IMG/VR virus record: IMGVR_UViG_3300048597_000258
Span: 1 to 59,764 of that record
From: a virus
Lineage: Duplodnaviria; Caudoviricetes
DNA: 59,764 nt
Strand: one strand, 5' to 3'
Shown here: positions 1-59,764 of the stretch, piece after piece
Numbering within the stretch: position 1 is the stretch's first letter
Layout: every line of letters begins with the position of its first letter
Made by a program: the position numbers and the translations under genes
The notes under the pieces: model-generated
The model's database searches: none
The model's input: only the letters and a program-made list of their open reading frames with translations
What the model was told of the DNA's origin: nothing

Positions 1-202
1 GGCACGCACACTCACGCGATCAGCGATGTGACGGGCTTGCAGGCGGCGATTGATGGCAAGGCCGCGCTGGTTCACACCCACGCCATCGCGGACGTCACGA
101 ACCTCCAGTCGTCTCTCAACGCGAAGGCGGATGCTTCTGCGGTCGTCGGGCGGCAGACGATCTATGTCCCCGCCGACAGCATGACGATCCGCACGTCGAA
201 CG
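1..202. repeat. Terminal direct repeat (circular assembly overlap), left copy
   Basis: 1-202 equals 59563-59764 except C75 vs T59637 (synonymous His codon). The repeat falls inside a tail fibre ORF. Confidence 0.97.
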
Positions 203-663
203 GCCCCGCGCGTAACTCCGTCGAACTCACCACCAACAAGGTGATGATGTCTTCGCTCGACTTCGACACGTCGGCGCAGGAGTTCGCTCAGTTCTCGGTG
301 AAGATGCCGAAAAGCTGGAACGCGGGCACGGTGTTCTTCCGCGCGGTCTGGACCCACGGCGCGGCGTCCACGCCATTTGGCGTGGCGTGGCAGCTTCAGG
401 GCATGGCTCTCAGCGACAACAACGCCGGAGACACAGCCTACGGCACGGCGGTCGTGGTGACAGACACGGGCGGCACGGCGAACCAACTCTACATCTCGCC
501 GGAAAGCGGAGCCATTACCCTCGGCAACACCCCGGCGAAGGGCGATTGGTGCTCGTTTCAGGTCGCGCGTGTCCCGGCCAACGCCTCCGACACGCTGGCG
601 GTCGATGCGAAGCTCCTCGGCATCGAGCTTATCTATGTCACCGACGCAGCGACGGACGTGTGA
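1..663 (+). CDS. Tail fibre protein, 3' part (gene starts at 59194 and crosses the origin; about 343 aa)
   Basis: In frame with ATG 59194. Carries HxHxIxDVxxLQxxLxxK phage tail repeats and a beta-rich C-terminal domain. Confidence 0.85.
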   Translation, partial: GTHTHAISDVTGLQAAIDGKAALVHTHAIADVTNLQSSLNAKADASAVVGRQTIYVPADSMTIRTSNGPARNSVELTTNKVMMSSLDFDTSAQEFAQFSVKMPKSWNAGTVFFRAVWTHGAASTPFGVAWQLQGMALSDNNAGDTAYGTAVVVTDTGGTANQLYISPESGAITLGNTPAKGDWCSFQVARVPANASDTLAVDAKLLGIELIYVTDAATDV

Positions 664-672
664 GACGCGGAC

Positions 673-1353
673 ATGTTGAGGGTCAGTCAGCTAATAGGGT
701 TCGGCAGTAGTCGCTTGCCCCCGAAGGCCAAGGGAGCGGAATACGTTCATTACCAGCGGATCGCGTCTTCTCTCAGCACGTTTACATTTTCCGGGGTGCC
801 TCTCGGTCAACCGGACGCAAATCGGCGTATCGTTGTTGCTGTCGTCAATCGTGACAGCGGCGGGGGTGTTCCTCCGGCGCAGTCCTCCGTTACAATCGCC
901 GGGGTTGCTTGTACGTCTCTCGCGTCAATTCAGGACAGCGGCGGCGGGGGCGGCGATCCTAGGCTGCAAATCTGGATATCCAACACCACCGTACCCAACG
1001 GGTGGACTGGCGACATCACTGTCGTAACCGCGAACACAGAAACGGAATGCGCCGTCATTGTGTGGGCGGTCTATGGCCTCTCGTCCAGTACCCCGCACGA
1101 CACCATGACTGACAGCGGAGCGACTACCAACCTTACAGGTGTGATAGACCTTCCGGCAGGCGGCGTCATCATTGCAGCGGCGGCGATGATGGGTGGGACA
1201 CATACATGGTCCGGCCCAGCAACAAAGGTTGTTGAGATGGATAATAACTCAGGAGCCAGCGCCTCCAATCTGTCGGTACAGCTTAACGCTACCGTTGCTG
1301 TTAATGGTGGCGGAAATACCCAGAACGTCTTGGCCGCCGTGACGCTGACATAG
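673..1353 (+). CDS. Putative receptor-binding / fibre tip protein
   Basis: 226 aa, Gly/Ser/Thr/Val-rich beta protein directly after the fibre. Visibly more AT-rich codons than its neighbours. Confidence 0.6.
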   Translation: MLRVSQLIGFGSSRLPPKAKGAEYVHYQRIASSLSTFTFSGVPLGQPDANRRIVVAVVNRDSGGGVPPAQSSVTIAGVACTSLASIQDSGGGGGDPRLQIWISNTTVPNGWTGDITVVTANTETECAVIVWAVYGLSSSTPHDTMTDSGATTNLTGVIDLPAGGVIIAAAAMMGGTHTWSGPATKVVEMDNNSGASASNLSVQLNATVAVNGGGNTQNVLAAVTLT

Positions 1354-1387
1354 TTGCTCTGCGGCCCGCAGCATGAGGAATTGGGAC

Positions 1388-1924
1388 ATGAAGGAATATG
1401 CACTCCTGATCGACGGCAGCTTCGCCTACACCCGGCACTTCGACGAGAAGCCGGAAGACATTCCTCACAAGGGTTTCACTTGGCACGAGGTCGTGCGCGA
1501 GAGCGGGGCCTCGGCCTTCACCGGGATCGAGAATGGCAAGTGGGTGATCCGCACCGCGCTGCCGACGCTCGCGGAGTTGCGCGAGCAGAAGCTTGCGTCC
1601 CTTGCCTCGCTGCGCTGGCAGAAGGAAATCGGCGGCACGACCTTCAACGGGATGCCGCTCGCCACCGACGCGGTGAGCCAGACCAAGTACATCGGCGCGG
1701 TTGTCGGCGCGCAGATCAACCCGGCTGGAACGATGAAGTGGAAGATGAACAATGGGCAGTTCATCACGCTGGACGCGACCTCAATCGTCGCCGTGGCGAT
1801 GGCGGTGCGCGCTCATGTGCAAGCGTGCTTCGACAACGAGGCGAGCCTTCGCCTTCTCATCGAAGCGGCAGAGACGGAAGCGGAGCTTGCTTCCGTCGAT
1901 CTTGATGATGGATGGCCCGCCTAA
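1388..1924 (+). CDS. Tail fibre assembly protein, DUF4376-like
   Basis: LASLRWQKEIGG...TDAVSQ...WKMNNGQFITLD...HVQACF pattern; located after the fibre genes. Confidence 0.75.
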   Translation: MKEYALLIDGSFAYTRHFDEKPEDIPHKGFTWHEVVRESGASAFTGIENGKWVIRTALPTLAELREQKLASLASLRWQKEIGGTTFNGMPLATDAVSQTKYIGAVVGAQINPAGTMKWKMNNGQFITLDATSIVAVAMAVRAHVQACFDNEASLRLLIEAAETEAELASVDLDDGWPA

Positions 1925-2295
1925 TGTCTTCCTTCACCGCGCCGCTCTTTCTCTCGCCGCGCGTCGATCACGATCAGCGGACGTGGATCACCTCACGCGC
2001 CTTCTCCTACGAAATCGGCCTCAAGGGATCGGGGCTTGTCGTGACTGTGCCGGAAGGCACGGACACGGACCTCGCAACGGTCCCGCGCCTTCTCTGGCCT
2101 CTCGTCCCGCCGCATGATCCGAAGTATGCGGCGGCGTTCGTTCTTCACGACTACCTGTGCCGCTGGCACGGGTTCTCTCGGATTGTTGCCGACGCGATCC
2201 TCTACGACGCCTTGCGCGTCCTTGGATGCTCGGCGGCGCGCGCCTGGGCGATCTATCTCGCCGTGAGCGCGTGGCGCATCGTGCGCCGCAAGTAA
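1924..2295 (+). CDS. DUF1353-family protein
   Basis: VPEGTDTDLATVPR...AAFVLHDYL motif; ATG overlaps the upstream TAA. Confidence 0.8.
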   Translation: MSSFTAPLFLSPRVDHDQRTWITSRAFSYEIGLKGSGLVVTVPEGTDTDLATVPRLLWPLVPPHDPKYAAAFVLHDYLCRWHGFSRIVADAILYDALRVLGCSAARAWAIYLAVSAWRIVRRK

Positions 2296-2363
2296 TTCGT
2301 TTTTGATTGTTCACAGAAGTTCAAGCAACGGCGCGCTTCGTGCGCGCTTGAAAGGAGAAAATA

Positions 2364-3845
2364 ATGTCTGACCCGACATTTGGCATTTCGATTGCGCGGA
2401 TCGACAACGAACCGCGTCCCGCCGTATGGAGCGATATGTCGGTCGTGGGCCTCATCGGCACCGCGCCTGCCGCCAATGCCGCCATCTTCCCGCTGAACAC
2501 TCCCGTCTTCATGTTCTCGGATGACGCCACGATGTTCGCGGCTCTCGGGGAAACCGGGACGCTCAAGGATGCTGTCGAGGGCCTGAACGATCAGTTGGGC
2601 GAATTTCAGGTGGCGGCGAAGGTCATCATCGTTCGCGTGACGGAAGGCGTGGACGATGATGCCACTATCACAAACATCGTTGGCAACTCGGCGAGCAAGA
2701 CGGGCGTCCACGCCTTTGTCGAGTCGGGTCCGGCGCTCGGCATAATCCCGCGACTCATCGCGGCTCCGGGCTACACGAAGCAGCACAAGACGGGCGTCAC
2801 CGCGCTCAACATCGCCAATGCTGGCAGCGGCTACACGAACGGCACCGCGCTCGCGCTCACCGCGACGGGCGGCGGCGGCACCGGGTTCGCTGGCACCGCG
2901 AAAGTTGTCGGTGGAGCCATCACCGAAGTGGTCATCACCAACCCCGGCAGCGGCTACACCTCCGCGCCGACGATCGTGCTGACCGCGCTCGGCGCTGGCA
3001 CCGGAGGCTCGGTCACCGCCACTGTCGGCGCGCTGGCGAACCCGGTCTGCGCGGAGCTTCCGTCCGTGCTGAACAAGCTCCTTGCCGTGGCCGTGGTGGA
3101 CGGCCCCGCCTCGACGCTCGCCGCCTACACGGCCTGGCGGGAGACGATGCAGAGCGAGCGCCTGATCCCGGTAGAGACTGCGGTGAAGGTGGGCGTGAGC
3201 GGCACGGTGCAGCCCGCGTCGCCGCGCATTCTCGGCATTGCCGTTCGCCGGGACCACCAGTACCAGGGGCGGCCCTTTCACTCCTGGGCCAACCAGCCCG
3301 TGCAGGGCATTGTCGGTCCTTCGCGCAACATCAACTTCTCGCTCACCGACGGGGCGACCGAGGGACAGGCGATCCTGTCGCAGAACGGCGGCGTGATCAT
3401 CCGTGGCGAAATGGGCGTCGAGACCGCCATAGCCTCGGGCGGCTTCGTCTTCGTTGGTACCGACACCTGCTCGGAAGACCCGCTCTGGCAGTTCTACAAC
3501 GTGGTTCGCGGCAGGGACTACATCCACCTCATGTTCCTCCGGACGCTTCGCTTCTATCTCGGCCGGTTCAACATCACCGGGCAGACCATCGAGGCGATCC
3601 GCAACACCATGGCGTTTGCGATGCGCGATCTCAAGGCGGATGGCGACATTCTCGGCTACCGGATCGCGTTCACGCGCGACCAGAACAGCCCGGAGCAGCT
3701 TCGCCTCGGCAAGTTCACCGTGAACTTCGCCGCCGAAGAACCGCCCGTCCTCCGCTATCTCGGCATCCAGTCTGCACGCTATCGTCCCGCGCTCGATGCG
3801 CTTCTCGACGATCTGCTGTCGCAGCTTGATGCGGTGACGGGCTAA
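2364..3845 (+). CDS. Contractile tail sheath (P2 FI-like) with inserted domain
   Basis: VVGLIGTAP, PRLIAAPG, SWANQPVQGI and WQFYNVVR motifs; strong AAGGAG RBS. Confidence 0.93.
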   Translation: MSDPTFGISIARIDNEPRPAVWSDMSVVGLIGTAPAANAAIFPLNTPVFMFSDDATMFAALGETGTLKDAVEGLNDQLGEFQVAAKVIIVRVTEGVDDDATITNIVGNSASKTGVHAFVESGPALGIIPRLIAAPGYTKQHKTGVTALNIANAGSGYTNGTALALTATGGGGTGFAGTAKVVGGAITEVVITNPGSGYTSAPTIVLTALGAGTGGSVTATVGALANPVCAELPSVLNKLLAVAVVDGPASTLAAYTAWRETMQSERLIPVETAVKVGVSGTVQPASPRILGIAVRRDHQYQGRPFHSWANQPVQGIVGPSRNINFSLTDGATEGQAILSQNGGVIIRGEMGVETAIASGGFVFVGTDTCSEDPLWQFYNVVRGRDYIHLMFLRTLRFYLGRFNITGQTIEAIRNTMAFAMRDLKADGDILGYRIAFTRDQNSPEQLRLGKFTVNFAAEEPPVLRYLGIQSARYRPALDALLDDLLSQLDAVTG

Positions 3846-3861
3846 CATCGAGGGCGTCGAA

Positions 3862-4590
3862 ATGGATAAAGCGTATGTCTACGCAGTCCGGGTCGATGGC
3901 ATTGTTCGCTACATTGGCAAAGGTACCGGACGAAGGCTCAACGCGCACATGAAGATTGTCCGCAGCATGGCTAGACGCCGTGCCGCGGGCGAAAGCGTGA
4001 TTGCCGTGAGCATGTTCTACGACAAGCTGTTTCGCGCCTATGTCGCGGGCAGCACCATTGATCACGAGATACTTTGCGACGGACTCTCCAATGCGGACGC
4101 CTATCGCACGGAAATCGAGGTCAAGAAGGGTTTTGAGGCGGCACAACTATGGAATGCTGGCAAGCCGTGGGACCGCGAGGACTATAGGGCGCGCCAGCGC
4201 ACCCGATGGGCCGATCCCGATGTGAAGGAGTACCATCGTCAAAAGGTAGTAGACGCACAGCGCCACCCGCAGCGCGTCGAAAGGAATAGCGCAAGGCTCA
4301 AGTCGGCCTGGGCCGATCCAGAGAAACGTGCGGCGCTGCATGTTGGTATAAAGAAATTTCGAGCAAGCGTCTTTGACAAGACGGTTCTTGGAAGTCTTTT
4401 GGCCTTTGTTCGCAACAACCCCGGCTTGAGCTTTACTGAAATCCGGAATGGATTTCAGGACCACAAGAAAGGTTCCGTCGCAAACTCTTTGAGGCGACTG
4501 CGTGATCGCGGTCTTGTGACCAAGGACGAAGGCAAGCACGGCGTTTACTATGCCTCAAACATCATCGAACTGAAAAGGATAGGCACATGA
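3862..4590 (+). CDS. Free-standing GIY-YIG-like endonuclease with C-terminal winged HTH
   Basis: N-terminal AYVY-x10-YIGKGTGRR, later helix with Glu, WN; basic helical repeats; wHTH end. More AT-rich than flanks. Confidence 0.7.
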   Translation: MDKAYVYAVRVDGIVRYIGKGTGRRLNAHMKIVRSMARRRAAGESVIAVSMFYDKLFRAYVAGSTIDHEILCDGLSNADAYRTEIEVKKGFEAAQLWNAGKPWDREDYRARQRTRWADPDVKEYHRQKVVDAQRHPQRVERNSARLKSAWADPEKRAALHVGIKKFRASVFDKTVLGSLLAFVRNNPGLSFTEIRNGFQDHKKGSVANSLRRLRDRGLVTKDEGKHGVYYASNIIELKRIGT

Positions 4591-5129
4591 CCAATACAGT
4601 ATATGTCATGGAGGCAGCAAATTTGTTTTGTGGCGATCACGACCCGACGGCCTCCAAGCACCTCACGCTTTCGGAACTCAAGCTGCCGCCGCTCCAGGCG
4701 ATCTATGCCGATCACCACGGTGGCGGCGCCCGCGTGGCAATCGAGGTGGAGGTCGGCGTCCAGAAGCTCGAGCCGACCTTCAAGCTTGGCGGCTTCGATC
4801 CCGCCCTGTTGGCCCAGTTCGGCCTCGGCTCGCGGTACAAGAATGTTTACACCGCATATGGCGTGATCCGCGACAAGCGGACGGGCCGCGCCACCGAGGC
4901 GAAGGCGATCATCGAGGCGCGTCTCGGCAAGATCGAGGCCGATGCCTTCACCCGCGGCGAGATGCTCGGCCATGAGTACGCGCTGAACGAAGTCACCCAC
5001 TACGAGCTTTGGTTTGACGGCAAGCCCAAGATCGTGTGGGACTTCTTCGAGAACACCTGGCAGGTCGACGGCGTGGACGAGAACGCCGACGAAAACCGCA
5101 TCCTTCGCGTTCCCGCGACGGGCGCCTGA
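4587..5129 (+). CDS. Tail tube protein (P2 FII-like)
   Basis: ELKLPPL...GGG...KLEPTFKLGGFDP and YELWFDGK motifs; position after sheath. Confidence 0.9.
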   Translation: MTNTVYVMEAANLFCGDHDPTASKHLTLSELKLPPLQAIYADHHGGGARVAIEVEVGVQKLEPTFKLGGFDPALLAQFGLGSRYKNVYTAYGVIRDKRTGRATEAKAIIEARLGKIEADAFTRGEMLGHEYALNEVTHYELWFDGKPKIVWDFFENTWQVDGVDENADENRILRVPATGA

Positions 5130-5152
5130 TCCAGAACCGCCAGGGGTTGACC

Positions 5153-5416
5153 ATGAAGCATTCTCTCAAGACGCCGATCAAGATGGCTGACGGCTCCACG
5201 ATCAAGGACGTGGAAGTCAGCACCGTGAAGGTTAAGCATCTTCGGGTCGCGGAGGCGGCCCGGAACGATGGCGGTGAATTCGCTGCAGGCATCGCCCTTC
5301 TCGCGGCCGTGACGGGGCTTTCCGTCGAGGCCGTCGAGGAAATGGATGCGATGGACTTCACCGCGTTGCAGGAGAAGCTCGCGGGTTTTTTGCCACAGCC
5401 CACGCGGGCGGAATGA
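5153..5416 (+). CDS. Tail assembly chaperone (GpE-like)
   Basis: 87 aa between tube and TMP; LSVEAVEEMDAMDF motif; ends at a slippery site. Confidence 0.85.
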   Translation: MKHSLKTPIKMADGSTIKDVEVSTVKVKHLRVAEAARNDGGEFAAGIALLAAVTGLSVEAVEEMDAMDFTALQEKLAGFLPQPTRAE

Positions 5417-5544
5417 CATCGATGGTCGCGGACGTCGCGCACATGCTGCACACGCCCGTGACCGAACTTCTCGAAATGGATCTGCGCGACTTCATGGAAT
5501 GGCACCATGAAGCCGCGCGAATCGCAAAGGTTCGGGGCTTCTGA
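5383..5544 (+). other. -1 programmed frameshift (G GGT TTT) and GpE'-like extension
   Basis: GGGTTTTTT at 5383-5391. The -1 frame reads ...MVADVAHMLHTPVTELLEMDLRDFMEWHHEA... to TGA 5544, overlapping the TMP ATG. Confidence 0.88.
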
Positions 5545-7907
5545 TGGCTGAACAGGTTTCGTCCCTCATCGTTCGCCTGATCGATCAGGTCACAGGCCCC
5601 GCGCGGTCTGTCGCTACCGCGCTCTCCCGCATAGGCAAGTCGGTACAGGGTGCACGCGGAAGCGTCACCTTCGCTGACCGCCTCGACGCTGCGATGGCGA
5701 GGAACACGCGGCGGATCGATACCTATCGTGGGCAGATGGTGGACGCCATCGCGACCGTGTATGCGCTTGGAAGGGCAATCGGTGCTCCCGTCAATGCCTC
5801 CCGGAAGTTCGAGGCCGCCTTTGCTGACGTGAAGAAGGTGGTCGAGTTCCCGACGGAAGGGCCCTACTCCGCATCGGCGTTCCGCAAATCGCTCATCGAT
5901 CTGTCGCGTCGCGTGCCGCTGAGCGTCGAAGAACTGACGCAGATCGCGGCGGCCGGCGGACAGGCCGGCGTCGCTTTGGACGAGCTTGCAGGCTTCACGG
6001 AGAACGTAGCGCAAGTCGCGACCGCCTTCGAAATCAGCACGGAGGAGAGCGGCAAGGCTCTCGCCAATCTCAAGGCCGCGCTCAAGCTATCGAACCCGGA
6101 AGTGATGCTGCTCGCCGACCACATGAACGTGCTGGCGAACAACATGGCGACCAGCGAGCGGCAAGTCCTTGACGTGGTGAACCGCGTCGGCGCGCTCGGT
6201 GAAGTGGTCGGTGTGAAGGCGAAGGACGTCGCCGCCCTCGGCAGCGCAATGACCAGCGCTGGCGCCGATGCAGAAAGCGCCGGCACCGCCATCCGAAACC
6301 TGTTCCTCAATCTGGCGCAGGGGTCAGGAATGACGAAGGAGCAGGCCGGTGCGATGAAGCGCCTCGGCCTCGATGCAAAGAGCTTCCCGAAGCGGATGCA
6401 GGCCGAAGGCATGGTCGCGGTGGTCGATGTGCTTGAGCGCGTCGCGAAGCTTCCAAAGGATCAGCAGGCTTCGACCCTCACCGATCTCTTCGACAAGCGC
6501 GCTGTTGATGCCATTGGCCCGCTGCTGAACAACCTCGATCTGCTGCGGCAGGCGCTTGGCCTGGTGGCCGATGACACGGCGAACGCCGGCGCATCGCAAC
6601 GCGAGTTCGAGAAGCGAATCGACAACTTCGATGCCAAAATGAAGATGTTCGGCAACACGATGAATGCCATGAACATCGCGCTTGGCGATGCTCTGATTCC
6701 CGCCCTCACGACCATCCTTGAAAAGCTGACGCCGATCATCACGGCAATCGGTTCCTGGGCGGAGAAGAACCCGCAGCTTGCGGCAAGCATCGTCGGGGTC
6801 ACCGCCGGACTTCTCGCGCTGAACGCCGCCCTGATCGCGTTCAAGTACGTCGGCGCTCTTGGCTTCGGTGGCCTCCTGTCGATGACGAAGGGCGTCACGA
6901 CATTCGCGACCGGAGTTCACAAGGCGGCGGCGGGACAGATCGCGTTGAGCAAGGCGCTCGCGGGCATGAGCGGCGCGAACATGACCACCTTCACGACGAT
7001 GGGAGCGGGGCTGCGCGGCATGGCGCAAGCTGTTCCCGGCCTGTCCGGTCTGGCGACGGCGATGACTTCCATCGGCGCTGCGCTCGCGACGATCTCCGCG
7101 CCAGTGTGGCTCGGCATCGCTGCGGCCGTTGCGCTCGTCGCCGCGGCGGCATACTCGCTGTGGTATTATTGGGACCGCATTTCGTCGTTCGTCGGCGGCT
7201 TCGCAAGCACGCTGATGACGGAGCTTCAGCCGGCATTCGCGGCACTTGAGCCTGTGATGGAACCCATCGCGGGCCTAGCGCGCGCCATCGGAAGCGGTTA
7301 CGAGTGGGCCTCGCAGAAGATCTCCGACTTCATGGGCTGGCTTTCTTCCGTCTTCGAACAGGAGACGCTCACCGACGGACAGAAGGAAGCCTATCGGAAG
7401 TCCGGTTCCGATCTCGCGGAAGCAATGATCACTGCCATCAAGACAGCGTTCAATGAATTGCTCGCGTGGTTCTCCGAATTGCCGTCCCGCATCGTCGCGG
7501 CCATCGGGAGCATCGATCTCTCGGGGATTCTTAAGTGGCCCTCGATGCCTTCGTGGCTCGGCGGTGGTGGCGGGGGCGGCCAGCCATCCGGCGTTAAGGC
7601 GGCGCCGGGAGACGCCGCCGCCATGAGTGACTCAATCGACGGCAGAGCGCGCGGAGGTCCCGTCACCCGCGGCAAGTCCTATCTGGTCGGTGAGCACCGT
7701 CCCGAAATCTTCACGCCGTCGCAGAACGGCTACATCGGCCAGGTCGGTAAGGGCGGCGGCGGAACGACGATTTCGCCGACTTTCAACATCTCCATTAGCG
7801 GCAATGCGGATGCGTCGACCGTCGAGAACATCAGGCGCGTGCTGCGTGACGAGGTCCGCCAGGCGTTCCGCGGGGTCTATGCCGATGCCGGATTGAGGTT
7901 CACCTGA
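5544..7907 (+). CDS. Tape measure protein (TP901-type core)
   Basis: 787 aa helical, Ala-rich; FEAAFADVKKVV; hydrophobic segments; RARGGPV...YLVGEHRPE C-terminus. Confidence 0.93.
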   Translation: MAEQVSSLIVRLIDQVTGPARSVATALSRIGKSVQGARGSVTFADRLDAAMARNTRRIDTYRGQMVDAIATVYALGRAIGAPVNASRKFEAAFADVKKVVEFPTEGPYSASAFRKSLIDLSRRVPLSVEELTQIAAAGGQAGVALDELAGFTENVAQVATAFEISTEESGKALANLKAALKLSNPEVMLLADHMNVLANNMATSERQVLDVVNRVGALGEVVGVKAKDVAALGSAMTSAGADAESAGTAIRNLFLNLAQGSGMTKEQAGAMKRLGLDAKSFPKRMQAEGMVAVVDVLERVAKLPKDQQASTLTDLFDKRAVDAIGPLLNNLDLLRQALGLVADDTANAGASQREFEKRIDNFDAKMKMFGNTMNAMNIALGDALIPALTTILEKLTPIITAIGSWAEKNPQLAASIVGVTAGLLALNAALIAFKYVGALGFGGLLSMTKGVTTFATGVHKAAAGQIALSKALAGMSGANMTTFTTMGAGLRGMAQAVPGLSGLATAMTSIGAALATISAPVWLGIAAAVALVAAAAYSLWYYWDRISSFVGGFASTLMTELQPAFAALEPVMEPIAGLARAIGSGYEWASQKISDFMGWLSSVFEQETLTDGQKEAYRKSGSDLAEAMITAIKTAFNELLAWFSELPSRIVAAIGSIDLSGILKWPSMPSWLGGGGGGGQPSGVKAAPGDAAAMSDSIDGRARGGPVTRGKSYLVGEHRPEIFTPSQNGYIGQVGKGGGGTTISPTFNISISGNADASTVENIRRVLRDEVRQAFRGVYADAGLRFT

Positions 7908-8380
7908 TGCTGATGAAGCTTGGCCCGGTGGCATTCCAGGTGTGGCCGTTCAACGCGACGGGCATGTCACACACGCACGAGACCTCCTTCGCGGAGAAGC
8001 CGGTGGTCGGGGCGCGCCCGCCGCTCGAGTGGGTCGGTGAGGGCCCAGAGACGTGGACCATTCAGGCGCGGCTGTTCCCGGCGAAGTTCGGCGGGATGGA
8101 GGACCTGCAGAAGCTCCAGCAGGCGAGGACGAGCGGCAAGCCGCAATATCTCGTTCGCGGCGATGGCAAGCCGATGGGGTGGGTGGCGATCGAGCGCGTG
8201 ACGGAGCGCTCCTCCTATCTTGATGCGAAAGGCGTCGGACAGATCATCGACGTGGACATCGAGGTCAAGCGGACCGGGAAGCCGTCGGATGGATCGTTCT
8301 TCTCGATCATGTCGGGAGGCCTTGGTGGCGGGGCGACTGGCTTCATTTCTACCGCCGTGAACAGCATCCTGCGGAGATAG
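7907..8380 (+). CDS. Tail tube initiator GpU-like
   Basis: MLMKLGPVAF...PPLEWVGEG...LVRGDGKPMGWVAIERV. Confidence 0.88.
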   Translation: MLMKLGPVAFQVWPFNATGMSHTHETSFAEKPVVGARPPLEWVGEGPETWTIQARLFPAKFGGMEDLQKLQQARTSGKPQYLVRGDGKPMGWVAIERVTERSSYLDAKGVGQIIDVDIEVKRTGKPSDGSFFSIMSGGLGGGATGFISTAVNSILRR

Positions 8381-8384
8381 TGGC

Positions 8385-8606
8385 ATGGTCTATGAAAACG
8401 TGACGGTGACGGGAGAGCAGATCACGCTCTCGCTTATCGTCTGGAGGCGTTTCCATCGTCCAATGCCAGGGCTGGTGGAGCAGATCCTCGATATCAATCA
8501 GGAGCTTGCCGAACTGGGCTACTTCCTTCCGCTCGGCACGACCTTTCTGCTTCCCGTGCCGATCCCCCGCGGCGAGGCGATTCTTGATCCCATCAAGCTT
8601 TGGTGA
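8385..8606 (+). CDS. Tail protein X (LysM-like)
   Basis: TLSLIVWRRF...VEQILDINQELA...LPLGT...IKLW. Confidence 0.88.
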   Translation: MVYENVTVTGEQITLSLIVWRRFHRPMPGLVEQILDINQELAELGYFLPLGTTFLLPVPIPRGEAILDPIKLW

Positions 8607-8609
8607 GCC

Positions 8610-9605
8610 ATGACCAAGCGCGCCGTCTACATGGTGACGATCGCGGGGAGCGATGTCACCTCCGCGCTCAATCCGCATCTGATCTCGCTTAGGGTTTCCG
8701 ACAAGGTGGGAACGCACAGCGACACGGCGAGCATCGAGCTTGATGACACGGACGGCAGGGTTGTCCTGCCGCAGGATGGAGTCCCTGTCGTGATCATGCT
8801 CGGATGGGAGGGGGCCGGAGTGCGGCTGGTCTTCGCCGGCACGGTGGACGAAGTGCGCTCCAGCGGCTCTCGCTCGGGCCGCACGATCACTGTCACCGCG
8901 AAGGGCATCGACACCAAGTCGAAGGCGAAGGAGCCGCAGCAGCGGCACTTCGACAGGAAGACCGTCAAGGACGTGCTGACCGAGGCGGGAAAGACCGCCG
9001 GCATCACGTCCGTGGAGGTCGATCCCGGCCTCGCGGACATCGAGCGCGAGTATGTCGAGATGCGGGATGAGAGCTTCATCCACCTCGGCGAGCGCCTGGC
9101 GCGGGAGATCGGCGGGAACTTCCGCGTGCAGGGCAAGACGGCAACGCTGTCGAAGCGCATGGGCGGCTACACGTCCTTCGTGATGGCGCGCTGGGGCGAG
9201 AACCTCCACTCATGGGACATCACTCCCGCGCTCGGCCGCCCTGCATTCAAGAAGACCCGCGCCCGCTGGTACGACCGCAAGGAGGCGAAGTGGAAGGAGC
9301 AGGAGGTCGAGGTCCAGCTTGAGGCCGAGGCCGAGAGCGTGGCCCGCTTCCCGGAGCCGAACGAAGCGCAGTCGAAGGACCGGGCGGGATCGGACAAGGC
9401 CACCAGCGAGCGCGACGTAGCCGAGGGGAGCGTCACCATCGAGGGGAACACCGGGGCGATTCCCGACGGGCTGTGCCTCCTTTCCGGGTGCCGCGCAGGG
9501 ATCGACGGGCCATACCGGATCGAGAGCGTAGACCACGAATATTCCCGCTCGGGTTTCACCACGCGCCTCGAGTTGAAGTCAGCAGGGGCGGGGGCGGGTT
9601 CCTAG
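8610..9605 (+). CDS. Baseplate hub / late control protein D
   Basis: LISLRVSDKVGTHSDTASIELDD, FAGTVDEV, DGPYRIESVDH motifs. Confidence 0.9.
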   Translation: MTKRAVYMVTIAGSDVTSALNPHLISLRVSDKVGTHSDTASIELDDTDGRVVLPQDGVPVVIMLGWEGAGVRLVFAGTVDEVRSSGSRSGRTITVTAKGIDTKSKAKEPQQRHFDRKTVKDVLTEAGKTAGITSVEVDPGLADIEREYVEMRDESFIHLGERLAREIGGNFRVQGKTATLSKRMGGYTSFVMARWGENLHSWDITPALGRPAFKKTRARWYDRKEAKWKEQEVEVQLEAEAESVARFPEPNEAQSKDRAGSDKATSERDVAEGSVTIEGNTGAIPDGLCLLSGCRAGIDGPYRIESVDHEYSRSGFTTRLELKSAGAGAGS

Positions 9606-9627
9606 CCAAACCAGAGGAGAACCGGTC

Positions 9628-10389
9628 ATGAAGATTGACCACAAGAGGCTCTTTGACGGCCTCCGCGCCAGCATGCACGGAGGCTCCCTGTCCGAGGCGC
9701 AGGTCGCCAGCTATGAGGCGATTCTCTATGCCGCCCGCACCCACGGCGTCACCGATCCCCGGCACCTGTCCTACATCTTCTCGACCACGCGCGGCGAAGT
9801 CGGCTCCGCCATGCAGCCCGTCCGTGAGGTCGGCAGGGGACAGGGCAAGCGCTATGGCGTTCCTGATCCCTCGACCGGGGAGGTCTACTTCGGGCGCGGC
9901 TTCGTGCAGATCACCTGGGCCGACAACTATCGGAAGCTCGGGAAGCGTCTCGGCCTCCCACTCTACGAGGAGCCGGACCTCGCGCTGAAGCCAGAGATCG
10001 CCGCGAAGATTCTGGTCATCGGAATGGTCGAAGGCATCTTCACCGGGAAGAAACTCTCCGACTACATCAATGACAAGGGCACCAACTATCGCGAGGCGCG
10101 GCGCATCATCAACATCATGGATCGCGCCGACGAGTTCGCGGAACTTGCGCGCCGCTATGAGGCGGTCATCCGCGCTGCGCTCATCACGGAGGGCAAGGGT
10201 GAGGTCAAGGACGTTTCGGCAACCGTCACGATCGCGAAGCCCGCGCCGAAGCCCGATCCCGCGCCTGCTCCCGAACCGCCGCCCGAGACGGAGGCGCAGC
10301 CGCACATGAGCGCGGCGCAAGTGATCGTCGGCGTGATCGCCGCCGCTGCCGCCGCAATCTTCGGCTGGATTTTCATGGGAGGCGAGTGA
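9628..10389 (+). CDS. Endolysin, GH19/lysozyme-like, with Pro linker and C-terminal TM segment
   Basis: MQPVRE...YFGRGFVQITWADNY...ARRIIN; PAPKPDPAPAPEPPPE linker; hydrophobic end VIVGVIAAAAAAIFGWIF. Confidence 0.85.
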   Translation: MKIDHKRLFDGLRASMHGGSLSEAQVASYEAILYAARTHGVTDPRHLSYIFSTTRGEVGSAMQPVREVGRGQGKRYGVPDPSTGEVYFGRGFVQITWADNYRKLGKRLGLPLYEEPDLALKPEIAAKILVIGMVEGIFTGKKLSDYINDKGTNYREARRIINIMDRADEFAELARRYEAVIRAALITEGKGEVKDVSATVTIAKPAPKPDPAPAPEPPPETEAQPHMSAAQVIVGVIAAAAAAIFGWIFMGGE

Positions 10390-10601
10390 TGGGCGACTAC
10401 ATCAAGGAGCGCAGCAAGGCATTCGCGGCCGGCCTTGCAGCCGCCATCACCATCGCCATCATCAAGCACGCCGAGAAGACCTTCGGCTTCAACATCGATG
10501 ACGGCATGGAAATCACGATCTCCGCCGCAGTCGGCGGCTTCATCAATGGCGTGATCGTCTATTGGGCGCCCGCGAACAAGCCGATGGAGACGAAGTCGTG
10601 A
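10389..10601 (+). CDS. Holin-like membrane protein (2 TM)
   Basis: Two hydrophobic segments ending VYWAPANK; follows the endolysin. Confidence 0.55.
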   Translation: MGDYIKERSKAFAAGLAAAITIAIIKHAEKTFGFNIDDGMEITISAAVGGFINGVIVYWAPANKPMETKS

Positions 10602-10759
10602 TCGCCCTCGCGATGCTGGTCGGCGGCGTCGCCATCGCCGTGTGGGGGCACATCCTCATGGACAGGGCCTCTGGCGAGGCCAAGGCTGATGGCCTGCTCC
10701 TCCTGGCTGTCGGTTTCGTCCTCGCCGTCTGCGGCCTCGTCGGGGGGATGGTGACGTGA
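10598..10759 (+). CDS. Small 2-TM membrane protein
   Basis: GTG start overlapping the upstream stop; two hydrophobic helices. Confidence 0.55.
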   Translation: MIALAMLVGGVAIAVWGHILMDRASGEAKADGLLLLAVGFVLAVCGLVGGMVT

Positions 10760-11175
10760 TCGGCGCCATCCTCAACGTCCTGACGGGCAAGGTGCTCGAC
10801 AAGGTGACCGGCGTCTTCGAACTCTACCTGAAGAAGCAGATTTCCGAGGCGGAGTTCAGATCGCGGGTGGAGATCGCCGTTCAGGAAACGGTCAGGGAAA
10901 CCGAGAAGGCATGGACCGAAGTGGCGGCGAAGCAGTACGCGGAGTTCCAGCAGACGGTGCGCCAGTCACCTGTCATCGCCCGCGCCTTCGCGGCGGTCAT
11001 CGTCACTCAGCTTTTCGTCCTGCTCTGGTACCAGTGGGGCGCGTCGGCGTTCCTTCTGGTAACCGGGACCGCCTGGCCCTCCGCGGGCGCCACGGTTGAC
11101 TGGGCCTACGCCATTCTCGCGCTCTGCCTCGGCGGCGGCGCGTTCGTGTTCCGAGGGAGCAGCGCACCGAAATGA
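10756..11175 (+). CDS. Holin-like protein (GTA 3TM holin-like)
   Basis: N-terminal amphipathic helix, coiled coil, then two TM segments. Confidence 0.55.
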   Translation: MIGAILNVLTGKVLDKVTGVFELYLKKQISEAEFRSRVEIAVQETVRETEKAWTEVAAKQYAEFQQTVRQSPVIARAFAAVIVTQLFVLLWYQWGASAFLLVTGTAWPSAGATVDWAYAILALCLGGGAFVFRGSSAPK

Positions 11176-11519
11176 CGACAGAGGTCCAAGCAGGCCCGGC
11201 CATCGTGGCCGGGTACAACTGGTCACTTCGGATTGTGGCCGACACCGCGGCATTTCCCTCCGGCGTGGCGATCACCGGTCACGTGCGGCGAAAGATTGCC
11301 GATGCAGCGCCCCTGGTGACGCTCTCGACCGCAGCCGGGCAGATCGTGCGCGTCGATGACTTCCGCATCGACATCACCATTCCCGGCGTGGCTTCAAGGG
11401 AATGGGCGCCCGGTGACGTGGTGATGGACTTCGTCCGCACCGATGTCGATCCAGACGCCTATCTCGGCTTCCGGCTGACCGTTCCCGTCACGATCCCCGT
11501 TACGCGCGGACTTCCCTGA
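11172..11519 (+). CDS. Putative virion adaptor (beta-sandwich)
   Basis: GHVRR...LVTLSTAAGQI...VVMDFVRTD pattern typical of small phage adaptor proteins. Confidence 0.5.
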   Translation: MTTEVQAGPAIVAGYNWSLRIVADTAAFPSGVAITGHVRRKIADAAPLVTLSTAAGQIVRVDDFRIDITIPGVASREWAPGDVVMDFVRTDVDPDAYLGFRLTVPVTIPVTRGLP

Positions 11520-12007
11520 TGCAGGAGATCTCTGTCACGACACAGACCGTTCCCATCGAGGTGGCGGTCAGGTCCAGCGCGCCCATCGCGCTCTCGCTTG
11601 CCTCGCCTCGGGCGGAGATCGCGCTCGTCGCCTCGCCGGGTCCTCGTGGCGCCCAGGGCGACCAGGGTCCCGATCCTTGGCTCGAGCCGGTCCAGTTCAT
11701 CACGGCGAGCGGCGCGCTCATCATCGACTACTCCCTCGGCAAGCATGTCCGGCTGACGCTTGCCGGGGACGTGACCTCGTTCGCGGTGACGGGCTGGCCG
11801 GCAGCGAACAGGATCGCGCGGCTCACTCTTGAGATTTTGAATGAAGGCGACTTCGGCATTCTCGCGTGGCCGAACGGAACCATCTGGCAATCCGGCTCCG
11901 TGCCGGAAATCACGCGGAGCGCGGGTGCGCGCGACCGCATCATCCTTTCCACCACCGATGCAGGCGCGACCGTTTACGGCGACCCAATCGGCTTCGACTA
12001 CCGCTAA
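11519..12007 (+). CDS. Short spike/fibre protein with collagen-like triplets
   Basis: N-terminal beta strands, GPRGAQGDQGP (Gly-X-Y), then a fibre-head-like domain (LAWPNGTIWQSGSVP). Confidence 0.55.
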   Translation: MQEISVTTQTVPIEVAVRSSAPIALSLASPRAEIALVASPGPRGAQGDQGPDPWLEPVQFITASGALIIDYSLGKHVRLTLAGDVTSFAVTGWPAANRIARLTLEILNEGDFGILAWPNGTIWQSGSVPEITRSAGARDRIILSTTDAGATVYGDPIGFDYR

Positions 12008-12026
12008 CCTTTAAGGAGCAAGAGCT

Positions 12027-12416
12027 ATGACAGCCCTTTCCAACTACGCCGAAAGTCAGGTCATCAAGTGGCTTATGACCGCCGCCGCCGTCTCCCGCCC
12101 CACCGCATGGTTCGTGGCGCTGCACACCGCCGATCCCGGCGAAGATGGCAGCGTGGGCGAACTCTCCGGCAACGGCTATGCGCGCCAGTCCGCAACCTTC
12201 ACCGAGGACACCAACGGCCTCGTGGACAACGATGCCGACATCACCTTCGGCCCGAATACCGGAGTGAACTGGGGCGACGTCACGCATGTCTCCGTCTGGA
12301 CGGCGGTGTCGAGCGGGCAGTGCCTTTACAAAGGCGCGCTTTCCTCGCCCGTCACGATCAACGTGAACGACAGCCTGCGCTTCGCCGCTGGTCAGCTCGA
12401 CTGTTCAATCGACTGA
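12027..12416 (+). CDS. Small structural beta-protein, putative fibre subunit
   Basis: ALSNYAE...FVALHTADPGE...SGNGYARQ...WGDVTH...GDSLRF-like motifs; strong TAAGGAG RBS; terminator directly downstream. Confidence 0.7.
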   Translation: MTALSNYAESQVIKWLMTAAAVSRPTAWFVALHTADPGEDGSVGELSGNGYARQSATFTEDTNGLVDNDADITFGPNTGVNWGDVTHVSVWTAVSSGQCLYKGALSSPVTINVNDSLRFAAGQLDCSID

Positions 12417-12440
12417 CGAGCAGCCGATCCAGCCAACAGT

Positions 12441-12467
12441 GACCCGCGCTTCATGCGCGGGTCTTTT
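12441..12467 (+). terminator. Intrinsic terminator / attenuator
   Basis: Perfect 9-bp stem GACCCGCGC-TTCAT-GCGCGGGTC followed by TTTT. Confidence 0.75.
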
Positions 12468-12484
12468 CTGCAACGGGAGCCACC

Positions 12485-13324
12485 ATGACGATCTCCACAC
12501 GCGACGGCCTCATCAATGGGCTGGCGAACAATTCCAGCCGCCTTGTGATCGACAAGGCATCAATCGCCAACGCCGCCGCTGGTCAGTTCCATTCGCTGTG
12601 GCGTGCGACCGGACAGCCGGGGCAGGGTGCCATTCCCGGCGCTGCCGCCGTGTGCGCGCATGGTCTTCTCGGCTCGTTCAACTTCACGCAGCAGACCGCG
12701 CCCGCGACCAGTTACATCGCCTATCTCGAAGCGGTCTGCTCCAACGCGCAGCAGGTGCTTGAGCTTCACGACCGCCTCATGCACATGGGCGGCCTTGTCG
12801 GCAACGTCGCCACGGCGCAGACCGTCAACGTGGACATCTCCGCGAACCTCGCCACCAACAATCTCGCGGCGCGCATCGGTGATGCCAACTATTCGGACGT
12901 TCAGTGGTGGCTCGAATGGTACACCGACACCGGATCGACCGCCGTCACGGCCACGGTGAACGTCACTTACAACGATGGATCGAGCGGCAACCTCACGGGC
13001 ATCTCGCTCGCGGCCACGCGCCGCGCGTCCTTCATGGTGCCGCTCAATGGCCTGATCCCGGCAGCGGATAGCGGCAAGTTCATCCGTGACGTGAACACCG
13101 TCACGCTCTCGGCCACGACCGGAACGGCTGGCAATTTCGGCGTCACCGCGACGAGGCCGCGCGCATCCCTCGGATGCCCGGTCGCGAACTTCAAGTGGTC
13201 CGCCAATTGGGCCGACCTTCCGATTTCGGAACTCCCGAACGATAGCTGCCTGTTCCTCATCGCTCAGGTTTCCACGACCTCGACCGGAACGGTGCGCGGC
13301 AGCGGCAAGATCGCGCACGGCTGA
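12485..13324 (+). CDS. Putative structural (fibre tip-like) protein, 279 aa
   Basis: Thr/Gly/Ala-rich beta protein; GGGAG RBS; lies within the fibre module. Confidence 0.55.
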   Translation: MTISTRDGLINGLANNSSRLVIDKASIANAAAGQFHSLWRATGQPGQGAIPGAAAVCAHGLLGSFNFTQQTAPATSYIAYLEAVCSNAQQVLELHDRLMHMGGLVGNVATAQTVNVDISANLATNNLAARIGDANYSDVQWWLEWYTDTGSTAVTATVNVTYNDGSSGNLTGISLAATRRASFMVPLNGLIPAADSGKFIRDVNTVTLSATTGTAGNFGVTATRPRASLGCPVANFKWSANWADLPISELPNDSCLFLIAQVSTTSTGTVRGSGKIAHG

Positions 13325-13330
13325 CCCGAC

Positions 13331-15655
13331 ATGGACAGGGTGTCGGGGATCGACAAGCCGCTCTCGCTCAACGGCGCGTCGGATGCTTGGGACGATGAAC
13401 TCGCGGGGAAGATACTCCTCGCAGACTATTTCCCCGTCGAGCCGGGCGCATCGCTTGTCGCGAGCGCCACCATCAATGCCGTGGCAGAGCGGATCGAGCC
13501 GTATCCTGCGACGGCGAACCTTCGGGCCACCGCGTCGATCAGCGCCGCCACCCTCACCACGCGCGGCGTCACCGCGAGCCTTGTCACCCCGGCGCGCATC
13601 ACTGCCAATGGTGAAGGCTGGCGCGTCGGTGCTGCGGCACTCGCGGCTTCTGGCAAGATCACGGCGCTCGCCCGCAAGGTCGGCCATCTGGCGCAAGGCT
13701 GGACGCATGTCCTGTGGCCGCATGAGACGTGGAGCAAGACCGCTTCGCCATCGACCACATGGGACGCGGACGCTTCGCTCGTCGGTGCGGCTGGCATTTC
13801 GGCAACGGGACGGCGCATCGGAAATCGCGCTGCGGCGCTTGTTGCCAGCGCAGCGCTCGGTGCATCGGCGCTCGCGACCCGTCCGCGTGCGGCGATCCTC
13901 GGCGGCACTGGCGCGCTTCTCTCGACAGGCCAACGCATCGGCAATCGCTCGGCGGCGCTCGCCGCTTCCGCATCCATCGCGGCGGCGGGGCGTGCATGGC
14001 GCGCCCGCTCGGCGCTGCTCGCATCTTCGGCCTCGCTCGCAGCCATCGCGGGTGCATCGCGGCCACGAGGCGCAGTGATCTCGGCTTCGGCAGCGCTTGT
14101 CGCCGTCGCATCTGCCGCCCGCGTCCGTTCGGCGGCACTCGCTGCATCGTCTGCCATCGAGGCCACGGCCACGAGGTCCCGGCACAGGTCGGCCGCACTC
14201 ATCGCCAGCGCAGGCCGCATCAATTGGGTTGGAAATTCCGCCTTCGCTGGCGCGGTCGCCGGAACTCCCGGCACGATGCCGACCGGATGGGCGAGCAGCA
14301 CGGTCGCCGGGATCACACGACAGGTTGTCGGGTCTGGCGTCGATGGCGGCTATTCCTACCTCGACGTTCGCTGGTTCGGCACCAACACATCGGGATCGAT
14401 TGGTTATCCGACGATCTTCCCGTCGCAGCCATTGCTTGCGAACGGCGCGCTGCCGACGAAGGCGGGCGATGTTGTGAGTGGCGGCGCTCTGGCGAAGATG
14501 GTCGGCGGAACCACGGACGGCATCACGAATGTTCGCCTCGATCTCGGCGAGCATCTGGACAATGGCTCGCGGCAAGCCGGAACGATTGCGCTCTTTTGGG
14601 ACGGATCGCAGGACATCACGAACTGGCGCGAGGCGTCGGCTTCGAGGACATGCACAAGCGGAACGGCAGTCGCGGCCCGCCTCACCGTCGGCCTTCAAGT
14701 CGCAGCCGGGGCGACCATCGACATCACGCTTCGCTTCGCGTGGCCCTCGACGGAGCGCGGCACCTATCAGGGCTTGTTCCCGGCAACGCTTGCCGATCAC
14801 ACGGCAGTCATGTTCGGCTATGCCGCAGCATTCCGAAACGTGGCAGCGTCGCTGGTCGCCAGCGCATCGGTGTCCGCTCCTGCAGCCCGGACGCGATCCG
14901 CGAGCGCTGCGCTTTCTGCATCGTCCGCCATCGCCGCGAAGCCTTCGGGACAATTCCAAGCATCGGCTCATCTTGCCGCAGCCGGATCAAGCCTGAGTGT
15001 CGGCGGCGGGCTTCGCCTGCGCACGGCGATCATGTCTGCATCGGCATCGCTTGCGGCAACGGCGTCGGTCCCGCGCGCGCGATCCGCGCAGCTTTCGTCT
15101 TCCGCATCGCTCAGTGCAAGCGGACGGCGCATCGCGAGCAGGGCTGCGATCCTGCAGGCAGGCGCAAGCCTCGCCGCTTCGGCGCGCGGCCTGTTCTCGC
15201 GATCCGCCTTGCTCGCCTCCACGTCAACCATCGCGGCGACGGCTGCAAGGGCACGGCATCGTGCAGCCATCCTGCCTGCGGCATCGGCCATCGTGGCGAG
15301 GGCGGGTGCGATCAGGCCCCGCGCGGCGCTCCTTGCGGCATCCGGCACGATTGCGGCCACCGCCACAGCCCTTCGCCCTGCTTCGGCGCTCCTTGCTGGT
15401 GGCGCTGGCGTGGCCGCACAGGCCCGGCGCGAGGCATCGCGCAGCGCGGTCCTTGCCGCGACCAGTGCCGCGGCAGCGGATGCAATGCGGGACAGGGCGC
15501 GCGGGGCGGCCCTCGTCGCCGTCGCAGGGCTCATCACGGAGGCCAAGGCGGATCGAACCACCTCCGCACACCTTGAGGCGCATTCCACCGTCATGGCGCG
15601 GGCAAGGAGGCGCTCGCGGGCCTTCGCATCGAACGCACTCAACCTCGGAATCTAG
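13331..15655 (+). CDS. Ala-rich 20-aa repeat protein with central lectin/CBM-like domain
   Basis: About 24 repeats of AxLxASAx[IL]xAxAxxxRxR[SA]; globular insert about 14219-14845. Confidence 0.75.
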   Translation: MDRVSGIDKPLSLNGASDAWDDELAGKILLADYFPVEPGASLVASATINAVAERIEPYPATANLRATASISAATLTTRGVTASLVTPARITANGEGWRVGAAALAASGKITALARKVGHLAQGWTHVLWPHETWSKTASPSTTWDADASLVGAAGISATGRRIGNRAAALVASAALGASALATRPRAAILGGTGALLSTGQRIGNRSAALAASASIAAAGRAWRARSALLASSASLAAIAGASRPRGAVISASAALVAVASAARVRSAALAASSAIEATATRSRHRSAALIASAGRINWVGNSAFAGAVAGTPGTMPTGWASSTVAGITRQVVGSGVDGGYSYLDVRWFGTNTSGSIGYPTIFPSQPLLANGALPTKAGDVVSGGALAKMVGGTTDGITNVRLDLGEHLDNGSRQAGTIALFWDGSQDITNWREASASRTCTSGTAVAARLTVGLQVAAGATIDITLRFAWPSTERGTYQGLFPATLADHTAVMFGYAAAFRNVAASLVASASVSAPAARTRSASAALSASSAIAAKPSGQFQASAHLAAAGSSLSVGGGLRLRTAIMSASASLAATASVPRARSAQLSSSASLSASGRRIASRAAILQAGASLAASARGLFSRSALLASTSTIAATAARARHRAAILPAASAIVARAGAIRPRAALLAASGTIAATATALRPASALLAGGAGVAAQARREASRSAVLAATSAAAADAMRDRARGAALVAVAGLITEAKADRTTSAHLEAHSTVMARARRRSRAFASNALNLGI

Positions 15656-15665
15656 GGAGGAACCA

Positions 15666-15953
15666 ATGGCCGAAAACGGCAATGGCAGTAATGTGACCAA
15701 GCTTGAGAGCCGCTGGATCGCATTCATCACGGCCATCGCGCTCCTCTTTGGTGGATGGTGGCTGCAGAACCAGTACGACACCGTGCTTCGCTTGCAGCAG
15801 CAGCAGACCGATTTCATGCGGCACGTCGATGATAAGTATGTGCAGAAGGACTACCTCGAAACAGTCACGAGCCGCCTTGAGCGCATCGAGGACAAGATTG
15901 ATGACCTCCGCGACACTGACCAGCGGAGAGTACCCACCAGCGTAGGGCGGTGA
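15666..15953 (+). CDS. Single-TM coiled-coil protein
   Basis: GGGAGG RBS; WIAFITAIALLFGGWWL then RLERIEDKIDDL. Confidence 0.7.
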   Translation: MAENGNGSNVTKLESRWIAFITAIALLFGGWWLQNQYDTVLRLQQQQTDFMRHVDDKYVQKDYLETVTSRLERIEDKIDDLRDTDQRRVPTSVGR

Positions 15954-15956
15954 TCC

Positions 15957-16244
15957 ATGCCGCCCGCCGTTCACAATCTCCTGTCATCCGCGATACCGCT
16001 TCCGGTCGTTGTGGTGCTGGTGCTTCATGCGTCGGCACTCACATGGTTCGTCGCGAGCAGCTTCCAGAGGCTCGATGCACGCGTGTCGGCCCTTGAACTT
16101 GCCGACAAGCCGATGATGAACCACGAGGCGCGCATCATCGTCCTGGAGCAGCGGGATGCTCGCGTCTTCGACGAATTGACCGAAATCAAGATGATGCTCC
16201 GTGAACGGAAGTCATCGCTCGATTTGCCGAACGCAAAACCATAG
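15957..16244 (+). CDS. Single-TM coiled-coil protein
   Basis: IPLPVVVVLVLHASALTWF then LDARVSALE...RIIVLEQ. Confidence 0.65.
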   Translation: MPPAVHNLLSSAIPLPVVVVLVLHASALTWFVASSFQRLDARVSALELADKPMMNHEARIIVLEQRDARVFDELTEIKMMLRERKSSLDLPNAKP

Positions 16245-16258
16245 GAAAGGAGAACGCC

Positions 16259-16699
16259 GTGCTTCGCCAGCTTTCCTTGCTTGTCCTGATCTTCGCCGCC
16301 TTCATCCTGACCCTGATCGTCGCCGTCATCGGAGAGGCGCACGCGCACCAGCCGATCCGTTCAAACTCAGTCGTGATCTTTCCTGATCCATACGAAGGTA
16401 AGCGCGACCCTCAGACGGGCCTCCTGTGTTGCGGCGGCGAGGACTGCGAAGTCTTGAAGGTGGAACCCGGTGTTCTGACGCCCGGTGATGACGGGATCAG
16501 GCTTCGCCTCACCGAAGCGCAAGCCCGCAAGATCAACCCGAACCGCATAGGCGACGTTGACACGGTGATCCCGTTCAATCGCATTCAGCCGACGCCGCCA
16601 GAATGGAGCGGCGAGTTTCGCGTCTGTATCCCCTCGCGCCATGAGCCAAACGTGAGGCCGAGAGATTTCTTCTGCTTCTGGGCACCACCCGACACCTGA
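16259..16699 (+). CDS. Exported Cys-rich protein
   Basis: Signal peptide ending AHAH; CCGGEDC...C...CFW; AAGGAG RBS. Confidence 0.65.
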   Translation: MLRQLSLLVLIFAAFILTLIVAVIGEAHAHQPIRSNSVVIFPDPYEGKRDPQTGLLCCGGEDCEVLKVEPGVLTPGDDGIRLRLTEAQARKINPNRIGDVDTVIPFNRIQPTPPEWSGEFRVCIPSRHEPNVRPRDFFCFWAPPDT

Positions 16700-16744
16700 C
16701 GATCTCCCTGCGGCAGCGGCTGGGACCGCAGGTCGAGCGCAAAG

Positions 16745-16783
16745 AGGCCCGCGCACCGAGTAACATCGGTGGCGGGCCTTTTT
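16745..16783 (+). terminator. End-of-late-operon intrinsic terminator
   Basis: AGGCCCGC-G-CACCGA-GTAACA-TCGGTG-GCGGGCCT followed by TTTT. Confidence 0.85.
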
Positions 16784-16869
16784 GTCGTTCTTGGGGGAGC
16801 GTCTTGCCCCAGCAGCCCTTCTGGTTCAGAAATACCGGCGATCAGAACCCGATTCCAGGAGGCAACGCG

Positions 16870-17859
16870 ATGCGCAAGAGACCGGCCCTGAAGCTGGTTC
16901 ACGGTTCGGCTCAAGGCGATCATGGCCGTTCAGATCCTTCGTCGCCGGCCGAAATGCCAGCCGCCCCCCAGGAAGGCGGCGAGCGGGTTCTGGCGCGCAT
17001 GCTCGAGGAAGGCGTGATGGAAGGGGATTCGCTGGCCATTCTTCCGCTCCTTCCTCGCGAAAGCGTCGATCTTTTCTTCATGTCCCCACCGTACGCCGAT
17101 GCCAGGGCCTACAGCCGCATTCACCCGGATCGCTATGTCGAATGGTTCCTGCCGTTCGCGCGCGCCATGTTCGATGCGGCGAAGCCGACCGGCAGTCTGA
17201 TCATCAACATCAAGAACCGCGTGGCAAACCGGGGACCCCTCAAGGGTCAGCGGCATCCGTATGTCTACCAGCTTGTGCTCGCCCTGCAGAACATGGGCTG
17301 GCGGTGGGTGGAGACTTACATCTGGGCGAAGCCCAACGCCGTGCCCGGCAGGTTCGGGCCGCGGACAAAGGACAGCTTCGAGTACGTCTATCATTTCGCC
17401 CGCGGCAACAAGCCGTTCTTTGACCTGAGTGCCGTCCGGGTTCCGTACAAGGCGGACGCCTCCGAGATCGATCGCAGGAAGAAGGACACCCTCGGCCGGC
17501 GCAGCACGGAAGCGGGGTTCGGGCGTGACCGGACAAAAACCTATCTTCTGGGGGGGGCCGACCCCGGCAACGTCGTTTCGGTGGCCCAGACCTACAACCA
17601 GCACAAGGGAGTGGCGCACACTGCCGCCATGCCGGAGGGCCTGGCCCAGTTCTTCATCCTGGCAGCGAGTCCTGCCGGGGGCGTCGTAATCGATCCATTT
17701 GCGGGTGGGGCTACCACCGTCGTCGTGGGCCGCCGCCTCGGGCGGAGAGCAGCCGGCATCGAGTTGCACGAGGCATTCGCAAAGGAAGGGCGCCGCCGTA
17801 TTGCGGCCGGCCTCGCCGCCGACACCCCTGGACGGCTGATCGGCGCCATGAAGGGCTGA
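16870..17859 (+). CDS. DNA amino-methyltransferase, beta group (likely m4C)
   Basis: FMSPPY (motif IV) precedes VIDPFAGGATT (motif I); HTAAMP; GGAGG RBS. Confidence 0.9.
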   Translation: MRKRPALKLVHGSAQGDHGRSDPSSPAEMPAAPQEGGERVLARMLEEGVMEGDSLAILPLLPRESVDLFFMSPPYADARAYSRIHPDRYVEWFLPFARAMFDAAKPTGSLIINIKNRVANRGPLKGQRHPYVYQLVLALQNMGWRWVETYIWAKPNAVPGRFGPRTKDSFEYVYHFARGNKPFFDLSAVRVPYKADASEIDRRKKDTLGRRSTEAGFGRDRTKTYLLGGADPGNVVSVAQTYNQHKGVAHTAAMPEGLAQFFILAASPAGGVVIDPFAGGATTVVVGRRLGRRAAGIELHEAFAKEGRRRIAAGLAADTPGRLIGAMKG

Positions 17860-17862
17860 CCG

Positions 17863-19005
17863 GTGACCGTGGCGGCAACCATTCAGTCGATCCTCGACGC
17901 GGGGACCTGGGCGCAGCGCATTCAGCAGATCCGGCTGGTCCCCCAGCGCCATGGCACGGAGGATCATGGCGCGATCTATGCGGCAGTTGCGCGCGAGCTT
18001 TACATGCCGCATCTCGCTCCGGATTTCGCCTACATTCACGAGGCTCCCTTCTATGAGACCCCGCACTTCTTTGCGGCCTACGACGAAGCGTTCCGGCTGA
18101 CGGAGGGGTTCACCCTTGTTTCAGAGGACCGGCTCGAGGCGGCGCTGATCCAGTGTCCGTGTGTCCTGCTGGTCTTCCGCACGCTGCTCGGGCTGACAAA
18201 GGATGAATTCGCTCACTCCACTTTGCTGGCCGGTGGTCCTGACAATCTGGCTCCGCTCACCGCTTCGCAGGTCGACACGATGGAGAGGAGCGCGGTCCAC
18301 GCCCAGCGGTCTGGCACGGTCGCCGCGCTCGCCAAGGCCGAGGCGCAGGCAAAGGTCGCGGCGAAGACCATCAGCATGGCGATGGGCGGCGAATTGTTCG
18401 GCGATGCCCCGCCCGGTCTCAAGAGCAAGCAGCGCAAGCCCGACACACAGGGCGGCTGGGACAGCGTCAGTTTCTATGCCGCTAATGGCGTGCCGTTACG
18501 CGTCTTCCTGCATCAGCGGCACTATGGCGGAGCCTTCCGCCAGGTACTCGATGCCACGTCCACGAAGAGGGGCGATCTCATCGAGGATGCCGTCGAGGCG
18601 CTGTTCGGTGCCTACGGCATATCCTTCATTCGCACTGGCAGCCACAATCAGGCTGATGTGGCGCGCCGCTTCGAGGTGCATGTGACCCCGGCGCCTGATT
18701 TCGTGGTCTTCGACCCGGCCGACGACAGCCTGAAAGCCATGCTCGAGTGCAAGGGCACCAACAACGGGGGTACTGCCCGGGACAAGGCGCTCCGGTTTGG
18801 GCGTCTCCGGGCCGAATCGGTAAGGCTTGGCGGCATTCCACTCATGGCGGTGCTGGGAGGGATCGGCTGGGCGCGGATCAATGATGCGCTCGGACCTGTC
18901 GTTCGGGACACCGACGGGCGGGTGTTCACGCTGTCCACGCTTTCCTCCATGCTGGAGGTCGCGCCGTTCCCCGGCCTCATCACCATCCATCCTGAATCCG
19001 CCTGA
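17863..19005 (+). CDS. Putative Type II restriction endonuclease, PD-(D/E)xK
   Basis: E...PDFVVFD...MLECK catalytic pattern; starts 3 nt after the MTase stop. Confidence 0.7.
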   Translation: MTVAATIQSILDAGTWAQRIQQIRLVPQRHGTEDHGAIYAAVARELYMPHLAPDFAYIHEAPFYETPHFFAAYDEAFRLTEGFTLVSEDRLEAALIQCPCVLLVFRTLLGLTKDEFAHSTLLAGGPDNLAPLTASQVDTMERSAVHAQRSGTVAALAKAEAQAKVAAKTISMAMGGELFGDAPPGLKSKQRKPDTQGGWDSVSFYAANGVPLRVFLHQRHYGGAFRQVLDATSTKRGDLIEDAVEALFGAYGISFIRTGSHNQADVARRFEVHVTPAPDFVVFDPADDSLKAMLECKGTNNGGTARDKALRFGRLRAESVRLGGIPLMAVLGGIGWARINDALGPVVRDTDGRVFTLSTLSSMLEVAPFPGLITIHPESA

Positions 19006-19019
19006 GAATGGGCGTTCCG

Positions 19020-20621
19020 TCATGCCACCAGCCGAAGGATCGGGATGGCCAGTTCGGCGTCCATAGACCGCTGCGGGCTCCCGCAACGCACTATAGACCA
19101 TGACTCGGGGCCCCTTGCGAAAGCAAGAAGGGCCCCGAGGGTTGAATCGGCCTCGATAAGTATTTGATTTCCTTGTCTCCGAGCGCCGACCCTCGAAATG
19201 AGGCTCCGCACAAGCTCACGCGCGCGGACCCCTTCGGTGCTTGCTCTGCCGAGCAACTTCTCGACTTCACCAAGCTGTCGTCTGTAACGTGCGGGTGCAT
19301 CGGTCGGCGCCGGGACCACATTCACTTCCGCCGGCACCTCGATTCTTTCCCGCTCTGCCTCGAGGCCCCTGATGCGCGACATGACAGCCGCGCTGCTCTT
19401 GCCCTCCTCGATCGCCGCCATCAGGTTGGCGATCTTGCGGTCAATCTCCCCCCTCCGCCGCTGGACGTTCTCGGCCTCACGCGCCCGCTCCGCCATCCGG
19501 CGCTCCACGCTTTCCCGGAGGTGCCGGGTGTATTCCTCGACGAGGACCTCGTCGTCCATGGCCGTCCGGAGCGCCTCGAGGATCCAGCCTTCCAGCCTGC
19601 CCATGTGCACGCCGCGATTGTTCCCGCAGGACCCCGCGTTCATCTGCGCCGTGCACCGGAAGTAGCCGTTGGCGAGCGCCATGGGGCTGCCGCACTCCTC
19701 GCAGCGCACCAGGCCCGACAGAAGCGTCTTGGGGCGGCGTAGCTGGTGCGGGGGATAGTTCCTTGCCGCGTCCACCCGGCGGGCCTGTACGGCCTCCCAC
19801 AGGGCCGTGTCGACGATCTGCAGCCCCGGCACATCCTGGCTGATCCAGACCTCCCTGGGGTTTGGCCGCGCGATGCGCCTTCCCGTCTCCGGGTCCTTGA
19901 TGAAACGCTGACGGTTGAAGACGGGCCTCCCGACATAGATCGGGTTTACCAGAAGGCCGTTGAGGCGGCTGACCGTGCCGACGAGCGTCGACACCCGCCA
20001 CTCCTTGCCACGCGGCGCCTGCACGCCTTCCCGGTTCAGCGCGGCGCATATCGCCCGCGGGGCCACGCCGGCGGCATAGTCCCCATAAATCCTCCTGATC
20101 ACCTCGGCCTCGCCTTCGTCTATGACGCGGAGGCCCCGCTTCTCCCCGGCGCCGACCCGGTAGCCGTAGCAGTTCCCGCCGGGGATCCTGCCATCCCGTG
20201 CGACCGCGAGGTTGCCGCGCCTGGTCTTGTCGGAGAGTTGCTTGAGGAACATCTCGCCCATCAGGCCCTTCAGGCCAGTGTGAAGCTGGGTGATCCGGCC
20301 ATCCGCGATCGTCCAGAGTTCGACGCTGTCCCTCTCGGTGAGCGAGTAGAGCCGCGCCGAGGCCTCGAGGTTGCGGTTGTAGCGGTCGAGGTCTTCGGCC
20401 ATCACCGCGTCGAAGGTGCCGAGCTTCATGGCGGTGAGCATGGCCAGATACTGCGGCCGCTGCGCCTCATGGGCGCCGGAGACGGACTCGTCGGCGTAGC
20501 GCTTGACGATCACCCCTCCCAGGGCGGCGATCCGCGCCTCGCACTCCCTGATCTGGTCAGCGCACGATTTGGGGTTTTGCCGGTCGCTGCTGTGGCGCGC
20601 GTAGATTGCCCATCTGAGCAT
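19020..20621 (-). CDS. int: Large serine integrase
   Basis: AIYARHSSDRQ catalytic Ser, EDLDRYNR, recombinase domain, Zn ribbon LLSGLVRCEECG, coiled coil. Confidence 0.95.
   Translation of the reverse strand: MLRWAIYARHSSDRQNPKSCADQIRECEARIAALGGVIVKRYADESVSGAHEAQRPQYLAMLTAMKLGTFDAVMAEDLDRYNRNLEASARLYSLTERDSVELWTIADGRITQLHTGLKGLMGEMFLKQLSDKTRRGNLAVARDGRIPGGNCYGYRVGAGEKRGLRVIDEGEAEVIRRIYGDYAAGVAPRAICAALNREGVQAPRGKEWRVSTLVGTVSRLNGLLVNPIYVGRPVFNRQRFIKDPETGRRIARPNPREVWISQDVPGLQIVDTALWEAVQARRVDAARNYPPHQLRRPKTLLSGLVRCEECGSPMALANGYFRCTAQMNAGSCGNNRGVHMGRLEGWILEALRTAMDDEVLVEEYTRHLRESVERRMAERAREAENVQRRRGEIDRKIANLMAAIEEGKSSAAVMSRIRGLEAERERIEVPAEVNVVPAPTDAPARYRRQLGEVEKLLGRASTEGVRARELVRSLISRVGARRQGNQILIEADSTLGALLAFARGPESWSIVRCGSPQRSMDAELAIPILRLVA
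19069..19088. other. Candidate attP core inside the integrase 3' end
   Basis: Imperfect inverted repeat CGCTGCGGG-CT-CCCGCAACG; CCCGCAAC matches the 3' end of initiator tRNA-Met. Confidence 0.55.
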
Positions 20622-20754
20622 CAAGATCTCCAACAATTCGTTCCGCCTCTGCCTCGGCCATCAGGCGCGCAAGGGCCAGCAAGGCCGAGCGGGCCGGGGA
20701 GGGTAGTCCTGAAAGCCTCGGAATGGCAACTCGCGGGACAGGCGGGCGGGACAT
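20557..20754 (-). CDS. Small protein overlapping int start, candidate recombination directionality factor
   Basis: 65 aa, helical ALLALARLMAEAEAER; assigned by position only. Confidence 0.35.
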   Translation of the reverse strand: MSRPPVPRVAIPRLSGLPSPARSALLALARLMAEAEAERIVGDLDAQMGNLRAPQQRPAKPQIVR

Positions 20755-20758
20755 GGGG

Positions 20759-20974
20759 CTAGTTGAACTCCTCGATCCGCAGCCGCACGACCTTGAACCC
20801 GCCGGCGAACTTGCCGAACACGTCCTCGATCACCTCATCGGGCCAGCCGTTGAAGACCACGACGCCGTTGAAGCCCAGCCAGTTCACCTGGGCGGCTCGC
20901 TCGGTCGGTGAAACCGTTCGGACGTCGATCTGCCCGGTCGCCACGTTCTTCACGCCGTAGCCGCTGGCGCTCAT
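20759..20974 (-). CDS. Hypothetical protein
   Basis: ATGA-coupled ORF in the early left operon. Confidence 0.6.
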   Translation of the reverse strand: MSASGYGVKNVATGQIDVRTVSPTERAAQVNWLGFNGVVVFNGWPDEVIEDVFGKFAGGFKVVRLRIEEFN

Positions 20975-21573
20975 GGCACCACCCGCGTGAAGCTGATGGC
21001 CGTCACCCACGGGTTCTCGTCCCATGCGCCGGGGCCGTGGATGCTATCCCACAAGTCGGCAAACTTGCCTTTGTATGCAAGCGTCTGATCGCCGAAGAAG
21101 TCGCAGCCTTCGGCCTCTGCCTCCTCCTCGCTGATGTCCTGCAGCCGCTGCACGCGCACCGCCTTGACCTCGAGGGTGATCCGGCTCGCCCAGCGCGGCA
21201 TGTGGATCGAGGGTCGCCAACCCCAAGTCTTGCCGCTTTGCGCGCAATCGGCGGCGTAGCGCAGATATTCGGGATTGTTGGGCGACGGCGGCGCTACAAT
21301 CCGAGAAGCCCAGCCCCACGTCTCCCGCACCCACAAAATGTCGCCCACGGTGTAGCGCGTATGCACGATGCACTCGCGCGTAGCCCCGCCGCCAACCGCC
21401 GTTGCGCTGAACCGTGCGCCTCCATCCTCCCAAATGCGGTCGAGAGATACCGTGCCCTTGAAATAGCCGTCATAGAACGGCTGCGGCTTGATGATCCTTC
21501 GGGTTTGGCTTTTCCTCCCTTCGAGGATGGCGCGCACCATCGGGGCGGAGAAAATGATCGGTCGCTCGTTCAT
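20971..21573 (-). CDS. ASCH/PUA-like phage protein
   Basis: ERPIIFSAPMVRAILEGRKSQTRR...LWVRETW...WRPSIHMPRWASRI...NPWV. Confidence 0.85.
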   Translation of the reverse strand: MNERPIIFSAPMVRAILEGRKSQTRRIIKPQPFYDGYFKGTVSLDRIWEDGGARFSATAVGGGATRECIVHTRYTVGDILWVRETWGWASRIVAPPSPNNPEYLRYAADCAQSGKTWGWRPSIHMPRWASRITLEVKAVRVQRLQDISEEEAEAEGCDFFGDQTLAYKGKFADLWDSIHGPGAWDENPWVTAISFTRVVP

Positions 21574-21797
21574 GTCCCGACCTCCATCGCGTCTTTCGCG
21601 GCCATCTTCCTGATGCACTTCGGGCAAGTCGGGGCTTCCTTGTCCCACTCTCCCCATCCAGCGCTCTTGCCTTTCGGAGCCTTGCCGCAGAGGGCCTTGC
21701 CGTTGGACCAGTCGACCGCGTGAATATGGCCAGACAGATCGGAACCGCTGCGGCAGCGACCCGCCATCGTGCGAAACTTGATCACCGTGTCGCTCAT
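21570..21797 (-). CDS. Small Zn-finger-like protein
   Basis: H...ALCG...TCPKC. Confidence 0.6.
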   Translation of the reverse strand: MSDTVIKFRTMAGRCRSGSDLSGHIHAVDWSNGKALCGKAPKGKSAGWGEWDKEAPTCPKCIRKMAAKDAMEVGT

Positions 21798-22003
21798 GTC
21801 AGCACCGCCCAGATCAGCCACGCAGCGAGGATCACCGTAAGGCCTCGCAGCATGAACACGAGCCAGATCATCGGATCCATGTTGAACAGGCTGCCTCGGT
21901 TCTCTCTGGTCGCGCGGCGGCCGTCCCACACCGTCCAGATCACCACGGCGATCGTGACCGTGAGCGGCAGCATCCACCAGCCGATGGAAATCATGATGTT
22001 CAC
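21794..22003 (-). CDS. Small 2-TM membrane protein
   Basis: IGWWMLPLTVTIAVVIW and a second hydrophobic helix. Confidence 0.6.
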   Translation of the reverse strand: MNIMISIGWWMLPLTVTIAVVIWTVWDGRRATRENRGSLFNMDPMIWLVFMLRGLTVILAAWLIWAVLT

Positions 22004-22179
22004 AGCAGCACCCCCTGGCTGGCAAATCGGGCGGCGAGCGCTTTGTCGACCTGTCGCTCAAGGTCCTTCGACGCATCCAGGGCGGCGCGGTCGTTACCGC
22101 CCTCGCGCCTCACGGCGAAGAAGTGCCGCTGCGCCTTCCGCATGCGGAGCACAAGCTCAAGGATCTGCTCATCGGTCAT
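22000..22179 (-). CDS. Hypothetical protein, 59 aa (not in ORF track)
   Basis: MTDEQILELVLRMRKAQRHFF...SKDLERQVD; overlaps both neighbours by 4 nt. Confidence 0.6.
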   Translation of the reverse strand: MTDEQILELVLRMRKAQRHFFAVRREGGNDRAALDASKDLERQVDKALAARFASQGVLL

Positions 22180-22787
22180 GCGGGTTCCCCTTTGTTCTCG
22201 GTTTCACGGTCTGTTCGGGGCAACTCCTTTCCGGAATCCGGAAACAACTTTCCCCGCCGGAGGGCGGCGGCGAGGCGGCACCCGTCGTTGTGCACGCCCT
22301 TCTCCCGCTCTGCATCGCAGAAGGGGCAGGCTGCAACAAAACCGCCCGGCAGCGCATCGGTGAGACCGCCCCATTCGACTTCCCGCAAAGCGGTGCGCAG
22401 GCCTTCGATCTCCGCCGCCTGCTCACCGATCTTGGTCCGGTATTCCTCGCGCGCGGCGGCGTAGACGTCATACTGGCCGCTGACGAGCCGATTAATCTCA
22501 GCCCGGAGCGCATCGCGATCGTCGTTCACCGCCCTGCTTTCAAACTGATCGCCGTGAGCGATGAGATCACGGGCGATGCTTGCCAGGTGCGGCTCTGCCT
22601 CTTCTTGGGCCACCATGTCGAGGAGGTCCACACGGCAGGCTGGGCAGAGGGGGTGCGCATGAACAATGTGGTGCAATGCACCCTTGAACACATAGGCACC
22701 CTTCGGGTGGACCCTGTCGTTGACCGAGAACGCCACGTCGATGAGGCGGCCTATGCCGCGCCGGGGCTGTGGTTCGCCTGTCTTCAT
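22176..22787 (-). CDS. Hypothetical protein with coiled coil and CPxC motifs
   Basis: GGAGGAG RBS; CPAC and CPFC...H..C. Confidence 0.55.
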   Translation of the reverse strand: MKTGEPQPRRGIGRLIDVAFSVNDRVHPKGAYVFKGALHHIVHAHPLCPACRVDLLDMVAQEEAEPHLASIARDLIAHGDQFESRAVNDDRDALRAEINRLVSGQYDVYAAAREEYRTKIGEQAAEIEGLRTALREVEWGGLTDALPGGFVAACPFCDAEREKGVHNDGCRLAAALRRGKLFPDSGKELPRTDRETENKGEPA

Positions 22788-22804
22788 TCGCTCCTCCTGG
22801 CGTT

Positions 22805-23206
22805 TCAGAAAGCCATCTTGTCGGTCAGTGAGCCACCGGCGCCGACATGAGCATCGCAGACCGCCTTGGCGCGTTCCGGGGTCATCGGCAGGTCGTCGAC
22901 GCCGTCCAAGAAGCTCTTCGGGTTGGCAAGTAGATCGGCATAGGTCGGCGCGCACTTGCTGCACAGCACGCCGCCCTCGTCAGCATAGTAGCGCTTGTCA
23001 GCGTCAAAAATCGGCTCGCTGCAACTCTCGCACTCGAGCACGTCTACATCGCCAACAAGCTCGACCATCTGGTTGATGACGTCGTAATGAGGCTGCATCG
23101 CCTCCCTGTAGGCTTGCCGCTGGGGTTCAGCAGCGGCGTAGGCATCTGCAGCGCGGGCCTTGAGCGCCTTGAACTGTGCGCGGGTTTCTTCGCTGATGTG
23201 TGTCAT
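22805..23206 (-). CDS. Zn-finger protein
   Basis: CESC...CSKC. Confidence 0.6.
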   Translation of the reverse strand: MTHISEETRAQFKALKARAADAYAAAEPQRQAYREAMQPHYDVINQMVELVGDVDVLECESCSEPIFDADKRYYADEGGVLCSKCAPTYADLLANPKSFLDGVDDLPMTPERAKAVCDAHVGAGGSLTDKMAF

Positions 23207-23823
23207 AGTCCCAGCGCCTCCTTGCGCGCCTGATTGAGTTCTGCCATCGCCTCGTCCGATCCACCGGCATCCGGGTGCCTTGTCTTCGCGAGTTCCCTGA
23301 ACCGCGCCTCGATAGCCGCACGGCCATTCCGCTTCGGGTCGAGGTTCATCACCTCCCACCATGGCCGCTTCGTCCGCACTCCGGGCTGCGGAGGCAGCGC
23401 GGTGAAGCCTGCGAACATTTCGCTGACCGTCGCCACGCCATGGCGCTCGATCGCTCTCGTCGCTTCGATGTGAGCCGCGATCGCCGCGATGTTGTCCTCG
23501 ACGTTCCGGTAGGTATCGCAAGGCATGGCCCGCGACTTTCCGGCCAGGTGGAAGTAGACGCACACGCCGGGATCGTCAGGCTTGCGCTGACCGGAGCGAG
23601 GCAGGCCGTCCTGCCGGATCTCGAGGTTGGAACTGATCACCACCCCCCGCGCGCCGATGCGATTAGCTTCAGCCATGAGCCGCGCCACCGCCTCGCTGAC
23701 GGTGAGTGAGCGCTTGGCATTGGTGCGCCAGTCCGTCTTGTGGAAACGCCCGTCCTTGCGCTTGAACGATGCCAGGCGCGGGCGCCCCTGCGGCCACTGG
23801 AGCGGATAGGCCTGTGCCGTCAT
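23203..23823 (-). CDS. Phage J-domain (DnaJ-like) protein
   Basis: AYPLQWP N-terminus; C-terminal WWEVM...RFRELAKTRHPDAGGS...ELNQA with intact HPD. Confidence 0.88.
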   Translation of the reverse strand: MTAQAYPLQWPQGRPRLASFKRKDGRFHKTDWRTNAKRSLTVSEAVARLMAEANRIGARGVVISSNLEIRQDGLPRSGQRKPDDPGVCVYFHLAGKSRAMPCDTYRNVEDNIAAIAAHIEATRAIERHGVATVSEMFAGFTALPPQPGVRTKRPWWEVMNLDPKRNGRAAIEARFRELAKTRHPDAGGSDEAMAELNQARKEALGL

Positions 23824-23951
23824 TGCTTCTTCTCCACATTGACATAGCCAGCGAACGGGCCGCCGCACATGCATCGCCCGGTGCGCGGGTCGCGCCAGCA
23901 CTTCTCGCAGCATGGGCACTTGGCCGGCTCGGTGAATGGACCGCGGCTCAT
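23820..23951 (-). CDS. Small Cys-rich protein
   Basis: CPCCEKC...CMCGGPF; coupled stop/start. Confidence 0.45.
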   Translation of the reverse strand: MSRGPFTEPAKCPCCEKCWRDPRTGRCMCGGPFAGYVNVEKKQ

Positions 23952-24250
23952 GACGCGCACCTGTAGCGGCGCTTGCCGTTCTTCTTCTTCTTCAGCCAGA
24001 TCACCTTCCCGCCGTTGCAGCGGCTGGTCTTCTTCGCTGCGGGCTTGGCAGGAGGCGTATAGACGCTGTTGCCAGCGCCGAGGATGCGATTGGGTTCTTG
24101 GGCGATCTTGAACGGGTTGCCCACCGGCTCCCGCACGACAATTGCGCAGGGGACCTGATGGGCGACCGTGGCGCGAGGCTGCTGCTCGAGGGGCGATGCG
24201 CAGGCAGCGCCGGCGAGGATCACAATGGCGATCACCTGGCTCATCAGCAC
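23948..24250 (-). CDS. Putative exported or lipoprotein with basic C-terminus
   Basis: VIAIVILAGAAC signal-like segment; KKKKNGKRRYRC end. Confidence 0.5.
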   Translation of the reverse strand: MLMSQVIAIVILAGAACASPLEQQPRATVAHQVPCAIVVREPVGNPFKIAQEPNRILGAGNSVYTPPAKPAAKKTSRCNGGKVIWLKKKKNGKRRYRCAS

Positions 24251-24576
24251 TCCCCACCACGCTCAAGGGGCGCCCTGAACCTCATCACCGGGTGCACGAA
24301 CTGATAGACACCCGGGACCTTGCCGATCACCTCGGCCACCCAGCCGCGGTCCACAAGCTCCATTACGCAGAAGTGGACGGCGGAAGCGGTCATGCCAACC
24401 GACGTGGCCGTGCCCCGGAAGTCGACGGTGAACTTATGGCCGTGGGGCCTGTTCTCCACCAGCCAGTGATAGACCCTCGCCTGCCTGGGCGTCATGCTGT
24501 AGCGCTTGCGGCCGTCGAGGGGCTGGCCGAGCGGGAAGGCGGGGATCGTGCTGTCTGCGAGGATGACGGCCGTCAT
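24244..24576 (-). CDS. Winged-helix DNA-binding protein
   Basis: MTPRQARVY...ASAVHFCVMELVDRGWV (LexA-N-like). Confidence 0.6.
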   Translation of the reverse strand: MTAVILADSTIPAFPLGQPLDGRKRYSMTPRQARVYHWLVENRPHGHKFTVDFRGTATSVGMTASAVHFCVMELVDRGWVAEVIGKVPGVYQFVHPVMRFRAPLERGGEC

Positions 24577-24851
24577 GCTGCGTCCTCCGCCTCTGGGGGC
24601 TCCACGACCTGCGTGTACGTGAAGCGCGGGCCGGGGCCGAGACGGTCCCGTGCATTCTCCATCGCAGGGTGCGGCTGCGGCGCGGCTGTTGCCGGGCACA
24701 GTTCAAGAAGGACGACCTCAATGCCCTCTGCGCCAGCGCGCTTGAAGACTTCAATGAGATCTTCCGCATCCGCCCTCGTCTCAAACGCGCGGATATCTGT
24801 AGGAACCGTGCCGTAGCGGCCCATCTTCCTGACGAGGTAGATCGTCTTCAT
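24573..24851 (-). CDS. Hypothetical protein
   Basis: ATGA-coupled ORF. Confidence 0.55.
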   Translation of the reverse strand: MKTIYLVRKMGRYGTVPTDIRAFETRADAEDLIEVFKRAGAEGIEVVLLELCPATAAPQPHPAMENARDRLGPGPRFTYTQVVEPPEAEDAA

Positions 24852-25267
24852 GCGTCACCGCCTGAGCCGGCACCCAGCTTCTCCGCCTTGCTCTCTTCAA
24901 GAGATTGATGCAGCAGTCCGGAAATCTTTTTGCTAATGGCGCTGCCTTCGTCCTCGCCCATGCGCCATGAGAACGTCCACCGCGCATGGGGATCGGTCCA
25001 TTGCAGCATGTGGGTGATGGGCTTCTCGTCGTCGCATTCATACGGCGGACGCGAGATGCCGAGCCAGGGCGAGTCCTTGATCTGCCGGTCATCGGCGGAA
25101 AGGGACAGGTTCTCGAACTCACCGTTTCCCATGATTTCGATCATCAGACCATGATCGTGATCGACGGCCTGCGCGAGGCACCACTGTCCCTCGAACCAGA
25201 TCCAGCCGGCGTCACCGGGGTCAACATCGCTGACCTTGGTGTGGATCGGCGTCAGGGATGTGCTCAT
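24848..25267 (-). CDS. Hypothetical protein
   Basis: ATGA-coupled ORF with GAGG RBS. Confidence 0.6.
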   Translation of the reverse strand: MSTSLTPIHTKVSDVDPGDAGWIWFEGQWCLAQAVDHDHGLMIEIMGNGEFENLSLSADDRQIKDSPWLGISRPPYECDDEKPITHMLQWTDPHARWTFSWRMGEDEGSAISKKISGLLHQSLEESKAEKLGAGSGGDA

Positions 25268-25602
25268 ACCTCACCCCCTGCAGCCTGGCCCACCAGCTTC
25301 GGCTTGCGCTTCGGCTCTGGCTCTGCCGGTTGCTCGACCGCTTCTGCAGCCTGGTCGATCATTTCCGGCTGCGGACCGGGAACGCCGAGAACGGTGGCGA
25401 TCGCCCGCTGGCGCTCATCGAGGGTGTTGACGACCGCCGTTTCGATGTCATCGAGGCAGTTCATCACTACCTTGACCGCTTGGCGGGCGGCGTCGATGCT
25501 CTGCAGAACGACACGCTTGCCGTCAGTGCCGAACTGCATTTCCTTGCTGAACCTGTTGCGTATTTCGACCACTGCCAGGTCGAGGGTGTGAAGTGTAGTC
25601 AT
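25264..25602 (-). CDS. Hypothetical protein
   Basis: AAGGA RBS; operon context. Confidence 0.6.
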   Translation of the reverse strand: MTTLHTLDLAVVEIRNRFSKEMQFGTDGKRVVLQSIDAARQAVKVVMNCLDDIETAVVNTLDERQRAIATVLGVPGPQPEMIDQAAEAVEQPAEPEPKRKPKLVGQAAGGEV

Positions 25603-25634
25603 TCAATCATTCCTTCTGCTGACGTTCCGAAAAT

Positions 25635-26501
25635 TCACTTCTTGGCCGCAGCCAGTTCCTCGTCGCGCGCGCGCCAGCCGGCCTGCCAGGCTGAGGCGAA
25701 CGCCTCCATGCTGGGATCGCGGAACTCGGGCGGCACGGCCTTGAGCGCTTTGCCTTTGTCGCGGGCTTCAACGCCAAGCTGATAGGCATCGGCGGGCGAC
25801 GGATCGCCGGCCTCGCCTTCCTGCACTTCGCCCGTCTCCGGGTCGTGCGTCTCTGCCTGCTGTGTCTCGGCCGGCGCAGTCTCTGTTGCCGGGCTTGCCG
25901 AGGCCGCAAAATCTGACATCTGCGGGCGCGGTGGGGTGATGTCCCTCATGGAGGCAATGCGATCAGCCTCATCCTCGTCCATGACGCCGCTGAAACCGAA
26001 GGCGTAGCGCGCTGCCTGGATCAGTGCCTTGTGGCGGAGCATGCGGTGCTTCATCTTCCAGGGGTCGGTGGGCCGGATGCACTCGGACAGAAACTCCTCG
26101 ACCTCGACCGGATGCTTGCGATCCTTCCGGTACATGATGCACTTGCATGAGACCGGATCGCCCTTCGCATCGTTCGTCCACTCGAAGGTGTAGCCATCAA
26201 GCTGAGGGTGCTGATTGATGAGGCTCACCCAGCCATCGATCGAGACGACGGGCTGGATCCCGCCGCCCTTCTTCGGGAAGGCGTGGATCTCCTTGAGGAT
26301 GGGGTTCAGATTGTATTCCTTCGCCACCATCATGAAGGCTGCGAATTCCTCGTTCGTGGCGCTGGACGGCATTGCGGTCTTGCGCACCGTCGTGGCGAAG
26401 GTCTGCGGATCCATGTGGTAGCGGGTTGCCATGACCTCGAGCAGCGACGACTTGCGCGGCGGCTGGAGGGTCTGGACCTGCTTCTCGGCGACTTGATTCA
26501 T
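25635..26501 (-). CDS. bet: Single-strand annealing protein, Red-beta/RecT family
   Basis: YNLNPILKEIHAFP...PVVSIDGW...RMLRHKALIQAARYAFGFSG..DEDE. Confidence 0.92.
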   Translation of the reverse strand: MNQVAEKQVQTLQPPRKSSLLEVMATRYHMDPQTFATTVRKTAMPSSATNEEFAAFMMVAKEYNLNPILKEIHAFPKKGGGIQPVVSIDGWVSLINQHPQLDGYTFEWTNDAKGDPVSCKCIMYRKDRKHPVEVEEFLSECIRPTDPWKMKHRMLRHKALIQAARYAFGFSGVMDEDEADRIASMRDITPPRPQMSDFAASASPATETAPAETQQAETHDPETGEVQEGEAGDPSPADAYQLGVEARDKGKALKAVPPEFRDPSMEAFASAWQAGWRARDEELAAAKK

Positions 26502-26528
26502 TCTGGTGCTTGCTCCTGTGTGGTGGCT

Positions 26529-27692
26529 CTATCGGACCTGACTGACGGTCTCGTGTTCGATGCGGGCGCCGCGCATGACGCGGTTTTCTTCGGCTTGTGC
26601 GTTCATCCATCGCCACAAGGCGGTCTGGAGCGCATCCCCGTGGATGAAGGGCCAGAGGGCTTCCTTGTCGAGGAGGTTGCGGTCCAGGACCTCGCAGACC
26701 CACTGGCGGGAAAGCGTCGACACCGCGCCGTGAAGCGAGCGGGTCCGGGCGAGGTCGGCCTCGGGGCCCTCGATCTTCGCGGCGATTTTGTCGGCGGCCT
26801 TCTCCTCGCGCACCGCCTCCTTGAGATTGGCCTGCGCCTCGCGGTCGGCGGCCTTGGCCCTGCGCTCGGCCTCCAGACGCTCCGCCTCGAGGCGGTCAGC
26901 CTCCCGTTTCGCGGCGATGGCCTTGTCGCGCGCCAGCCTGAGGCGCACCTCGGCGGCGTCCACTTCGGCGCGGGCGTTGATGAGCAAACCCTCGAATTCG
27001 GCCTTCTTGGCTGCCTTGACGTCCTCCGCGATGGGGTCGCCGTTCTTCGCGCGGATCGCGACCTCAGCAGCGTAGGCCAGCATGTCCGCCTTCACCTGGG
27101 CGTGGGTGGCCTTTGCGGATGTGAGAGCGGCGGCAGCCGTCTCCTGCTCCGAGGTTGCGGCAGCGCGCGACTCATCCGCCTCCTGCTTCAGGCGTGCGGC
27201 TTCCTGTGCTGCCGCCGCCGATGCCGTCTTGGCGTTCTCGGCCGCCTGCGCCAGCCGCAATGCTTCCGCAGCCGCGGCGCGCCGGCGCTCCTCCTCCTCG
27301 GCCAGCCGCCGCTTTTCCTCGTCTGCCTTGCGCTGCAGATAGGACTTCGACTTTTCGTTCAGCGCCACCCGGGCCTTCTCCAGCGGCTCGATCGTGGTCT
27401 TGAAGAAACCCCGGATCGCCTTGACCTTCTCTTCGAAGGGGGCTTTCAGCGCATCGCACGCACGGTCGAGCTTCAGTTCCAGCGCCCGCGTCTTCTTGAT
27501 CAGTTCAGCGGCCTTCGTCTGGGTGAGGTCGTCATCGATGCGGTCCGGCGCGCTGTGGTAGGCGGCGAGCAACTCGGCCTTCAGGTCGAGGTCCTCCTTG
27601 TGCGCGTCGGCAAGTTCGTCCGCCAGGGTGACGGGCGGCGAATTGTGGCCCATCATGGTAGCGGCCTCTGCGGTAAAGGCATTCATCAGCAT
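26529..27692 (-). CDS. Long coiled-coil protein (Gam/gp157-like)
   Basis: GHNSPP N-terminus, extended Ala/Glu/Lys coiled coil, C-terminal GARI; adjacent to bet. Confidence 0.55.
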   Translation of the reverse strand: MLMNAFTAEAATMMGHNSPPVTLADELADAHKEDLDLKAELLAAYHSAPDRIDDDLTQTKAAELIKKTRALELKLDRACDALKAPFEEKVKAIRGFFKTTIEPLEKARVALNEKSKSYLQRKADEEKRRLAEEEERRRAAAAEALRLAQAAENAKTASAAAAQEAARLKQEADESRAAATSEQETAAAALTSAKATHAQVKADMLAYAAEVAIRAKNGDPIAEDVKAAKKAEFEGLLINARAEVDAAEVRLRLARDKAIAAKREADRLEAERLEAERRAKAADREAQANLKEAVREEKAADKIAAKIEGPEADLARTRSLHGAVSTLSRQWVCEVLDRNLLDKEALWPFIHGDALQTALWRWMNAQAEENRVMRGARIEHETVSQVR

Positions 27693-27702
27693 ATCTCCTG
27701 TT

Positions 27703-28101
27703 TCAGAACGTGGGGGTCGGAACCGCCATCCAGTCCACGCGCTGGTGCGGATTGGCCATGGGCTCGGCTGGGGCGTGGCGGCGTGACCAATCGCCGGCGG
27801 CCTGGAGGTAGAGGAATTCCTGTTCGGTGATCGGATTGCCGCAGAGCCACGACCACGCTTCCTCGGGGTCGGCGTAACTGCCGTTCACCTCGCATTGCAG
27901 CACCTCGTCGCTCAGCAGTTCGCCGCTCCCGGGATCGATCTCCTGCGCCATCCATATGCGCGCGGGCACAAACACGCCGCCCTTCACGAGCTTGCGCTTG
28001 AACCAGCCGCAGTGAACGGTGTCATCGATCGGAGGCTCTAGGCCGGCAAGCGCATCGGCGTGCCAGCGATAGAGGACATGGCGCGGGGTGGGCGTCCTCA
28101 C
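27703..28101 (-). CDS. Hypothetical phage protein
   Basis: CGWFKRKLVKGGVFVPARIW; Trp-rich; GTG start coupled to the upstream stop. Confidence 0.7.
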   Translation of the reverse strand: MRTPTPRHVLYRWHADALAGLEPPIDDTVHCGWFKRKLVKGGVFVPARIWMAQEIDPGSGELLSDEVLQCEVNGSYADPEEAWSWLCGNPITEQEFLYLQAAGDWSRRHAPAEPMANPHQRVDWMAVPTPTF

Positions 28102-28484
28102 AGCGTCACCGCCGCCATGAAGCACACGTAAAGCCCGCCGACGCACATCCAGAGGATCAGGTAGAGCAGGTCATCAAGGTCCTGCTCTTCCATCCAGTCG
28201 GCCCCCGGCGGGGATCTGCCGGGAGCCTTCTGGACAGGGGTATGTGTGTTTGGACTAGGCAGCCGGGGACCGCCCGGCGCGGAATCCGGCGTCCTGCCGG
28301 AATAAGAGACCGCCTCGCGAGTGGCCTGAGAATGGGAGGACCCAGGGTGGTTGTGCTGCGAGGCGGTGCGCGAAAAGACGTCGCGCGCGAGTTCGTTGTT
28401 GCGGCCCACCGCGATGATGCGGTGGGGCGGCAGGGTTGAAAGGCGGCCGCGGGGTGGGAAGGGGATGATTGTGCCGTGCTTCAT
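28098..28484 (-). CDS. Hypothetical ORF with C-terminal TM (may really start at 28193)
   Basis: Low-complexity middle overlaps a hairpin cluster; hydrophobic end. Confidence 0.35.
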   Translation of the reverse strand: MKHGTIIPFPPRGRLSTLPPHRIIAVGRNNELARDVFSRTASQHNHPGSSHSQATREAVSYSGRTPDSAPGGPRLPSPNTHTPVQKAPGRSPPGADWMEEQDLDDLLYLILWMCVGGLYVCFMAAVTL

Positions 28485-28714
28485 CACGCCCCCGCCCATG
28501 CCATCGTGCCCACGCGGGCAAGGTTCTTGATGTTGACCTGAGAAGGCTCCCTGTCGAAATCCCACTGCACATTCGCCAGCATGAACCCGGGGGTAAGTTC
28601 ATAGATGCTGCGGATCACGCCGCGCCTGAACGGCGCCGTGCCCGTGTACTGACCCGTGCTGCGCAGGAATGCAGCGCTGTAGCCCACGCGGTCGCCGACG
28701 GTGAGGTTGCTCAT
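28484..28714 (-). CDS. Small SH3-like protein
   Basis: LTVGDRV...VQWD...VNIKNL. Confidence 0.6.
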   Translation of the reverse strand: MSNLTVGDRVGYSAAFLRSTGQYTGTAPFRRGVIRSIYELTPGFMLANVQWDFDREPSQVNIKNLARVGTMAWAGA

Positions 28715-28968
28715 GTCCAGCCCTCCGCCTTGGCGATGGCGGCGCGGCCCGCATCATTGATCCGCAACGAGCCGCTGCTCCGATCAGCAAGACCACGGCG
28801 TTCAATGGCCAGACCAACGCCGTCGGCCACGCAGGCTTTCAATCCGGGGATCGGGTAGATGTTGCCGCGAGGCCGCTTCGCAGCGCGCTCAAGCGCCTCA
28901 AGCTGTGTATTGGTGATTGAAGGCGCGCATTCGCTGAATGCCGAAGGCCGCGGCGTGTGCTTGCTCAT
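28711..28968 (-). CDS. Small winged-helix-like protein
   Basis: ITNTQLEALE...IERRGLA...INDAGRAAI. Confidence 0.55.
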   Translation of the reverse strand: MSKHTPRPSAFSECAPSITNTQLEALERAAKRPRGNIYPIPGLKACVADGVGLAIERRGLADRSSGSLRINDAGRAAIAKAEGWT

Positions 28969-29180
28969 GCCTGCACCGCCATGTTCGAGTTCACTTCCTC
29001 GACGCGCCTCTCGAGCCAGCGCCGGGCTTCACTCTCCGTGGCGAAGTGCGGCGCATCCGTCTCCACCAAGCTGGCTCCCCAGATCTTGCGGCGGTCGGTG
29101 TAGACGCTCACCGTGAAGCCGTAGCGGTCCTGCCAGATGTAGAAGCAGCCCGGGGTCAGCAGCGGGGTGGCGGCGCTCAT
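28965..29180 (-). CDS. Hypothetical protein
   Basis: Coupled ORF in the early operon. Confidence 0.55.
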   Translation of the reverse strand: MSAATPLLTPGCFYIWQDRYGFTVSVYTDRRKIWGASLVETDAPHFATESEARRWLERRVEEVNSNMAVQA

Positions 29181-29181
29181 G

Positions 29182-29325
29182 TCAGAGCACCAGCAGGATG
29201 TAGGCGACCGCCGCGAGGCTGATCAGCGCTGCAAGGCAGCCCAGATCGTCAGCCAGGGTCCCTGGGGTGGTGTGGAGCGCCTTCGCCAGGGATTTGGCGC
29301 GGGTCCGAAGGTATGCGCGGTGCAT
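29182..29325 (-). CDS. First PL gene, 47-aa protein with C-terminal TM (not in ORF track)
   Basis: GGGAGG-CATC-ATG; MHRAYLRTRAK...LAALISLAAVAYILLVL. Confidence 0.6.
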   Translation of the reverse strand: MHRAYLRTRAKSLAKALHTTPGTLADDLGCLAALISLAAVAYILLVL

Positions 29326-29349
29326 GATGCCTCCCTTAAGATGGGAGGA

Positions 29350-29389
29350 GCATTAAAGTCATGCTTTAGGCATGTCAAGTCTTACTTTA
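29350..29389 (-). promoter_or_regulatory. PL promoter with two operators (OL)
   Basis: TTGACA-N17-TAATGC on the minus strand, overlapped by TAAAG-N5-CTTTA (29354-29368) and TCAAG-N5-CTTTA (29375-29389). Confidence 0.75.
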
Positions 29390-29449
29390 TTTTCGCGTAT
29401 CACGGTTGGGCGCCGCAGACAGCGAAACCTTGGCAGTGGTGCATTCACA

Positions 29450-29479
29450 TTGACAGGCGGGAATTCCTCAGTTTGTAAT
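29450..29479 (+). promoter_or_regulatory. Sigma70-type promoter of moron operon
   Basis: TTGACA-N18-TGTAAT, 30 nt upstream of ATG 29509. Confidence 0.65.
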
Positions 29480-29508
29480 TCCCTTTACTGAGCGGGAGAT
29501 CCGAAAAC

Positions 29509-29862
29509 ATGCAGAGGGCGGGTGGTATTGTTGCTTTGATCGCTGGAATTTTTGGAGTTCTGGCTGCAGGTATGACGCTGTTCATCGGTGGTGTAGGCGG
29601 CGCCTTGGAGGCGGAGTCGGCCGGTACGGTCGTCATGCTGGGGTGGGGCGGGGTTGCGTTCTCGTTCCTCACAATTGTACTGGCTGCCGTCGCTATGGGG
29701 GCGAACAGCCGTTGGCCCGGAGTTCTGTTAATCCTTTGCGCAATTGCCGGGGCCATTCTGGGTGGCACGCTCGTCGCGGTGTTCATGGCGCTCGCCCTGA
29801 TCGGAGGTATCTTGGCAATGCTAGGCAGACGAGCGCCTTCAGATAGAGCGGTCAAGCAATGA
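29509..29862 (+). CDS. Multi-TM Gly/Ala-rich membrane protein (lysogeny moron)
   Basis: 3-4 hydrophobic helices; own promoter; GGGAG RBS. Confidence 0.75.
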   Translation: MQRAGGIVALIAGIFGVLAAGMTLFIGGVGGALEAESAGTVVMLGWGGVAFSFLTIVLAAVAMGANSRWPGVLLILCAIAGAILGGTLVAVFMALALIGGILAMLGRRAPSDRAVKQ

Positions 29863-30194
29863 AAACAGATCGCCAGCTTTCCTTCGCCGTTGCGATGATG
29901 CTTGGTTTCAGCGTTCAATCTGCCATGGCCGATTCCTTGAAAGCAATGAAGACTGCAACTAACCTGGGCAGCGTCCTCGCCGCCGAGGATGCTTGCGGCC
30001 TTACATATGATCAAGAAGCAATTTCAGCTTTTATTGAGAAGCACGTCGATGCCGACGATATGGATTTTCCTTCGACGCTGAAGCTGATGACGGAAGGCTC
30101 CAAATTCCAACTGACAGAGATGAGCAAGTCGGAACTCACTGCCTACTGCACCCAAGTCAAGAGGCTTGCGAAAACCTACGGCTTCACTCGGTAG
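29859..30194 (+). CDS. Secreted/periplasmic protein with Cys pair
   Basis: Signal peptide ending SAMA; C...C; ATGA-coupled. Confidence 0.7.
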   Translation: MKTDRQLSFAVAMMLGFSVQSAMADSLKAMKTATNLGSVLAAEDACGLTYDQEAISAFIEKHVDADDMDFPSTLKLMTEGSKFQLTEMSKSELTAYCTQVKRLAKTYGFTR

Positions 30195-30241
30195 TTGTTT
30201 CTAAGACTTCCGGCATCAATCATTGAATGTCATGAAGGCAT

Positions 30242-31027
30242 TCACATCCGAGACACTCGGCCCGACACCCGTCCAATGATCCGAATATCGTCCAGCCTCA
30301 GGGTATAAGGCTCGTGGCGGGGGTTGTCGGAGATGATCCGGACCTCCGCCGGCTCCGACCTGCGGATCAGTTGCAGGCGCTTTACCATCGGGCCGTCTCC
30401 CTCCTCGATCACGTAGATGCCGTCGGGCGTCGGCCGGGAGTGGCTGGTGTCGACGATGACCCGGTCGCCGGTCTCAAGGGTTGGGGACATGCTGTCGCCC
30501 ACCACCTCGAGCACCATGATGCCACCGGGCTGCACGTGCAGTTCGTGCCGCAGGAAAGCGCTCGGAAAAACCCAGTCCGAAATCACCCGGTGTCCGACGT
30601 AGGTCTCTCCCCGTTGCAGCGTGACGATCTCGTGGTCGCCAACCTGGCCCGATCCGGCGCCCGCCCTCGCATCAACTTCAGGCACCGCTCCCGGTACGCC
30701 GCTCTTGTAGTTCTCAAGGCTGCTCTTGCCGTTGTTCTCGCGCTGCTCGCGACCAGGCAGGCCGGCGGCTATTTCCTCAGAGGAGACGTGCTCGAGTTCA
30801 CCGGTCACGAGCCATGAAAGCGGACAGTCAAGAATTGCAGCAAGCTTCGTGAGGTTTGGCAGGGTTGGAGTATCTTCGCCTCGTTCCCACTGAGAGACCG
30901 CTTGTGGAGAAACACCTATGCGATCAGCGACCTCGCGCTGATTGTATTCCGTGAATTCCTTTCTCGCGAACTGCAGTCGCTTAGCCAAAGTCAGGTTATC
31001 CGGAAGCTTTTGCATTCTCAGCACCAT
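30242..31027 (-). CDS. cI: CI-like repressor (XRE HTH + S24 peptidase)
   Basis: QREVADRIGVSPQAVSQWERG; AGAG cleavage site; VVGDSMSP and MVKRL. Start may be 31015. Confidence 0.95.
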   Translation of the reverse strand: MVLRMQKLPDNLTLAKRLQFARKEFTEYNQREVADRIGVSPQAVSQWERGEDTPTLPNLTKLAAILDCPLSWLVTGELEHVSSEEIAAGLPGREQRENNGKSSLENYKSGVPGAVPEVDARAGAGSGQVGDHEIVTLQRGETYVGHRVISDWVFPSAFLRHELHVQPGGIMVLEVVGDSMSPTLETGDRVIVDTSHSRPTPDGIYVIEEGDGPMVKRLQLIRRSEPAEVRIISDNPRHEPYTLRLDDIRIIGRVSGRVSRM

Positions 31028-31088
31028 AAAGCCCCGCTTTCGATAGTCACCAAAGCTGTACTTGCGTCTTTTTTAAAGTCGTGCTTTA
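31027..31088. promoter_or_regulatory. OR region with three operators
   Basis: TAAAG-N5-CTTTC (31027), CAAAG-N5-CTTGC (31051) and TAAAG-N5-CTTTA (31074); 24/23-bp spacing. Confidence 0.8.
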
Positions 31089-31098
31089 TTTCCGCGTC

Positions 31099-31299
31099 AT
31101 GGATAAAGCTCTTGAGAACGCAATCCGGACGGCAGGCTCTTCCAAGGCCCTTGCTGAAAAGCTTGGGGTTACCGCTCAAGCCATCTCCCAGTGGACACGG
31201 GTGCCAGCCCTTCGCGTCCTCGACGTGGAGCGTGCGACAGGCGTCTCCCGACACGATCTCCGTCCCGATTTGTACCCCCGAGAAGGGGAAGCAGCATGA
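31099..31299 (+). CDS. cro: Cro-like protein (YdaS family)
   Basis: LAEKLGVTAQAISQW...VSRHDLRPDLY; divergent from cI; no SD (likely leaderless). Confidence 0.92.
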   Translation: MDKALENAIRTAGSSKALAEKLGVTAQAISQWTRVPALRVLDVERATGVSRHDLRPDLYPREGEAA

Positions 31300-32006
31300 A
31301 CCACTTGGCGGTGATGCCCAGGGAGACGCTGCCGCAGTTGATCGACAAGGCAACTGCCGCGCTCGATGCGGCGCGCACCAGCGCGGAAGTGCTGGAAGCC
31401 CGCGAAATGGCGCGGCTCGCCTATGACGCCGCGAAGAGCGCCGCACGCATCGCCAAGGCGAAGCAAGCTCATGACACGCTGATGGTCGAGGTGCATCGCT
31501 CTCAGGCTCATGCGCTTGCCATTCGTGCGCGTGCCGAGATGCGGCTCGCGGAGGAATACGACGCCGCGCAGGAGCGGGGCGAGGTGGCGAGCGGATCGGT
31601 TAGGACCGACATCGTTGCGAGCCACAACGATGTTCGCCCTGCTACCGCCGCCGACCTCGGCCTGCGCCGCGATGAGATCCACGAGGCCCGCAAGCTCCGC
31701 GATGCCGAGGCGGCCGAACCCGGCATCGTCGCGCGCACCATCAACGATATGGTGGAGCAGGGCGAAGAGCCGACAAGCGCCGCTCTGCGCCGCAAGATCA
31801 CCGAGCGCACACCGCCTCCAAAGCGCGAAATCGACCGCAGAGCGCTGTGGCTCTGGGGGCGGCTGCAGGACTTCGAGCGGGACGGTGTGATCGCGGCCGG
31901 GGCGCAGTTTCTCGCTAGCGAAATGACACCGGCCATGCGGCAGGACGTGCGCCGCCTCACACCGAAGGTGACTGAATTCCTGGCCGAACTGGAGCGCTTC
32001 GCATGA
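31296..32006 (+). CDS. Helical phage protein with HTH-like segment
   Basis: RAEMRLAEEYDAAQERGEVA...TAADLGLRRDEIHEARKL. Confidence 0.7.
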   Translation: MNHLAVMPRETLPQLIDKATAALDAARTSAEVLEAREMARLAYDAAKSAARIAKAKQAHDTLMVEVHRSQAHALAIRARAEMRLAEEYDAAQERGEVASGSVRTDIVASHNDVRPATAADLGLRRDEIHEARKLRDAEAAEPGIVARTINDMVEQGEEPTSAALRRKITERTPPPKREIDRRALWLWGRLQDFERDGVIAAGAQFLASEMTPAMRQDVRRLTPKVTEFLAELERFA

Positions 32007-32455
32007 ACGAGCATGGCCGCATCATCGAAGAGATCAGCCGCCAGTACGATCAATGGAGCCATGCCGTTATCGTGTCTCCGTCGGCTCTGGCCCATGGCGT
32101 CTACACCTCCATAGCGAGCGGCGCCGAAAGTGACGCCTGCAACTATCTCAGCCTTGAGCACCTCAAGCACATGTGTCGCGATTTCCTCCGCAGACGGAAG
32201 GATGCGGACGGTGAAGAGAACGAAGCGCACGGCGCGCAGGGCGAGTTCGACCTTGGCATCAGGTTCAGCGGAAAGCTTCAGGATCGCTATCCGATTCCCC
32301 GCAAGTCGGGAGAGGAGCCGGCTTACAAGCTTCGCCATCACCTCACTCCTGAGGAACGCCTCTGGAACGTGAACCAGCTTCGCAAGTCTGCGCAGGCTCG
32401 CCTTGAGCATGCGGACGCTCTGCAGGCGGAGGGAAGTGAGCGTGAAGCAGCATGA
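32003..32455 (+). CDS. Hypothetical protein
   Basis: ATGA-coupled; LQDRYP...LEHADAL. Confidence 0.7.
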   Translation: MNEHGRIIEEISRQYDQWSHAVIVSPSALAHGVYTSIASGAESDACNYLSLEHLKHMCRDFLRRRKDADGEENEAHGAQGEFDLGIRFSGKLQDRYPIPRKSGEEPAYKLRHHLTPEERLWNVNQLRKSAQARLEHADALQAEGSEREAA

Positions 32456-32514
32456 GTTTTCGCAACAACAAGAGACCGAAGGGGTGAGTGAGTAGCAGCC
32501 CATGAGCAGGGAGC

Positions 32515-32937
32515 ATGGGCCATCAGGAGTCATTGGCGATGAACACGAAGTGCGGATTTTCGAATGACGCCACCAGCGGCGTCGAGCGCGCAACGGAACT
32601 GGTGAAGGCGTTTTTCCAGGCGAGCAGAGGACGACACGAGAATGACGACCAGACAGTCAGGGACATCGCACAGCGGGCGCGGATCAGCCCCGCAGAGGTC
32701 CGAAAGTTCCTCCAGCCCTCTCGCAGACCAAAGGATGTCTCCCTCGGCGTCTGGTCCCGCCTCGCAGGGGCATACAGCCGATATCTCCGCCAGCAACTCC
32801 ACGCTCTCGAGATGGAGATCGCGCGCCTCGAGGGCATGGACCCTGATGACCGCGCCCTTCGCGATCTGCTCGATGATGCAGAAAGTCTCGTCCGAAAGAT
32901 CAAGGCGGCAACAGCCGTCGAAGAGCCGCAAGGATGA
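32515..32937 (+). CDS. CII-position HTH regulator
   Basis: VRDIAQRARISPAEVRKFL HTH plus C-terminal coiled coil. Confidence 0.6.
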   Translation: MGHQESLAMNTKCGFSNDATSGVERATELVKAFFQASRGRHENDDQTVRDIAQRARISPAEVRKFLQPSRRPKDVSLGVWSRLAGAYSRYLRQQLHALEMEIARLEGMDPDDRALRDLLDDAESLVRKIKAATAVEEPQG

Positions 32938-33002
32938 GCAGGAGCCGCTGAGTTCCGATGCGCCCTTTCTTTAATCAACCAGCCAGCAGAAAGGCAACCT
33001 GA

Positions 33003-33608
33003 ATGGACGTGCTATCGAAACCAAGGACCGGCAGCCGCCGGAGAGTGCATCAGGACACGGCGCCGAGGGAGATAAGACCGGACGCAGGTTCCAACGGCGT
33101 CGACGCGGAGACTTTCCTCGTCTGGCTCGGCAAGATCGAGCAGGAGAAGGCGCTGGTCGAAAAGGCGCGCAAGCGCTACGGCAAGATCTGGAAGCTCGCG
33201 CTCAATGCAGGCATCTGCCGCAAGGACCTCGAGATGGTCATGCGGTTCGCCGACCAGGATCCCGATGCCGTCCTTCGGACGCTGAGCAACATCAAGCAGT
33301 ACGCCCAATGGATGGACGTGCCGATCGGCACCCAGCTTTCCATCTTCGAGATTCCGAGCAGCAGCATTCTCTCGAATGCCGAGCTTGGTGAGCGCGCGTA
33401 TCGTGCGGGCTACGTCGCCGGCATCACCGGCAAGAACCCGGATACCGAAGCCTATCCCGCTGACAACGAGCATCATCAGCGCCACATGGAAGGGTGGCAC
33501 GCCGGCCAGAAGATCCTGCTCGACCGCATCCAGCCGATCAACATCGCGCTGGACAGCGAGGGCAAGGCAGAACAGGCCGAGGAAGATGGCGAAGAGGAGG
33601 CCGCCTGA
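33003..33608 (+). CDS. GapR/DUF2312-like helical domain fused to Rmf-like domain
   Basis: N-terminal helical pattern resembles GapR; ERAYRAGYVAGITGK...Y...GW resembles RMF. Confidence 0.55.
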   Translation: MDVLSKPRTGSRRRVHQDTAPREIRPDAGSNGVDAETFLVWLGKIEQEKALVEKARKRYGKIWKLALNAGICRKDLEMVMRFADQDPDAVLRTLSNIKQYAQWMDVPIGTQLSIFEIPSSSILSNAELGERAYRAGYVAGITGKNPDTEAYPADNEHHQRHMEGWHAGQKILLDRIQPINIALDSEGKAEQAEEDGEEEAA

Positions 33609-34168
33609 TGGGCTTCGTCTGGACCGACGATCATGTGGGCGAGATGAGGAGGCTCCTCAAGGATGGCCTCTCTTGCACCCAGGTCGGGGCGCGCCTCGGC
33701 TGCTCGCGCAACGCGGTGATCGGCAAGGTGCACCGCATCGAGAAGGCCACGGGGGAAAGCTGGTTCCGGGCGAAGGGGACGAGGCATGGACCTCAGGTCC
33801 GTGTACCTGGCGCTGAGCCGCGCAAGAGGCCTGCGCGCGCTGAGACACCGCGGCTTGTGCTGGTTTCCCCCCCGAGTGAGCCAAAACCGCCACCGCCATC
33901 TCCGCGCCGTGCACAGCCGCTGCCCGGCGCCATCACTCTCAAGGGCGAAAAGCCCGTCGCGCCCGGAACGGAGTGCGGCATCCTGCAGGCGAGCGGGTGC
34001 CGCTGGGCCGTCGGCCACGATCACACGGTGATCGGTCACCACATCTTCTGCAACGCCGAAGTCGCGGAGGGGCAGCGCTACTGCGAGGTTCACCGCAAGA
34101 AGAATGTCAGCGCGATCACGAAGGCTGCCGTTCTTGTCAGGCGCAAGGCGGAGAGGCGGTTCGCGTGA
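33608..34168 (+). CDS. gcrA: GcrA-family transcription regulator
   Basis: WTDDHV...GLSCTQVGARLGCSRNAVIGKVHR; C-terminal CRW...FC...YCEVH. Confidence 0.9.
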   Translation: MGFVWTDDHVGEMRRLLKDGLSCTQVGARLGCSRNAVIGKVHRIEKATGESWFRAKGTRHGPQVRVPGAEPRKRPARAETPRLVLVSPPSEPKPPPPSPRRAQPLPGAITLKGEKPVAPGTECGILQASGCRWAVGHDHTVIGHHIFCNAEVAEGQRYCEVHRKKNVSAITKAAVLVRRKAERRFA

Positions 34169-34434
34169 TCGTGATGCTCACCACCTCGATGCAGAACCGC
34201 AACGGCGCGCTGGTCTGGTTCACGCTGGACATTCCCGCGTGCCACGATCTGGACGAGGTGTTCGAAGCGCTCCGTACCGATTCCGTGCTGCGCGGCGAGA
34301 GGATCGACACCGCCGTGACCTCCGGGGCGCGCCGGGTCACGCGCCGCACGCCCTGCATCATTGCCCTCTCCGCGATCTGCCTCATCACGCCGATGACGGT
34401 CGAGGTCCTCTCCGAAACGGGGGAGGCGCTGTGA
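34165..34434 (+). CDS. Hypothetical protein
   Basis: GTGA-coupled on both sides. Confidence 0.6.
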   Translation: MIVMLTTSMQNRNGALVWFTLDIPACHDLDEVFEALRTDSVLRGERIDTAVTSGARRVTRRTPCIIALSAICLITPMTVEVLSETGEAL

Positions 34435-36086
34435 AATACCTCTCCGTGTGTTCAGGGATCGAGGCCGCCACGGTGGCGTGGCATGGCCTGGGCTGGGCCC
34501 CGCTCGCCTTCAGCGAGATCGAGCCATTCGCCCGGGCGGTGCTCGCCCATCATTATCCCCACGTGCCGCTGCATGGCGACTTCACGCTGCTGCGCGATCA
34601 GCCGTGGATCGTGGATGCCGACATCCTCGTCGGCGGAACACCATGTCAGGCCTTCTCTGTCGCGGGCCTGCGCAACTCGCTCGCGGACGAGCGGGGCAAC
34701 CTTTCCCTGGAATTTGTGAGGCTGGCAGATGCAATTGACGATCTTCGATTCGCCGGAAGGGGGGGCAGGCCGCCCTGTATCGTCGTCTGGGAGAATGTCC
34801 CCGGCGTCCTCTCGGTGCGCGACAACGCATTCGGGTGTGTCCTCGCGGCCCTGGCGGGAGACGCGGCCCCCTACGATCCGCCTCGGGGGAAATGGACAAA
34901 CGCGGGTGTGGTTGATGGACCCGCGCGAACAGTCGCGTGGCGGATCCTCGATGCCCAATATTTCGGACTGGCCCAACGACGCCGTCGTGTGTTCGTTGTC
35001 GCAAGTGCTCGAGAGGGGTTCGATCCCGCGGCGGTTCTTCTTGAGTTCGAAGGCCTGCGCCGGGATACTCCGCCGCGCCGCGAAACGGGGAAAGACGCTG
35101 CCGCCGGCGCTCGATTCGGCACTTCGGTCAGTAGCGGCAGCGGATGGTGGTCCGACAGCGGCGGCCTAGGGGCCACGCTCCGCGCGCAGGACAGCGTCAC
35201 CAAGGCCGACACCCTGGTGCATGGCCGCAGCAGGGAGCGCAGCCACTGGGACGGGATGGAAAATCCCCACCCGACCCTGAACCAGTCCTTCAACACCGGC
35301 GCTATCGGTTACAGCAACCAGGAACTGTTCAGCCAGCGCGGGGCAGGGCTCGTGGGCGAAGCCTCGACAGGTGATGTCTCCCATTGCCTCAACGCCGGCG
35401 GCATGGGCCGCCTCGATTACGAGACCGAGACGCTCGTCACCCATGCGCTGCGCGGTGAAGGCTTCGATGCGTCGGAGGACGGCACGGGCAGAGGCACGCC
35501 GCTGGTGCCGGTCGCTTTCTCCTCCAAGGATCATGGCGCCGACGCCAGCGAGGATCTGTCACCGACGCTTCGCGCCATGCCGCACCACGGCAGCCATGCA
35601 AATGGCGGCGGACAGATGGCGGTCGCCATCCCGATCAGCGAGGTTGGCAAGCGGACCGGGCCTTCTTCGAACGATGACCCGCGTGCCGGGATCGGCATCG
35701 GCGAGGACGGCGATCCCATGTTTACGCTCCAGGCCGGAGCAAGGCACGGCGTCGCGGCCTATGCCTTCCAGCCCCGCATTGCCCGCAATGGAAGGGGCGA
35801 CATGGGCGAGGTGGTGAACGCCCTCAACGCCCAATCCGGTGAGACGGGGAAGGGGGATGCCGCGCCCTGCGTCGCAGCCGGCATGGCGGTCAGAAGACTG
35901 ACCCCCGTCGAGGCGGAGAGGCTCCAGGGTTTTTCCGACAATTACACTGCCATCCCTTGGCGAGGGAAACCATCCAGCGATTGCCCCGACGGGCCACGCT
36001 ACAAGGCCCTCGGCAATTCCATGGCGGTCAACGTGATGCGCTGGATCGGTGAACGCATCGCCAGCGAAGTTGGAGGCGGGGCATGA
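34431..36086 (+). CDS. C5-cytosine DNA methyltransferase with long variable region
   Basis: SVCSGIEA (I), GGTPCQAFS (IV), WENVPG (VI), QRRRRVF (VIII), RRLTPVEAERLQGF (IX), YKALGNS (X). Confidence 0.93.
   Translation: MKYLSVCSGIEAATVAWHGLGWAPLAFSEIEPFARAVLAHHYPHVPLHGDFTLLRDQPWIVDADILVGGTPCQAFSVAGLRNSLADERGNLSLEFVRLADAIDDLRFAGRGGRPPCIVVWENVPGVLSVRDNAFGCVLAALAGDAAPYDPPRGKWTNAGVVDGPARTVAWRILDAQYFGLAQRRRRVFVVASAREGFDPAAVLLEFEGLRRDTPPRRETGKDAAAGARFGTSVSSGSGWWSDSGGLGATLRAQDSVTKADTLVHGRSRERSHWDGMENPHPTLNQSFNTGAIGYSNQELFSQRGAGLVGEASTGDVSHCLNAGGMGRLDYETETLVTHALRGEGFDASEDGTGRGTPLVPVAFSSKDHGADASEDLSPTLRAMPHHGSHANGGGQMAVAIPISEVGKRTGPSSNDDPRAGIGIGEDGDPMFTLQAGARHGVAAYAFQPRIARNGRGDMGEVVNALNAQSGETGKGDAAPCVAAGMAVRRLTPVEAERLQGFSDNYTAIPWRGKPSSDCPDGPRYKALGNSMAVNVMRWIGERIASEVGGGA
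34729..35169 (+). CDS. Nested alternative-frame ORF, putative MTase beta-type subunit
   Basis: GAGG upstream of ATG; SLSQVLE...RRFFLSSKACAGILRRA segment. Confidence 0.55.
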   Translation: MQLTIFDSPEGGAGRPVSSSGRMSPASSRCATTHSGVSSRPWRETRPPTIRLGGNGQTRVWLMDPREQSRGGSSMPNISDWPNDAVVCSLSQVLERGSIPRRFFLSSKACAGILRRAAKRGKTLPPALDSALRSVAAADGGPTAAA

Positions 36087-36715
36087 GCGACCAGATCGCC
36101 GCGCCTGCCTCTCCCCTTGGAGGCCCTCTCCGCAAGCGGGAAAGCTCGTTGTGGGCGCGCGAGGAACACGACTTCTACGTCGAGCCGGAATGGGTGTCGG
36201 CGCGTCTCTTCGAAGAGGAGCGCTTCGACGGCAGCATCCACGATCCGGCATGCGGCAGCGGGAACATCGTGAAGAGCGCCCTCGCCGCCGGGCACGATGC
36301 CACTGGCTCCGACATCGTGGCGCGCAGCGCTTACTGCGAGAGGGAGCAGAACTGGCTCGAGGCCGACGAACTGTTCCCCTTCAGCAACATCGTCTCGAAC
36401 CCTCCCTTCAAGCTCTGCGATGACCGCAAGAGCGGCACCTACCCGTTCGTGGAGAAGTGCCTGGAAATGTCGCTGCGCAAGGTGGCGCTGCTCCTGCCGT
36501 CGAACTGGATACAGGGCGACAAACGCTCGCGCTGGCTGGCGACGTTGCCGCTTCGCAGGGTCTGGTTCATCAGCCCGCGTCCCTCGATGCCGCCGGGCCA
36601 GGTGATCGCCGCCGGCCGGAAGCCCGGGAACGGCACCACCGACTATTGCTGGTTGATCTTCTGCCACGGCTACGACGGCGCGCCCGAAGTCCGCTGGTTG
36701 CGGAGGACGAAATGA
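36083..36715 (+). CDS. Small orphan adenine methyltransferase
   Basis: DFYVEP, IHDPACGSGNI (I), IVSNPPF (IV). Confidence 0.85.
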   Translation: MSDQIAAPASPLGGPLRKRESSLWAREEHDFYVEPEWVSARLFEEERFDGSIHDPACGSGNIVKSALAAGHDATGSDIVARSAYCEREQNWLEADELFPFSNIVSNPPFKLCDDRKSGTYPFVEKCLEMSLRKVALLLPSNWIQGDKRSRWLATLPLRRVWFISPRPSMPPGQVIAAGRKPGNGTTDYCWLIFCHGYDGAPEVRWLRRTK

Positions 36716-37140
36716 CCCGGCCGTCAGCCACCGATGTCCTGCGGCAGGAGATTGCCAGGCGGCGCGAAGAGATCGCCGTGCTGGAGAAGGCGCTTGGCGT
36801 TCTCGAGGCCGACAGCAGCCCGCTGCAATTGCCTGCTCCATCCCGTGAGCCGGGTTCCTCTGGTGCGGCTTACGAGGCAGGCGGCACCGGCATCTTCAGC
36901 GTGAACGGCCACGACCTCAGGCTGGGTGCCAAGATGTTCGCCGTCCTTGAGGCCATCAATGAGGCGGAGGATTGCTGCCCCCTGGAGACGCTGCTGCCGC
37001 TCGCCGGCGGTAACAAGGTCTATCTCCATCAGTACACATCTGCGCTGAACAAGAAGCTTCGCCCGGCCGGTGCGGAGATCGTGTTCTTCAAGGGAGAGGG
37101 GTGGCGGCTGCAGAACATCGAAGGGGAGGAAGGGCGATGA
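36712..37140 (+). CDS. Coiled coil + winged helix protein
   Basis: OmpR-like C-terminus (SALNKKL...GEGWRL). Confidence 0.55.
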   Translation: MTRPSATDVLRQEIARRREEIAVLEKALGVLEADSSPLQLPAPSREPGSSGAAYEAGGTGIFSVNGHDLRLGAKMFAVLEAINEAEDCCPLETLLPLAGGNKVYLHQYTSALNKKLRPAGAEIVFFKGEGWRLQNIEGEEGR

Positions 37141-37349
37141 AGGGCCTCCCCGCGATGGACGTCCCGTTCTTCGAGCGCGATCCGCACTCCTGCAAGCGCT
37201 GCACCCACAGCTTCTATTCGGCCAGCGACCGGGACCTCCGGTACCTCCGTTGCGGCCGGTCTGAGTACGGGCAGCAGTGCCGCTACGAGCGGCATGAAAC
37301 GGGCCACTGCGGCCCTGCGGCGATACACTGGAAGGAGCGGGCGGTATGA
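37137..37349 (+). CDS. Small Cys-rich protein
   Basis: CKRC...C...CRYER...CGP. Confidence 0.6.
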   Translation: MKGLPAMDVPFFERDPHSCKRCTHSFYSASDRDLRYLRCGRSEYGQQCRYERHETGHCGPAAIHWKERAV

Positions 37350-37945
37350 CCGATCTCGTCGTCCTCGCCCTCGACGTCGCGCTGCGCCGGACCGGCTGGG
37401 CCGTCGGCTCGCCGGGGATGAGCCGGCCATTCTGGGGCATCTATGAAACCGCGGGCGACTGGAGCGGCCAGGAAGGTGCGCGGCTCCACGACTGGCGGCA
37501 GTTCCTCGATGCGCAGATCGAGAAGCACGCGGTGACCTGCATCGCGATGGAACTCCCTTTCATCGATGCGCGGGCCTTCAACTTTGATGGCACCACGGCG
37601 GTGCTGCAAATGCAGGGGATGGCTCTGGAGATCGCGCACGCACGGAGGATCCGCGCCACCGGCGTGGCGATCGCCTCGTGGCGATCCCATTGGATCGGTC
37701 AGGGTGTGGCGCCGAAGCACCTGGAGCAGAAGGAGCGGAAGCCCTGGCTCAAGGAACAGGCGATGAGGCGCGCGGCGGACCGCGGCTGGTACACCGAGCA
37801 CCACGACGAGGCCGAGGCGCTGGGAATCATGGACTACGCGCTCGCCTGCCTGTCGCCAGACTACGACCACAAGGTGGGACCGCTGGTGCGCCGCACCGAA
37901 CTTCGGGCGGAGATCGCCCGCTTCCGCGGGGAGGCACCGCGATGA
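37346..37945 (+). CDS. RuvC-like Holliday junction resolvase
   Basis: VLALDVALRRTGWA, IAMELP, HDEAEALGI. Confidence 0.8.
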   Translation: MTDLVVLALDVALRRTGWAVGSPGMSRPFWGIYETAGDWSGQEGARLHDWRQFLDAQIEKHAVTCIAMELPFIDARAFNFDGTTAVLQMQGMALEIAHARRIRATGVAIASWRSHWIGQGVAPKHLEQKERKPWLKEQAMRRAADRGWYTEHHDEAEALGIMDYALACLSPDYDHKVGPLVRRTELRAEIARFRGEAPR

Positions 37946-37961
37946 GGAAGGTGAGGCCGAC

Positions 37962-39395
37962 ATGAATGCACCCTATGCCCACAGCGCCAAGGACCCGGTG
38001 CAGGATGAGCGGTTTATGACCGAGGTGGAATTGCTGGGCGCGCTGCTCTCGCAGCAGACATCGGCAGGGTACCAGTCCGCCCGCGCAATTGTCGGCCCGG
38101 AGCACTTCTCCGACAACTTCAACGCCCGGCTCTTCGATCGGCTTGGGCAGGGCTCCGGGCAAGGGCTGCAGGGGTTCCCGCTCGTTGCGTGGCTGATAAG
38201 CTCCTTCCGCGACGACGCCACCCTCAAGGATGCCAACTGGTCCGCCTCCGCCATGGTGGCCCGCTACGTCGCCATGGCGTGCCCCGCCATCGGGATCGAG
38301 GGGTGGGCGCGGCAGATACGCCATGACCGGCTCAAGGTGGACCTCGGCAACGCAGTCGAGGTGGGAGACACGGAGGCGGCGGAGGCCATTGCCGCCGAGA
38401 TGGAGCGCCTGTCGAAAGCGCACCTCACCAAGGATGAGGGGGTCAAGTCCATCGGGCAGGCGGCGAACGATGTGCTGGAGAGCCTGTCCCGGGCTTATGC
38501 CGACGGTGGTGCGGTCAAGGATTATGCCTTCCCCGGCAGCCATGAACTGAGCCGGGTAATTGGCGGCTGGCGGCGGGGACGGTTCTATGTGATCGCCGGC
38601 AGGCCCGGGATGGGCAAGACCACCACTTGCCTTAGCTGGCTGCTGCGAACCGCGAGCAGTGGCCACGGCGTCATGTTCTTCTCGTTGGAGATGAGCAGGG
38701 ACGAACTGACCGAGATAGCTCTCTGCGATCTCGCCTGGTCTCGCAACCAGCGCATCGAGTACAGGGAGATCAGCGCCACGGCCACCACCCGGCCGGGCTT
38801 CGAAGATCGCTTCCGGGCCATCTCCGAAGCATCCCGGCGCTTCAACTCCATGCCATTCACGATCAGCGACCGCGGCGGCCAGACCATAACCGACATCCGC
38901 AGCGCAGCAATGCAATATGCGCAGCGACTCACCGCACAGGGAAAGCGGCTGGAGGTCATCTGCATCGATCACCTGAATCTTATTCGGGCTTCCGACCGCT
39001 ACCAAGGTAGCAAGACGGCGGAAACCGAAGAAGTCTCTGCGGCCCTGAAGCAACTGGCAAAGGAACTGCAATGCGCAGTCGTTTGCCTTTGCCAACTCAA
39101 CAGGGCGGTGGAGGGGCGCGAGGAAAAGCGCCCGAACCTGTCTGACCTTCGCTGGAGCGGGGCCATTGAACAGGACGCCGACGTTGTCATGTTCGTTTAC
39201 CGGGAAGCCTATTACCTGGAACGGTCAAAGCATGACGACCTGGCCAAGGAGAACGACCGGCTCTCGCGTCTCGAGCGCACGAGGACCAAGCTGGAAGTCA
39301 CGTTCGGGAAGCACCGCGGAGGCCCGTGCCCGGTGCTTGAGTTCTACGCCGACATGGGGTGCGGAGTGGTCCGCGACATGGAGGCCCAAGGATGA
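37962..39395 (+). CDS. dnaB: Replicative DNA helicase, DnaB family
   Basis: AGRPGMGKT, FSLEMS, IDHL, CQLNR, DLRWSGAIEQDAD, KHRGG. Confidence 0.95.
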   Translation: MNAPYAHSAKDPVQDERFMTEVELLGALLSQQTSAGYQSARAIVGPEHFSDNFNARLFDRLGQGSGQGLQGFPLVAWLISSFRDDATLKDANWSASAMVARYVAMACPAIGIEGWARQIRHDRLKVDLGNAVEVGDTEAAEAIAAEMERLSKAHLTKDEGVKSIGQAANDVLESLSRAYADGGAVKDYAFPGSHELSRVIGGWRRGRFYVIAGRPGMGKTTTCLSWLLRTASSGHGVMFFSLEMSRDELTEIALCDLAWSRNQRIEYREISATATTRPGFEDRFRAISEASRRFNSMPFTISDRGGQTITDIRSAAMQYAQRLTAQGKRLEVICIDHLNLIRASDRYQGSKTAETEEVSAALKQLAKELQCAVVCLCQLNRAVEGREEKRPNLSDLRWSGAIEQDADVVMFVYREAYYLERSKHDDLAKENDRLSRLERTRTKLEVTFGKHRGGPCPVLEFYADMGCGVVRDMEAQG

Positions 39396-40144
39396 ATTTT
39401 TTCAAATTTCATCTCGGGGATTACTACAAGAAGGCCAGCCATCTTTCGATGCTGGAGGATGGCGCCTATCGTCGCCTGATCGACGCGGTCTACTTGCGGG
39501 AGGGACCGCTGCCGGCAGACAGGGAACAGATTTTCCGGCTCGTGAAGGCATTCACGAAACTGGAAAAAGACGCGGTTCTTTCGGTACTTGGCGAGTTCTT
39601 CACCCTCACCGATGCGGGCTATACTAACGCTAGGTGCGAGCAGGAACTGGCCCGGGTCAGGGACAAATCCGAGAAGGCTTCGCAAAGCGCAAGCACCCGA
39701 TGGGGCAATGCGAACGCACCGCCAGACGCAATGCGAACGCATAGCGAAGGCAATGCTAGCCATAAGCCAGTAGCCAAGAGTAGTAGTACCGCGCGCGCGC
39801 GAAGTCCGGCAACAGGCCAGCATCGCGCCATGGCCCTCGACCTGCTCGACCGGGGGAAAGCCGACCTGTCGCCCTGGGAGCGCAACTTCCTCGAGGACCT
39901 ATGCGGCAAATCCACGATCACCCCCAAGATCGAGGAACGCCTTGCGGAGATCGGCCGCAAGATCGGCTTCAACGCCGATGAACTCATGGCCACCTGGAAG
40001 AAACGCCTCGATGTCGCGAGGAAGCTCAGCCAGTGGGACGTGAAATGGGGGCCGATGCCAGGCAAACTCGGCTGCCTCGTTCCGGAGCAACTCATCCAGC
40101 CCGGCGACGGCGATGGCTGGACCGAGTGGAGGGCCGCCTCGTGA
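39392..40144 (+). CDS. Replication initiator, DUF1376/YdaU family
   Basis: FFKFHLGDY...HLSMLEDGAYRRLID...YTNARCEQEL. Confidence 0.88.
   Translation: MNFFKFHLGDYYKKASHLSMLEDGAYRRLIDAVYLREGPLPADREQIFRLVKAFTKLEKDAVLSVLGEFFTLTDAGYTNARCEQELARVRDKSEKASQSASTRWGNANAPPDAMRTHSEGNASHKPVAKSSSTARARSPATGQHRAMALDLLDRGKADLSPWERNFLEDLCGKSTITPKIEERLAEIGRKIGFNADELMATWKKRLDVARKLSQWDVKWGPMPGKLGCLVPEQLIQPGDGDGWTEWRAAS
39705..39756. repeat. Iterons / probable replication origin
   Basis: GCAATGCGAACGCA at 39705 and 39728, plus degenerate copies at 39739 and 39750, inside the initiator gene. Confidence 0.7.
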
Positions 40145-40314
40145 AGCACATCAGCGAACCCATCGCCGCTGTGCTCCGCGACCTCGCAAGCCGCGTCGAG
40201 CGCAACGTGCCCCAGCACCGCGACCCGCACGCGTTTCACGCCGAGAAGTCCGAGATCGCATCCGAACTGCGGCGCCTCGCCAGCGCGGCGGAAGCCAGCC
40301 TTGTGGGGCAGTGA
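40141..40314 (+). CDS. Small hypothetical protein
   Basis: GTGA-coupled; RDPHAFHAEKSEIASELRRLA. Confidence 0.6.
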   Translation: MKHISEPIAAVLRDLASRVERNVPQHRDPHAFHAEKSEIASELRRLASAAEASLVGQ

Positions 40315-40322
40315 ATCGAGCC

Positions 40323-40970
40323 ATGCCGCGCATCAGCCGCAGAAGGGCAAGAAAGACCGCCCGCAAGTCCTCCGCCGTTCCGGGCTACGATGACCGCTTC
40401 GAGATCGGCGTGCGGACCGTCGAGGATCCCTACGACCCCGGCAACACGATCTCCGTGCCGGCCAACATCCGGCATGACCCGCTCATGCGCATGGCCGCCC
40501 GCCAGGAGATCGACACCGCCCAGATGAAGGCCGGCGAAGCCCTGCGTGAATGCCACGAAGCCGCATCGACCCACGGCCTGAAGGCGATCGATCCAAGCCT
40601 CGTCGTGGTTGACGGCGGCAGGACACACCCGGGCGTCTCCGACATCGCCATCCGCGCCGCCCGCCGCCTCCGCGAGGCCGAAGCCCTTCTCGGCTGGCAG
40701 ACCTACCGCATCGTGGTCTCGGTGGTCTGCGAAGGCATCCACGGCTCGATGATCGCCCAGCAGACCTCCGCCACCGTGAACCGCAAGATCGTCCAGCACC
40801 AGGTCCGCGCCGCCCTCGAGCAACTGGCCATCCTCTGGGGCTTCGCCTCCGACCCGCGCCGCGTTCGCCAGCGCGCCTCGATGGTCGGCCTCCTGCAGGA
40901 ACGCGCGCGCTGGATCCACGACGAGAAGGACCTCATCATCCGCTACCGCGATGACAGCGGCGAAACCTGA
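40323..40970 (+). CDS. Late transcription regulator (Q-position, DUF6456-like)
   Basis: DPLMRMAARQEIDTAQMKAG...VDGG...VVCEG HTH; last early gene. Confidence 0.65.
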   Translation: MPRISRRRARKTARKSSAVPGYDDRFEIGVRTVEDPYDPGNTISVPANIRHDPLMRMAARQEIDTAQMKAGEALRECHEAASTHGLKAIDPSLVVVDGGRTHPGVSDIAIRAARRLREAEALLGWQTYRIVVSVVCEGIHGSMIAQQTSATVNRKIVQHQVRAALEQLAILWGFASDPRRVRQRASMVGLLQERARWIHDEKDLIIRYRDDSGET

Positions 40971-41091
40971 ACCGAAAAATGCTCTTGCCACGGACCCGTG
41001 AATCACATACGGATCGGCAGTCTCCCAAATTGCGCCATGAAACCGACGGTCAGCCCTCTGGCCGCCTCTGCCATTTTCCGGAGCGCCCTTC

Positions 41092-41637
41092 ATGCCACGC
41101 GTCGTCATCGCGGAAGCGGACAACGTCCGCATCAAGTTCGAAGCCACCGTCCAGCGCGTCGGATCGGGGCTGGCCAAGAAGGTCTTCTCCCGTGCGATGA
41201 ACTCCGAGGGCCGCAAGACCTTCACGCAGGTCAAGAAAGCACTCGTCCAGCAGACCTCGCTCAAGCCAGGCGTGGTCAACGCCAACACCCGGTTCTGGAA
41301 TTCGTCGCCGGCCAACCTCGAAACCCGCATCGACGGACGCCGCGAGTACTTCGGCCTGTCCTACTTCAAGCCCAAGCAGGGAGCCAAGGGCACCAGCGCA
41401 TTCGTGTGGGGCAAGAGCCAGTTCTTTCCCCACGCCTTCGTCGTCGCCTCCCTCAGCAACAACGTCTTCGTCCGCACCAGCCGAAAGCGTCTGCCCATCG
41501 AGAAGATGTTCGGCCCATCGGTCCACAAGGAACTGATGCAGGACAAGGCCCTCGCGGCCTGGGGGCGGGGCAACCAGGGCATCTCGGACGAGGCGATGCG
41601 CCTCCTCGGCCTCGTGATGTCGGGCGAGATGACGTAG
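41092..41637 (+). CDS. Minor tail/neck protein (lambda Z-like)
   Basis: SRAMN...PHAFV...VFVR...RLPIEKMFGPSV. Confidence 0.7.
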   Translation: MPRVVIAEADNVRIKFEATVQRVGSGLAKKVFSRAMNSEGRKTFTQVKKALVQQTSLKPGVVNANTRFWNSSPANLETRIDGRREYFGLSYFKPKQGAKGTSAFVWGKSQFFPHAFVVASLSNNVFVRTSRKRLPIEKMFGPSVHKELMQDKALAAWGRGNQGISDEAMRLLGLVMSGEMT

Positions 41638-41787
41638 GTCAGGACAACGCCGAACCGCACGCAGGGCCACACACGGGCACGCAGGGCGGCAAGGCATGGC
41701 ATGCCCGGCCACCAAGCCCAAGGCCACCGCTGCCCACCTGTGGGGCACGGTGGGCCAACGAGGCACCCCCCCCTCCCCCCGGGGTTC

Positions 41788-41835
41788 ACGGGTCCCTTTT
41801 GGGCCACCCGGAGGTTGCGGGGCCGCCGCCTCGCG
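41788..41835 (+). other. Lambda-like cos site (cosQ + cosN)
   Basis: ACGGGTCCC...AGGTTGCG|GGGCCGCCGCCT|CGCG aligns without gaps to lambda ACGGGTCCT...AGGTTACG|GGGCGGCGACCT|CGCG. Confidence 0.85.
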
Positions 41836-41934
41836 ATGTTTGCGGATTTTCTATTTTTTCAAATTCCCGTTGCGTTGCGCACGGGGTGGCTGCCGCCGCC
41901 CCTTCTCCGGCCCGGGAAAGCCAAGGACTGGCCG

Positions 41935-43251
41935 ATGGACAAGCCCGCCGTTCCCGCCGATCTGTGGCCCGCCACGAAGATCGAGATGCGGCCGGTGACC
42001 GACCTCGTCCCTTTCGTCCGGAACGCCCGGACCCACCCGCCGGAACAGGTCGCGCAGATCGCCTCTTCCATGCGGCGCTTCGGTTTCACCATGCCGATGC
42101 TGGTCGCAGAGGACGGGACGATCATCGCCGGCCACGGGAGGCTGCTCGCCGCGCAGCAACTGGGGCTGCCCGAGGTCCCCGTGATGGTGGCGCACGGCTG
42201 GTCGGACGAGGACCGGCGGCTCTACACACTCGCGGACAATCGCCTGGCCGAGACCAGCGAGTGGGACCCGGAAATGCTGCGGCTGGAGATCGAGGAGTTG
42301 CGGATCGAGGCCGGCGAGGATGCGCTGGCGGAGATCGGTTTCTCCAGCGATGAGATTGCGGAACTGCTGCCCGGCCTCCTGGGCGATTCCGGCGCGGGCC
42401 TCACCGACCCCGATGACGTTCCGGAGCCTCCGGTGGTGCCGGTGTCGCGCGCCGGGGATGTCTGGGCGCTGGGCGATCATCGGCTGATCTGCGGCGACAG
42501 CACCAAGGCTGAGACCTACGAGGCTCTGCTGGCGGGCGATGGCGTGGACATGGTCTTTACGGACCCGCCATACAACGTCAACTACGCGAACACGCCGAAG
42601 GACAAGATGCGAGGCAAGAACCGCGCGATCATGAACGACAACCTTGGTGAGGGGTTCTACCAGTTTCTGCTCGATGCCTTCACGCCGATGGTACGTTCCT
42701 CGCGTGGCGCGATCTACATCGCCATGTCCTCAAGTGAATTGGACACGCTGCAGGCGGCCTTCCGCAAGGCGGGCGGCAAGTGGTCGACGTTCATCATCTG
42801 GGCGAAGAACACCTTCACCCTTGGCAGGGCGGATTACCAACGGCAGTACGAACCGATCCTTTACGGCTGGAAGGACGGTGCCAAACACTACTGGTGCGGC
42901 GCCCGCGATCAGGGCGATGTCTGGCAGATCGCAAAGCCCCGGGCCAACGACCTCCACCCGACCATGAAGCCGGTTGAACTGGTTGAGCGGGCCATCAACA
43001 ACTCCAGCCGGCCGGGTGAGACGGTCATGGATCCGTTCGGCGGGTCCGGCACCACACTGATCGCCGCCGAGAGGACGGGACGGCAGGCGCGGCTAATCGA
43101 ACTCGACCCGAAGTACGTCGATGTGATCGTGCGCCGCTGGCAGGAATTCACGGGCCGTGAGGCGGTGTTGGAAGCGTCCGGCGAGACCTTTGCTGAAACG
43201 AAAGCGGCCCGCCGCGCGGACGGGCCGTCTCAGGATTCGGTCGCGGCCTGA
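41935..43251 (+). CDS. ParB-like domain fused to beta-group adenine methyltransferase
   Basis: RNARTH...IIAGHGR...ADNR; FTDPPYNV; HPTMKP; DPFGGSGTT. Confidence 0.92.
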   Translation: MDKPAVPADLWPATKIEMRPVTDLVPFVRNARTHPPEQVAQIASSMRRFGFTMPMLVAEDGTIIAGHGRLLAAQQLGLPEVPVMVAHGWSDEDRRLYTLADNRLAETSEWDPEMLRLEIEELRIEAGEDALAEIGFSSDEIAELLPGLLGDSGAGLTDPDDVPEPPVVPVSRAGDVWALGDHRLICGDSTKAETYEALLAGDGVDMVFTDPPYNVNYANTPKDKMRGKNRAIMNDNLGEGFYQFLLDAFTPMVRSSRGAIYIAMSSSELDTLQAAFRKAGGKWSTFIIWAKNTFTLGRADYQRQYEPILYGWKDGAKHYWCGARDQGDVWQIAKPRANDLHPTMKPVELVERAINNSSRPGETVMDPFGGSGTTLIAAERTGRQARLIELDPKYVDVIVRRWQEFTGREAVLEASGETFAETKAARRADGPSQDSVAA

Positions 43252-43842
43252 TCAGGCGGCGATCTTGTAGACCCGGCCCCTGCCGTCGACCTTGTCGGAG
43301 GCGATGGTGAGGCCCAGCTTCTTCTTCAGCGCGCCCGCCATCGCGCCCCTGATCGTGTGCTTCTGCCATCCGGTGGCTGCGGCGATCTCGTCAAGGGTGG
43401 CCCCCTCGGGCTGGCGCAGCATGTCGATCATCGCGGATTGCTTCGTGCCCTCGCGGTGCGGCTTGGCCTCGCGCGGCGCGGCGGCGGCCGCTGGCGGGGC
43501 CTTGGCCTTGACCGCGACGGTCGGTGACTTCCCGGCCTTCTCAGGCTGTGTGGCCTTCTGTGCCGCGCGCTGGGGCCTGTCCGGCTCAACCCCGATGGCC
43601 TCGAGGCCGTCATCGGTGACGATCAGGGTGACGCCATGGCCGTCTCCGGTGTCGCGCCAGACTGGATCGCCCAGCTTGCGGTTGGCCTCGACCTCTTCGA
43701 GGAGGCCCTTCTGGATGAGGGGGTTGATCACCTTCTGCGCCGCGCCGCCCTTGATGCTCTTGGGCAGGGGCAGGGCGAGGCGGTCGGTCCGCTGCGATGC
43801 CTTGCTGAGGATGACGCGCTGGGTGTCGGTGAGTTTCGTCAT
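43252..43842 (-). CDS. DUF3489-family DNA-binding protein
   Basis: KLTDTQRVIL...GTKQ...GATLDEIAAATGWQKHTIRGAM...RGRVYKI. Confidence 0.88.
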   Translation of the reverse strand: MTKLTDTQRVILSKASQRTDRLALPLPKSIKGGAAQKVINPLIQKGLLEEVEANRKLGDPVWRDTGDGHGVTLIVTDDGLEAIGVEPDRPQRAAQKATQPEKAGKSPTVAVKAKAPPAAAAAPREAKPHREGTKQSAMIDMLRQPEGATLDEIAAATGWQKHTIRGAMAGALKKKLGLTIASDKVDGRGRVYKIAA

Positions 43843-43934
43843 GGTCTTGCTCCCTCGGAGTTGCGGAACGGCGTGACTGCCGTTTCCTACGACCCCAAGC
43901 CCCGCAATCGCGCGGGGCCGAGGAGCGGGGCGGC

Positions 43935-44099
43935 CTATCTGACGAGCGCCGAGGCTGCGACCTCGCGGGCCATCCCGATGCTGGGCAGGATGCGCGGGTC
44001 TCCGCTCTGGGTCACTCCGTAGAGGAAGAACTCACCACCGATCTGGAAGCACTCGACGGTGCGCCCGAAGATCCCGATGCCGTAGTTGAAGATCGGCAT
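43935..44099 (-). CDS. Small hypothetical protein
   Basis: AGGAG RBS; 54 aa. Confidence 0.55.
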   Translation of the reverse strand: MPIFNYGIGIFGRTVECFQIGGEFFLYGVTQSGDPRILPSIGMAREVAASALVR

Positions 44100-44100
44100 G

Positions 44101-44247
44101 TTAGCGGCTCCTGCGGCTGTTCTGGTGGGCTGCCATCTTGCGGGAGGCGTAAGCATCCGCCTGAGTTTCGGACATTCCGCAGCCGAGGGCGTCCCAGAAG
44201 GCTGTCTCGTAAATGGCGGCAAGGTCAGGCTTGTTGTTCTTGGTCAT
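44101..44247 (-). CDS. Small hypothetical protein, 48 aa (not in ORF track)
   Basis: AAAGGAG RBS; MTKNNKPDLAAIYETAFWDALGCG... Confidence 0.6.
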   Translation of the reverse strand: MTKNNKPDLAAIYETAFWDALGCGMSETQADAYASRKMAAHQNSRRSR

Positions 44248-44360
44248 CAGCGTCTCCTTTCCTGCGGCGGGGGTGCCGCTCTGGGTGACCGCATAAGCGC
44301 TCTACTCCGCTGCAAAGACAAGCGAGAAGACGAGCAATTTCGCTGCTTTCCGGAGGCAGG

Positions 44361-44576
44361 ATGGGCCAATCCCGGCGAATGTCAGCGGTAGAGGCGATTG
44401 TCAGCACGGCGATCGGCTACATCGTCGCAGTGGTGACTCAGATGGCGGTCTTCCCGGTCTTCGGGCTTCAGGTCGGCATCATCGAAAATCTGGGCATAGG
44501 ACTCGCCTTCACGGTGGTCTCCGTCATCAGAAGCTACCTCGTGCGCCGGCTGTTCGAGCGCCTTCACCGGGGATAA
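44361..44576 (+). CDS. Small 2-TM phage membrane protein
   Basis: MGQSRRMSAVEA...FPVFG...SVIRSYLVRRLFE; GGAGG RBS. Confidence 0.8.
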   Translation: MGQSRRMSAVEAIVSTAIGYIVAVVTQMAVFPVFGLQVGIIENLGIGLAFTVVSVIRSYLVRRLFERLHRG

Positions 44577-44580
44577 TCGC

Positions 44581-45081
44581 GTGGCCGAAGAGGAGAAGCC
44601 GAAAGGCCAGACCATCACCGTCGCCCAGGCGGCAACGCTGCTCAACCGCAGCGTCTCCTGGGTGAACCTTCTCGTCAGCAAGGGCTACATCACCAAGGAC
44701 GGCCGCAACAATTACCCGGTCGTGGCCGTGGTCCGCGGCGCGCTGGCCTACTACGACGATCTGCTCGAGAAGACCAACAAGGCTGCGGCCGCGAGCCGGG
44801 CCACCGACGCGCGCACCAGGGAAATCGAACTCCGGATTGCCGAGCGGCGGCGCACCCTGATCCCGCTCGACGATGCCAAGGCGGTTGTCGGCGAAATGGC
44901 CGCGATGGTGAGGGCGGAATTCACGGGCCTGCCGGCGAAGTTCACCCGCGACCTGGGCGAGCGCCGCCGACTTGAACAGGAAATTGATGGATCCTTCGAA
45001 CGCATCGCCGCAGCAGCCCGAACAGCGGGCGATGCTCTGGCAACTGGCAGCCTCGATATGGCAGCCGAGCCAGAAGCGTGA
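44581..45081 (+). CDS. terS: Terminase small subunit (Nu1-like)
   Basis: N-terminal wHTH, coiled coil, LIPLD; overlaps terL. Confidence 0.8.
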   Translation: MAEEEKPKGQTITVAQAATLLNRSVSWVNLLVSKGYITKDGRNNYPVVAVVRGALAYYDDLLEKTNKAAAASRATDARTREIELRIAERRRTLIPLDDAKAVVGEMAAMVRAEFTGLPAKFTRDLGERRRLEQEIDGSFERIAAAARTAGDALATGSLDMAAEPEA

Positions 45082-47047
45082 CCCCGCCGAGTGGGCGGCG
45101 GAACACCGGGTCTATCCGGAGACCGCAGGCGTACCCGGCCCGCGCGACCCATGGTTGACGCCGTACATGGTGCCGTGGTCGGCGGCGGTTCACAAGGGCG
45201 ACTACCGCAGGGTGGTCGCGGTGACCTCTGCCCAGAGCGGCAAAACGGATTCCATGCTGGACGTGATCGGCGCGCGGCTCGACCAGCGCCCGGCGCCGAT
45301 CATCTACGTAGGCCCCACGAAGGAATTCCTGACCGACCAGTTCGAGCCGCGCCTGATGGCGCTTCTCGACGAGGCGCAGACCCTCAAGGACAAGGTCATC
45401 CGCGGTCGCCGGATGAAGAAGACCCTGAAGTGGGTGGCCGGCGTCAGGGTGCGCCTCGCCCACGCGGGATCCTCCTCGGCGCTGAAGTCGGACCCGGCTG
45501 CGCTGGCGCTGGTCGACGAATTCGACGAGATGGCCGCGAACGTGAGGGGGCAGGGCGATGTCCTGGGCCTCATCGAGGCGCGCGGCATCACCTATGCGGA
45601 TTTCGTCACCGCCATCACTTCAACGCCGTCGCAGGGCATGGTGGAAACACACTACGATCCCGAGAGCGGGCTGGAGTTCTGGGCGGACGGGGACCCCGAC
45701 GACATCGCCAGCCCGATCTGGAAGCTGTGGCAGTCGGGCACGAGGCACCACTGGGCGTGGCCCTGCCTGCACTGTGGCGAGTACTTCATCCCGAGGCTCA
45801 AGCATCTTCGCTGGCCGAAGCACGCGACACCGGCGATGGCGCGGCGCGAGAGCTTCATCGCGTGCCCTCACTGCGGCGGCGTGCTGACGGACCACGAGCA
45901 CAAGACCGCGATGAACGCGAAAGGCGTCTATGTCGCGCCGGGCCAGACCGTCGGCAAGGACGGCACGGTCCATGGCGATCCGCCTGACAGCACCACCTTC
46001 TCGGTCTGGGTGTCGGGACTGGCATCGCCCTTCGTCTCATGGGGCCAGCGCGCGGAAACCTATCTCACCGCGCTGGTCTCCACCGACCCCTCGCAAATCC
46101 AGACGGCGGTGAATGCGAACTTCGGTGAGCTTTACTCGCTGTCGGGCGGCGGGGACGTGCCGGAGTGGCAGGAGATCATGCAGCGCCGGCTGCCCTACAA
46201 GCGGGGCGAGGTGCCGGACGACGTGGTCCGCGTGGTGATGGGCGTCGACGTCCAGCGGCTGTCGCTGTTCTACGTCATCCGCGGCTTCGGCGCGCGCGGC
46301 ACGTCCTGGCTGCTGGATTACGGCCAGCTATACGGCCACACCGACGATGAACAGGTCTGGACCGATCTGGCCGACCTGATGACCACACCCATCGGCGGCC
46401 TGCACGTCGAGAAGGTGTTCATCGACTCCGGATTCCGGCCGAACAAGCCTGACGCCGGCGATGAGCACAAGGTCTATGAATTCGCCCGCCGCTATTCGTG
46501 GCTGGTGACCCCGACGAAAGGCAAGGACGTCCAGAACCCGCCCTACCGTGTGTCGAAGATCGAGGTGAAGCCGAGCGGCAAGAAGCTGGTCTATTCCATC
46601 AACCTTGCCTGGCTCTCGACCGACTTCTTCAAGTCGCTGCTCGTCTCGCGCATCAGGACGCCTCTGGAAACGGCGGGCGGCTTCTTCGTGCCAGACGACA
46701 TCGACGAGGATTACTGCCGGCAGATCGTGAGCGAGGTTCGCATCGTGAACCGCGCCACCGGAAAGCCGGAGTGGGTTCGCCGCAGCCGGGCCAACCATCT
46801 TCTCGACTGCGAGGCCTTGTGCGCCGCCGCCGCCTATACGCTCAACGTGCAGCGGATCCCGGAGATCGACAGGCCCGGCTCCGAAGCGCCCTTGCCGGAT
46901 GACGATGCGCCCGTCCGGCAAGCGCCCGTCCGGCAAGCACAGCAGGCTGGCAGCAGCGAGCAGGATCATCAGACCCCGCCCCCGCCGCCGGCGCACCGGA
47001 GCCTCCGCTCCCGGTTCGCCAGCATCTCAACACAGTTCAACAGGTGA
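44987..47047 (+). CDS. terL: Terminase large subunit, lambda GpA family (start uncertain, 44987 or 45032)
   Basis: SAQSGKT, LVDEFD, STP, CxHC twice, MGVDVQ, IDSG, NHLLDCE. Confidence 0.95.
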   Translation: MDPSNASPQQPEQRAMLWQLAASIWQPSQKRDPAEWAAEHRVYPETAGVPGPRDPWLTPYMVPWSAAVHKGDYRRVVAVTSAQSGKTDSMLDVIGARLDQRPAPIIYVGPTKEFLTDQFEPRLMALLDEAQTLKDKVIRGRRMKKTLKWVAGVRVRLAHAGSSSALKSDPAALALVDEFDEMAANVRGQGDVLGLIEARGITYADFVTAITSTPSQGMVETHYDPESGLEFWADGDPDDIASPIWKLWQSGTRHHWAWPCLHCGEYFIPRLKHLRWPKHATPAMARRESFIACPHCGGVLTDHEHKTAMNAKGVYVAPGQTVGKDGTVHGDPPDSTTFSVWVSGLASPFVSWGQRAETYLTALVSTDPSQIQTAVNANFGELYSLSGGGDVPEWQEIMQRRLPYKRGEVPDDVVRVVMGVDVQRLSLFYVIRGFGARGTSWLLDYGQLYGHTDDEQVWTDLADLMTTPIGGLHVEKVFIDSGFRPNKPDAGDEHKVYEFARRYSWLVTPTKGKDVQNPPYRVSKIEVKPSGKKLVYSINLAWLSTDFFKSLLVSRIRTPLETAGGFFVPDDIDEDYCRQIVSEVRIVNRATGKPEWVRRSRANHLLDCEALCAAAAYTLNVQRIPEIDRPGSEAPLPDDDAPVRQAPVRQAQQAGSSEQDHQTPPPPPAHRSLRSRFASISTQFNR

Positions 47048-47054
47048 TCCTCGA

Positions 47055-48677
47055 ATGGGCGTGATGGACATGCTGCGCGGCCTCATCTCTGCCCCCGTGA
47101 AGACCGCGCCGCCGTTTGCGCCGCGCAGCGAGTACATGCGCGGCGGACGCGGCATCGTGTTCACCGGCTGGCGGCCGGCGCTCCGCGAGCCGGCGGACGA
47201 TGTGGGATCGGCATGGGACGCCGCCGCGGCGCGCGCGATCGACACCATCCAGAACTCCGGCTGGATCGCCGGCGCGATCGACCAGGCCGTCGCCAACACG
47301 GTGGGCAACGGCCTCCGCCTGAAGGTGGCGCCTGAGTCCGAGCAGCTTGGCATGACGGATGAAGAGGCGCAGGAGTGGGCGCGCACCGTCGAGCAGCGCT
47401 TCGGCCTCTGGGCCAACGACAAGGTCGAGTGCGACATCGAGGGCCGCCGCACCTTCGGCCAGATGCAGGCCGCAGTCCTGCGCAGCTACTTCGCCACGGG
47501 AGAGGCCTTTGCGGAACTGCCGTGGAAGAAGCGGCGGAACTACGGGACGAAGGTCCGTCTCGTGCCCTCGCACCGCGTGCCCGTCACCAACGATCCCCTG
47601 CGCCGCATCCAGCACGGCGTCCGTACGGACCCCGACGGCTTCCCCGTCGGCTACCTCGCCAGGCGCAAGGATCCTCTGCTCGGAGATGTCGAATGGCTTG
47701 TGCCGGCCTTCGATGCGAAGTGGCGGCCGCGCATCGTGCACTGCTTCGATGGCCTGCCGGGACAATTCCGGGGCATCACGCCGCTGGTTCCCGCCCTCCG
47801 GGTGGCACGCCAGTTCGACCAGCTTGCCGACGCAACGCTCACCGCCTCGATCATCCAGACGGTGTTCGCGGCCACCATCACCTCGGAAGTCCCCACCGAG
47901 GACCAGCTTGCGGGCCTCATTACACCCCAGGAGCAGGCGGCGATGGCGAGGCAGGGCCAGAGCACCTGGGACGGGTGGTTCGACGCCCAATCGGGCTGGT
48001 ACGACAACGCCACGATCAACGTGGGCATCAACGGCCGGATCGCGCATCTCTTCCCCGGCCAGAAGATGGAGTTCCTTTCGGCGAAGCATCCATCGACCGA
48101 ATACAAGGACTTCTCGCTCCACCTTCTCCGCGAGATCGCGCGCTGTCTCGGCCTCACCTATGAGAGCGCTACCGGCGACTACGAGGGAGCGACCTATTCC
48201 TCCGTCCGCATGGCCACGGGCGAGGTCTTCCAGATCACGCTCTACCGCCGCGCCTTCATCGTCGCCCCCTTCTGCCAAGCGGCATACGAGGCGTGGCTCG
48301 AGGAAGAGATCGAGGCCGGGATGATCCCTTTCCCGGGCGGCATCGACGGGTTCTATGCCAACCGGTCCGCTGCTTGCCGGGCCTTCTGGCGCGGGACGCC
48401 GAAGCCGCAGGCAGACGACGTGAAGACCGCGACCGCGCATCAGGTCTGGCGCACGATGGGCGTCATCACCGACGAGATGATCGCCAACGACCTCGGCGTG
48501 GATATCGAGGACGTCTACATGCAGCGCCAGCGCGAAGCCGAAATGCGGAAGCGCTACGGCCTCAAGGACGAGCAGGAGCGCCAGGCAACGCTGCAGCAGG
48601 CTCAGGTCGAAGCCATAGCCGAGGCCACTTCCGAATCGGATGGCCCGCAGAAGGACCCCGCGAATGCCGACAATTGA
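47055..48677 (+). CDS. Portal protein, lambda family
   Basis: GQFRGIT, GLTYE...TGDY...YSSVR. Confidence 0.93.
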   Translation: MGVMDMLRGLISAPVKTAPPFAPRSEYMRGGRGIVFTGWRPALREPADDVGSAWDAAAARAIDTIQNSGWIAGAIDQAVANTVGNGLRLKVAPESEQLGMTDEEAQEWARTVEQRFGLWANDKVECDIEGRRTFGQMQAAVLRSYFATGEAFAELPWKKRRNYGTKVRLVPSHRVPVTNDPLRRIQHGVRTDPDGFPVGYLARRKDPLLGDVEWLVPAFDAKWRPRIVHCFDGLPGQFRGITPLVPALRVARQFDQLADATLTASIIQTVFAATITSEVPTEDQLAGLITPQEQAAMARQGQSTWDGWFDAQSGWYDNATINVGINGRIAHLFPGQKMEFLSAKHPSTEYKDFSLHLLREIARCLGLTYESATGDYEGATYSSVRMATGEVFQITLYRRAFIVAPFCQAAYEAWLEEEIEAGMIPFPGGIDGFYANRSAACRAFWRGTPKPQADDVKTATAHQVWRTMGVITDEMIANDLGVDIEDVYMQRQREAEMRKRYGLKDEQERQATLQQAQVEAIAEATSESDGPQKDPANADN

Positions 48678-48915
48678 TCCGGCCAACCCCTGCGCGGCGG
48701 CCACCGCCCTTCGCGAGGTCCTGCTCAAGGCGTTGGCCAATGGGCAGATGGAGGAGGTGGAATTCTCCGCCGGCAACGGCTCGCAGCGCCGGGTGCGCCG
48801 GAAGTTCGCGAGCCTTGACGAACTCCGCGCCGAGATCGCGCGCCTCGACGGCGAGTGCAAGGTCCTGACCACCGGCAAGCCGGCGCGCTACGGGCTTCGC
48901 GCGGGAGGTATCTGA
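48664..48915 (+). CDS. Head completion protein (gpW-like)
   Basis: VEF...VRRKFASLDELRAEIARLD. Confidence 0.65.
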   Translation: MPTIDPANPCAAATALREVLLKALANGQMEEVEFSAGNGSQRRVRRKFASLDELRAEIARLDGECKVLTTGKPARYGLRAGGI

Positions 48916-50186
48916 TGAACGACCTGTTCCACATCGCGCAACGGCTCTACAACGTGCCGCTGCTCATCGCACCCGAGAAAGCGCAGATCATCCTTCACGT
49001 CCTGGAGGGGCGGATCGGCAACAGCCTCGATCTCGCTCTCGACGAGAGCGTCGTCTCGCCGGAAATGAGCCGCTTCGTCGGCTCCCCGGTCCGCAGCGAC
49101 GGCGCCGCCCGCAAGTTCATGGTCGACCAGGGCGTGGCGGTGGTTCCGGTCATCGGCTCCCTCGTCAACCGCGGTGCATGGCTTGGCGCGAGGTCCGGGA
49201 TGACCTCCTACGAGGGTCTCACCGCCCAGTTGCGGGACGCCGTGGCCGACCCGGATGTGTCCTCGATCCTGCTCGACATCGACAGCCCCGGCGGCGAGGC
49301 CACCGGCATGTTCTCGCTCGCCGGCATGATCCAGGGCATCCGAGAGCATAAGCCCGTGGTCGCCGTGGTGAACGATGTGGCGGCATCCGCCGCTTACGGC
49401 CTCGCGAGCGCGGCTTCGCAGATCGTCGTGTCGCCCACCTCGCTGGCGGGAAGCATCGGCGTTGTCTACCTCCACGTCGACGAGAGCGCGAAGCTCGAGA
49501 AGGAAGGCGTGAAGCCGACCCTGATCTATGCCGGCGCGCGCAAGGTGGATGGCAGTCCCTACTCGCCGCTTTCCGAAGCGGCGCGCAGCGAAATCCAGTT
49601 CCGTGTCCATGGTTTCTATGATCGCTTCCTCTCCCTGGTGGAGCAGGGGCGCGGCGCGCGCTTCGGTGCGGATGCTGCGCGCTCGACGGAGGCACGCGTG
49701 CTTATGGGCGAGGAGGCAGTGGCGGCCGGTATGGCCGACCGCGTGGCGTCTTTCGACCAGATTTTGAGTGAACTTCAAGGATCTCCGCGAAAGCGGCAAC
49801 TCAACACAAGGAGAACTGTCACTATGACCAGTGATGCTGGCTCTCCCGCTGCCACGACCGCGGGAATCACCGAAGCTGAACGTGCTGCAATCCGTGCCGA
49901 AGGTGCGAGCGCCGAGTACGCGCGCATCATGGGCATTCTCAACTGCGAGGCCGCCACGGGCCGCGAGCGCACCGCCATCAGGCTGGCGGGTGAACGCGCC
50001 ATGTCGGCGGAGGGCGCGGCCGCGATCCTCGGCTCCCTCCCGGTTGCCGCGAGCATCGAAGCCCGCGCGGCGGCGATGCCGGAGATCGGTGCGACAAGCT
50101 CGCCTGCGAACCCCGAGGCCTCCGCCGAGATGGCGCGCAGCGGCTGGGACAAGGCCTTCGCCCGGACCCCGGCAAAGAAGCGCTAA
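48915..50186 (+). CDS. Capsid maturation protease S49 with C-terminal scaffold
   Basis: LLDIDSPGG, AASAAY, GSIGV, GMAD. Confidence 0.92.
   Translation: MNDLFHIAQRLYNVPLLIAPEKAQIILHVLEGRIGNSLDLALDESVVSPEMSRFVGSPVRSDGAARKFMVDQGVAVVPVIGSLVNRGAWLGARSGMTSYEGLTAQLRDAVADPDVSSILLDIDSPGGEATGMFSLAGMIQGIREHKPVVAVVNDVAASAAYGLASAASQIVVSPTSLAGSIGVVYLHVDESAKLEKEGVKPTLIYAGARKVDGSPYSPLSEAARSEIQFRVHGFYDRFLSLVEQGRGARFGADAARSTEARVLMGEEAVAAGMADRVASFDQILSELQGSPRKRQLNTRRTVTMTSDAGSPAATTAGITEAERAAIRAEGASAEYARIMGILNCEAATGRERTAIRLAGERAMSAEGAAAILGSLPVAASIEARAAAMPEIGATSSPANPEASAEMARSGWDKAFARTPAKKR
49824..50186 (+). CDS. Nested in-frame scaffold protein (Nu3-like)
   Basis: Internal AAGGAG RBS before in-frame ATG 49824; RIMGILNCEAATGR. 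Confidence 0.7.
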   Translation: MTSDAGSPAATTAGITEAERAAIRAEGASAEYARIMGILNCEAATGRERTAIRLAGERAMSAEGAAAILGSLPVAASIEARAAAMPEIGATSSPANPEASAEMARSGWDKAFARTPAKKR

Positions 50187-50241
50187 TCCAGTCCTCAACA
50201 ATCCACGCGCCCCTTAGGGCGCATTCCAAGGAGCAAAGCTC

Positions 50242-50613
50242 ATGACGAAGTTCACCGAGGGCCGCCACCCGATCGAGGGCCTTCTTTCCGAGGGCGAATT
50301 CGCCTACTCGCGCGCCACCGTGACAGTGGTGTCGGGCGCCGGCAAGATCGTGCCTGGCACTGTGCTCGGCAAGATTACCGCCAGCGGCAAGTATACGCCT
50401 TCTCCCGACACGGGAGCGGACGGCTCGCAGACCGCCGTGGCCATCGCGCTTTACGACTGCGATGCGACCAGCGCCGACGCCCCCGTGGTCGTCGTGGTGC
50501 GCCACGCCCAGTGGAACGTGAATACCCTCACGTATCACTCCAGCGTCAACGACGGCGCCAAGCGCGCGGCCAAGGCCACGCAGCTTGCCGCTGCCGGCAT
50601 CATCGTCCGCTGA
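50242..50613 (+). CDS. Head decoration protein D-like
   Basis: GTVLGKITASGKY...DGSQTAVAI...GIIVR. Confidence 0.9.
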   Translation: MTKFTEGRHPIEGLLSEGEFAYSRATVTVVSGAGKIVPGTVLGKITASGKYTPSPDTGADGSQTAVAIALYDCDATSADAPVVVVVRHAQWNVNTLTYHSSVNDGAKRAAKATQLAAAGIIVR

Positions 50614-50678
50614 TCCACCCCATCCCCTGAACCCCATAAGTCCGCTTCGCACGGGCTTCACTCAAGGAGGCAAGCGCT

Positions 50679-51710
50679 ATGCTTGACATCTTCAACAACG
50701 ACGCCTTCAGCGTCGTTCAGCTGACGGACTCGGTTGCGGACAAGGTGGTTCGCCCCGGCCGGCTCTCGTCCATGGGCCTGTTCGCCGAATCCTCGGTGAG
50801 CACCCTCAGCATCGCCATCGAACGGATTGGCGACACCATCCAGCTTGTCACGCCCTCGCAGCGTGGTTCGCAGGGTGAGACCCGCGACATGCCCAAGCGG
50901 TCGATTGAGAACCTCTCCATCCCCCACTTCCAGCGGGACTGGTCGGTGAACGCCGACGAGGTCCAGGGCATCCGGTCCTACGGGTCCGAGACCGTCCTCC
51001 AGACGGTGCAGGGGATCGTGGCCGAAAAGATGGCCATGAACCTGGCCGACCTCGACCTGACGGACGAGTATGCGCGCCTCGGCGCCATCCAGGGCGTCAT
51101 CACCTACAAGGGCGGCACGACCCTCGATCTGTTCTCCAAGTTCGGCGTCACCCAGGCCACCGAGGTGGACTTCGACCTCGACAACGCCACACCCGCCGGC
51201 GGCGTGCTGCGCAAGGCATGCGTGGGCATGATCCGCAACGCCCGCAAGGCGCTCGGCGCTGTGCCCTTCACCTATCTCCATGCCTTCTGCGGCGATACGT
51301 TCTTCGACCAGCTTCTGCAGCACAGCGAGGTTCGCGCCACCTACACGGGCTGGTCGGAGGCGGCGATCCTGCGTGACAGCTACGTCGGAAAAAACCGCGG
51401 CGAGAACCCGATGTTCGAGTTCGGCGGCATCATCTGGGAGAACTACGGCGCCATCGACGCCACGGGTGACGGCGCCCTCATGGGTATTTCTGCCGCACAG
51501 GCGAAGTTTGTCCCCATGGGCGTGACCGGCTTGTTCCGCACCTACTATGCGCCGGCGGACTACGTGGAGACCGTCAACACAATGGGCAAGGCGCGCTACG
51601 CCAAGCAGTGGCCGATGCCCAACGGAAAGGGTGTCAACGGCGAGGTGCAGACGAACTCGCTGCACATCTGCACCCGCCCGGGGGCACTGCTGCGCGCCCG
51701 CAACACCTGA
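50679..51710 (+). CDS. Major capsid protein, lambda E family
   Basis: MLDIFNNDAFS...LF...ADEVQGIR...FEFGGI...RP. Confidence 0.93.
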   Translation: MLDIFNNDAFSVVQLTDSVADKVVRPGRLSSMGLFAESSVSTLSIAIERIGDTIQLVTPSQRGSQGETRDMPKRSIENLSIPHFQRDWSVNADEVQGIRSYGSETVLQTVQGIVAEKMAMNLADLDLTDEYARLGAIQGVITYKGGTTLDLFSKFGVTQATEVDFDLDNATPAGGVLRKACVGMIRNARKALGAVPFTYLHAFCGDTFFDQLLQHSEVRATYTGWSEAAILRDSYVGKNRGENPMFEFGGIIWENYGAIDATGDGALMGISAAQAKFVPMGVTGLFRTYYAPADYVETVNTMGKARYAKQWPMPNGKGVNGEVQTNSLHICTRPGALLRARNT

Positions 51711-51732
51711 TCCCGGTCAGGGAGAGCAAGCA

Positions 51733-52137
51733 ATGGGATCGTTATTCGACGACGCGGACGCGGACCTGTCCGGGGCCGTGATCGAGGCGTTTGGCGAGCC
51801 TGCGACCATCCGGCCGCGCCGCGGGGGCCAGTACGGCTCGCCCGGCGCGGATGCGGACCGCCTCCCCGATCAGGTGGAGGTGATCTTCTCGGAATCGCCT
51901 GGCCTCGAGTGGCTTTCGGGATCCCGGCGCGGCTCCGACCTGCAGGGCGGGACACGCGTCAGCGTAGGCGACGCCGAGGTCTGGCTGAGCAAGGCCGGCG
52001 TTGACGGCCTGGGCTATACGCCCGCAAAGGGCGACACGGTTTCGCTCCGTGGCCGCCGCTTCGCCGTAGCCGCCGCCCCCATGATCTCCGACATGGGCGA
52101 CATGCGCCTTCTTCTCGCGCGCGAGGGTTCGGAATGA
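51733..52137 (+). CDS. Head-tail joining protein
   Basis: Position after the capsid gene; FGEP...PAKGDTV. Confidence 0.65.
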   Translation: MGSLFDDADADLSGAVIEAFGEPATIRPRRGGQYGSPGADADRLPDQVEVIFSESPGLEWLSGSRRGSDLQGGTRVSVGDAEVWLSKAGVDGLGYTPAKGDTVSLRGRRFAVAAAPMISDMGDMRLLLAREGSE

Positions 52138-52952
52138 GCATTGCGAGAACCGCCGTCCGTGTTGCGGCAGTGAAGGCGATCACCGGACGCACGCTGGCGG
52201 GCCCTCGTGTGGCCGACAGCGCCATCGAACCAATCGATGTGGCCGTGGGCGAGGTGCGGCTGCCGATCATCACCGTGACCACCGACGACGATGTCGTGGA
52301 TCCTCAGGGCCGCGATGTCTGGTCCGGCCGGCGCGACCTCGACCTCGTGATCGAGATGGCGGTGGCCACTGAGGTGAAGGACGGCGGCTTCACGATACCG
52401 CAGACGGACGCAGGCTTCGAATGGACCCTGGACATCATGGAGCACCAGATCGAGCGCGCGCTGTTCGATGAGGGAACGCCATGGGCCGCTGTCTTCATGA
52501 GGCTTGTGCCCCGAGTCCACAAGCGGGTTTCGAGGAGGGGGGCAAGTGTCGAGCGCGGCGTCCGATTCGCGGCCCGGCAACTTGTGCTGACCGTCGACAC
52601 CGTTTCCACCCCGGCGACGGGAGAGGAAATTGACCCGGACACCGCCTATGGCAGGCTTCTCGCCCTCATGGCCGAGGATCCGGAACTGGCGGAGTTCGGC
52701 GAGCTTCTCCGCGGGCTGATCGAGCAGCCGCACAGGCCCGGCTGGAAGCGCGCTGCCGAGGCCGTCGGCCTCACCCGCGAGAACGCAGAGGCCATCGGAA
52801 TCGCGCCCCTCGACCCCACGGAACAGGGCGAGCCGCCGATCCTCGAGCGCGCGGAGATCGATGGTGATCTCAACATTATCGAGACAATCCGTGGGCGGGG
52901 TGCGAGGCTGACTGGATCGTCCAGCATCACCGCCAATGGCGGCAAGGACTAG
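52134..52952 (+). CDS. Neck / tail completion protein with C-terminal fibre-type repeat
   Basis: TLAGPRVADS...LPIITVTTD...LDIMEHQIERAL; ends RGRGARLTGSSSITANG. Confidence 0.65.
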   Translation: MSIARTAVRVAAVKAITGRTLAGPRVADSAIEPIDVAVGEVRLPIITVTTDDDVVDPQGRDVWSGRRDLDLVIEMAVATEVKDGGFTIPQTDAGFEWTLDIMEHQIERALFDEGTPWAAVFMRLVPRVHKRVSRRGASVERGVRFAARQLVLTVDTVSTPATGEEIDPDTAYGRLLALMAEDPELAEFGELLRGLIEQPHRPGWKRAAEAVGLTRENAEAIGIAPLDPTEQGEPPILERAEIDGDLNIIETIRGRGARLTGSSSITANGGKD

Positions 52953-52954
52953 CC

Positions 52955-53533
52955 ATGCATGAGCTTGTTGAACTGGCTTCCCGGGTGGCAGACCTGGAGC
53001 GCCGCTTCTCGGGCGTGGTGCGCCACGGCACCGTGGATGAGGTCGATCCGGGGAAACAGATCGTGCGGATCAAGTTCGGTGAGGACAAGGATGGCAAACC
53101 CTTCCTCTCGCCGTGGCTGCCTTATGCGCAGATCGCCGGGGCCTTGAAGGTACACACGCCGCCGACCAAGGGGCAGCAGATGTCCACGCTCTCGCCGTCT
53201 GGCGACTGGATGCAGGCGGTGGCGCTGCCGATGCACTGGTCGGATCAGAACCAAAGCCCAAGCAGCAACGGCGACGAGAACGTGCTGACCTATGGCAACG
53301 TCCGCGCCACCATCAAGGACGATCTCGTCCAGGTGATCGTCGGCGGCTGCACGCTGGAAGTGACCAGCGGCCATGTGAAAATCGAGATCGACGGCGTCAC
53401 GCATACCATCGACGGTAGCGGGATCACCACCAACGGCGGTCGCATCGAGCACGATGGAAAGAACATCGGCAAGGATCACAAGCACAAGGACGTCGAAAGC
53501 GGCCCGTCGCTCACTGGTCCGCCTGTCGCTTAG
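52955..53533 (+). CDS. Baseplate spike (P2 gpV)
   Basis: RHGTVDEVD, SPWLP, PTKGQQ, C-terminal HKH. Confidence 0.9.
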   Translation: MHELVELASRVADLERRFSGVVRHGTVDEVDPGKQIVRIKFGEDKDGKPFLSPWLPYAQIAGALKVHTPPTKGQQMSTLSPSGDWMQAVALPMHWSDQNQSPSSNGDENVLTYGNVRATIKDDLVQVIVGGCTLEVTSGHVKIEIDGVTHTIDGSGITTNGGRIEHDGKNIGKDHKHKDVESGPSLTGPPVA

Positions 53534-53544
53534 GAAGGAAGGCC

Positions 53545-53961
53545 ATGGTTCAGCTTGTCAGTCCGAGCGTCGGCCTCAATCGCTGGACGGGCGGAACCAT
53601 CGCCGATTGGGAGCATGTCCTTCAATCGCTGGAAGACATCTTCACCACGCGGTTCGGCGAGCGGATTATGCGCGAGTGGTACGGCTCGAACGTGTCGAAC
53701 CTGTTGGGCCGCAACATCACGCCGCGCGAAGTGACCGGTTACTTTCAGGAGGTCCTCGCGCCGATTGAGCAGTGGGAGCCGCGCTTTCGCGTGGTGCAGA
53801 TCGTCGCCTTGAAGGTGACGCGCGACGGGCAGTTTCACTTCTACATGGATGGCGAATATCGACCGCGCGCCGTCTTCGGGGACTTCACCGTGGATGGTGC
53901 GCGCCGCGTGTTCGGGACATCCGGCCGCAACGGCATCGCGCAACTGGAGCGCAGCGAATGA
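53545..53961 (+). CDS. Baseplate wedge gpW/gp25
   Basis: HVLQSLEDIFTT...RIMREWYGS...WEPR. Confidence 0.9.
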   Translation: MVQLVSPSVGLNRWTGGTIADWEHVLQSLEDIFTTRFGERIMREWYGSNVSNLLGRNITPREVTGYFQEVLAPIEQWEPRFRVVQIVALKVTRDGQFHFYMDGEYRPRAVFGDFTVDGARRVFGTSGRNGIAQLERSE

Positions 53962-54815
53962 GCCACGACACGGCGCTTGACCTCTCAATGCTCGGAAAGC
54001 CAGAGGTCATCGAGAGCATCGACTATGAGGCCATCGTGACGCTCATGCGGAACGACCTCGTCGCGCGCTTCCCCGCGATCCTGGGCGTGGTGGATCTGGA
54101 GAGCGAGCCGGCCCGGAAGCTGATCGAAGTCTTCGCCTATCGCGAAATGCAGCTTCGCGCCCGCATCAACGATGCCGCCCGCGCGAACCTTCTCGCCTTC
54201 GCGATCAGGAACGACCTCGATCACCTCGCGGCCTTCTATGACGTCAACAGGCTGCCGGGCGAGGACGATGCGCGCCTCCGTACGCGCGTCATCCTCGCCA
54301 TCAGGGGCCGTTCGACAGGCGGCACCGAACCGCGTTATCGCTTCGTGGCGCTCTCCGCAGACGTGCGCGTTGCCGATGCCGTGGTCTGGCGAGAGGGAAC
54401 GACGCCGCTTGTCCGCTGCGCGATCTTTGCGACCGACAACAATGGCGTGCCGGATCCCGCGCTGCTGCAGGCGGTGCGTGAGCATCTGACCGCGTCGGAC
54501 GTCCGCATGGTGAATGACACGATCCTCGTCACCGCCGCCGTGCAGAAGGTGCAGAACATCGTGGCAAGCCTCACACTCCTGCCGAACACTTCGGAGAGCA
54601 TCCTCGCCGACATCGCGGCAGCGTTGCGCGCCGACTGGCTGGCCGAGCGCGGTCTCGGCTTCGACATGACCTTGTCCTGGCTGACGTCGAAGATGATGCG
54701 CTCAGGCGTCTACAAGGTTGCGATCACCACGCCGGGCGCGGATGTAATCGCGGCGTCCAGTGAGGCGATCTCGATCGGCACCGTCACCCTGACGGTCGCG
54801 GGCCGGAACTTCTGA
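53958..54815 (+). CDS. Baseplate J protein
   Basis: PEVIESIDYEAI...ESEP...AYRE...RINDAAR...DLDHLA. Confidence 0.92.
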   Translation: MSHDTALDLSMLGKPEVIESIDYEAIVTLMRNDLVARFPAILGVVDLESEPARKLIEVFAYREMQLRARINDAARANLLAFAIRNDLDHLAAFYDVNRLPGEDDARLRTRVILAIRGRSTGGTEPRYRFVALSADVRVADAVVWREGTTPLVRCAIFATDNNGVPDPALLQAVREHLTASDVRMVNDTILVTAAVQKVQNIVASLTLLPNTSESILADIAAALRADWLAERGLGFDMTLSWLTSKMMRSGVYKVAITTPGADVIAASSEAISIGTVTLTVAGRNF

Positions 54816-55930
54816 TGAGCGATCATCTTCTCCCGCAGAATGCGACGGACCTCGAGCGCGCCTTCTCGCTGGCGTCGAATCCCGCGCCGCGGCTCGACAT
54901 GCCCGTCACCGCGATGCGGGCGATCAAGCTCATCGGCACGCCGCCCTCATGGCTGCCGTTCCTCGTCTACGAATATGGCCTCGGCGAACTCTCGCCGTAT
55001 GTGCCGAACCTCCATCAGTTGATCGCAGAGGGAATCGACTGGCAGCGCGTGCGGGGCTCGCCTGAGGCCATTGCGAAGGGGCTGGCATGGCTGGCCTACG
55101 CCGGGGTGCTGGAGGAGGCCCCCCTCCGCCGCGCCCGCTGGCACCTGTTCCAGCTTGAACTTGATCGGGTGCGCGACGAGGAGGAACCCGACCTGTTCCG
55201 CATCGAGGGCGTCACCCAGCTTTCGGTGCCGCTGCGTTCGCACTTCTGGCGCGGCTACAAGGTCTATGACGTTCGCGCCACGGAGTACGGCTGGACCCGC
55301 TGGGGCAACTCGCTGTGGTCGGACTATTCGGGGGCGCGCATCCGCGCGGGCGGGGCGAAGTGGAGCTTCGGCAGGCTCTACGAACTCGATCATGTGATGA
55401 CGCAGGCGCAGCTCACCGAGCTTGGCGTCTGGATCGCGCCTGTCACGACATCGCGCCCCTACAATTGGGATCATGTCGTTTGGCCTCATGTCAGATGGGG
55501 CGAGCCGACCGAGCAGGCGCGGCGGCACACGATCATCGATGATCTCAAGGCGATGCCAGCGTGGGCCACGTTCCTCGACGCGGGGAACAACGTCATCGGC
55601 CATCGTCGCGCCCGCGTTTGGCAATCGGTCATTCCCGCTGGAACGCAGGCCCCATATCGCCTCGGAACCACATCGCTGGGCCTCGCCGACGCCAATGCGA
55701 TGGGCCTCTATTTTGAAGCGATGACGGACTTCGGTGATGGCTTCGGCGCGACCGCCGCCAAGTGGCAGATCAGGCTCGGCGCCACGCTTGTGGATCCCGC
55801 CCGGCCGGGCCTGCTTTGGGCTGAACCCAACGAACTGACGGGCGGAATCGTGGCCGTCGAAAAGGCGGACACAATCGAATTTGGCCGAACCGTGCGCGAG
55901 CGTTGCCGCGCGCTTCTCCGTATCGTCTAG
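54815..55930 (+). CDS. Baseplate/tail protein I-like
   Basis: LLPQNATDLER...WLPFL...RVRGSPEAI. Confidence 0.85.
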   Translation: MSDHLLPQNATDLERAFSLASNPAPRLDMPVTAMRAIKLIGTPPSWLPFLVYEYGLGELSPYVPNLHQLIAEGIDWQRVRGSPEAIAKGLAWLAYAGVLEEAPLRRARWHLFQLELDRVRDEEEPDLFRIEGVTQLSVPLRSHFWRGYKVYDVRATEYGWTRWGNSLWSDYSGARIRAGGAKWSFGRLYELDHVMTQAQLTELGVWIAPVTTSRPYNWDHVVWPHVRWGEPTEQARRHTIIDDLKAMPAWATFLDAGNNVIGHRRARVWQSVIPAGTQAPYRLGTTSLGLADANAMGLYFEAMTDFGDGFGATAAKWQIRLGATLVDPARPGLLWAEPNELTGGIVAVEKADTIEFGRTVRERCRALLRIV

Positions 55931-55940
55931 GAGGTTTTGA

Positions 55941-58900
55941 ATGCCCGCTCCCTTCAATCATTCGTCTGGCGTCTCCGGAGCCTATGATCGCGCGCCCGAC
56001 AATCCGAACTGGAAGCGCGTCATCTTCCGCGAAGACAAGCTCGCACAGGCGGCGGAACTCAACGAGGCTCAGTCGATCATCGAAGGCCGGAACAAGCGCA
56101 CCAGCGATCTGGTGGCTATGGACGGCGACCGCATTTCCGGTTGCGGCATCCTTGTCGATCCGCTGACCGGAACCGTCGTGCTTGAACCCGGCACGATCTA
56201 CGTTCGCGGCGACGTGCGCCCGATTGCGGGCTATACGATGAACAGCGTTCCGATGGAGGGCAACGTCACCATCGGCGTGAGGCTGACGAAGACCGCCGTC
56301 ACCGAAGTTGAAGACCCTTCGCTGGTCGGTCTTCATCCTGGTACGGAAGCCGAAGGCGAGCCGGGAGCCGCGCGCGAGAGCGAAACCGTTGCATGGGGCC
56401 GCGACGGCGACGGCGGAACGGGCGACCTGTATTCCGTCTATCTGCTCAAGGACGGCGTGGTGGTCGACCAGACACCGCCGCCGCAGCTTTCGGGCATCAA
56501 CGCCGCGCTTGCGAGCTACGACCGCGACGCTCACGGCAACTATATCGTGGAAGGTTGCCGCGTCACAGCGATGGGCAAGGTCGGCGCGGATCAGGTCTTT
56601 TCGATCAGCGAAGGCGTCGCCAACATCTTCGGCTTCAAGCGTTCTCGCGACACCGCAATCATCCACCGTGAAGAAGAAACGTGGGACGTTGAGGAAATAC
56701 TTGCGGAGCTTCACACGTTCGCGGACGGCGGCAGCGGGACGGCGGTTATCCCCGTAAGCCATCCGCCCATCGCGACGCTCAACTCTGCCGTCATCACGAA
56801 GGAGACGACGCAGACGATCACGAAGGGAACGACGAACAGCACCGATGCGCTTCCGCATTCGTCGGTCACGTCGATTATCGAAGTGAAGCAGGGCGGCACG
56901 ACCTATGTTCCGACGACGGACTACACGCTCGTCAACGATACTGTGAACTGGTCGCCGGGTGGTGCGGAGCCTTCGACCGGATCGTCCTACACGGTCAAGT
57001 ATCGCTATCTGTCGGCGGTCACGCCCGACAGCGAGACGGCGAAGACTGTGACCCTCTCCGGTGGCGTCACTGGCACGACGGTCCTTCTCAACTACGATTG
57101 GAAGCTGCCGCGCATCGACCTCCTGTGTCTCAATCAGGAAGGCTTGCCCGCCTACATCAAGGGGCAGTCCATGCGCGTCGCGCCGCAGCCGCCCAATGCG
57201 CCGTTCACGCTCTTGCCGCTTGCGACCGTCAGCAATGACTTCATGGGCAAGCCTACGGTGAAGAACGTCGGCGTCCGTTCGTATCACTTCACGAAGATTG
57301 ATCGCATGTATCGCCGCATGGTGGACATGCTCGACCTTCTCGGCTTGGAGAGGCTGAAAAACGATATCGACAACCGCGAGCCTGTCGCGAAGAAGGGCGT
57401 GTTCGTTGATCCGCTCATTCACGACTTCTATCGCGACGCGGGCGAGCCGCAGGACGCGGCGGTCTTTCAAGGATCGATGCAGCTTCCCATCGATCCGACC
57501 TTCTTCTATCCGGCGCTCGCCGCGCCCGCGCTGCTCGACTACACGGGCGAGGTCATTGTCTCGCAGCCGCTTGTTACCGGGCAGATCAAGATCAATCCAT
57601 ATAACAGCTTCGAGCGCCTTCCCGCGTCGCTCAAGATCGAACCGCCTGTGGACTTCTGGGTGGACAATCCCGAGACGGCGATCAGCGAGAGCTTCGTCAC
57701 GCAGCAAGTCACGCAGACTGTCGAGCGGACGGTCGTCGGCACCAACGTCGGCGTCACGACCTCGACCACGCAGCGCGAGCAGATTTCCGTCGATGAAGAT
57801 TTCGTCGGAGAGACGGTTGGCCTGTCGCCGCTCATGCGGCAGATCACGATCCTGTTCACCATCGAAGGCTTCGCTCCCGGCGAGAACTTGAAGACCTTGG
57901 AGTTCGGCGGCATCAACGTGAAGCCGCCCGGAACGCAGACGGCGAGCGGCGCTGGCATCATTACGGGCAGCTTCCAAGTCCCGGCCAACATGCCGACAGG
58001 CCGCGTGATGATCTACGCCGAAGGCATGGGCCAATCGTGGGCGCAAGCCTTGTTCGTCTCGCAGGGATATCACGACGTCGAGAACGTGCAGCGCACGACG
58101 ACGCTGACGCGCGTCATCACGCGGACGATCACCACGACCGTTGCGCCGACACCGCCCGCGCCGACGCGCGTCGATCCGGTCGCACAGTCCTTCATGCTGG
58201 AAGAGGACAGGTTCCTTACTGGCATCAAGCTCAAGTTCGCGGCGTTTGGCGACAAGACCAAGGGCATCCTTGTCGAGCTTGTGAAGACGGAACACGGCTT
58301 CCCCACTGGCGAGAGCATCGCGCAGTCCTTCACCAGCATTCAGTCTGCGGCTCTCGGGCAGTGGGTCACGGTCACGTTCACGTCGCCCATCTTCGTCAAG
58401 GGCGGGATCGAATATGCCTTCATCGTCCGCACCGACGACAACGATCACGCGCTCGCGACCGCCGCCATCGGCGGCTTCGATCCGGTCGCGCAGGAGTTCG
58501 TCGGCGCGCAGCCGTACAGCGTCGGCATGTTGCTTTCGTCCTCGACCGCGACAGCCTGGACGGCGCACCAGAGGGAAGACCTCACGTTCGAACTCGTCGC
58601 GGCGAAGTTCTCGCCCACGACGAAGACGATCAGCTTCGGAACTTTCTCTCTGACCAGCGCGTCCGATCTCATGGTCCGCGCCGCGTCGATGCTGCCGTCC
58701 GACGCGACCACGCTCCTGTTTGAGATTGAGCGCGCGGGCGGCGACAAGAAGCTTCTCAGGCCGAATGTGAATTGGGAACTGACGGAGTTCGTCACGGAGA
58801 CGGTCACGCTTCGCGCGAAGCTCGTCGGCACGGAGAAGCTTTCGCCTGTTCTCTATCCGGGCCTCATCTTCGTGGCGGGCGAGATCGCGACCAGCGCGAT

Positions 58901-59183
58901 CTATGTCTCGCGTGCCTTCAAGATGGGAACGGCGATCCGCCTTTCGGCCTTCCTCAAGCTCTGGCTTCCGGCTGGATCGGACGTCACGGTCCACTTTGAC
59001 GAGGCCGATGATAGCTGGACCTCCGCGCCGATTGAGGAAACCGAAATCCTCGACTTCGGCTGGCTCGACCGCGAGTTCCGCCTTGATCCCGTCACCGCCG
59101 TACAGGGCCGCATCAGGGTCACGCTCTCGGGCGGTCCTGCGGCTCGCCCGTCCGTGCAAGACCTTCGCGCCGTTTCGATCTGA
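55941..59183 (+). CDS. Large baseplate/fibre-attachment protein (DUF4815-like), 1080 aa
   Basis: QAAELNEAQS, GNYIVEG, KKGVFVDP, DPVAQSF motifs. Confidence 0.8.
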   Translation: MPAPFNHSSGVSGAYDRAPDNPNWKRVIFREDKLAQAAELNEAQSIIEGRNKRTSDLVAMDGDRISGCGILVDPLTGTVVLEPGTIYVRGDVRPIAGYTMNSVPMEGNVTIGVRLTKTAVTEVEDPSLVGLHPGTEAEGEPGAARESETVAWGRDGDGGTGDLYSVYLLKDGVVVDQTPPPQLSGINAALASYDRDAHGNYIVEGCRVTAMGKVGADQVFSISEGVANIFGFKRSRDTAIIHREEETWDVEEILAELHTFADGGSGTAVIPVSHPPIATLNSAVITKETTQTITKGTTNSTDALPHSSVTSIIEVKQGGTTYVPTTDYTLVNDTVNWSPGGAEPSTGSSYTVKYRYLSAVTPDSETAKTVTLSGGVTGTTVLLNYDWKLPRIDLLCLNQEGLPAYIKGQSMRVAPQPPNAPFTLLPLATVSNDFMGKPTVKNVGVRSYHFTKIDRMYRRMVDMLDLLGLERLKNDIDNREPVAKKGVFVDPLIHDFYRDAGEPQDAAVFQGSMQLPIDPTFFYPALAAPALLDYTGEVIVSQPLVTGQIKINPYNSFERLPASLKIEPPVDFWVDNPETAISESFVTQQVTQTVERTVVGTNVGVTTSTTQREQISVDEDFVGETVGLSPLMRQITILFTIEGFAPGENLKTLEFGGINVKPPGTQTASGAGIITGSFQVPANMPTGRVMIYAEGMGQSWAQALFVSQGYHDVENVQRTTTLTRVITRTITTTVAPTPPAPTRVDPVAQSFMLEEDRFLTGIKLKFAAFGDKTKGILVELVKTEHGFPTGESIAQSFTSIQSAALGQWVTVTFTSPIFVKGGIEYAFIVRTDDNDHALATAAIGGFDPVAQEFVGAQPYSVGMLLSSSTATAWTAHQREDLTFELVAAKFSPTTKTISFGTFSLTSASDLMVRAASMLPSDATTLLFEIERAGGDKKLLRPNVNWELTEFVTETVTLRAKLVGTEKLSPVLYPGLIFVAGEIATSAIYVSRAFKMGTAIRLSAFLKLWLPAGSDVTVHFDEADDSWTSAPIEETEILDFGWLDREFRLDPVTAVQGRIRVTLSGGPAARPSVQDLRAVSI

Positions 59184-59193
59184 GGAGTAGGCC

Positions 59194-59764
59194 ATGCCCA
59201 CGCCGACCACGACAAACCGGGGCTATCAGAAGCCCGATCCGCTCAACTACCTTGACGAAGACGTGCTTCGCCTCGTCGCGGCGCTAGACGCCATCGACGT
59301 TGATGTGGCCTCGCTCTTTTCAAGCATGAGCGGCAAGGCGTCGGTGACGCACAGCCACGTCATCAACGATGTGACCGGGCTGCAAGCGGCGCTCGACGGC
59401 AAGCTTTCCACTTCGGCCACCTTCGCGCTCGACGCCTTGACCGATGTTGAGGTGGCGGCGGCGAACGACAATATGTTTCTTCGCAAGGTGGGCGGGGTCT
59501 GGATCGGCGTCTCGCTCGACGGTTCGATGATCGCCTCGGGAACGATCCCTGCCGCGCGCCTCGGCACGCACACTCACGCGATCAGCGATGTGACGGGCTT
59601 GCAGGCGGCGATTGATGGCAAGGCCGCGCTGGTTCATACCCACGCCATCGCGGACGTCACGAACCTCCAGTCGTCTCTCAACGCGAAGGCGGATGCTTCT
59701 GCGGTCGTCGGGCGGCAGACGATCTATGTCCCCGCCGACAGCATGACGATCCGCACGTCGAACG
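59194..59764 (+). CDS. Tail fibre protein, 5' part (continues at position 1)
   Basis: GAGGAG RBS; TTNRGYQKPDPLNYLDEDVLRL; HSHVINDVTGLQAALDGK repeat; open to the window end. Confidence 0.85.
   Translation, partial: MPTPTTTNRGYQKPDPLNYLDEDVLRLVAALDAIDVDVASLFSSMSGKASVTHSHVINDVTGLQAALDGKLSTSATFALDALTDVEVAAANDNMFLRKVGGVWIGVSLDGSMIASGTIPAARLGTHTHAISDVTGLQAAIDGKAALVHTHAIADVTNLQSSLNAKADASAVVGRQTIYVPADSMTIRTSN
59563..59764. repeat. Terminal direct repeat, right copy
   Basis: Matches 1-202 with one mismatch. Confidence 0.97.

Follow-up and report, generated by a model that had tools for sequence, protein, structure and literature searches.

The gene cluster described here raises the question of whether a protein built of short repeats can serve as the scaffold of a phage fibre and, by the number of its repeats, set the length of that fibre. 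The cluster lies in a viral genome of the Caudoviricetes (IMG/VR record IMGVR_UViG_3300048597_000258), analysed over its full 59,764 nucleotides (the window), which is a complete temperate phage with a contractile tail. Three plus-strand open reading frames (ORFs) at 12027–12416, 12485–13324 and 13331–15655 encode proteins of 129, 279 and 774 aa, as an earlier note on this DNA had them. That note proposed that copies of the 129-aa protein complete their fold on the repeats of the 774-aa protein and that repeat number fixes fibre length, and it left open whether such a system had been described. The idea is most likely right, though not new. The system was published in 2023–2026, and the family membership of the 129-aa protein (PF23140/8JOU), together with the solved fibres of GP4, A1002, Bas63 and Sf14, identifies the scaffold-plus-subunit design with that published architecture. 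The 129-aa and 774-aa genes are taken here, with a probability of roughly 0.7, to specify a chain-like accessory fibre ('beads on a rope') of this phage, in which the small protein is the bead and the long one the rope.

The bead subunit and its surroundings

The first bead-on-rope design to be solved is reportedly fibre I of phage GP4, described by Zheng et al. in J Mol Biol in 2023 (PDB 8JOU). By sequence, the 129-aa protein (12027–12416, plus strand) is clearly a member of the same family, GP4 gp80 or fibre I. Its residues 3–126 align to positions 1–127 of the 128 in the Pfam profile PF23140 (E 1.4e-39; score 135.8 bits, cut-off 27), a match also confirmed in the whole record, and PF23140 is found in all 152 relatives of the protein in the protein collection. 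The single sequence matches GP4 gp80 in the PDB (chain 8jou_a, E 5.4e-11), and the family profile does so at E 1.7e-29. The profile also picks up 9c39_K (E 2e-4), an accession that appears in the Sf14 whisker paper (PMC11821841).

A different name is attached to the protein by phrog_240, a 'head protein' family that it matches at E 5.3e-29; several GenBank records use the same name for homologues, and the GP4 fibre docks on the capsid according to the available part of one report (PMC13730344). That the 129-aa protein decorates the capsid and has nothing to do with the 774-aa protein is nevertheless very improbable. The solved homologue is GP4 fibre I, in Pfam name as in structure 8JOU, and genes of this family co-occur with periodic ORFs, as set out below. 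The gene itself sits beyond the tail and lysis genes and beside tail-fibre-like genes, far from the capsid gene at 50679–51710.

Directly upstream lie two further plus-strand genes (11172–12007), of 115 and 162 aa, which are possible virion-attachment parts. In locus L007, the closest relative, their counterparts (79% and 78% identical) stand in the same order and remain linked to the bead gene. The 162-aa protein matches tail-fibre PHROGs, and its C-terminal domain shares 28% identity with gp53 of phage CRP-4, a 'fiber protein' whose gene adjoins the CRP-4 gp80-like gene.

The bead gene is flanked by candidate expression signals, as the earlier note had observed. A Shine–Dalgarno sequence, AAGGAG (12013–12018, plus strand), stands 8 nt 5' of the ATG. 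Directly 3' of the gene lies a terminator-like hairpin (12441–12469, plus strand) with a 9-bp stem (8 GC), a 5-nt loop and a following TTTTCT; the local folding energy comes to -31 kcal/mol (z -2.2), and this is the sole terminator-like site within 9000–17000. In this phage, the two signals would raise the supply of beads. The hairpin is not a general feature of subunit genes: a terminator follows 2 of 159 relatives' genes, against 45 of 2215 background genes.

The repeat protein

The rope gene (13331–15655, plus strand) starts 915 nt after the end of the bead gene, with one gene between. Its periodicity is far above chance. Residue identity at a lag of 20 is 0.24 over the whole protein, 0.39 in residues 148–297 and 0.34 in residues 506–774, while the maximum in 500 shuffles over lags 1–100 was 0.161. 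A profile built from in-register units places eight units of 20 aa in an N-array (residues 148–301; 13772–14233) and thirteen in a C-array (residues 501–760; 14831–15610). Four weak, degenerate units precede them (residues 39–108; 13445–13654; individual E 2.5e-4 to 0.64), giving 25 in all, 21 solid and four weak. The earlier note, which counted 13, seven and about four, was thus off by one unit at most. The units have the consensus xRxRSAaLaASAs[LIV]AAxAx[RA], in which A6 is present in all 20 units compared and L8 in 18 of them, and its core (positions 6–18) carries small and hydrophobic residues at most positions. In the DNA of the gene, Tandem Repeats Finder reported no repeat of this period, a sign that the units arose long ago and have since diverged. 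Repeats of the same type occur in proteins P0001 (1326 aa) and P0004 (897 aa) and in an 803-aa ORF of L007.

Between the two arrays, residues ~302–500 (14234–14830) form a candidate globular domain. In the ESM Atlas, residues ~295–505 resemble viral CBM_4_9 or laminin-G-like jelly-roll modules (feature score 0.89, TM 0.78–0.81), a lead that agrees with the lectin- or carbohydrate-binding-like insertion suggested previously. The domain stands alone in proteins P0002 and P0003, in an ORF of locus L054 and in gene 49 of Azospirillum phage Cd.

Comparison of the rope with Pfam gave no match, and none was found among PDB chains at E <= 10; ropes are highly divergent. The 774-aa protein was also considered as the tape measure of the phage and rejected, given the lack of a Pfam hit and the presence of the true tape measure at 5544–7907 (PF10145, phrog_28); genes of that kind stand between those for the tail chaperones and those for the distal tail.

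A repetitive protein of this kind might fold by itself, as a beta-solenoid or an alanine-rich coiled coil, and form a fibre with no beads; the gp80-like gene would then be adjacent because both belong to the tail-fibre neighbourhood. A unit of 20 residues fits one solenoid turn, the protein is alanine-rich, and repetitive phage fibres are many. The Atlas model of the rope alone is of low confidence (pTM 0.40, pLDDT 0.59), which would fit a chain unable to fold by itself, and the hydrophobic moment at 100 degrees, the helical angle, is below random (z -1.6 and -2.3). At 170–180 degrees, where a beta-strand would appear, the moment is not significant (z <= 1.7), so that the beta-strand alternation described in the earlier note is not borne out statistically. 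Self-folding is weighed further against the neighbouring genes of other loci.

Bead genes and periodic neighbours across loci

Viral loci with a gp80-like gene (79, with GP4 and CRP-4 added to make 81) were searched for periodic ORFs in a neighbour window of 6 kb around that gene. An ORF with a period of ~20 or 40 aa was present in 44 of the 81; where at least 3 kb of downstream sequence existed, it lay downstream in 36 of 60. Loci from bacterial genomes gave closely similar figures (44/79, and 35/56 downstream). Of 163 background ORFs, three gave a positive result, namely the rope and two antisense shadows of it, against 0 of ~160 others. About 45% of gp80-like loci had no periodic neighbour by this identity-based test, GP4 and CRP-4 among them. 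For the 325-aa product of the GP4 downstream gene, periodicity peaks at lag 20 (z 5.7, exceeding all 200 shuffles); CRP-4 gp54 is not significant at that lag, and the annotation of Caulobacter phage CcrPW places no rope-sized gene beside its gp80-like copy. One ORF counted as periodic, of 530 aa in locus L012, is collagen-like. One locus set (set-3) consists of fairly close relatives, and its counts are not fully independent because the loci are 61–78% identical.

The period of the long protein follows the family of the small one. This was seen in loci of the 279-aa protein family, counted over non-redundant ropes: an upstream protein of ~135 aa ('cluster 0') goes with a period of 22 or 44 aa in 16 of 16 cases (one at 23 and one at 45), and an upstream gp80-family protein with a period of 20 or 40 in four of five. 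Where a conventional fibre gene stands upstream instead, the downstream protein is mostly short and without repeats. Estimated unit number among relatives ranges from about four to 40, with a median of nine, the wide range expected of a length-setting element.

These observations bear directly on self-folding. A collagen-like ORF did turn up in the same screen, as a self-supporting fibre might; but the shift of period with the adjacent small protein, the near loss of repeats where a conventional fibre gene replaces the subunit gene, and the use of exactly such a scaffold by solved relatives make a bead-free fibre quite unlikely. Pairing of bead and rope is, in contrast, highly probable. The counts suggest that chain-like fibres are widespread, both in viral contigs and in the loci from bacterial genomes, which are presumed to be prophages, of many bacterial phyla.

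The association of all three genes, which the earlier note had put forward for checking, holds in part. Bead gene and periodic ORF co-occur in two independent locus sets, and the order gp80-like, 279-like, periodic ORF recurs in distant hosts: MAGs of Cypionkella and Deinococcales have it with overlapping stop and start codons, and a Micropepsaceae MAG shows it less clearly. None of the 81 viral gp80 loci, on the other hand, has a 279-like gene; in L007, its slot is taken by an HNH endonuclease gene. The 279-like gene is thus dispensable for the bead–rope pair. Conversely, a gp80-family gene is found in 10 of 80 loci of the 279-aa family, mostly immediately upstream.

The 279-aa protein itself (12485–13324, plus strand) has no match in Pfam, PHROG or the PDB, and its Atlas model is confident (pTM 0.92). 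With 1426 representative clusters (E <= 1e-3) and, at 90% identity, no fewer than 5462, its family ranks with the commoner unnamed phage proteins of this analysis. Many of the genes that follow family members share with the rope an N-terminal motif, ...LSLNGASDAWDDELAGKILLADYF, found at rope residues 8–35 (13352–13435, plus strand). In an alignment of 25 sequences (A4), W20 is invariant. A jackhmmer search with the first 60 residues of the rope returned 33 matches among 5685 ORFs, all of them immediately 3' of a 279-like ORF, and the motif is borne by very different downstream proteins. The chance that the 279-aa protein binds the rope N-terminus is put at about even.

Whether it would do so at the far end of the fibre or at the virion is a separate matter. 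A role as virion-proximal anchor of the rope, or as an assembly factor outside the virion, would suit its high conservation, as 75–82% identity over hundreds of clusters is unusual for a receptor-binding tip; the pairing of the motif with unlike downstream proteins points the same way. L007, which has neither a 279-like gene nor the motif, keeps the two upstream genes and the C-terminal end of the rope, a pattern suggesting that the C-terminal, not the N-terminal, end of the rope meets the conserved virion parts. The short end that follows the C-array is common to L007 only (45% identity over the C-terminal 133 residues), and rope C-termini vary among phages while the N-terminal motif travels with the 279-like gene. 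A role as anchor or assembly factor is accordingly doubtful, although it deserves some weight. No homologue of the GP4 adaptor was found, and a search for a virion-fixing domain against the solved chains was also without a match.

A predicted fibre and its known relatives

The mechanism proposed for this phage is as follows. (i) The 774-aa protein would be an extended scaffold, with each 20-aa unit a docking site. (ii) Subunits of 129 aa, probably as dimers, would clamp onto the units by beta-sheet augmentation. (iii) The number of units, 21 solid and four weak, would set bead number and fibre length. Scaled from A1002, in which 11 dimers span about 300 Å, the fibre would measure about 57–68 nm with one dimer per unit; one monomer per unit would give half as many dimers. 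(iv) The CBM-like jelly roll between the arrays is a likely sugar-binding module, and the fibre as a whole may serve adsorption. (v) The 279-aa protein would be a third, optional component that grips the conserved N-terminal motif, and the C-terminal end of the rope would attach to the virion.

The published accounts of solved chains, available in part, describe the same arrangement. Fibre I of the Ralstonia podophage GP4 has a separately encoded rope and five gp80 dimers (PMC12609058, PMC13730344, PMC11445570). In the Pseudomonas podophage A1002, the nozzle-rope protein gp39 carries 11 fibre dimers of gp40/gp41, each forming an augmented beta-sheet with the rope; the subunits dimerise via hydrophobic contacts before the rope augments them, and published residue ranges give ~20–24 rope residues per dimer by calculation (PMC13730344). 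In Bas63, a rope domain bears two dimers (PMC12609058). Docking of a subunit on each unit, with unit number setting length, is thus seen by cryo-EM in relatives of the 129-aa protein (GP4, A1002 and Bas63) and by analogy may be expected here. The segments of the rope are evenly spaced, with 21 solid units of exactly 20 aa at which docking is predicted, and it is encoded beside the bead gene.

GP4 is the nearest comparison, with a bead of the same Pfam family, matching the solved chain, and a rope gene that is separate but near the bead gene; the GP4 downstream gene likewise has a 20-aa period, and this 325-aa candidate rope has no sequence entry in the PDB. GP4, however, is a podophage with five dimers, its fibre hung from a ring of 93-aa Ig-like adaptors, whereas the phage here is contractile-tailed, with 21–25 predicted docking units, a CBM-like domain within the rope and a 279-aa gene before it, which GP4 lacks. 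A1002, as far as its published account is available, shares a rope that is long and offers numerous sites for docking (11), as well as the beta-sheet augmentation predicted here from the genes. Its rope, too, has a globular insert, Ig-like rather than CBM-like, and the virion-attached part of gp39 is at its C-terminal residues, matching the polarity proposed above. It differs in being fused to a nozzle part and in having two bead proteins; the rope here is free-standing, served by one bead gene, and has roughly double the number of units. Nowhere does the available main text of the A1002 paper (PMC13730344) use the word 'repeat'. The neck whiskers of Bas63 and Sf14, myophages both, bear gp80-like dimers on a rope-like extension (PMC12609058, PMC11821841, available in part), which is a short N-terminal extension of a collar protein holding two dimers and not an independent protein of 774 aa. 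The neck fibre of the Anabaena myophage A-1(L), in the available part of its description, is likewise an accessory fibre that is beaded, flexible and of great length and has a carbohydrate-binding module, and it too is encoded away from the remaining structural genes; it is scaffold-free, fourteen gp81 trimers joined head to tail, so that no repeat protein sets its length (PMC10966104). The 'gp80' of A-1(L) and that of GP4 have unrelated roles.

Two other systems invite comparison. The first is the phage tape-measure protein, whose length fixes that of an assembly, as the rope's would; it acts inside the tail tube. The second is the chaperone–usher pilus, in which, as predicted for the fibre, a strand of one chain joins the sheet of another; in the pilus, though, every subunit supplies the strand for its neighbour and a separate scaffold is lacking. 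The earlier note had drawn on the pilus in supposing that the 129-aa fold is incomplete until a rope strand joins it. The rope strand of A1002 does enter the subunit beta-sheet, as partly available accounts have it, and the largely small and hydrophobic core of the repeat would suit such a role. The same accounts speak of subunits that dimerise and are then 'augmented', a Pfam scan of 29 window proteins showed no chaperone- or usher-like gene, and the locus is a phage structural gene cluster, not a pilus setting. True donor-strand complementation is therefore unlikely, and augmentation of dimerised subunits is the published alternative.

Few phages so far have a solved chain-like fibre. New here are the co-occurrence of gp80-like genes with periodic ORFs, the link between the 279-aa family and the rope motif, and the tracking of period with subunit family. 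A rope can be recognised by two sequence features, a ~20-aa period and a gp80-like neighbour; the genome would then allow a prediction of fibre length, which might be engineered by inserting or deleting units. The 279-aa family, tied to a defined N-terminal motif, has acquired a concrete, testable candidate partner. The practical yield in the window is an annotation for three 'hypothetical' genes. More tentatively, and with odds somewhat short of even, these fibres may form a broad modular superfamily: several small-subunit families, each with period-matched ropes (20 aa for gp80, 22 aa for the unnamed ~135-aa family), capped by an undescribed, portable pair of 279-aa protein and N-terminal motif that also plugs into conventional fibres via short adaptors. 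If this is true, fibre length is encoded in the genome and readable from sequence, and the periodicity rule would annotate many 'hypothetical' phage proteins.

The bead and its probable repeat scaffold

The probable fibre cassette comprises three ORFs, all on the + strand and all found where the earlier note had placed them. (i) A 129-aa ORF (12027-12416) encodes the small subunit, or bead. (ii) A 279-aa ORF (12485-13324) follows. (iii) A 774-aa ORF (13331-15655) encodes the probable repeat scaffold, or rope. The sequence of the bead identifies it as a fibre subunit of a known family, with matches to Pfam PF23140, 'Podophage GP4 fiber I protein gp80' (E 1.4e-39), and to the solved GP4 chain 8jou_a, from an entry with 10 chains (E 5.4e-11; family profile 1.7e-29). 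The family profile also matches 9c39_K and 9mt4_I; accession 9C39 appears in the paper on phage Sf14, which describes neck whiskers.

The 20-aa repeat claimed for the rope is real. At a lag of 20, residue identity reaches 0.24 for the full-length protein and 0.34-0.39 inside its two arrays, above every one of 500 shuffles (maximum 0.161). A profile made from the in-register units places 13 units in residues 501-760, another 8 in residues 148-301 and 4 weak ones in residues 39-108. Tandem Repeats Finder detects no repeat of these units at the DNA level, so the units are old. Their consensus is xRxRSAaLaASAs[LIV]AAxAx[RA]. As to the suggested alternating pattern, as in an extended strand, the even positions from 6 to 18 mostly hold small or hydrophobic residues, yet alanine also occupies several odd ones. 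Strand periodicity reaches no significance in a hydrophobic-moment test (z <= 1.7). Helical periodicity in the same test is below random.

Searches of Pfam and, at E <= 10, of the PDB return no match for the rope, and as a single query it finds no relative among viral contigs. Among annotated phages, its central domain alone is matched, in Azospirillum phage Cd. A search of a large protein collection yields just four relatives, of which two (1326 and 897 aa) carry repeats of the same kind and two share the central domain alone. This domain, which lies between the N-terminal and C-terminal arrays, is tentatively described as resembling a carbohydrate-binding module (CBM-like); ESM Atlas leads are the sole basis both for this call and for the fold of the 279-aa protein.

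The expression signals noted earlier for the bead gene are also present. A strong ribosome-binding site, AAGGAG, lies 8 nt ahead of the ATG. Just 3' of the gene, a GC-rich hairpin of 9 bp and its T tract form the sole terminator-like site in 9-17 kb. The hairpin could raise the bead:rope ratio in this phage. As a general rule, a terminator after the bead gene is rejected, being found within 110 nt of 2/159 gp80-like genes, compared with 45/2215 background ORFs.

Periodic neighbours of gp80-like genes

The identity of the rope was tested through association, not homology. For stretches of 120 residues, the detector takes the highest residue identity over lags 10-45, and it calls an ORF periodic at z >= 5 relative to shuffles. 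The rope scores z 9.6 and all other local ORFs score below 3.5. The viral set consists of 81 loci with a gp80-like ORF: 79 viral contigs and the phages GP4 and CRP-4. An ORF of period 19-22 or 38-44 lies within 6 kb in 44 of the 81, a count that includes one collagen-like 530-aa ORF (L012). The periodic ORF is downstream of the gp80-like gene in 39 of these 44 loci; where at least 3 kb of downstream sequence is available, 36/60 loci have one there. The periods cluster at 20 (19 ORFs) and at 40-42 (24 ORFs). A second, independent set, drawn from bacterial genomes across many phyla, gives 44/79 loci with a periodic ORF, and 35/56 among those with room downstream. For background, 163 ORFs (>= 150 aa) were taken from both strands of the window and from three unrelated phage loci; among them the detector matches the rope and its two antisense shadows and nothing else.

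GP4 and CRP-4 both failed the identity-based detector. BLOSUM-based autocorrelation finds a lag-20 peak (z 5.7, above all 200 shuffles) in the GP4 325-aa gene just downstream of gp80, and none in the neighbour gene of CRP-4. We infer that the 325-aa protein is the GP4 rope; by sequence it corresponds to no PDB entry. The periodic neighbours carry an estimated ~4 to ~40 units, with a median of 9. The window's rope, with 21-25, is long and not unique.

Very long ORFs of period 40 (1412-2302 aa) adjoin some gp80-like genes: L028:53-6961 and L034:7434-12155 on viral contigs, and L132:7387-12144, L140:7370-11608 and L158:7983-13133 on Kofleriaceae, Solirubrobacterales and unclassified bacterial MAG contigs. 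In the two surveyed, the strongly periodic part is estimated at ~40 units (L028) and ~16 units (L034). Jumbo Caulobacter phages also carry a gp80-like gene, in CcrPW (L167) at 20238-20633; the portal gene and a gene for a small 'tail fiber protein' adjoin it, and no rope-sized gene is annotated near it.

The 279-aa family and the rope period

The 279-aa protein has no Pfam, PHROG or PDB match, and its family profile finds nothing in the PDB. The viral family itself is very large: 1426 representative clusters match at E <= 1e-3, and clustering at 90% identity gives at least 5462, none of them named. The Atlas model of the 279-aa protein, of high confidence (pTM 0.92), has no neighbour of known fold. 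Conventional PTR-repeat fibre genes precede a 279-like gene in 23 Rhodobacter capsulatus phages, where no gp80-like gene is annotated nearby; the RcD-cluster Rhodobacter phages have the 279-family pair alone.

The 279-like gene is missing from 81/81 viral gp80 loci, including L007, the closest relative of the window. The order of the three genes is kept in some MAGs and in some loci of the 279 family. A 279-like gene is present in 4/80 loci of the bacterial-genome set. In two of these, a Cypionkella and a Deinococcales MAG, the gp80-like gene, the 279-like gene and an ORF of 20-aa period follow one another directly, and their stop and start codons overlap. In a third, a Micropepsaceae MAG, the 279-like gene directly follows the gp80-like gene, and a period-42 ORF in another frame overlaps its end, which leaves the rope start uncertain. 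The corresponding slot of L007 (L007:7444-8274), between bead and rope, holds a homing-endonuclease-like gene with HTH and HNH_3 matches.

A third set of 80 viral loci (L168-L247) was picked on the 279-like gene; its 279-like genes are 61-78% identical, so that the loci are not fully independent. The next gene is long (>= 150 aa) in 53/80, and 45 of these 53 are periodic; it is short in 17/80, and none is called in 10/80. Many of the genes after the 279-like gene start with the motif of the window's rope, ...LSGGxDxW-DDGxAGxILxxDYF, in which W20 is invariant in a 25-sequence alignment. A jackhmmer search with rope residues 1-60 against the 5685 ORFs of the three sets returns 33 matches, all directly after a 279-like gene; further genes downstream of 279-like genes have more divergent N-termini, beyond the reach of the profile. 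The 279-family gene and the downstream gene with its conserved ~30-residue invariant-Trp motif (window 12485-13435) look, from their sequences, like a conserved two-gene pair that has gone without annotation. Among the short proteins that follow 279-like genes (53-119 aa), 9/17 end in two to three copies of a hairpin-like motif, [KR]x[WY]xG[STAG]x[WY] (L192, L202, L204, L223, L225, L231, L239, L241, L244), also seen in the Rhodobacter phage gp14/gp41 proteins (L002:6830-7078, L003:6824-7069).

The gene immediately before the 279-like gene codes for a 100-200-aa protein in 48/80 of these loci. This protein belongs to the gp80 family in 6 loci and to an unnamed 133-150-aa cluster in 21; the cluster has no Pfam match and is weakly related to gp80 (hhalign probability 52%, E 1.4e-4). 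Periods were compared over 47 non-redundant long downstream ORFs. With the unnamed cluster upstream the period is 22/44 in 16/16, counting in one of 23 and one of 45; with gp80 upstream it is 20/40 in 4/5. With a conventional fibre gene in the upstream position, the protein after the 279-like gene is in most cases 71-84 aa long and free of repeats. The period thus follows the upstream protein. Of the indirect evidence for the repeats as docking sites for the small subunit, this co-variation is the strongest, and it also shows that the three-gene set is a recurring cassette. The unnamed cluster, made up of L187:4538-4990 and 20 further ORFs of the kind, is a candidate second bead family.

Phage context and the probable chain-like fibre

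The window is a complete virus record (CheckV 100%, 59,764 bp, ~65% G+C) and combines a lambda-like head module with a P2-like contractile tail. The head genes (terminase, portal, protease, capsid) occupy 44972-51710 and baseplate genes 52955-55930; fibre genes run across the record ends and are followed by the tail sheath (2364-3845), tail tube (4587-5129) and tape measure (5544-7907). Between sheath and tube lies a 242-aa ORF (3862-4590) with a PHROG 'transcriptional activator' match and a weak MarR-type HTH match below the Pfam cut-off, an unusual site for a regulator. After the tape measure come gpU and gpD, then the endolysin and small membrane proteins, then the cassette. The endolysin (9628-10389) has a partial class I chitinase-like match; its Pro/Ala-rich stretch and the hydrophobic segment at its C-terminus suggest a membrane-tethered lysin. 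Past the rope, three small ORFs (94, 95 and 146 aa; 15669-16699) have weak PHROG matches to small proteins of unknown function and lack conserved counterparts in L007. Downstream of the cassette lie genes for a DNA methylase, a serine recombinase and RecT. The N6/N4 DNA methylase (16804-17859) is followed by an ORF of 380 aa (17863-19005) that Pfam does not match, and the large serine recombinase is on the opposite strand (19020-20636); this arrangement may represent restriction-modification or anti-restriction cargo beside the integrase.

L007, a locus from a 63-kb viral contig, bears on the orientation of the rope. It shares with the window, at 78-88% identity, gpD, the lysis genes, the genes for a 115-aa and a 162-aa protein, and the bead gene. 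Neither the 115-aa nor the 162-aa protein has a meaningful match in the PDB, nor does the 115-aa protein match the GP4 fibre-tail adaptor. The L007 rope (803 aa, ~23-28 units) has a different globular N-terminal region of 215 residues and no central domain. Over their C-terminal 133 residues, this rope and that of the window share 45% identity, the final residues being the same; elsewhere, in the 279-family loci, rope C-termini are mutually unrelated. Because L007 shares both the rope C-terminus and the upstream genes, the C-terminal end of the rope would meet conserved virion parts. The N-terminal end would then be the exchangeable distal end, holding the 279-aa protein in this phage.

The chain-like fibre architecture is already published (2023-2026). 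According to the Bas63 paper (PMC12609058), GP4 has five Fiber-1 dimers held by a separate 'rope' protein, and the Bas63 collar has two whisker dimers on a shorter rope domain. The A1002 rope is ~300 Å long (PMC13730344) and has the same polarity as that proposed here. The earlier idea, in which each repeat of a scaffold docks a small subunit and fibre length is set as a result, is right in outline and corresponds to this known 'chain-like fibre' (PMC12609058, PMC13730344). Completion of the subunit fold as in chaperone-usher pili is not what these two papers describe. Every physical contact in the bead-rope explanation comes by inference from homology, synteny and co-variation.

Compared with known chain-like fibres, the window locus has a long, free-standing rope in a temperate myophage, to which are added an internal CBM-like domain and an extra putative partner, the 279-aa protein. 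The main texts covered by the literature search describe neither a 20-aa rope periodicity nor the 279-aa family. Within that scope, two features of these fibre loci are apparently new: the rule of a ~20-aa rope period, to which a 22-aa period is the counterpart, and the pairing of the 279 family with the N-terminal motif.
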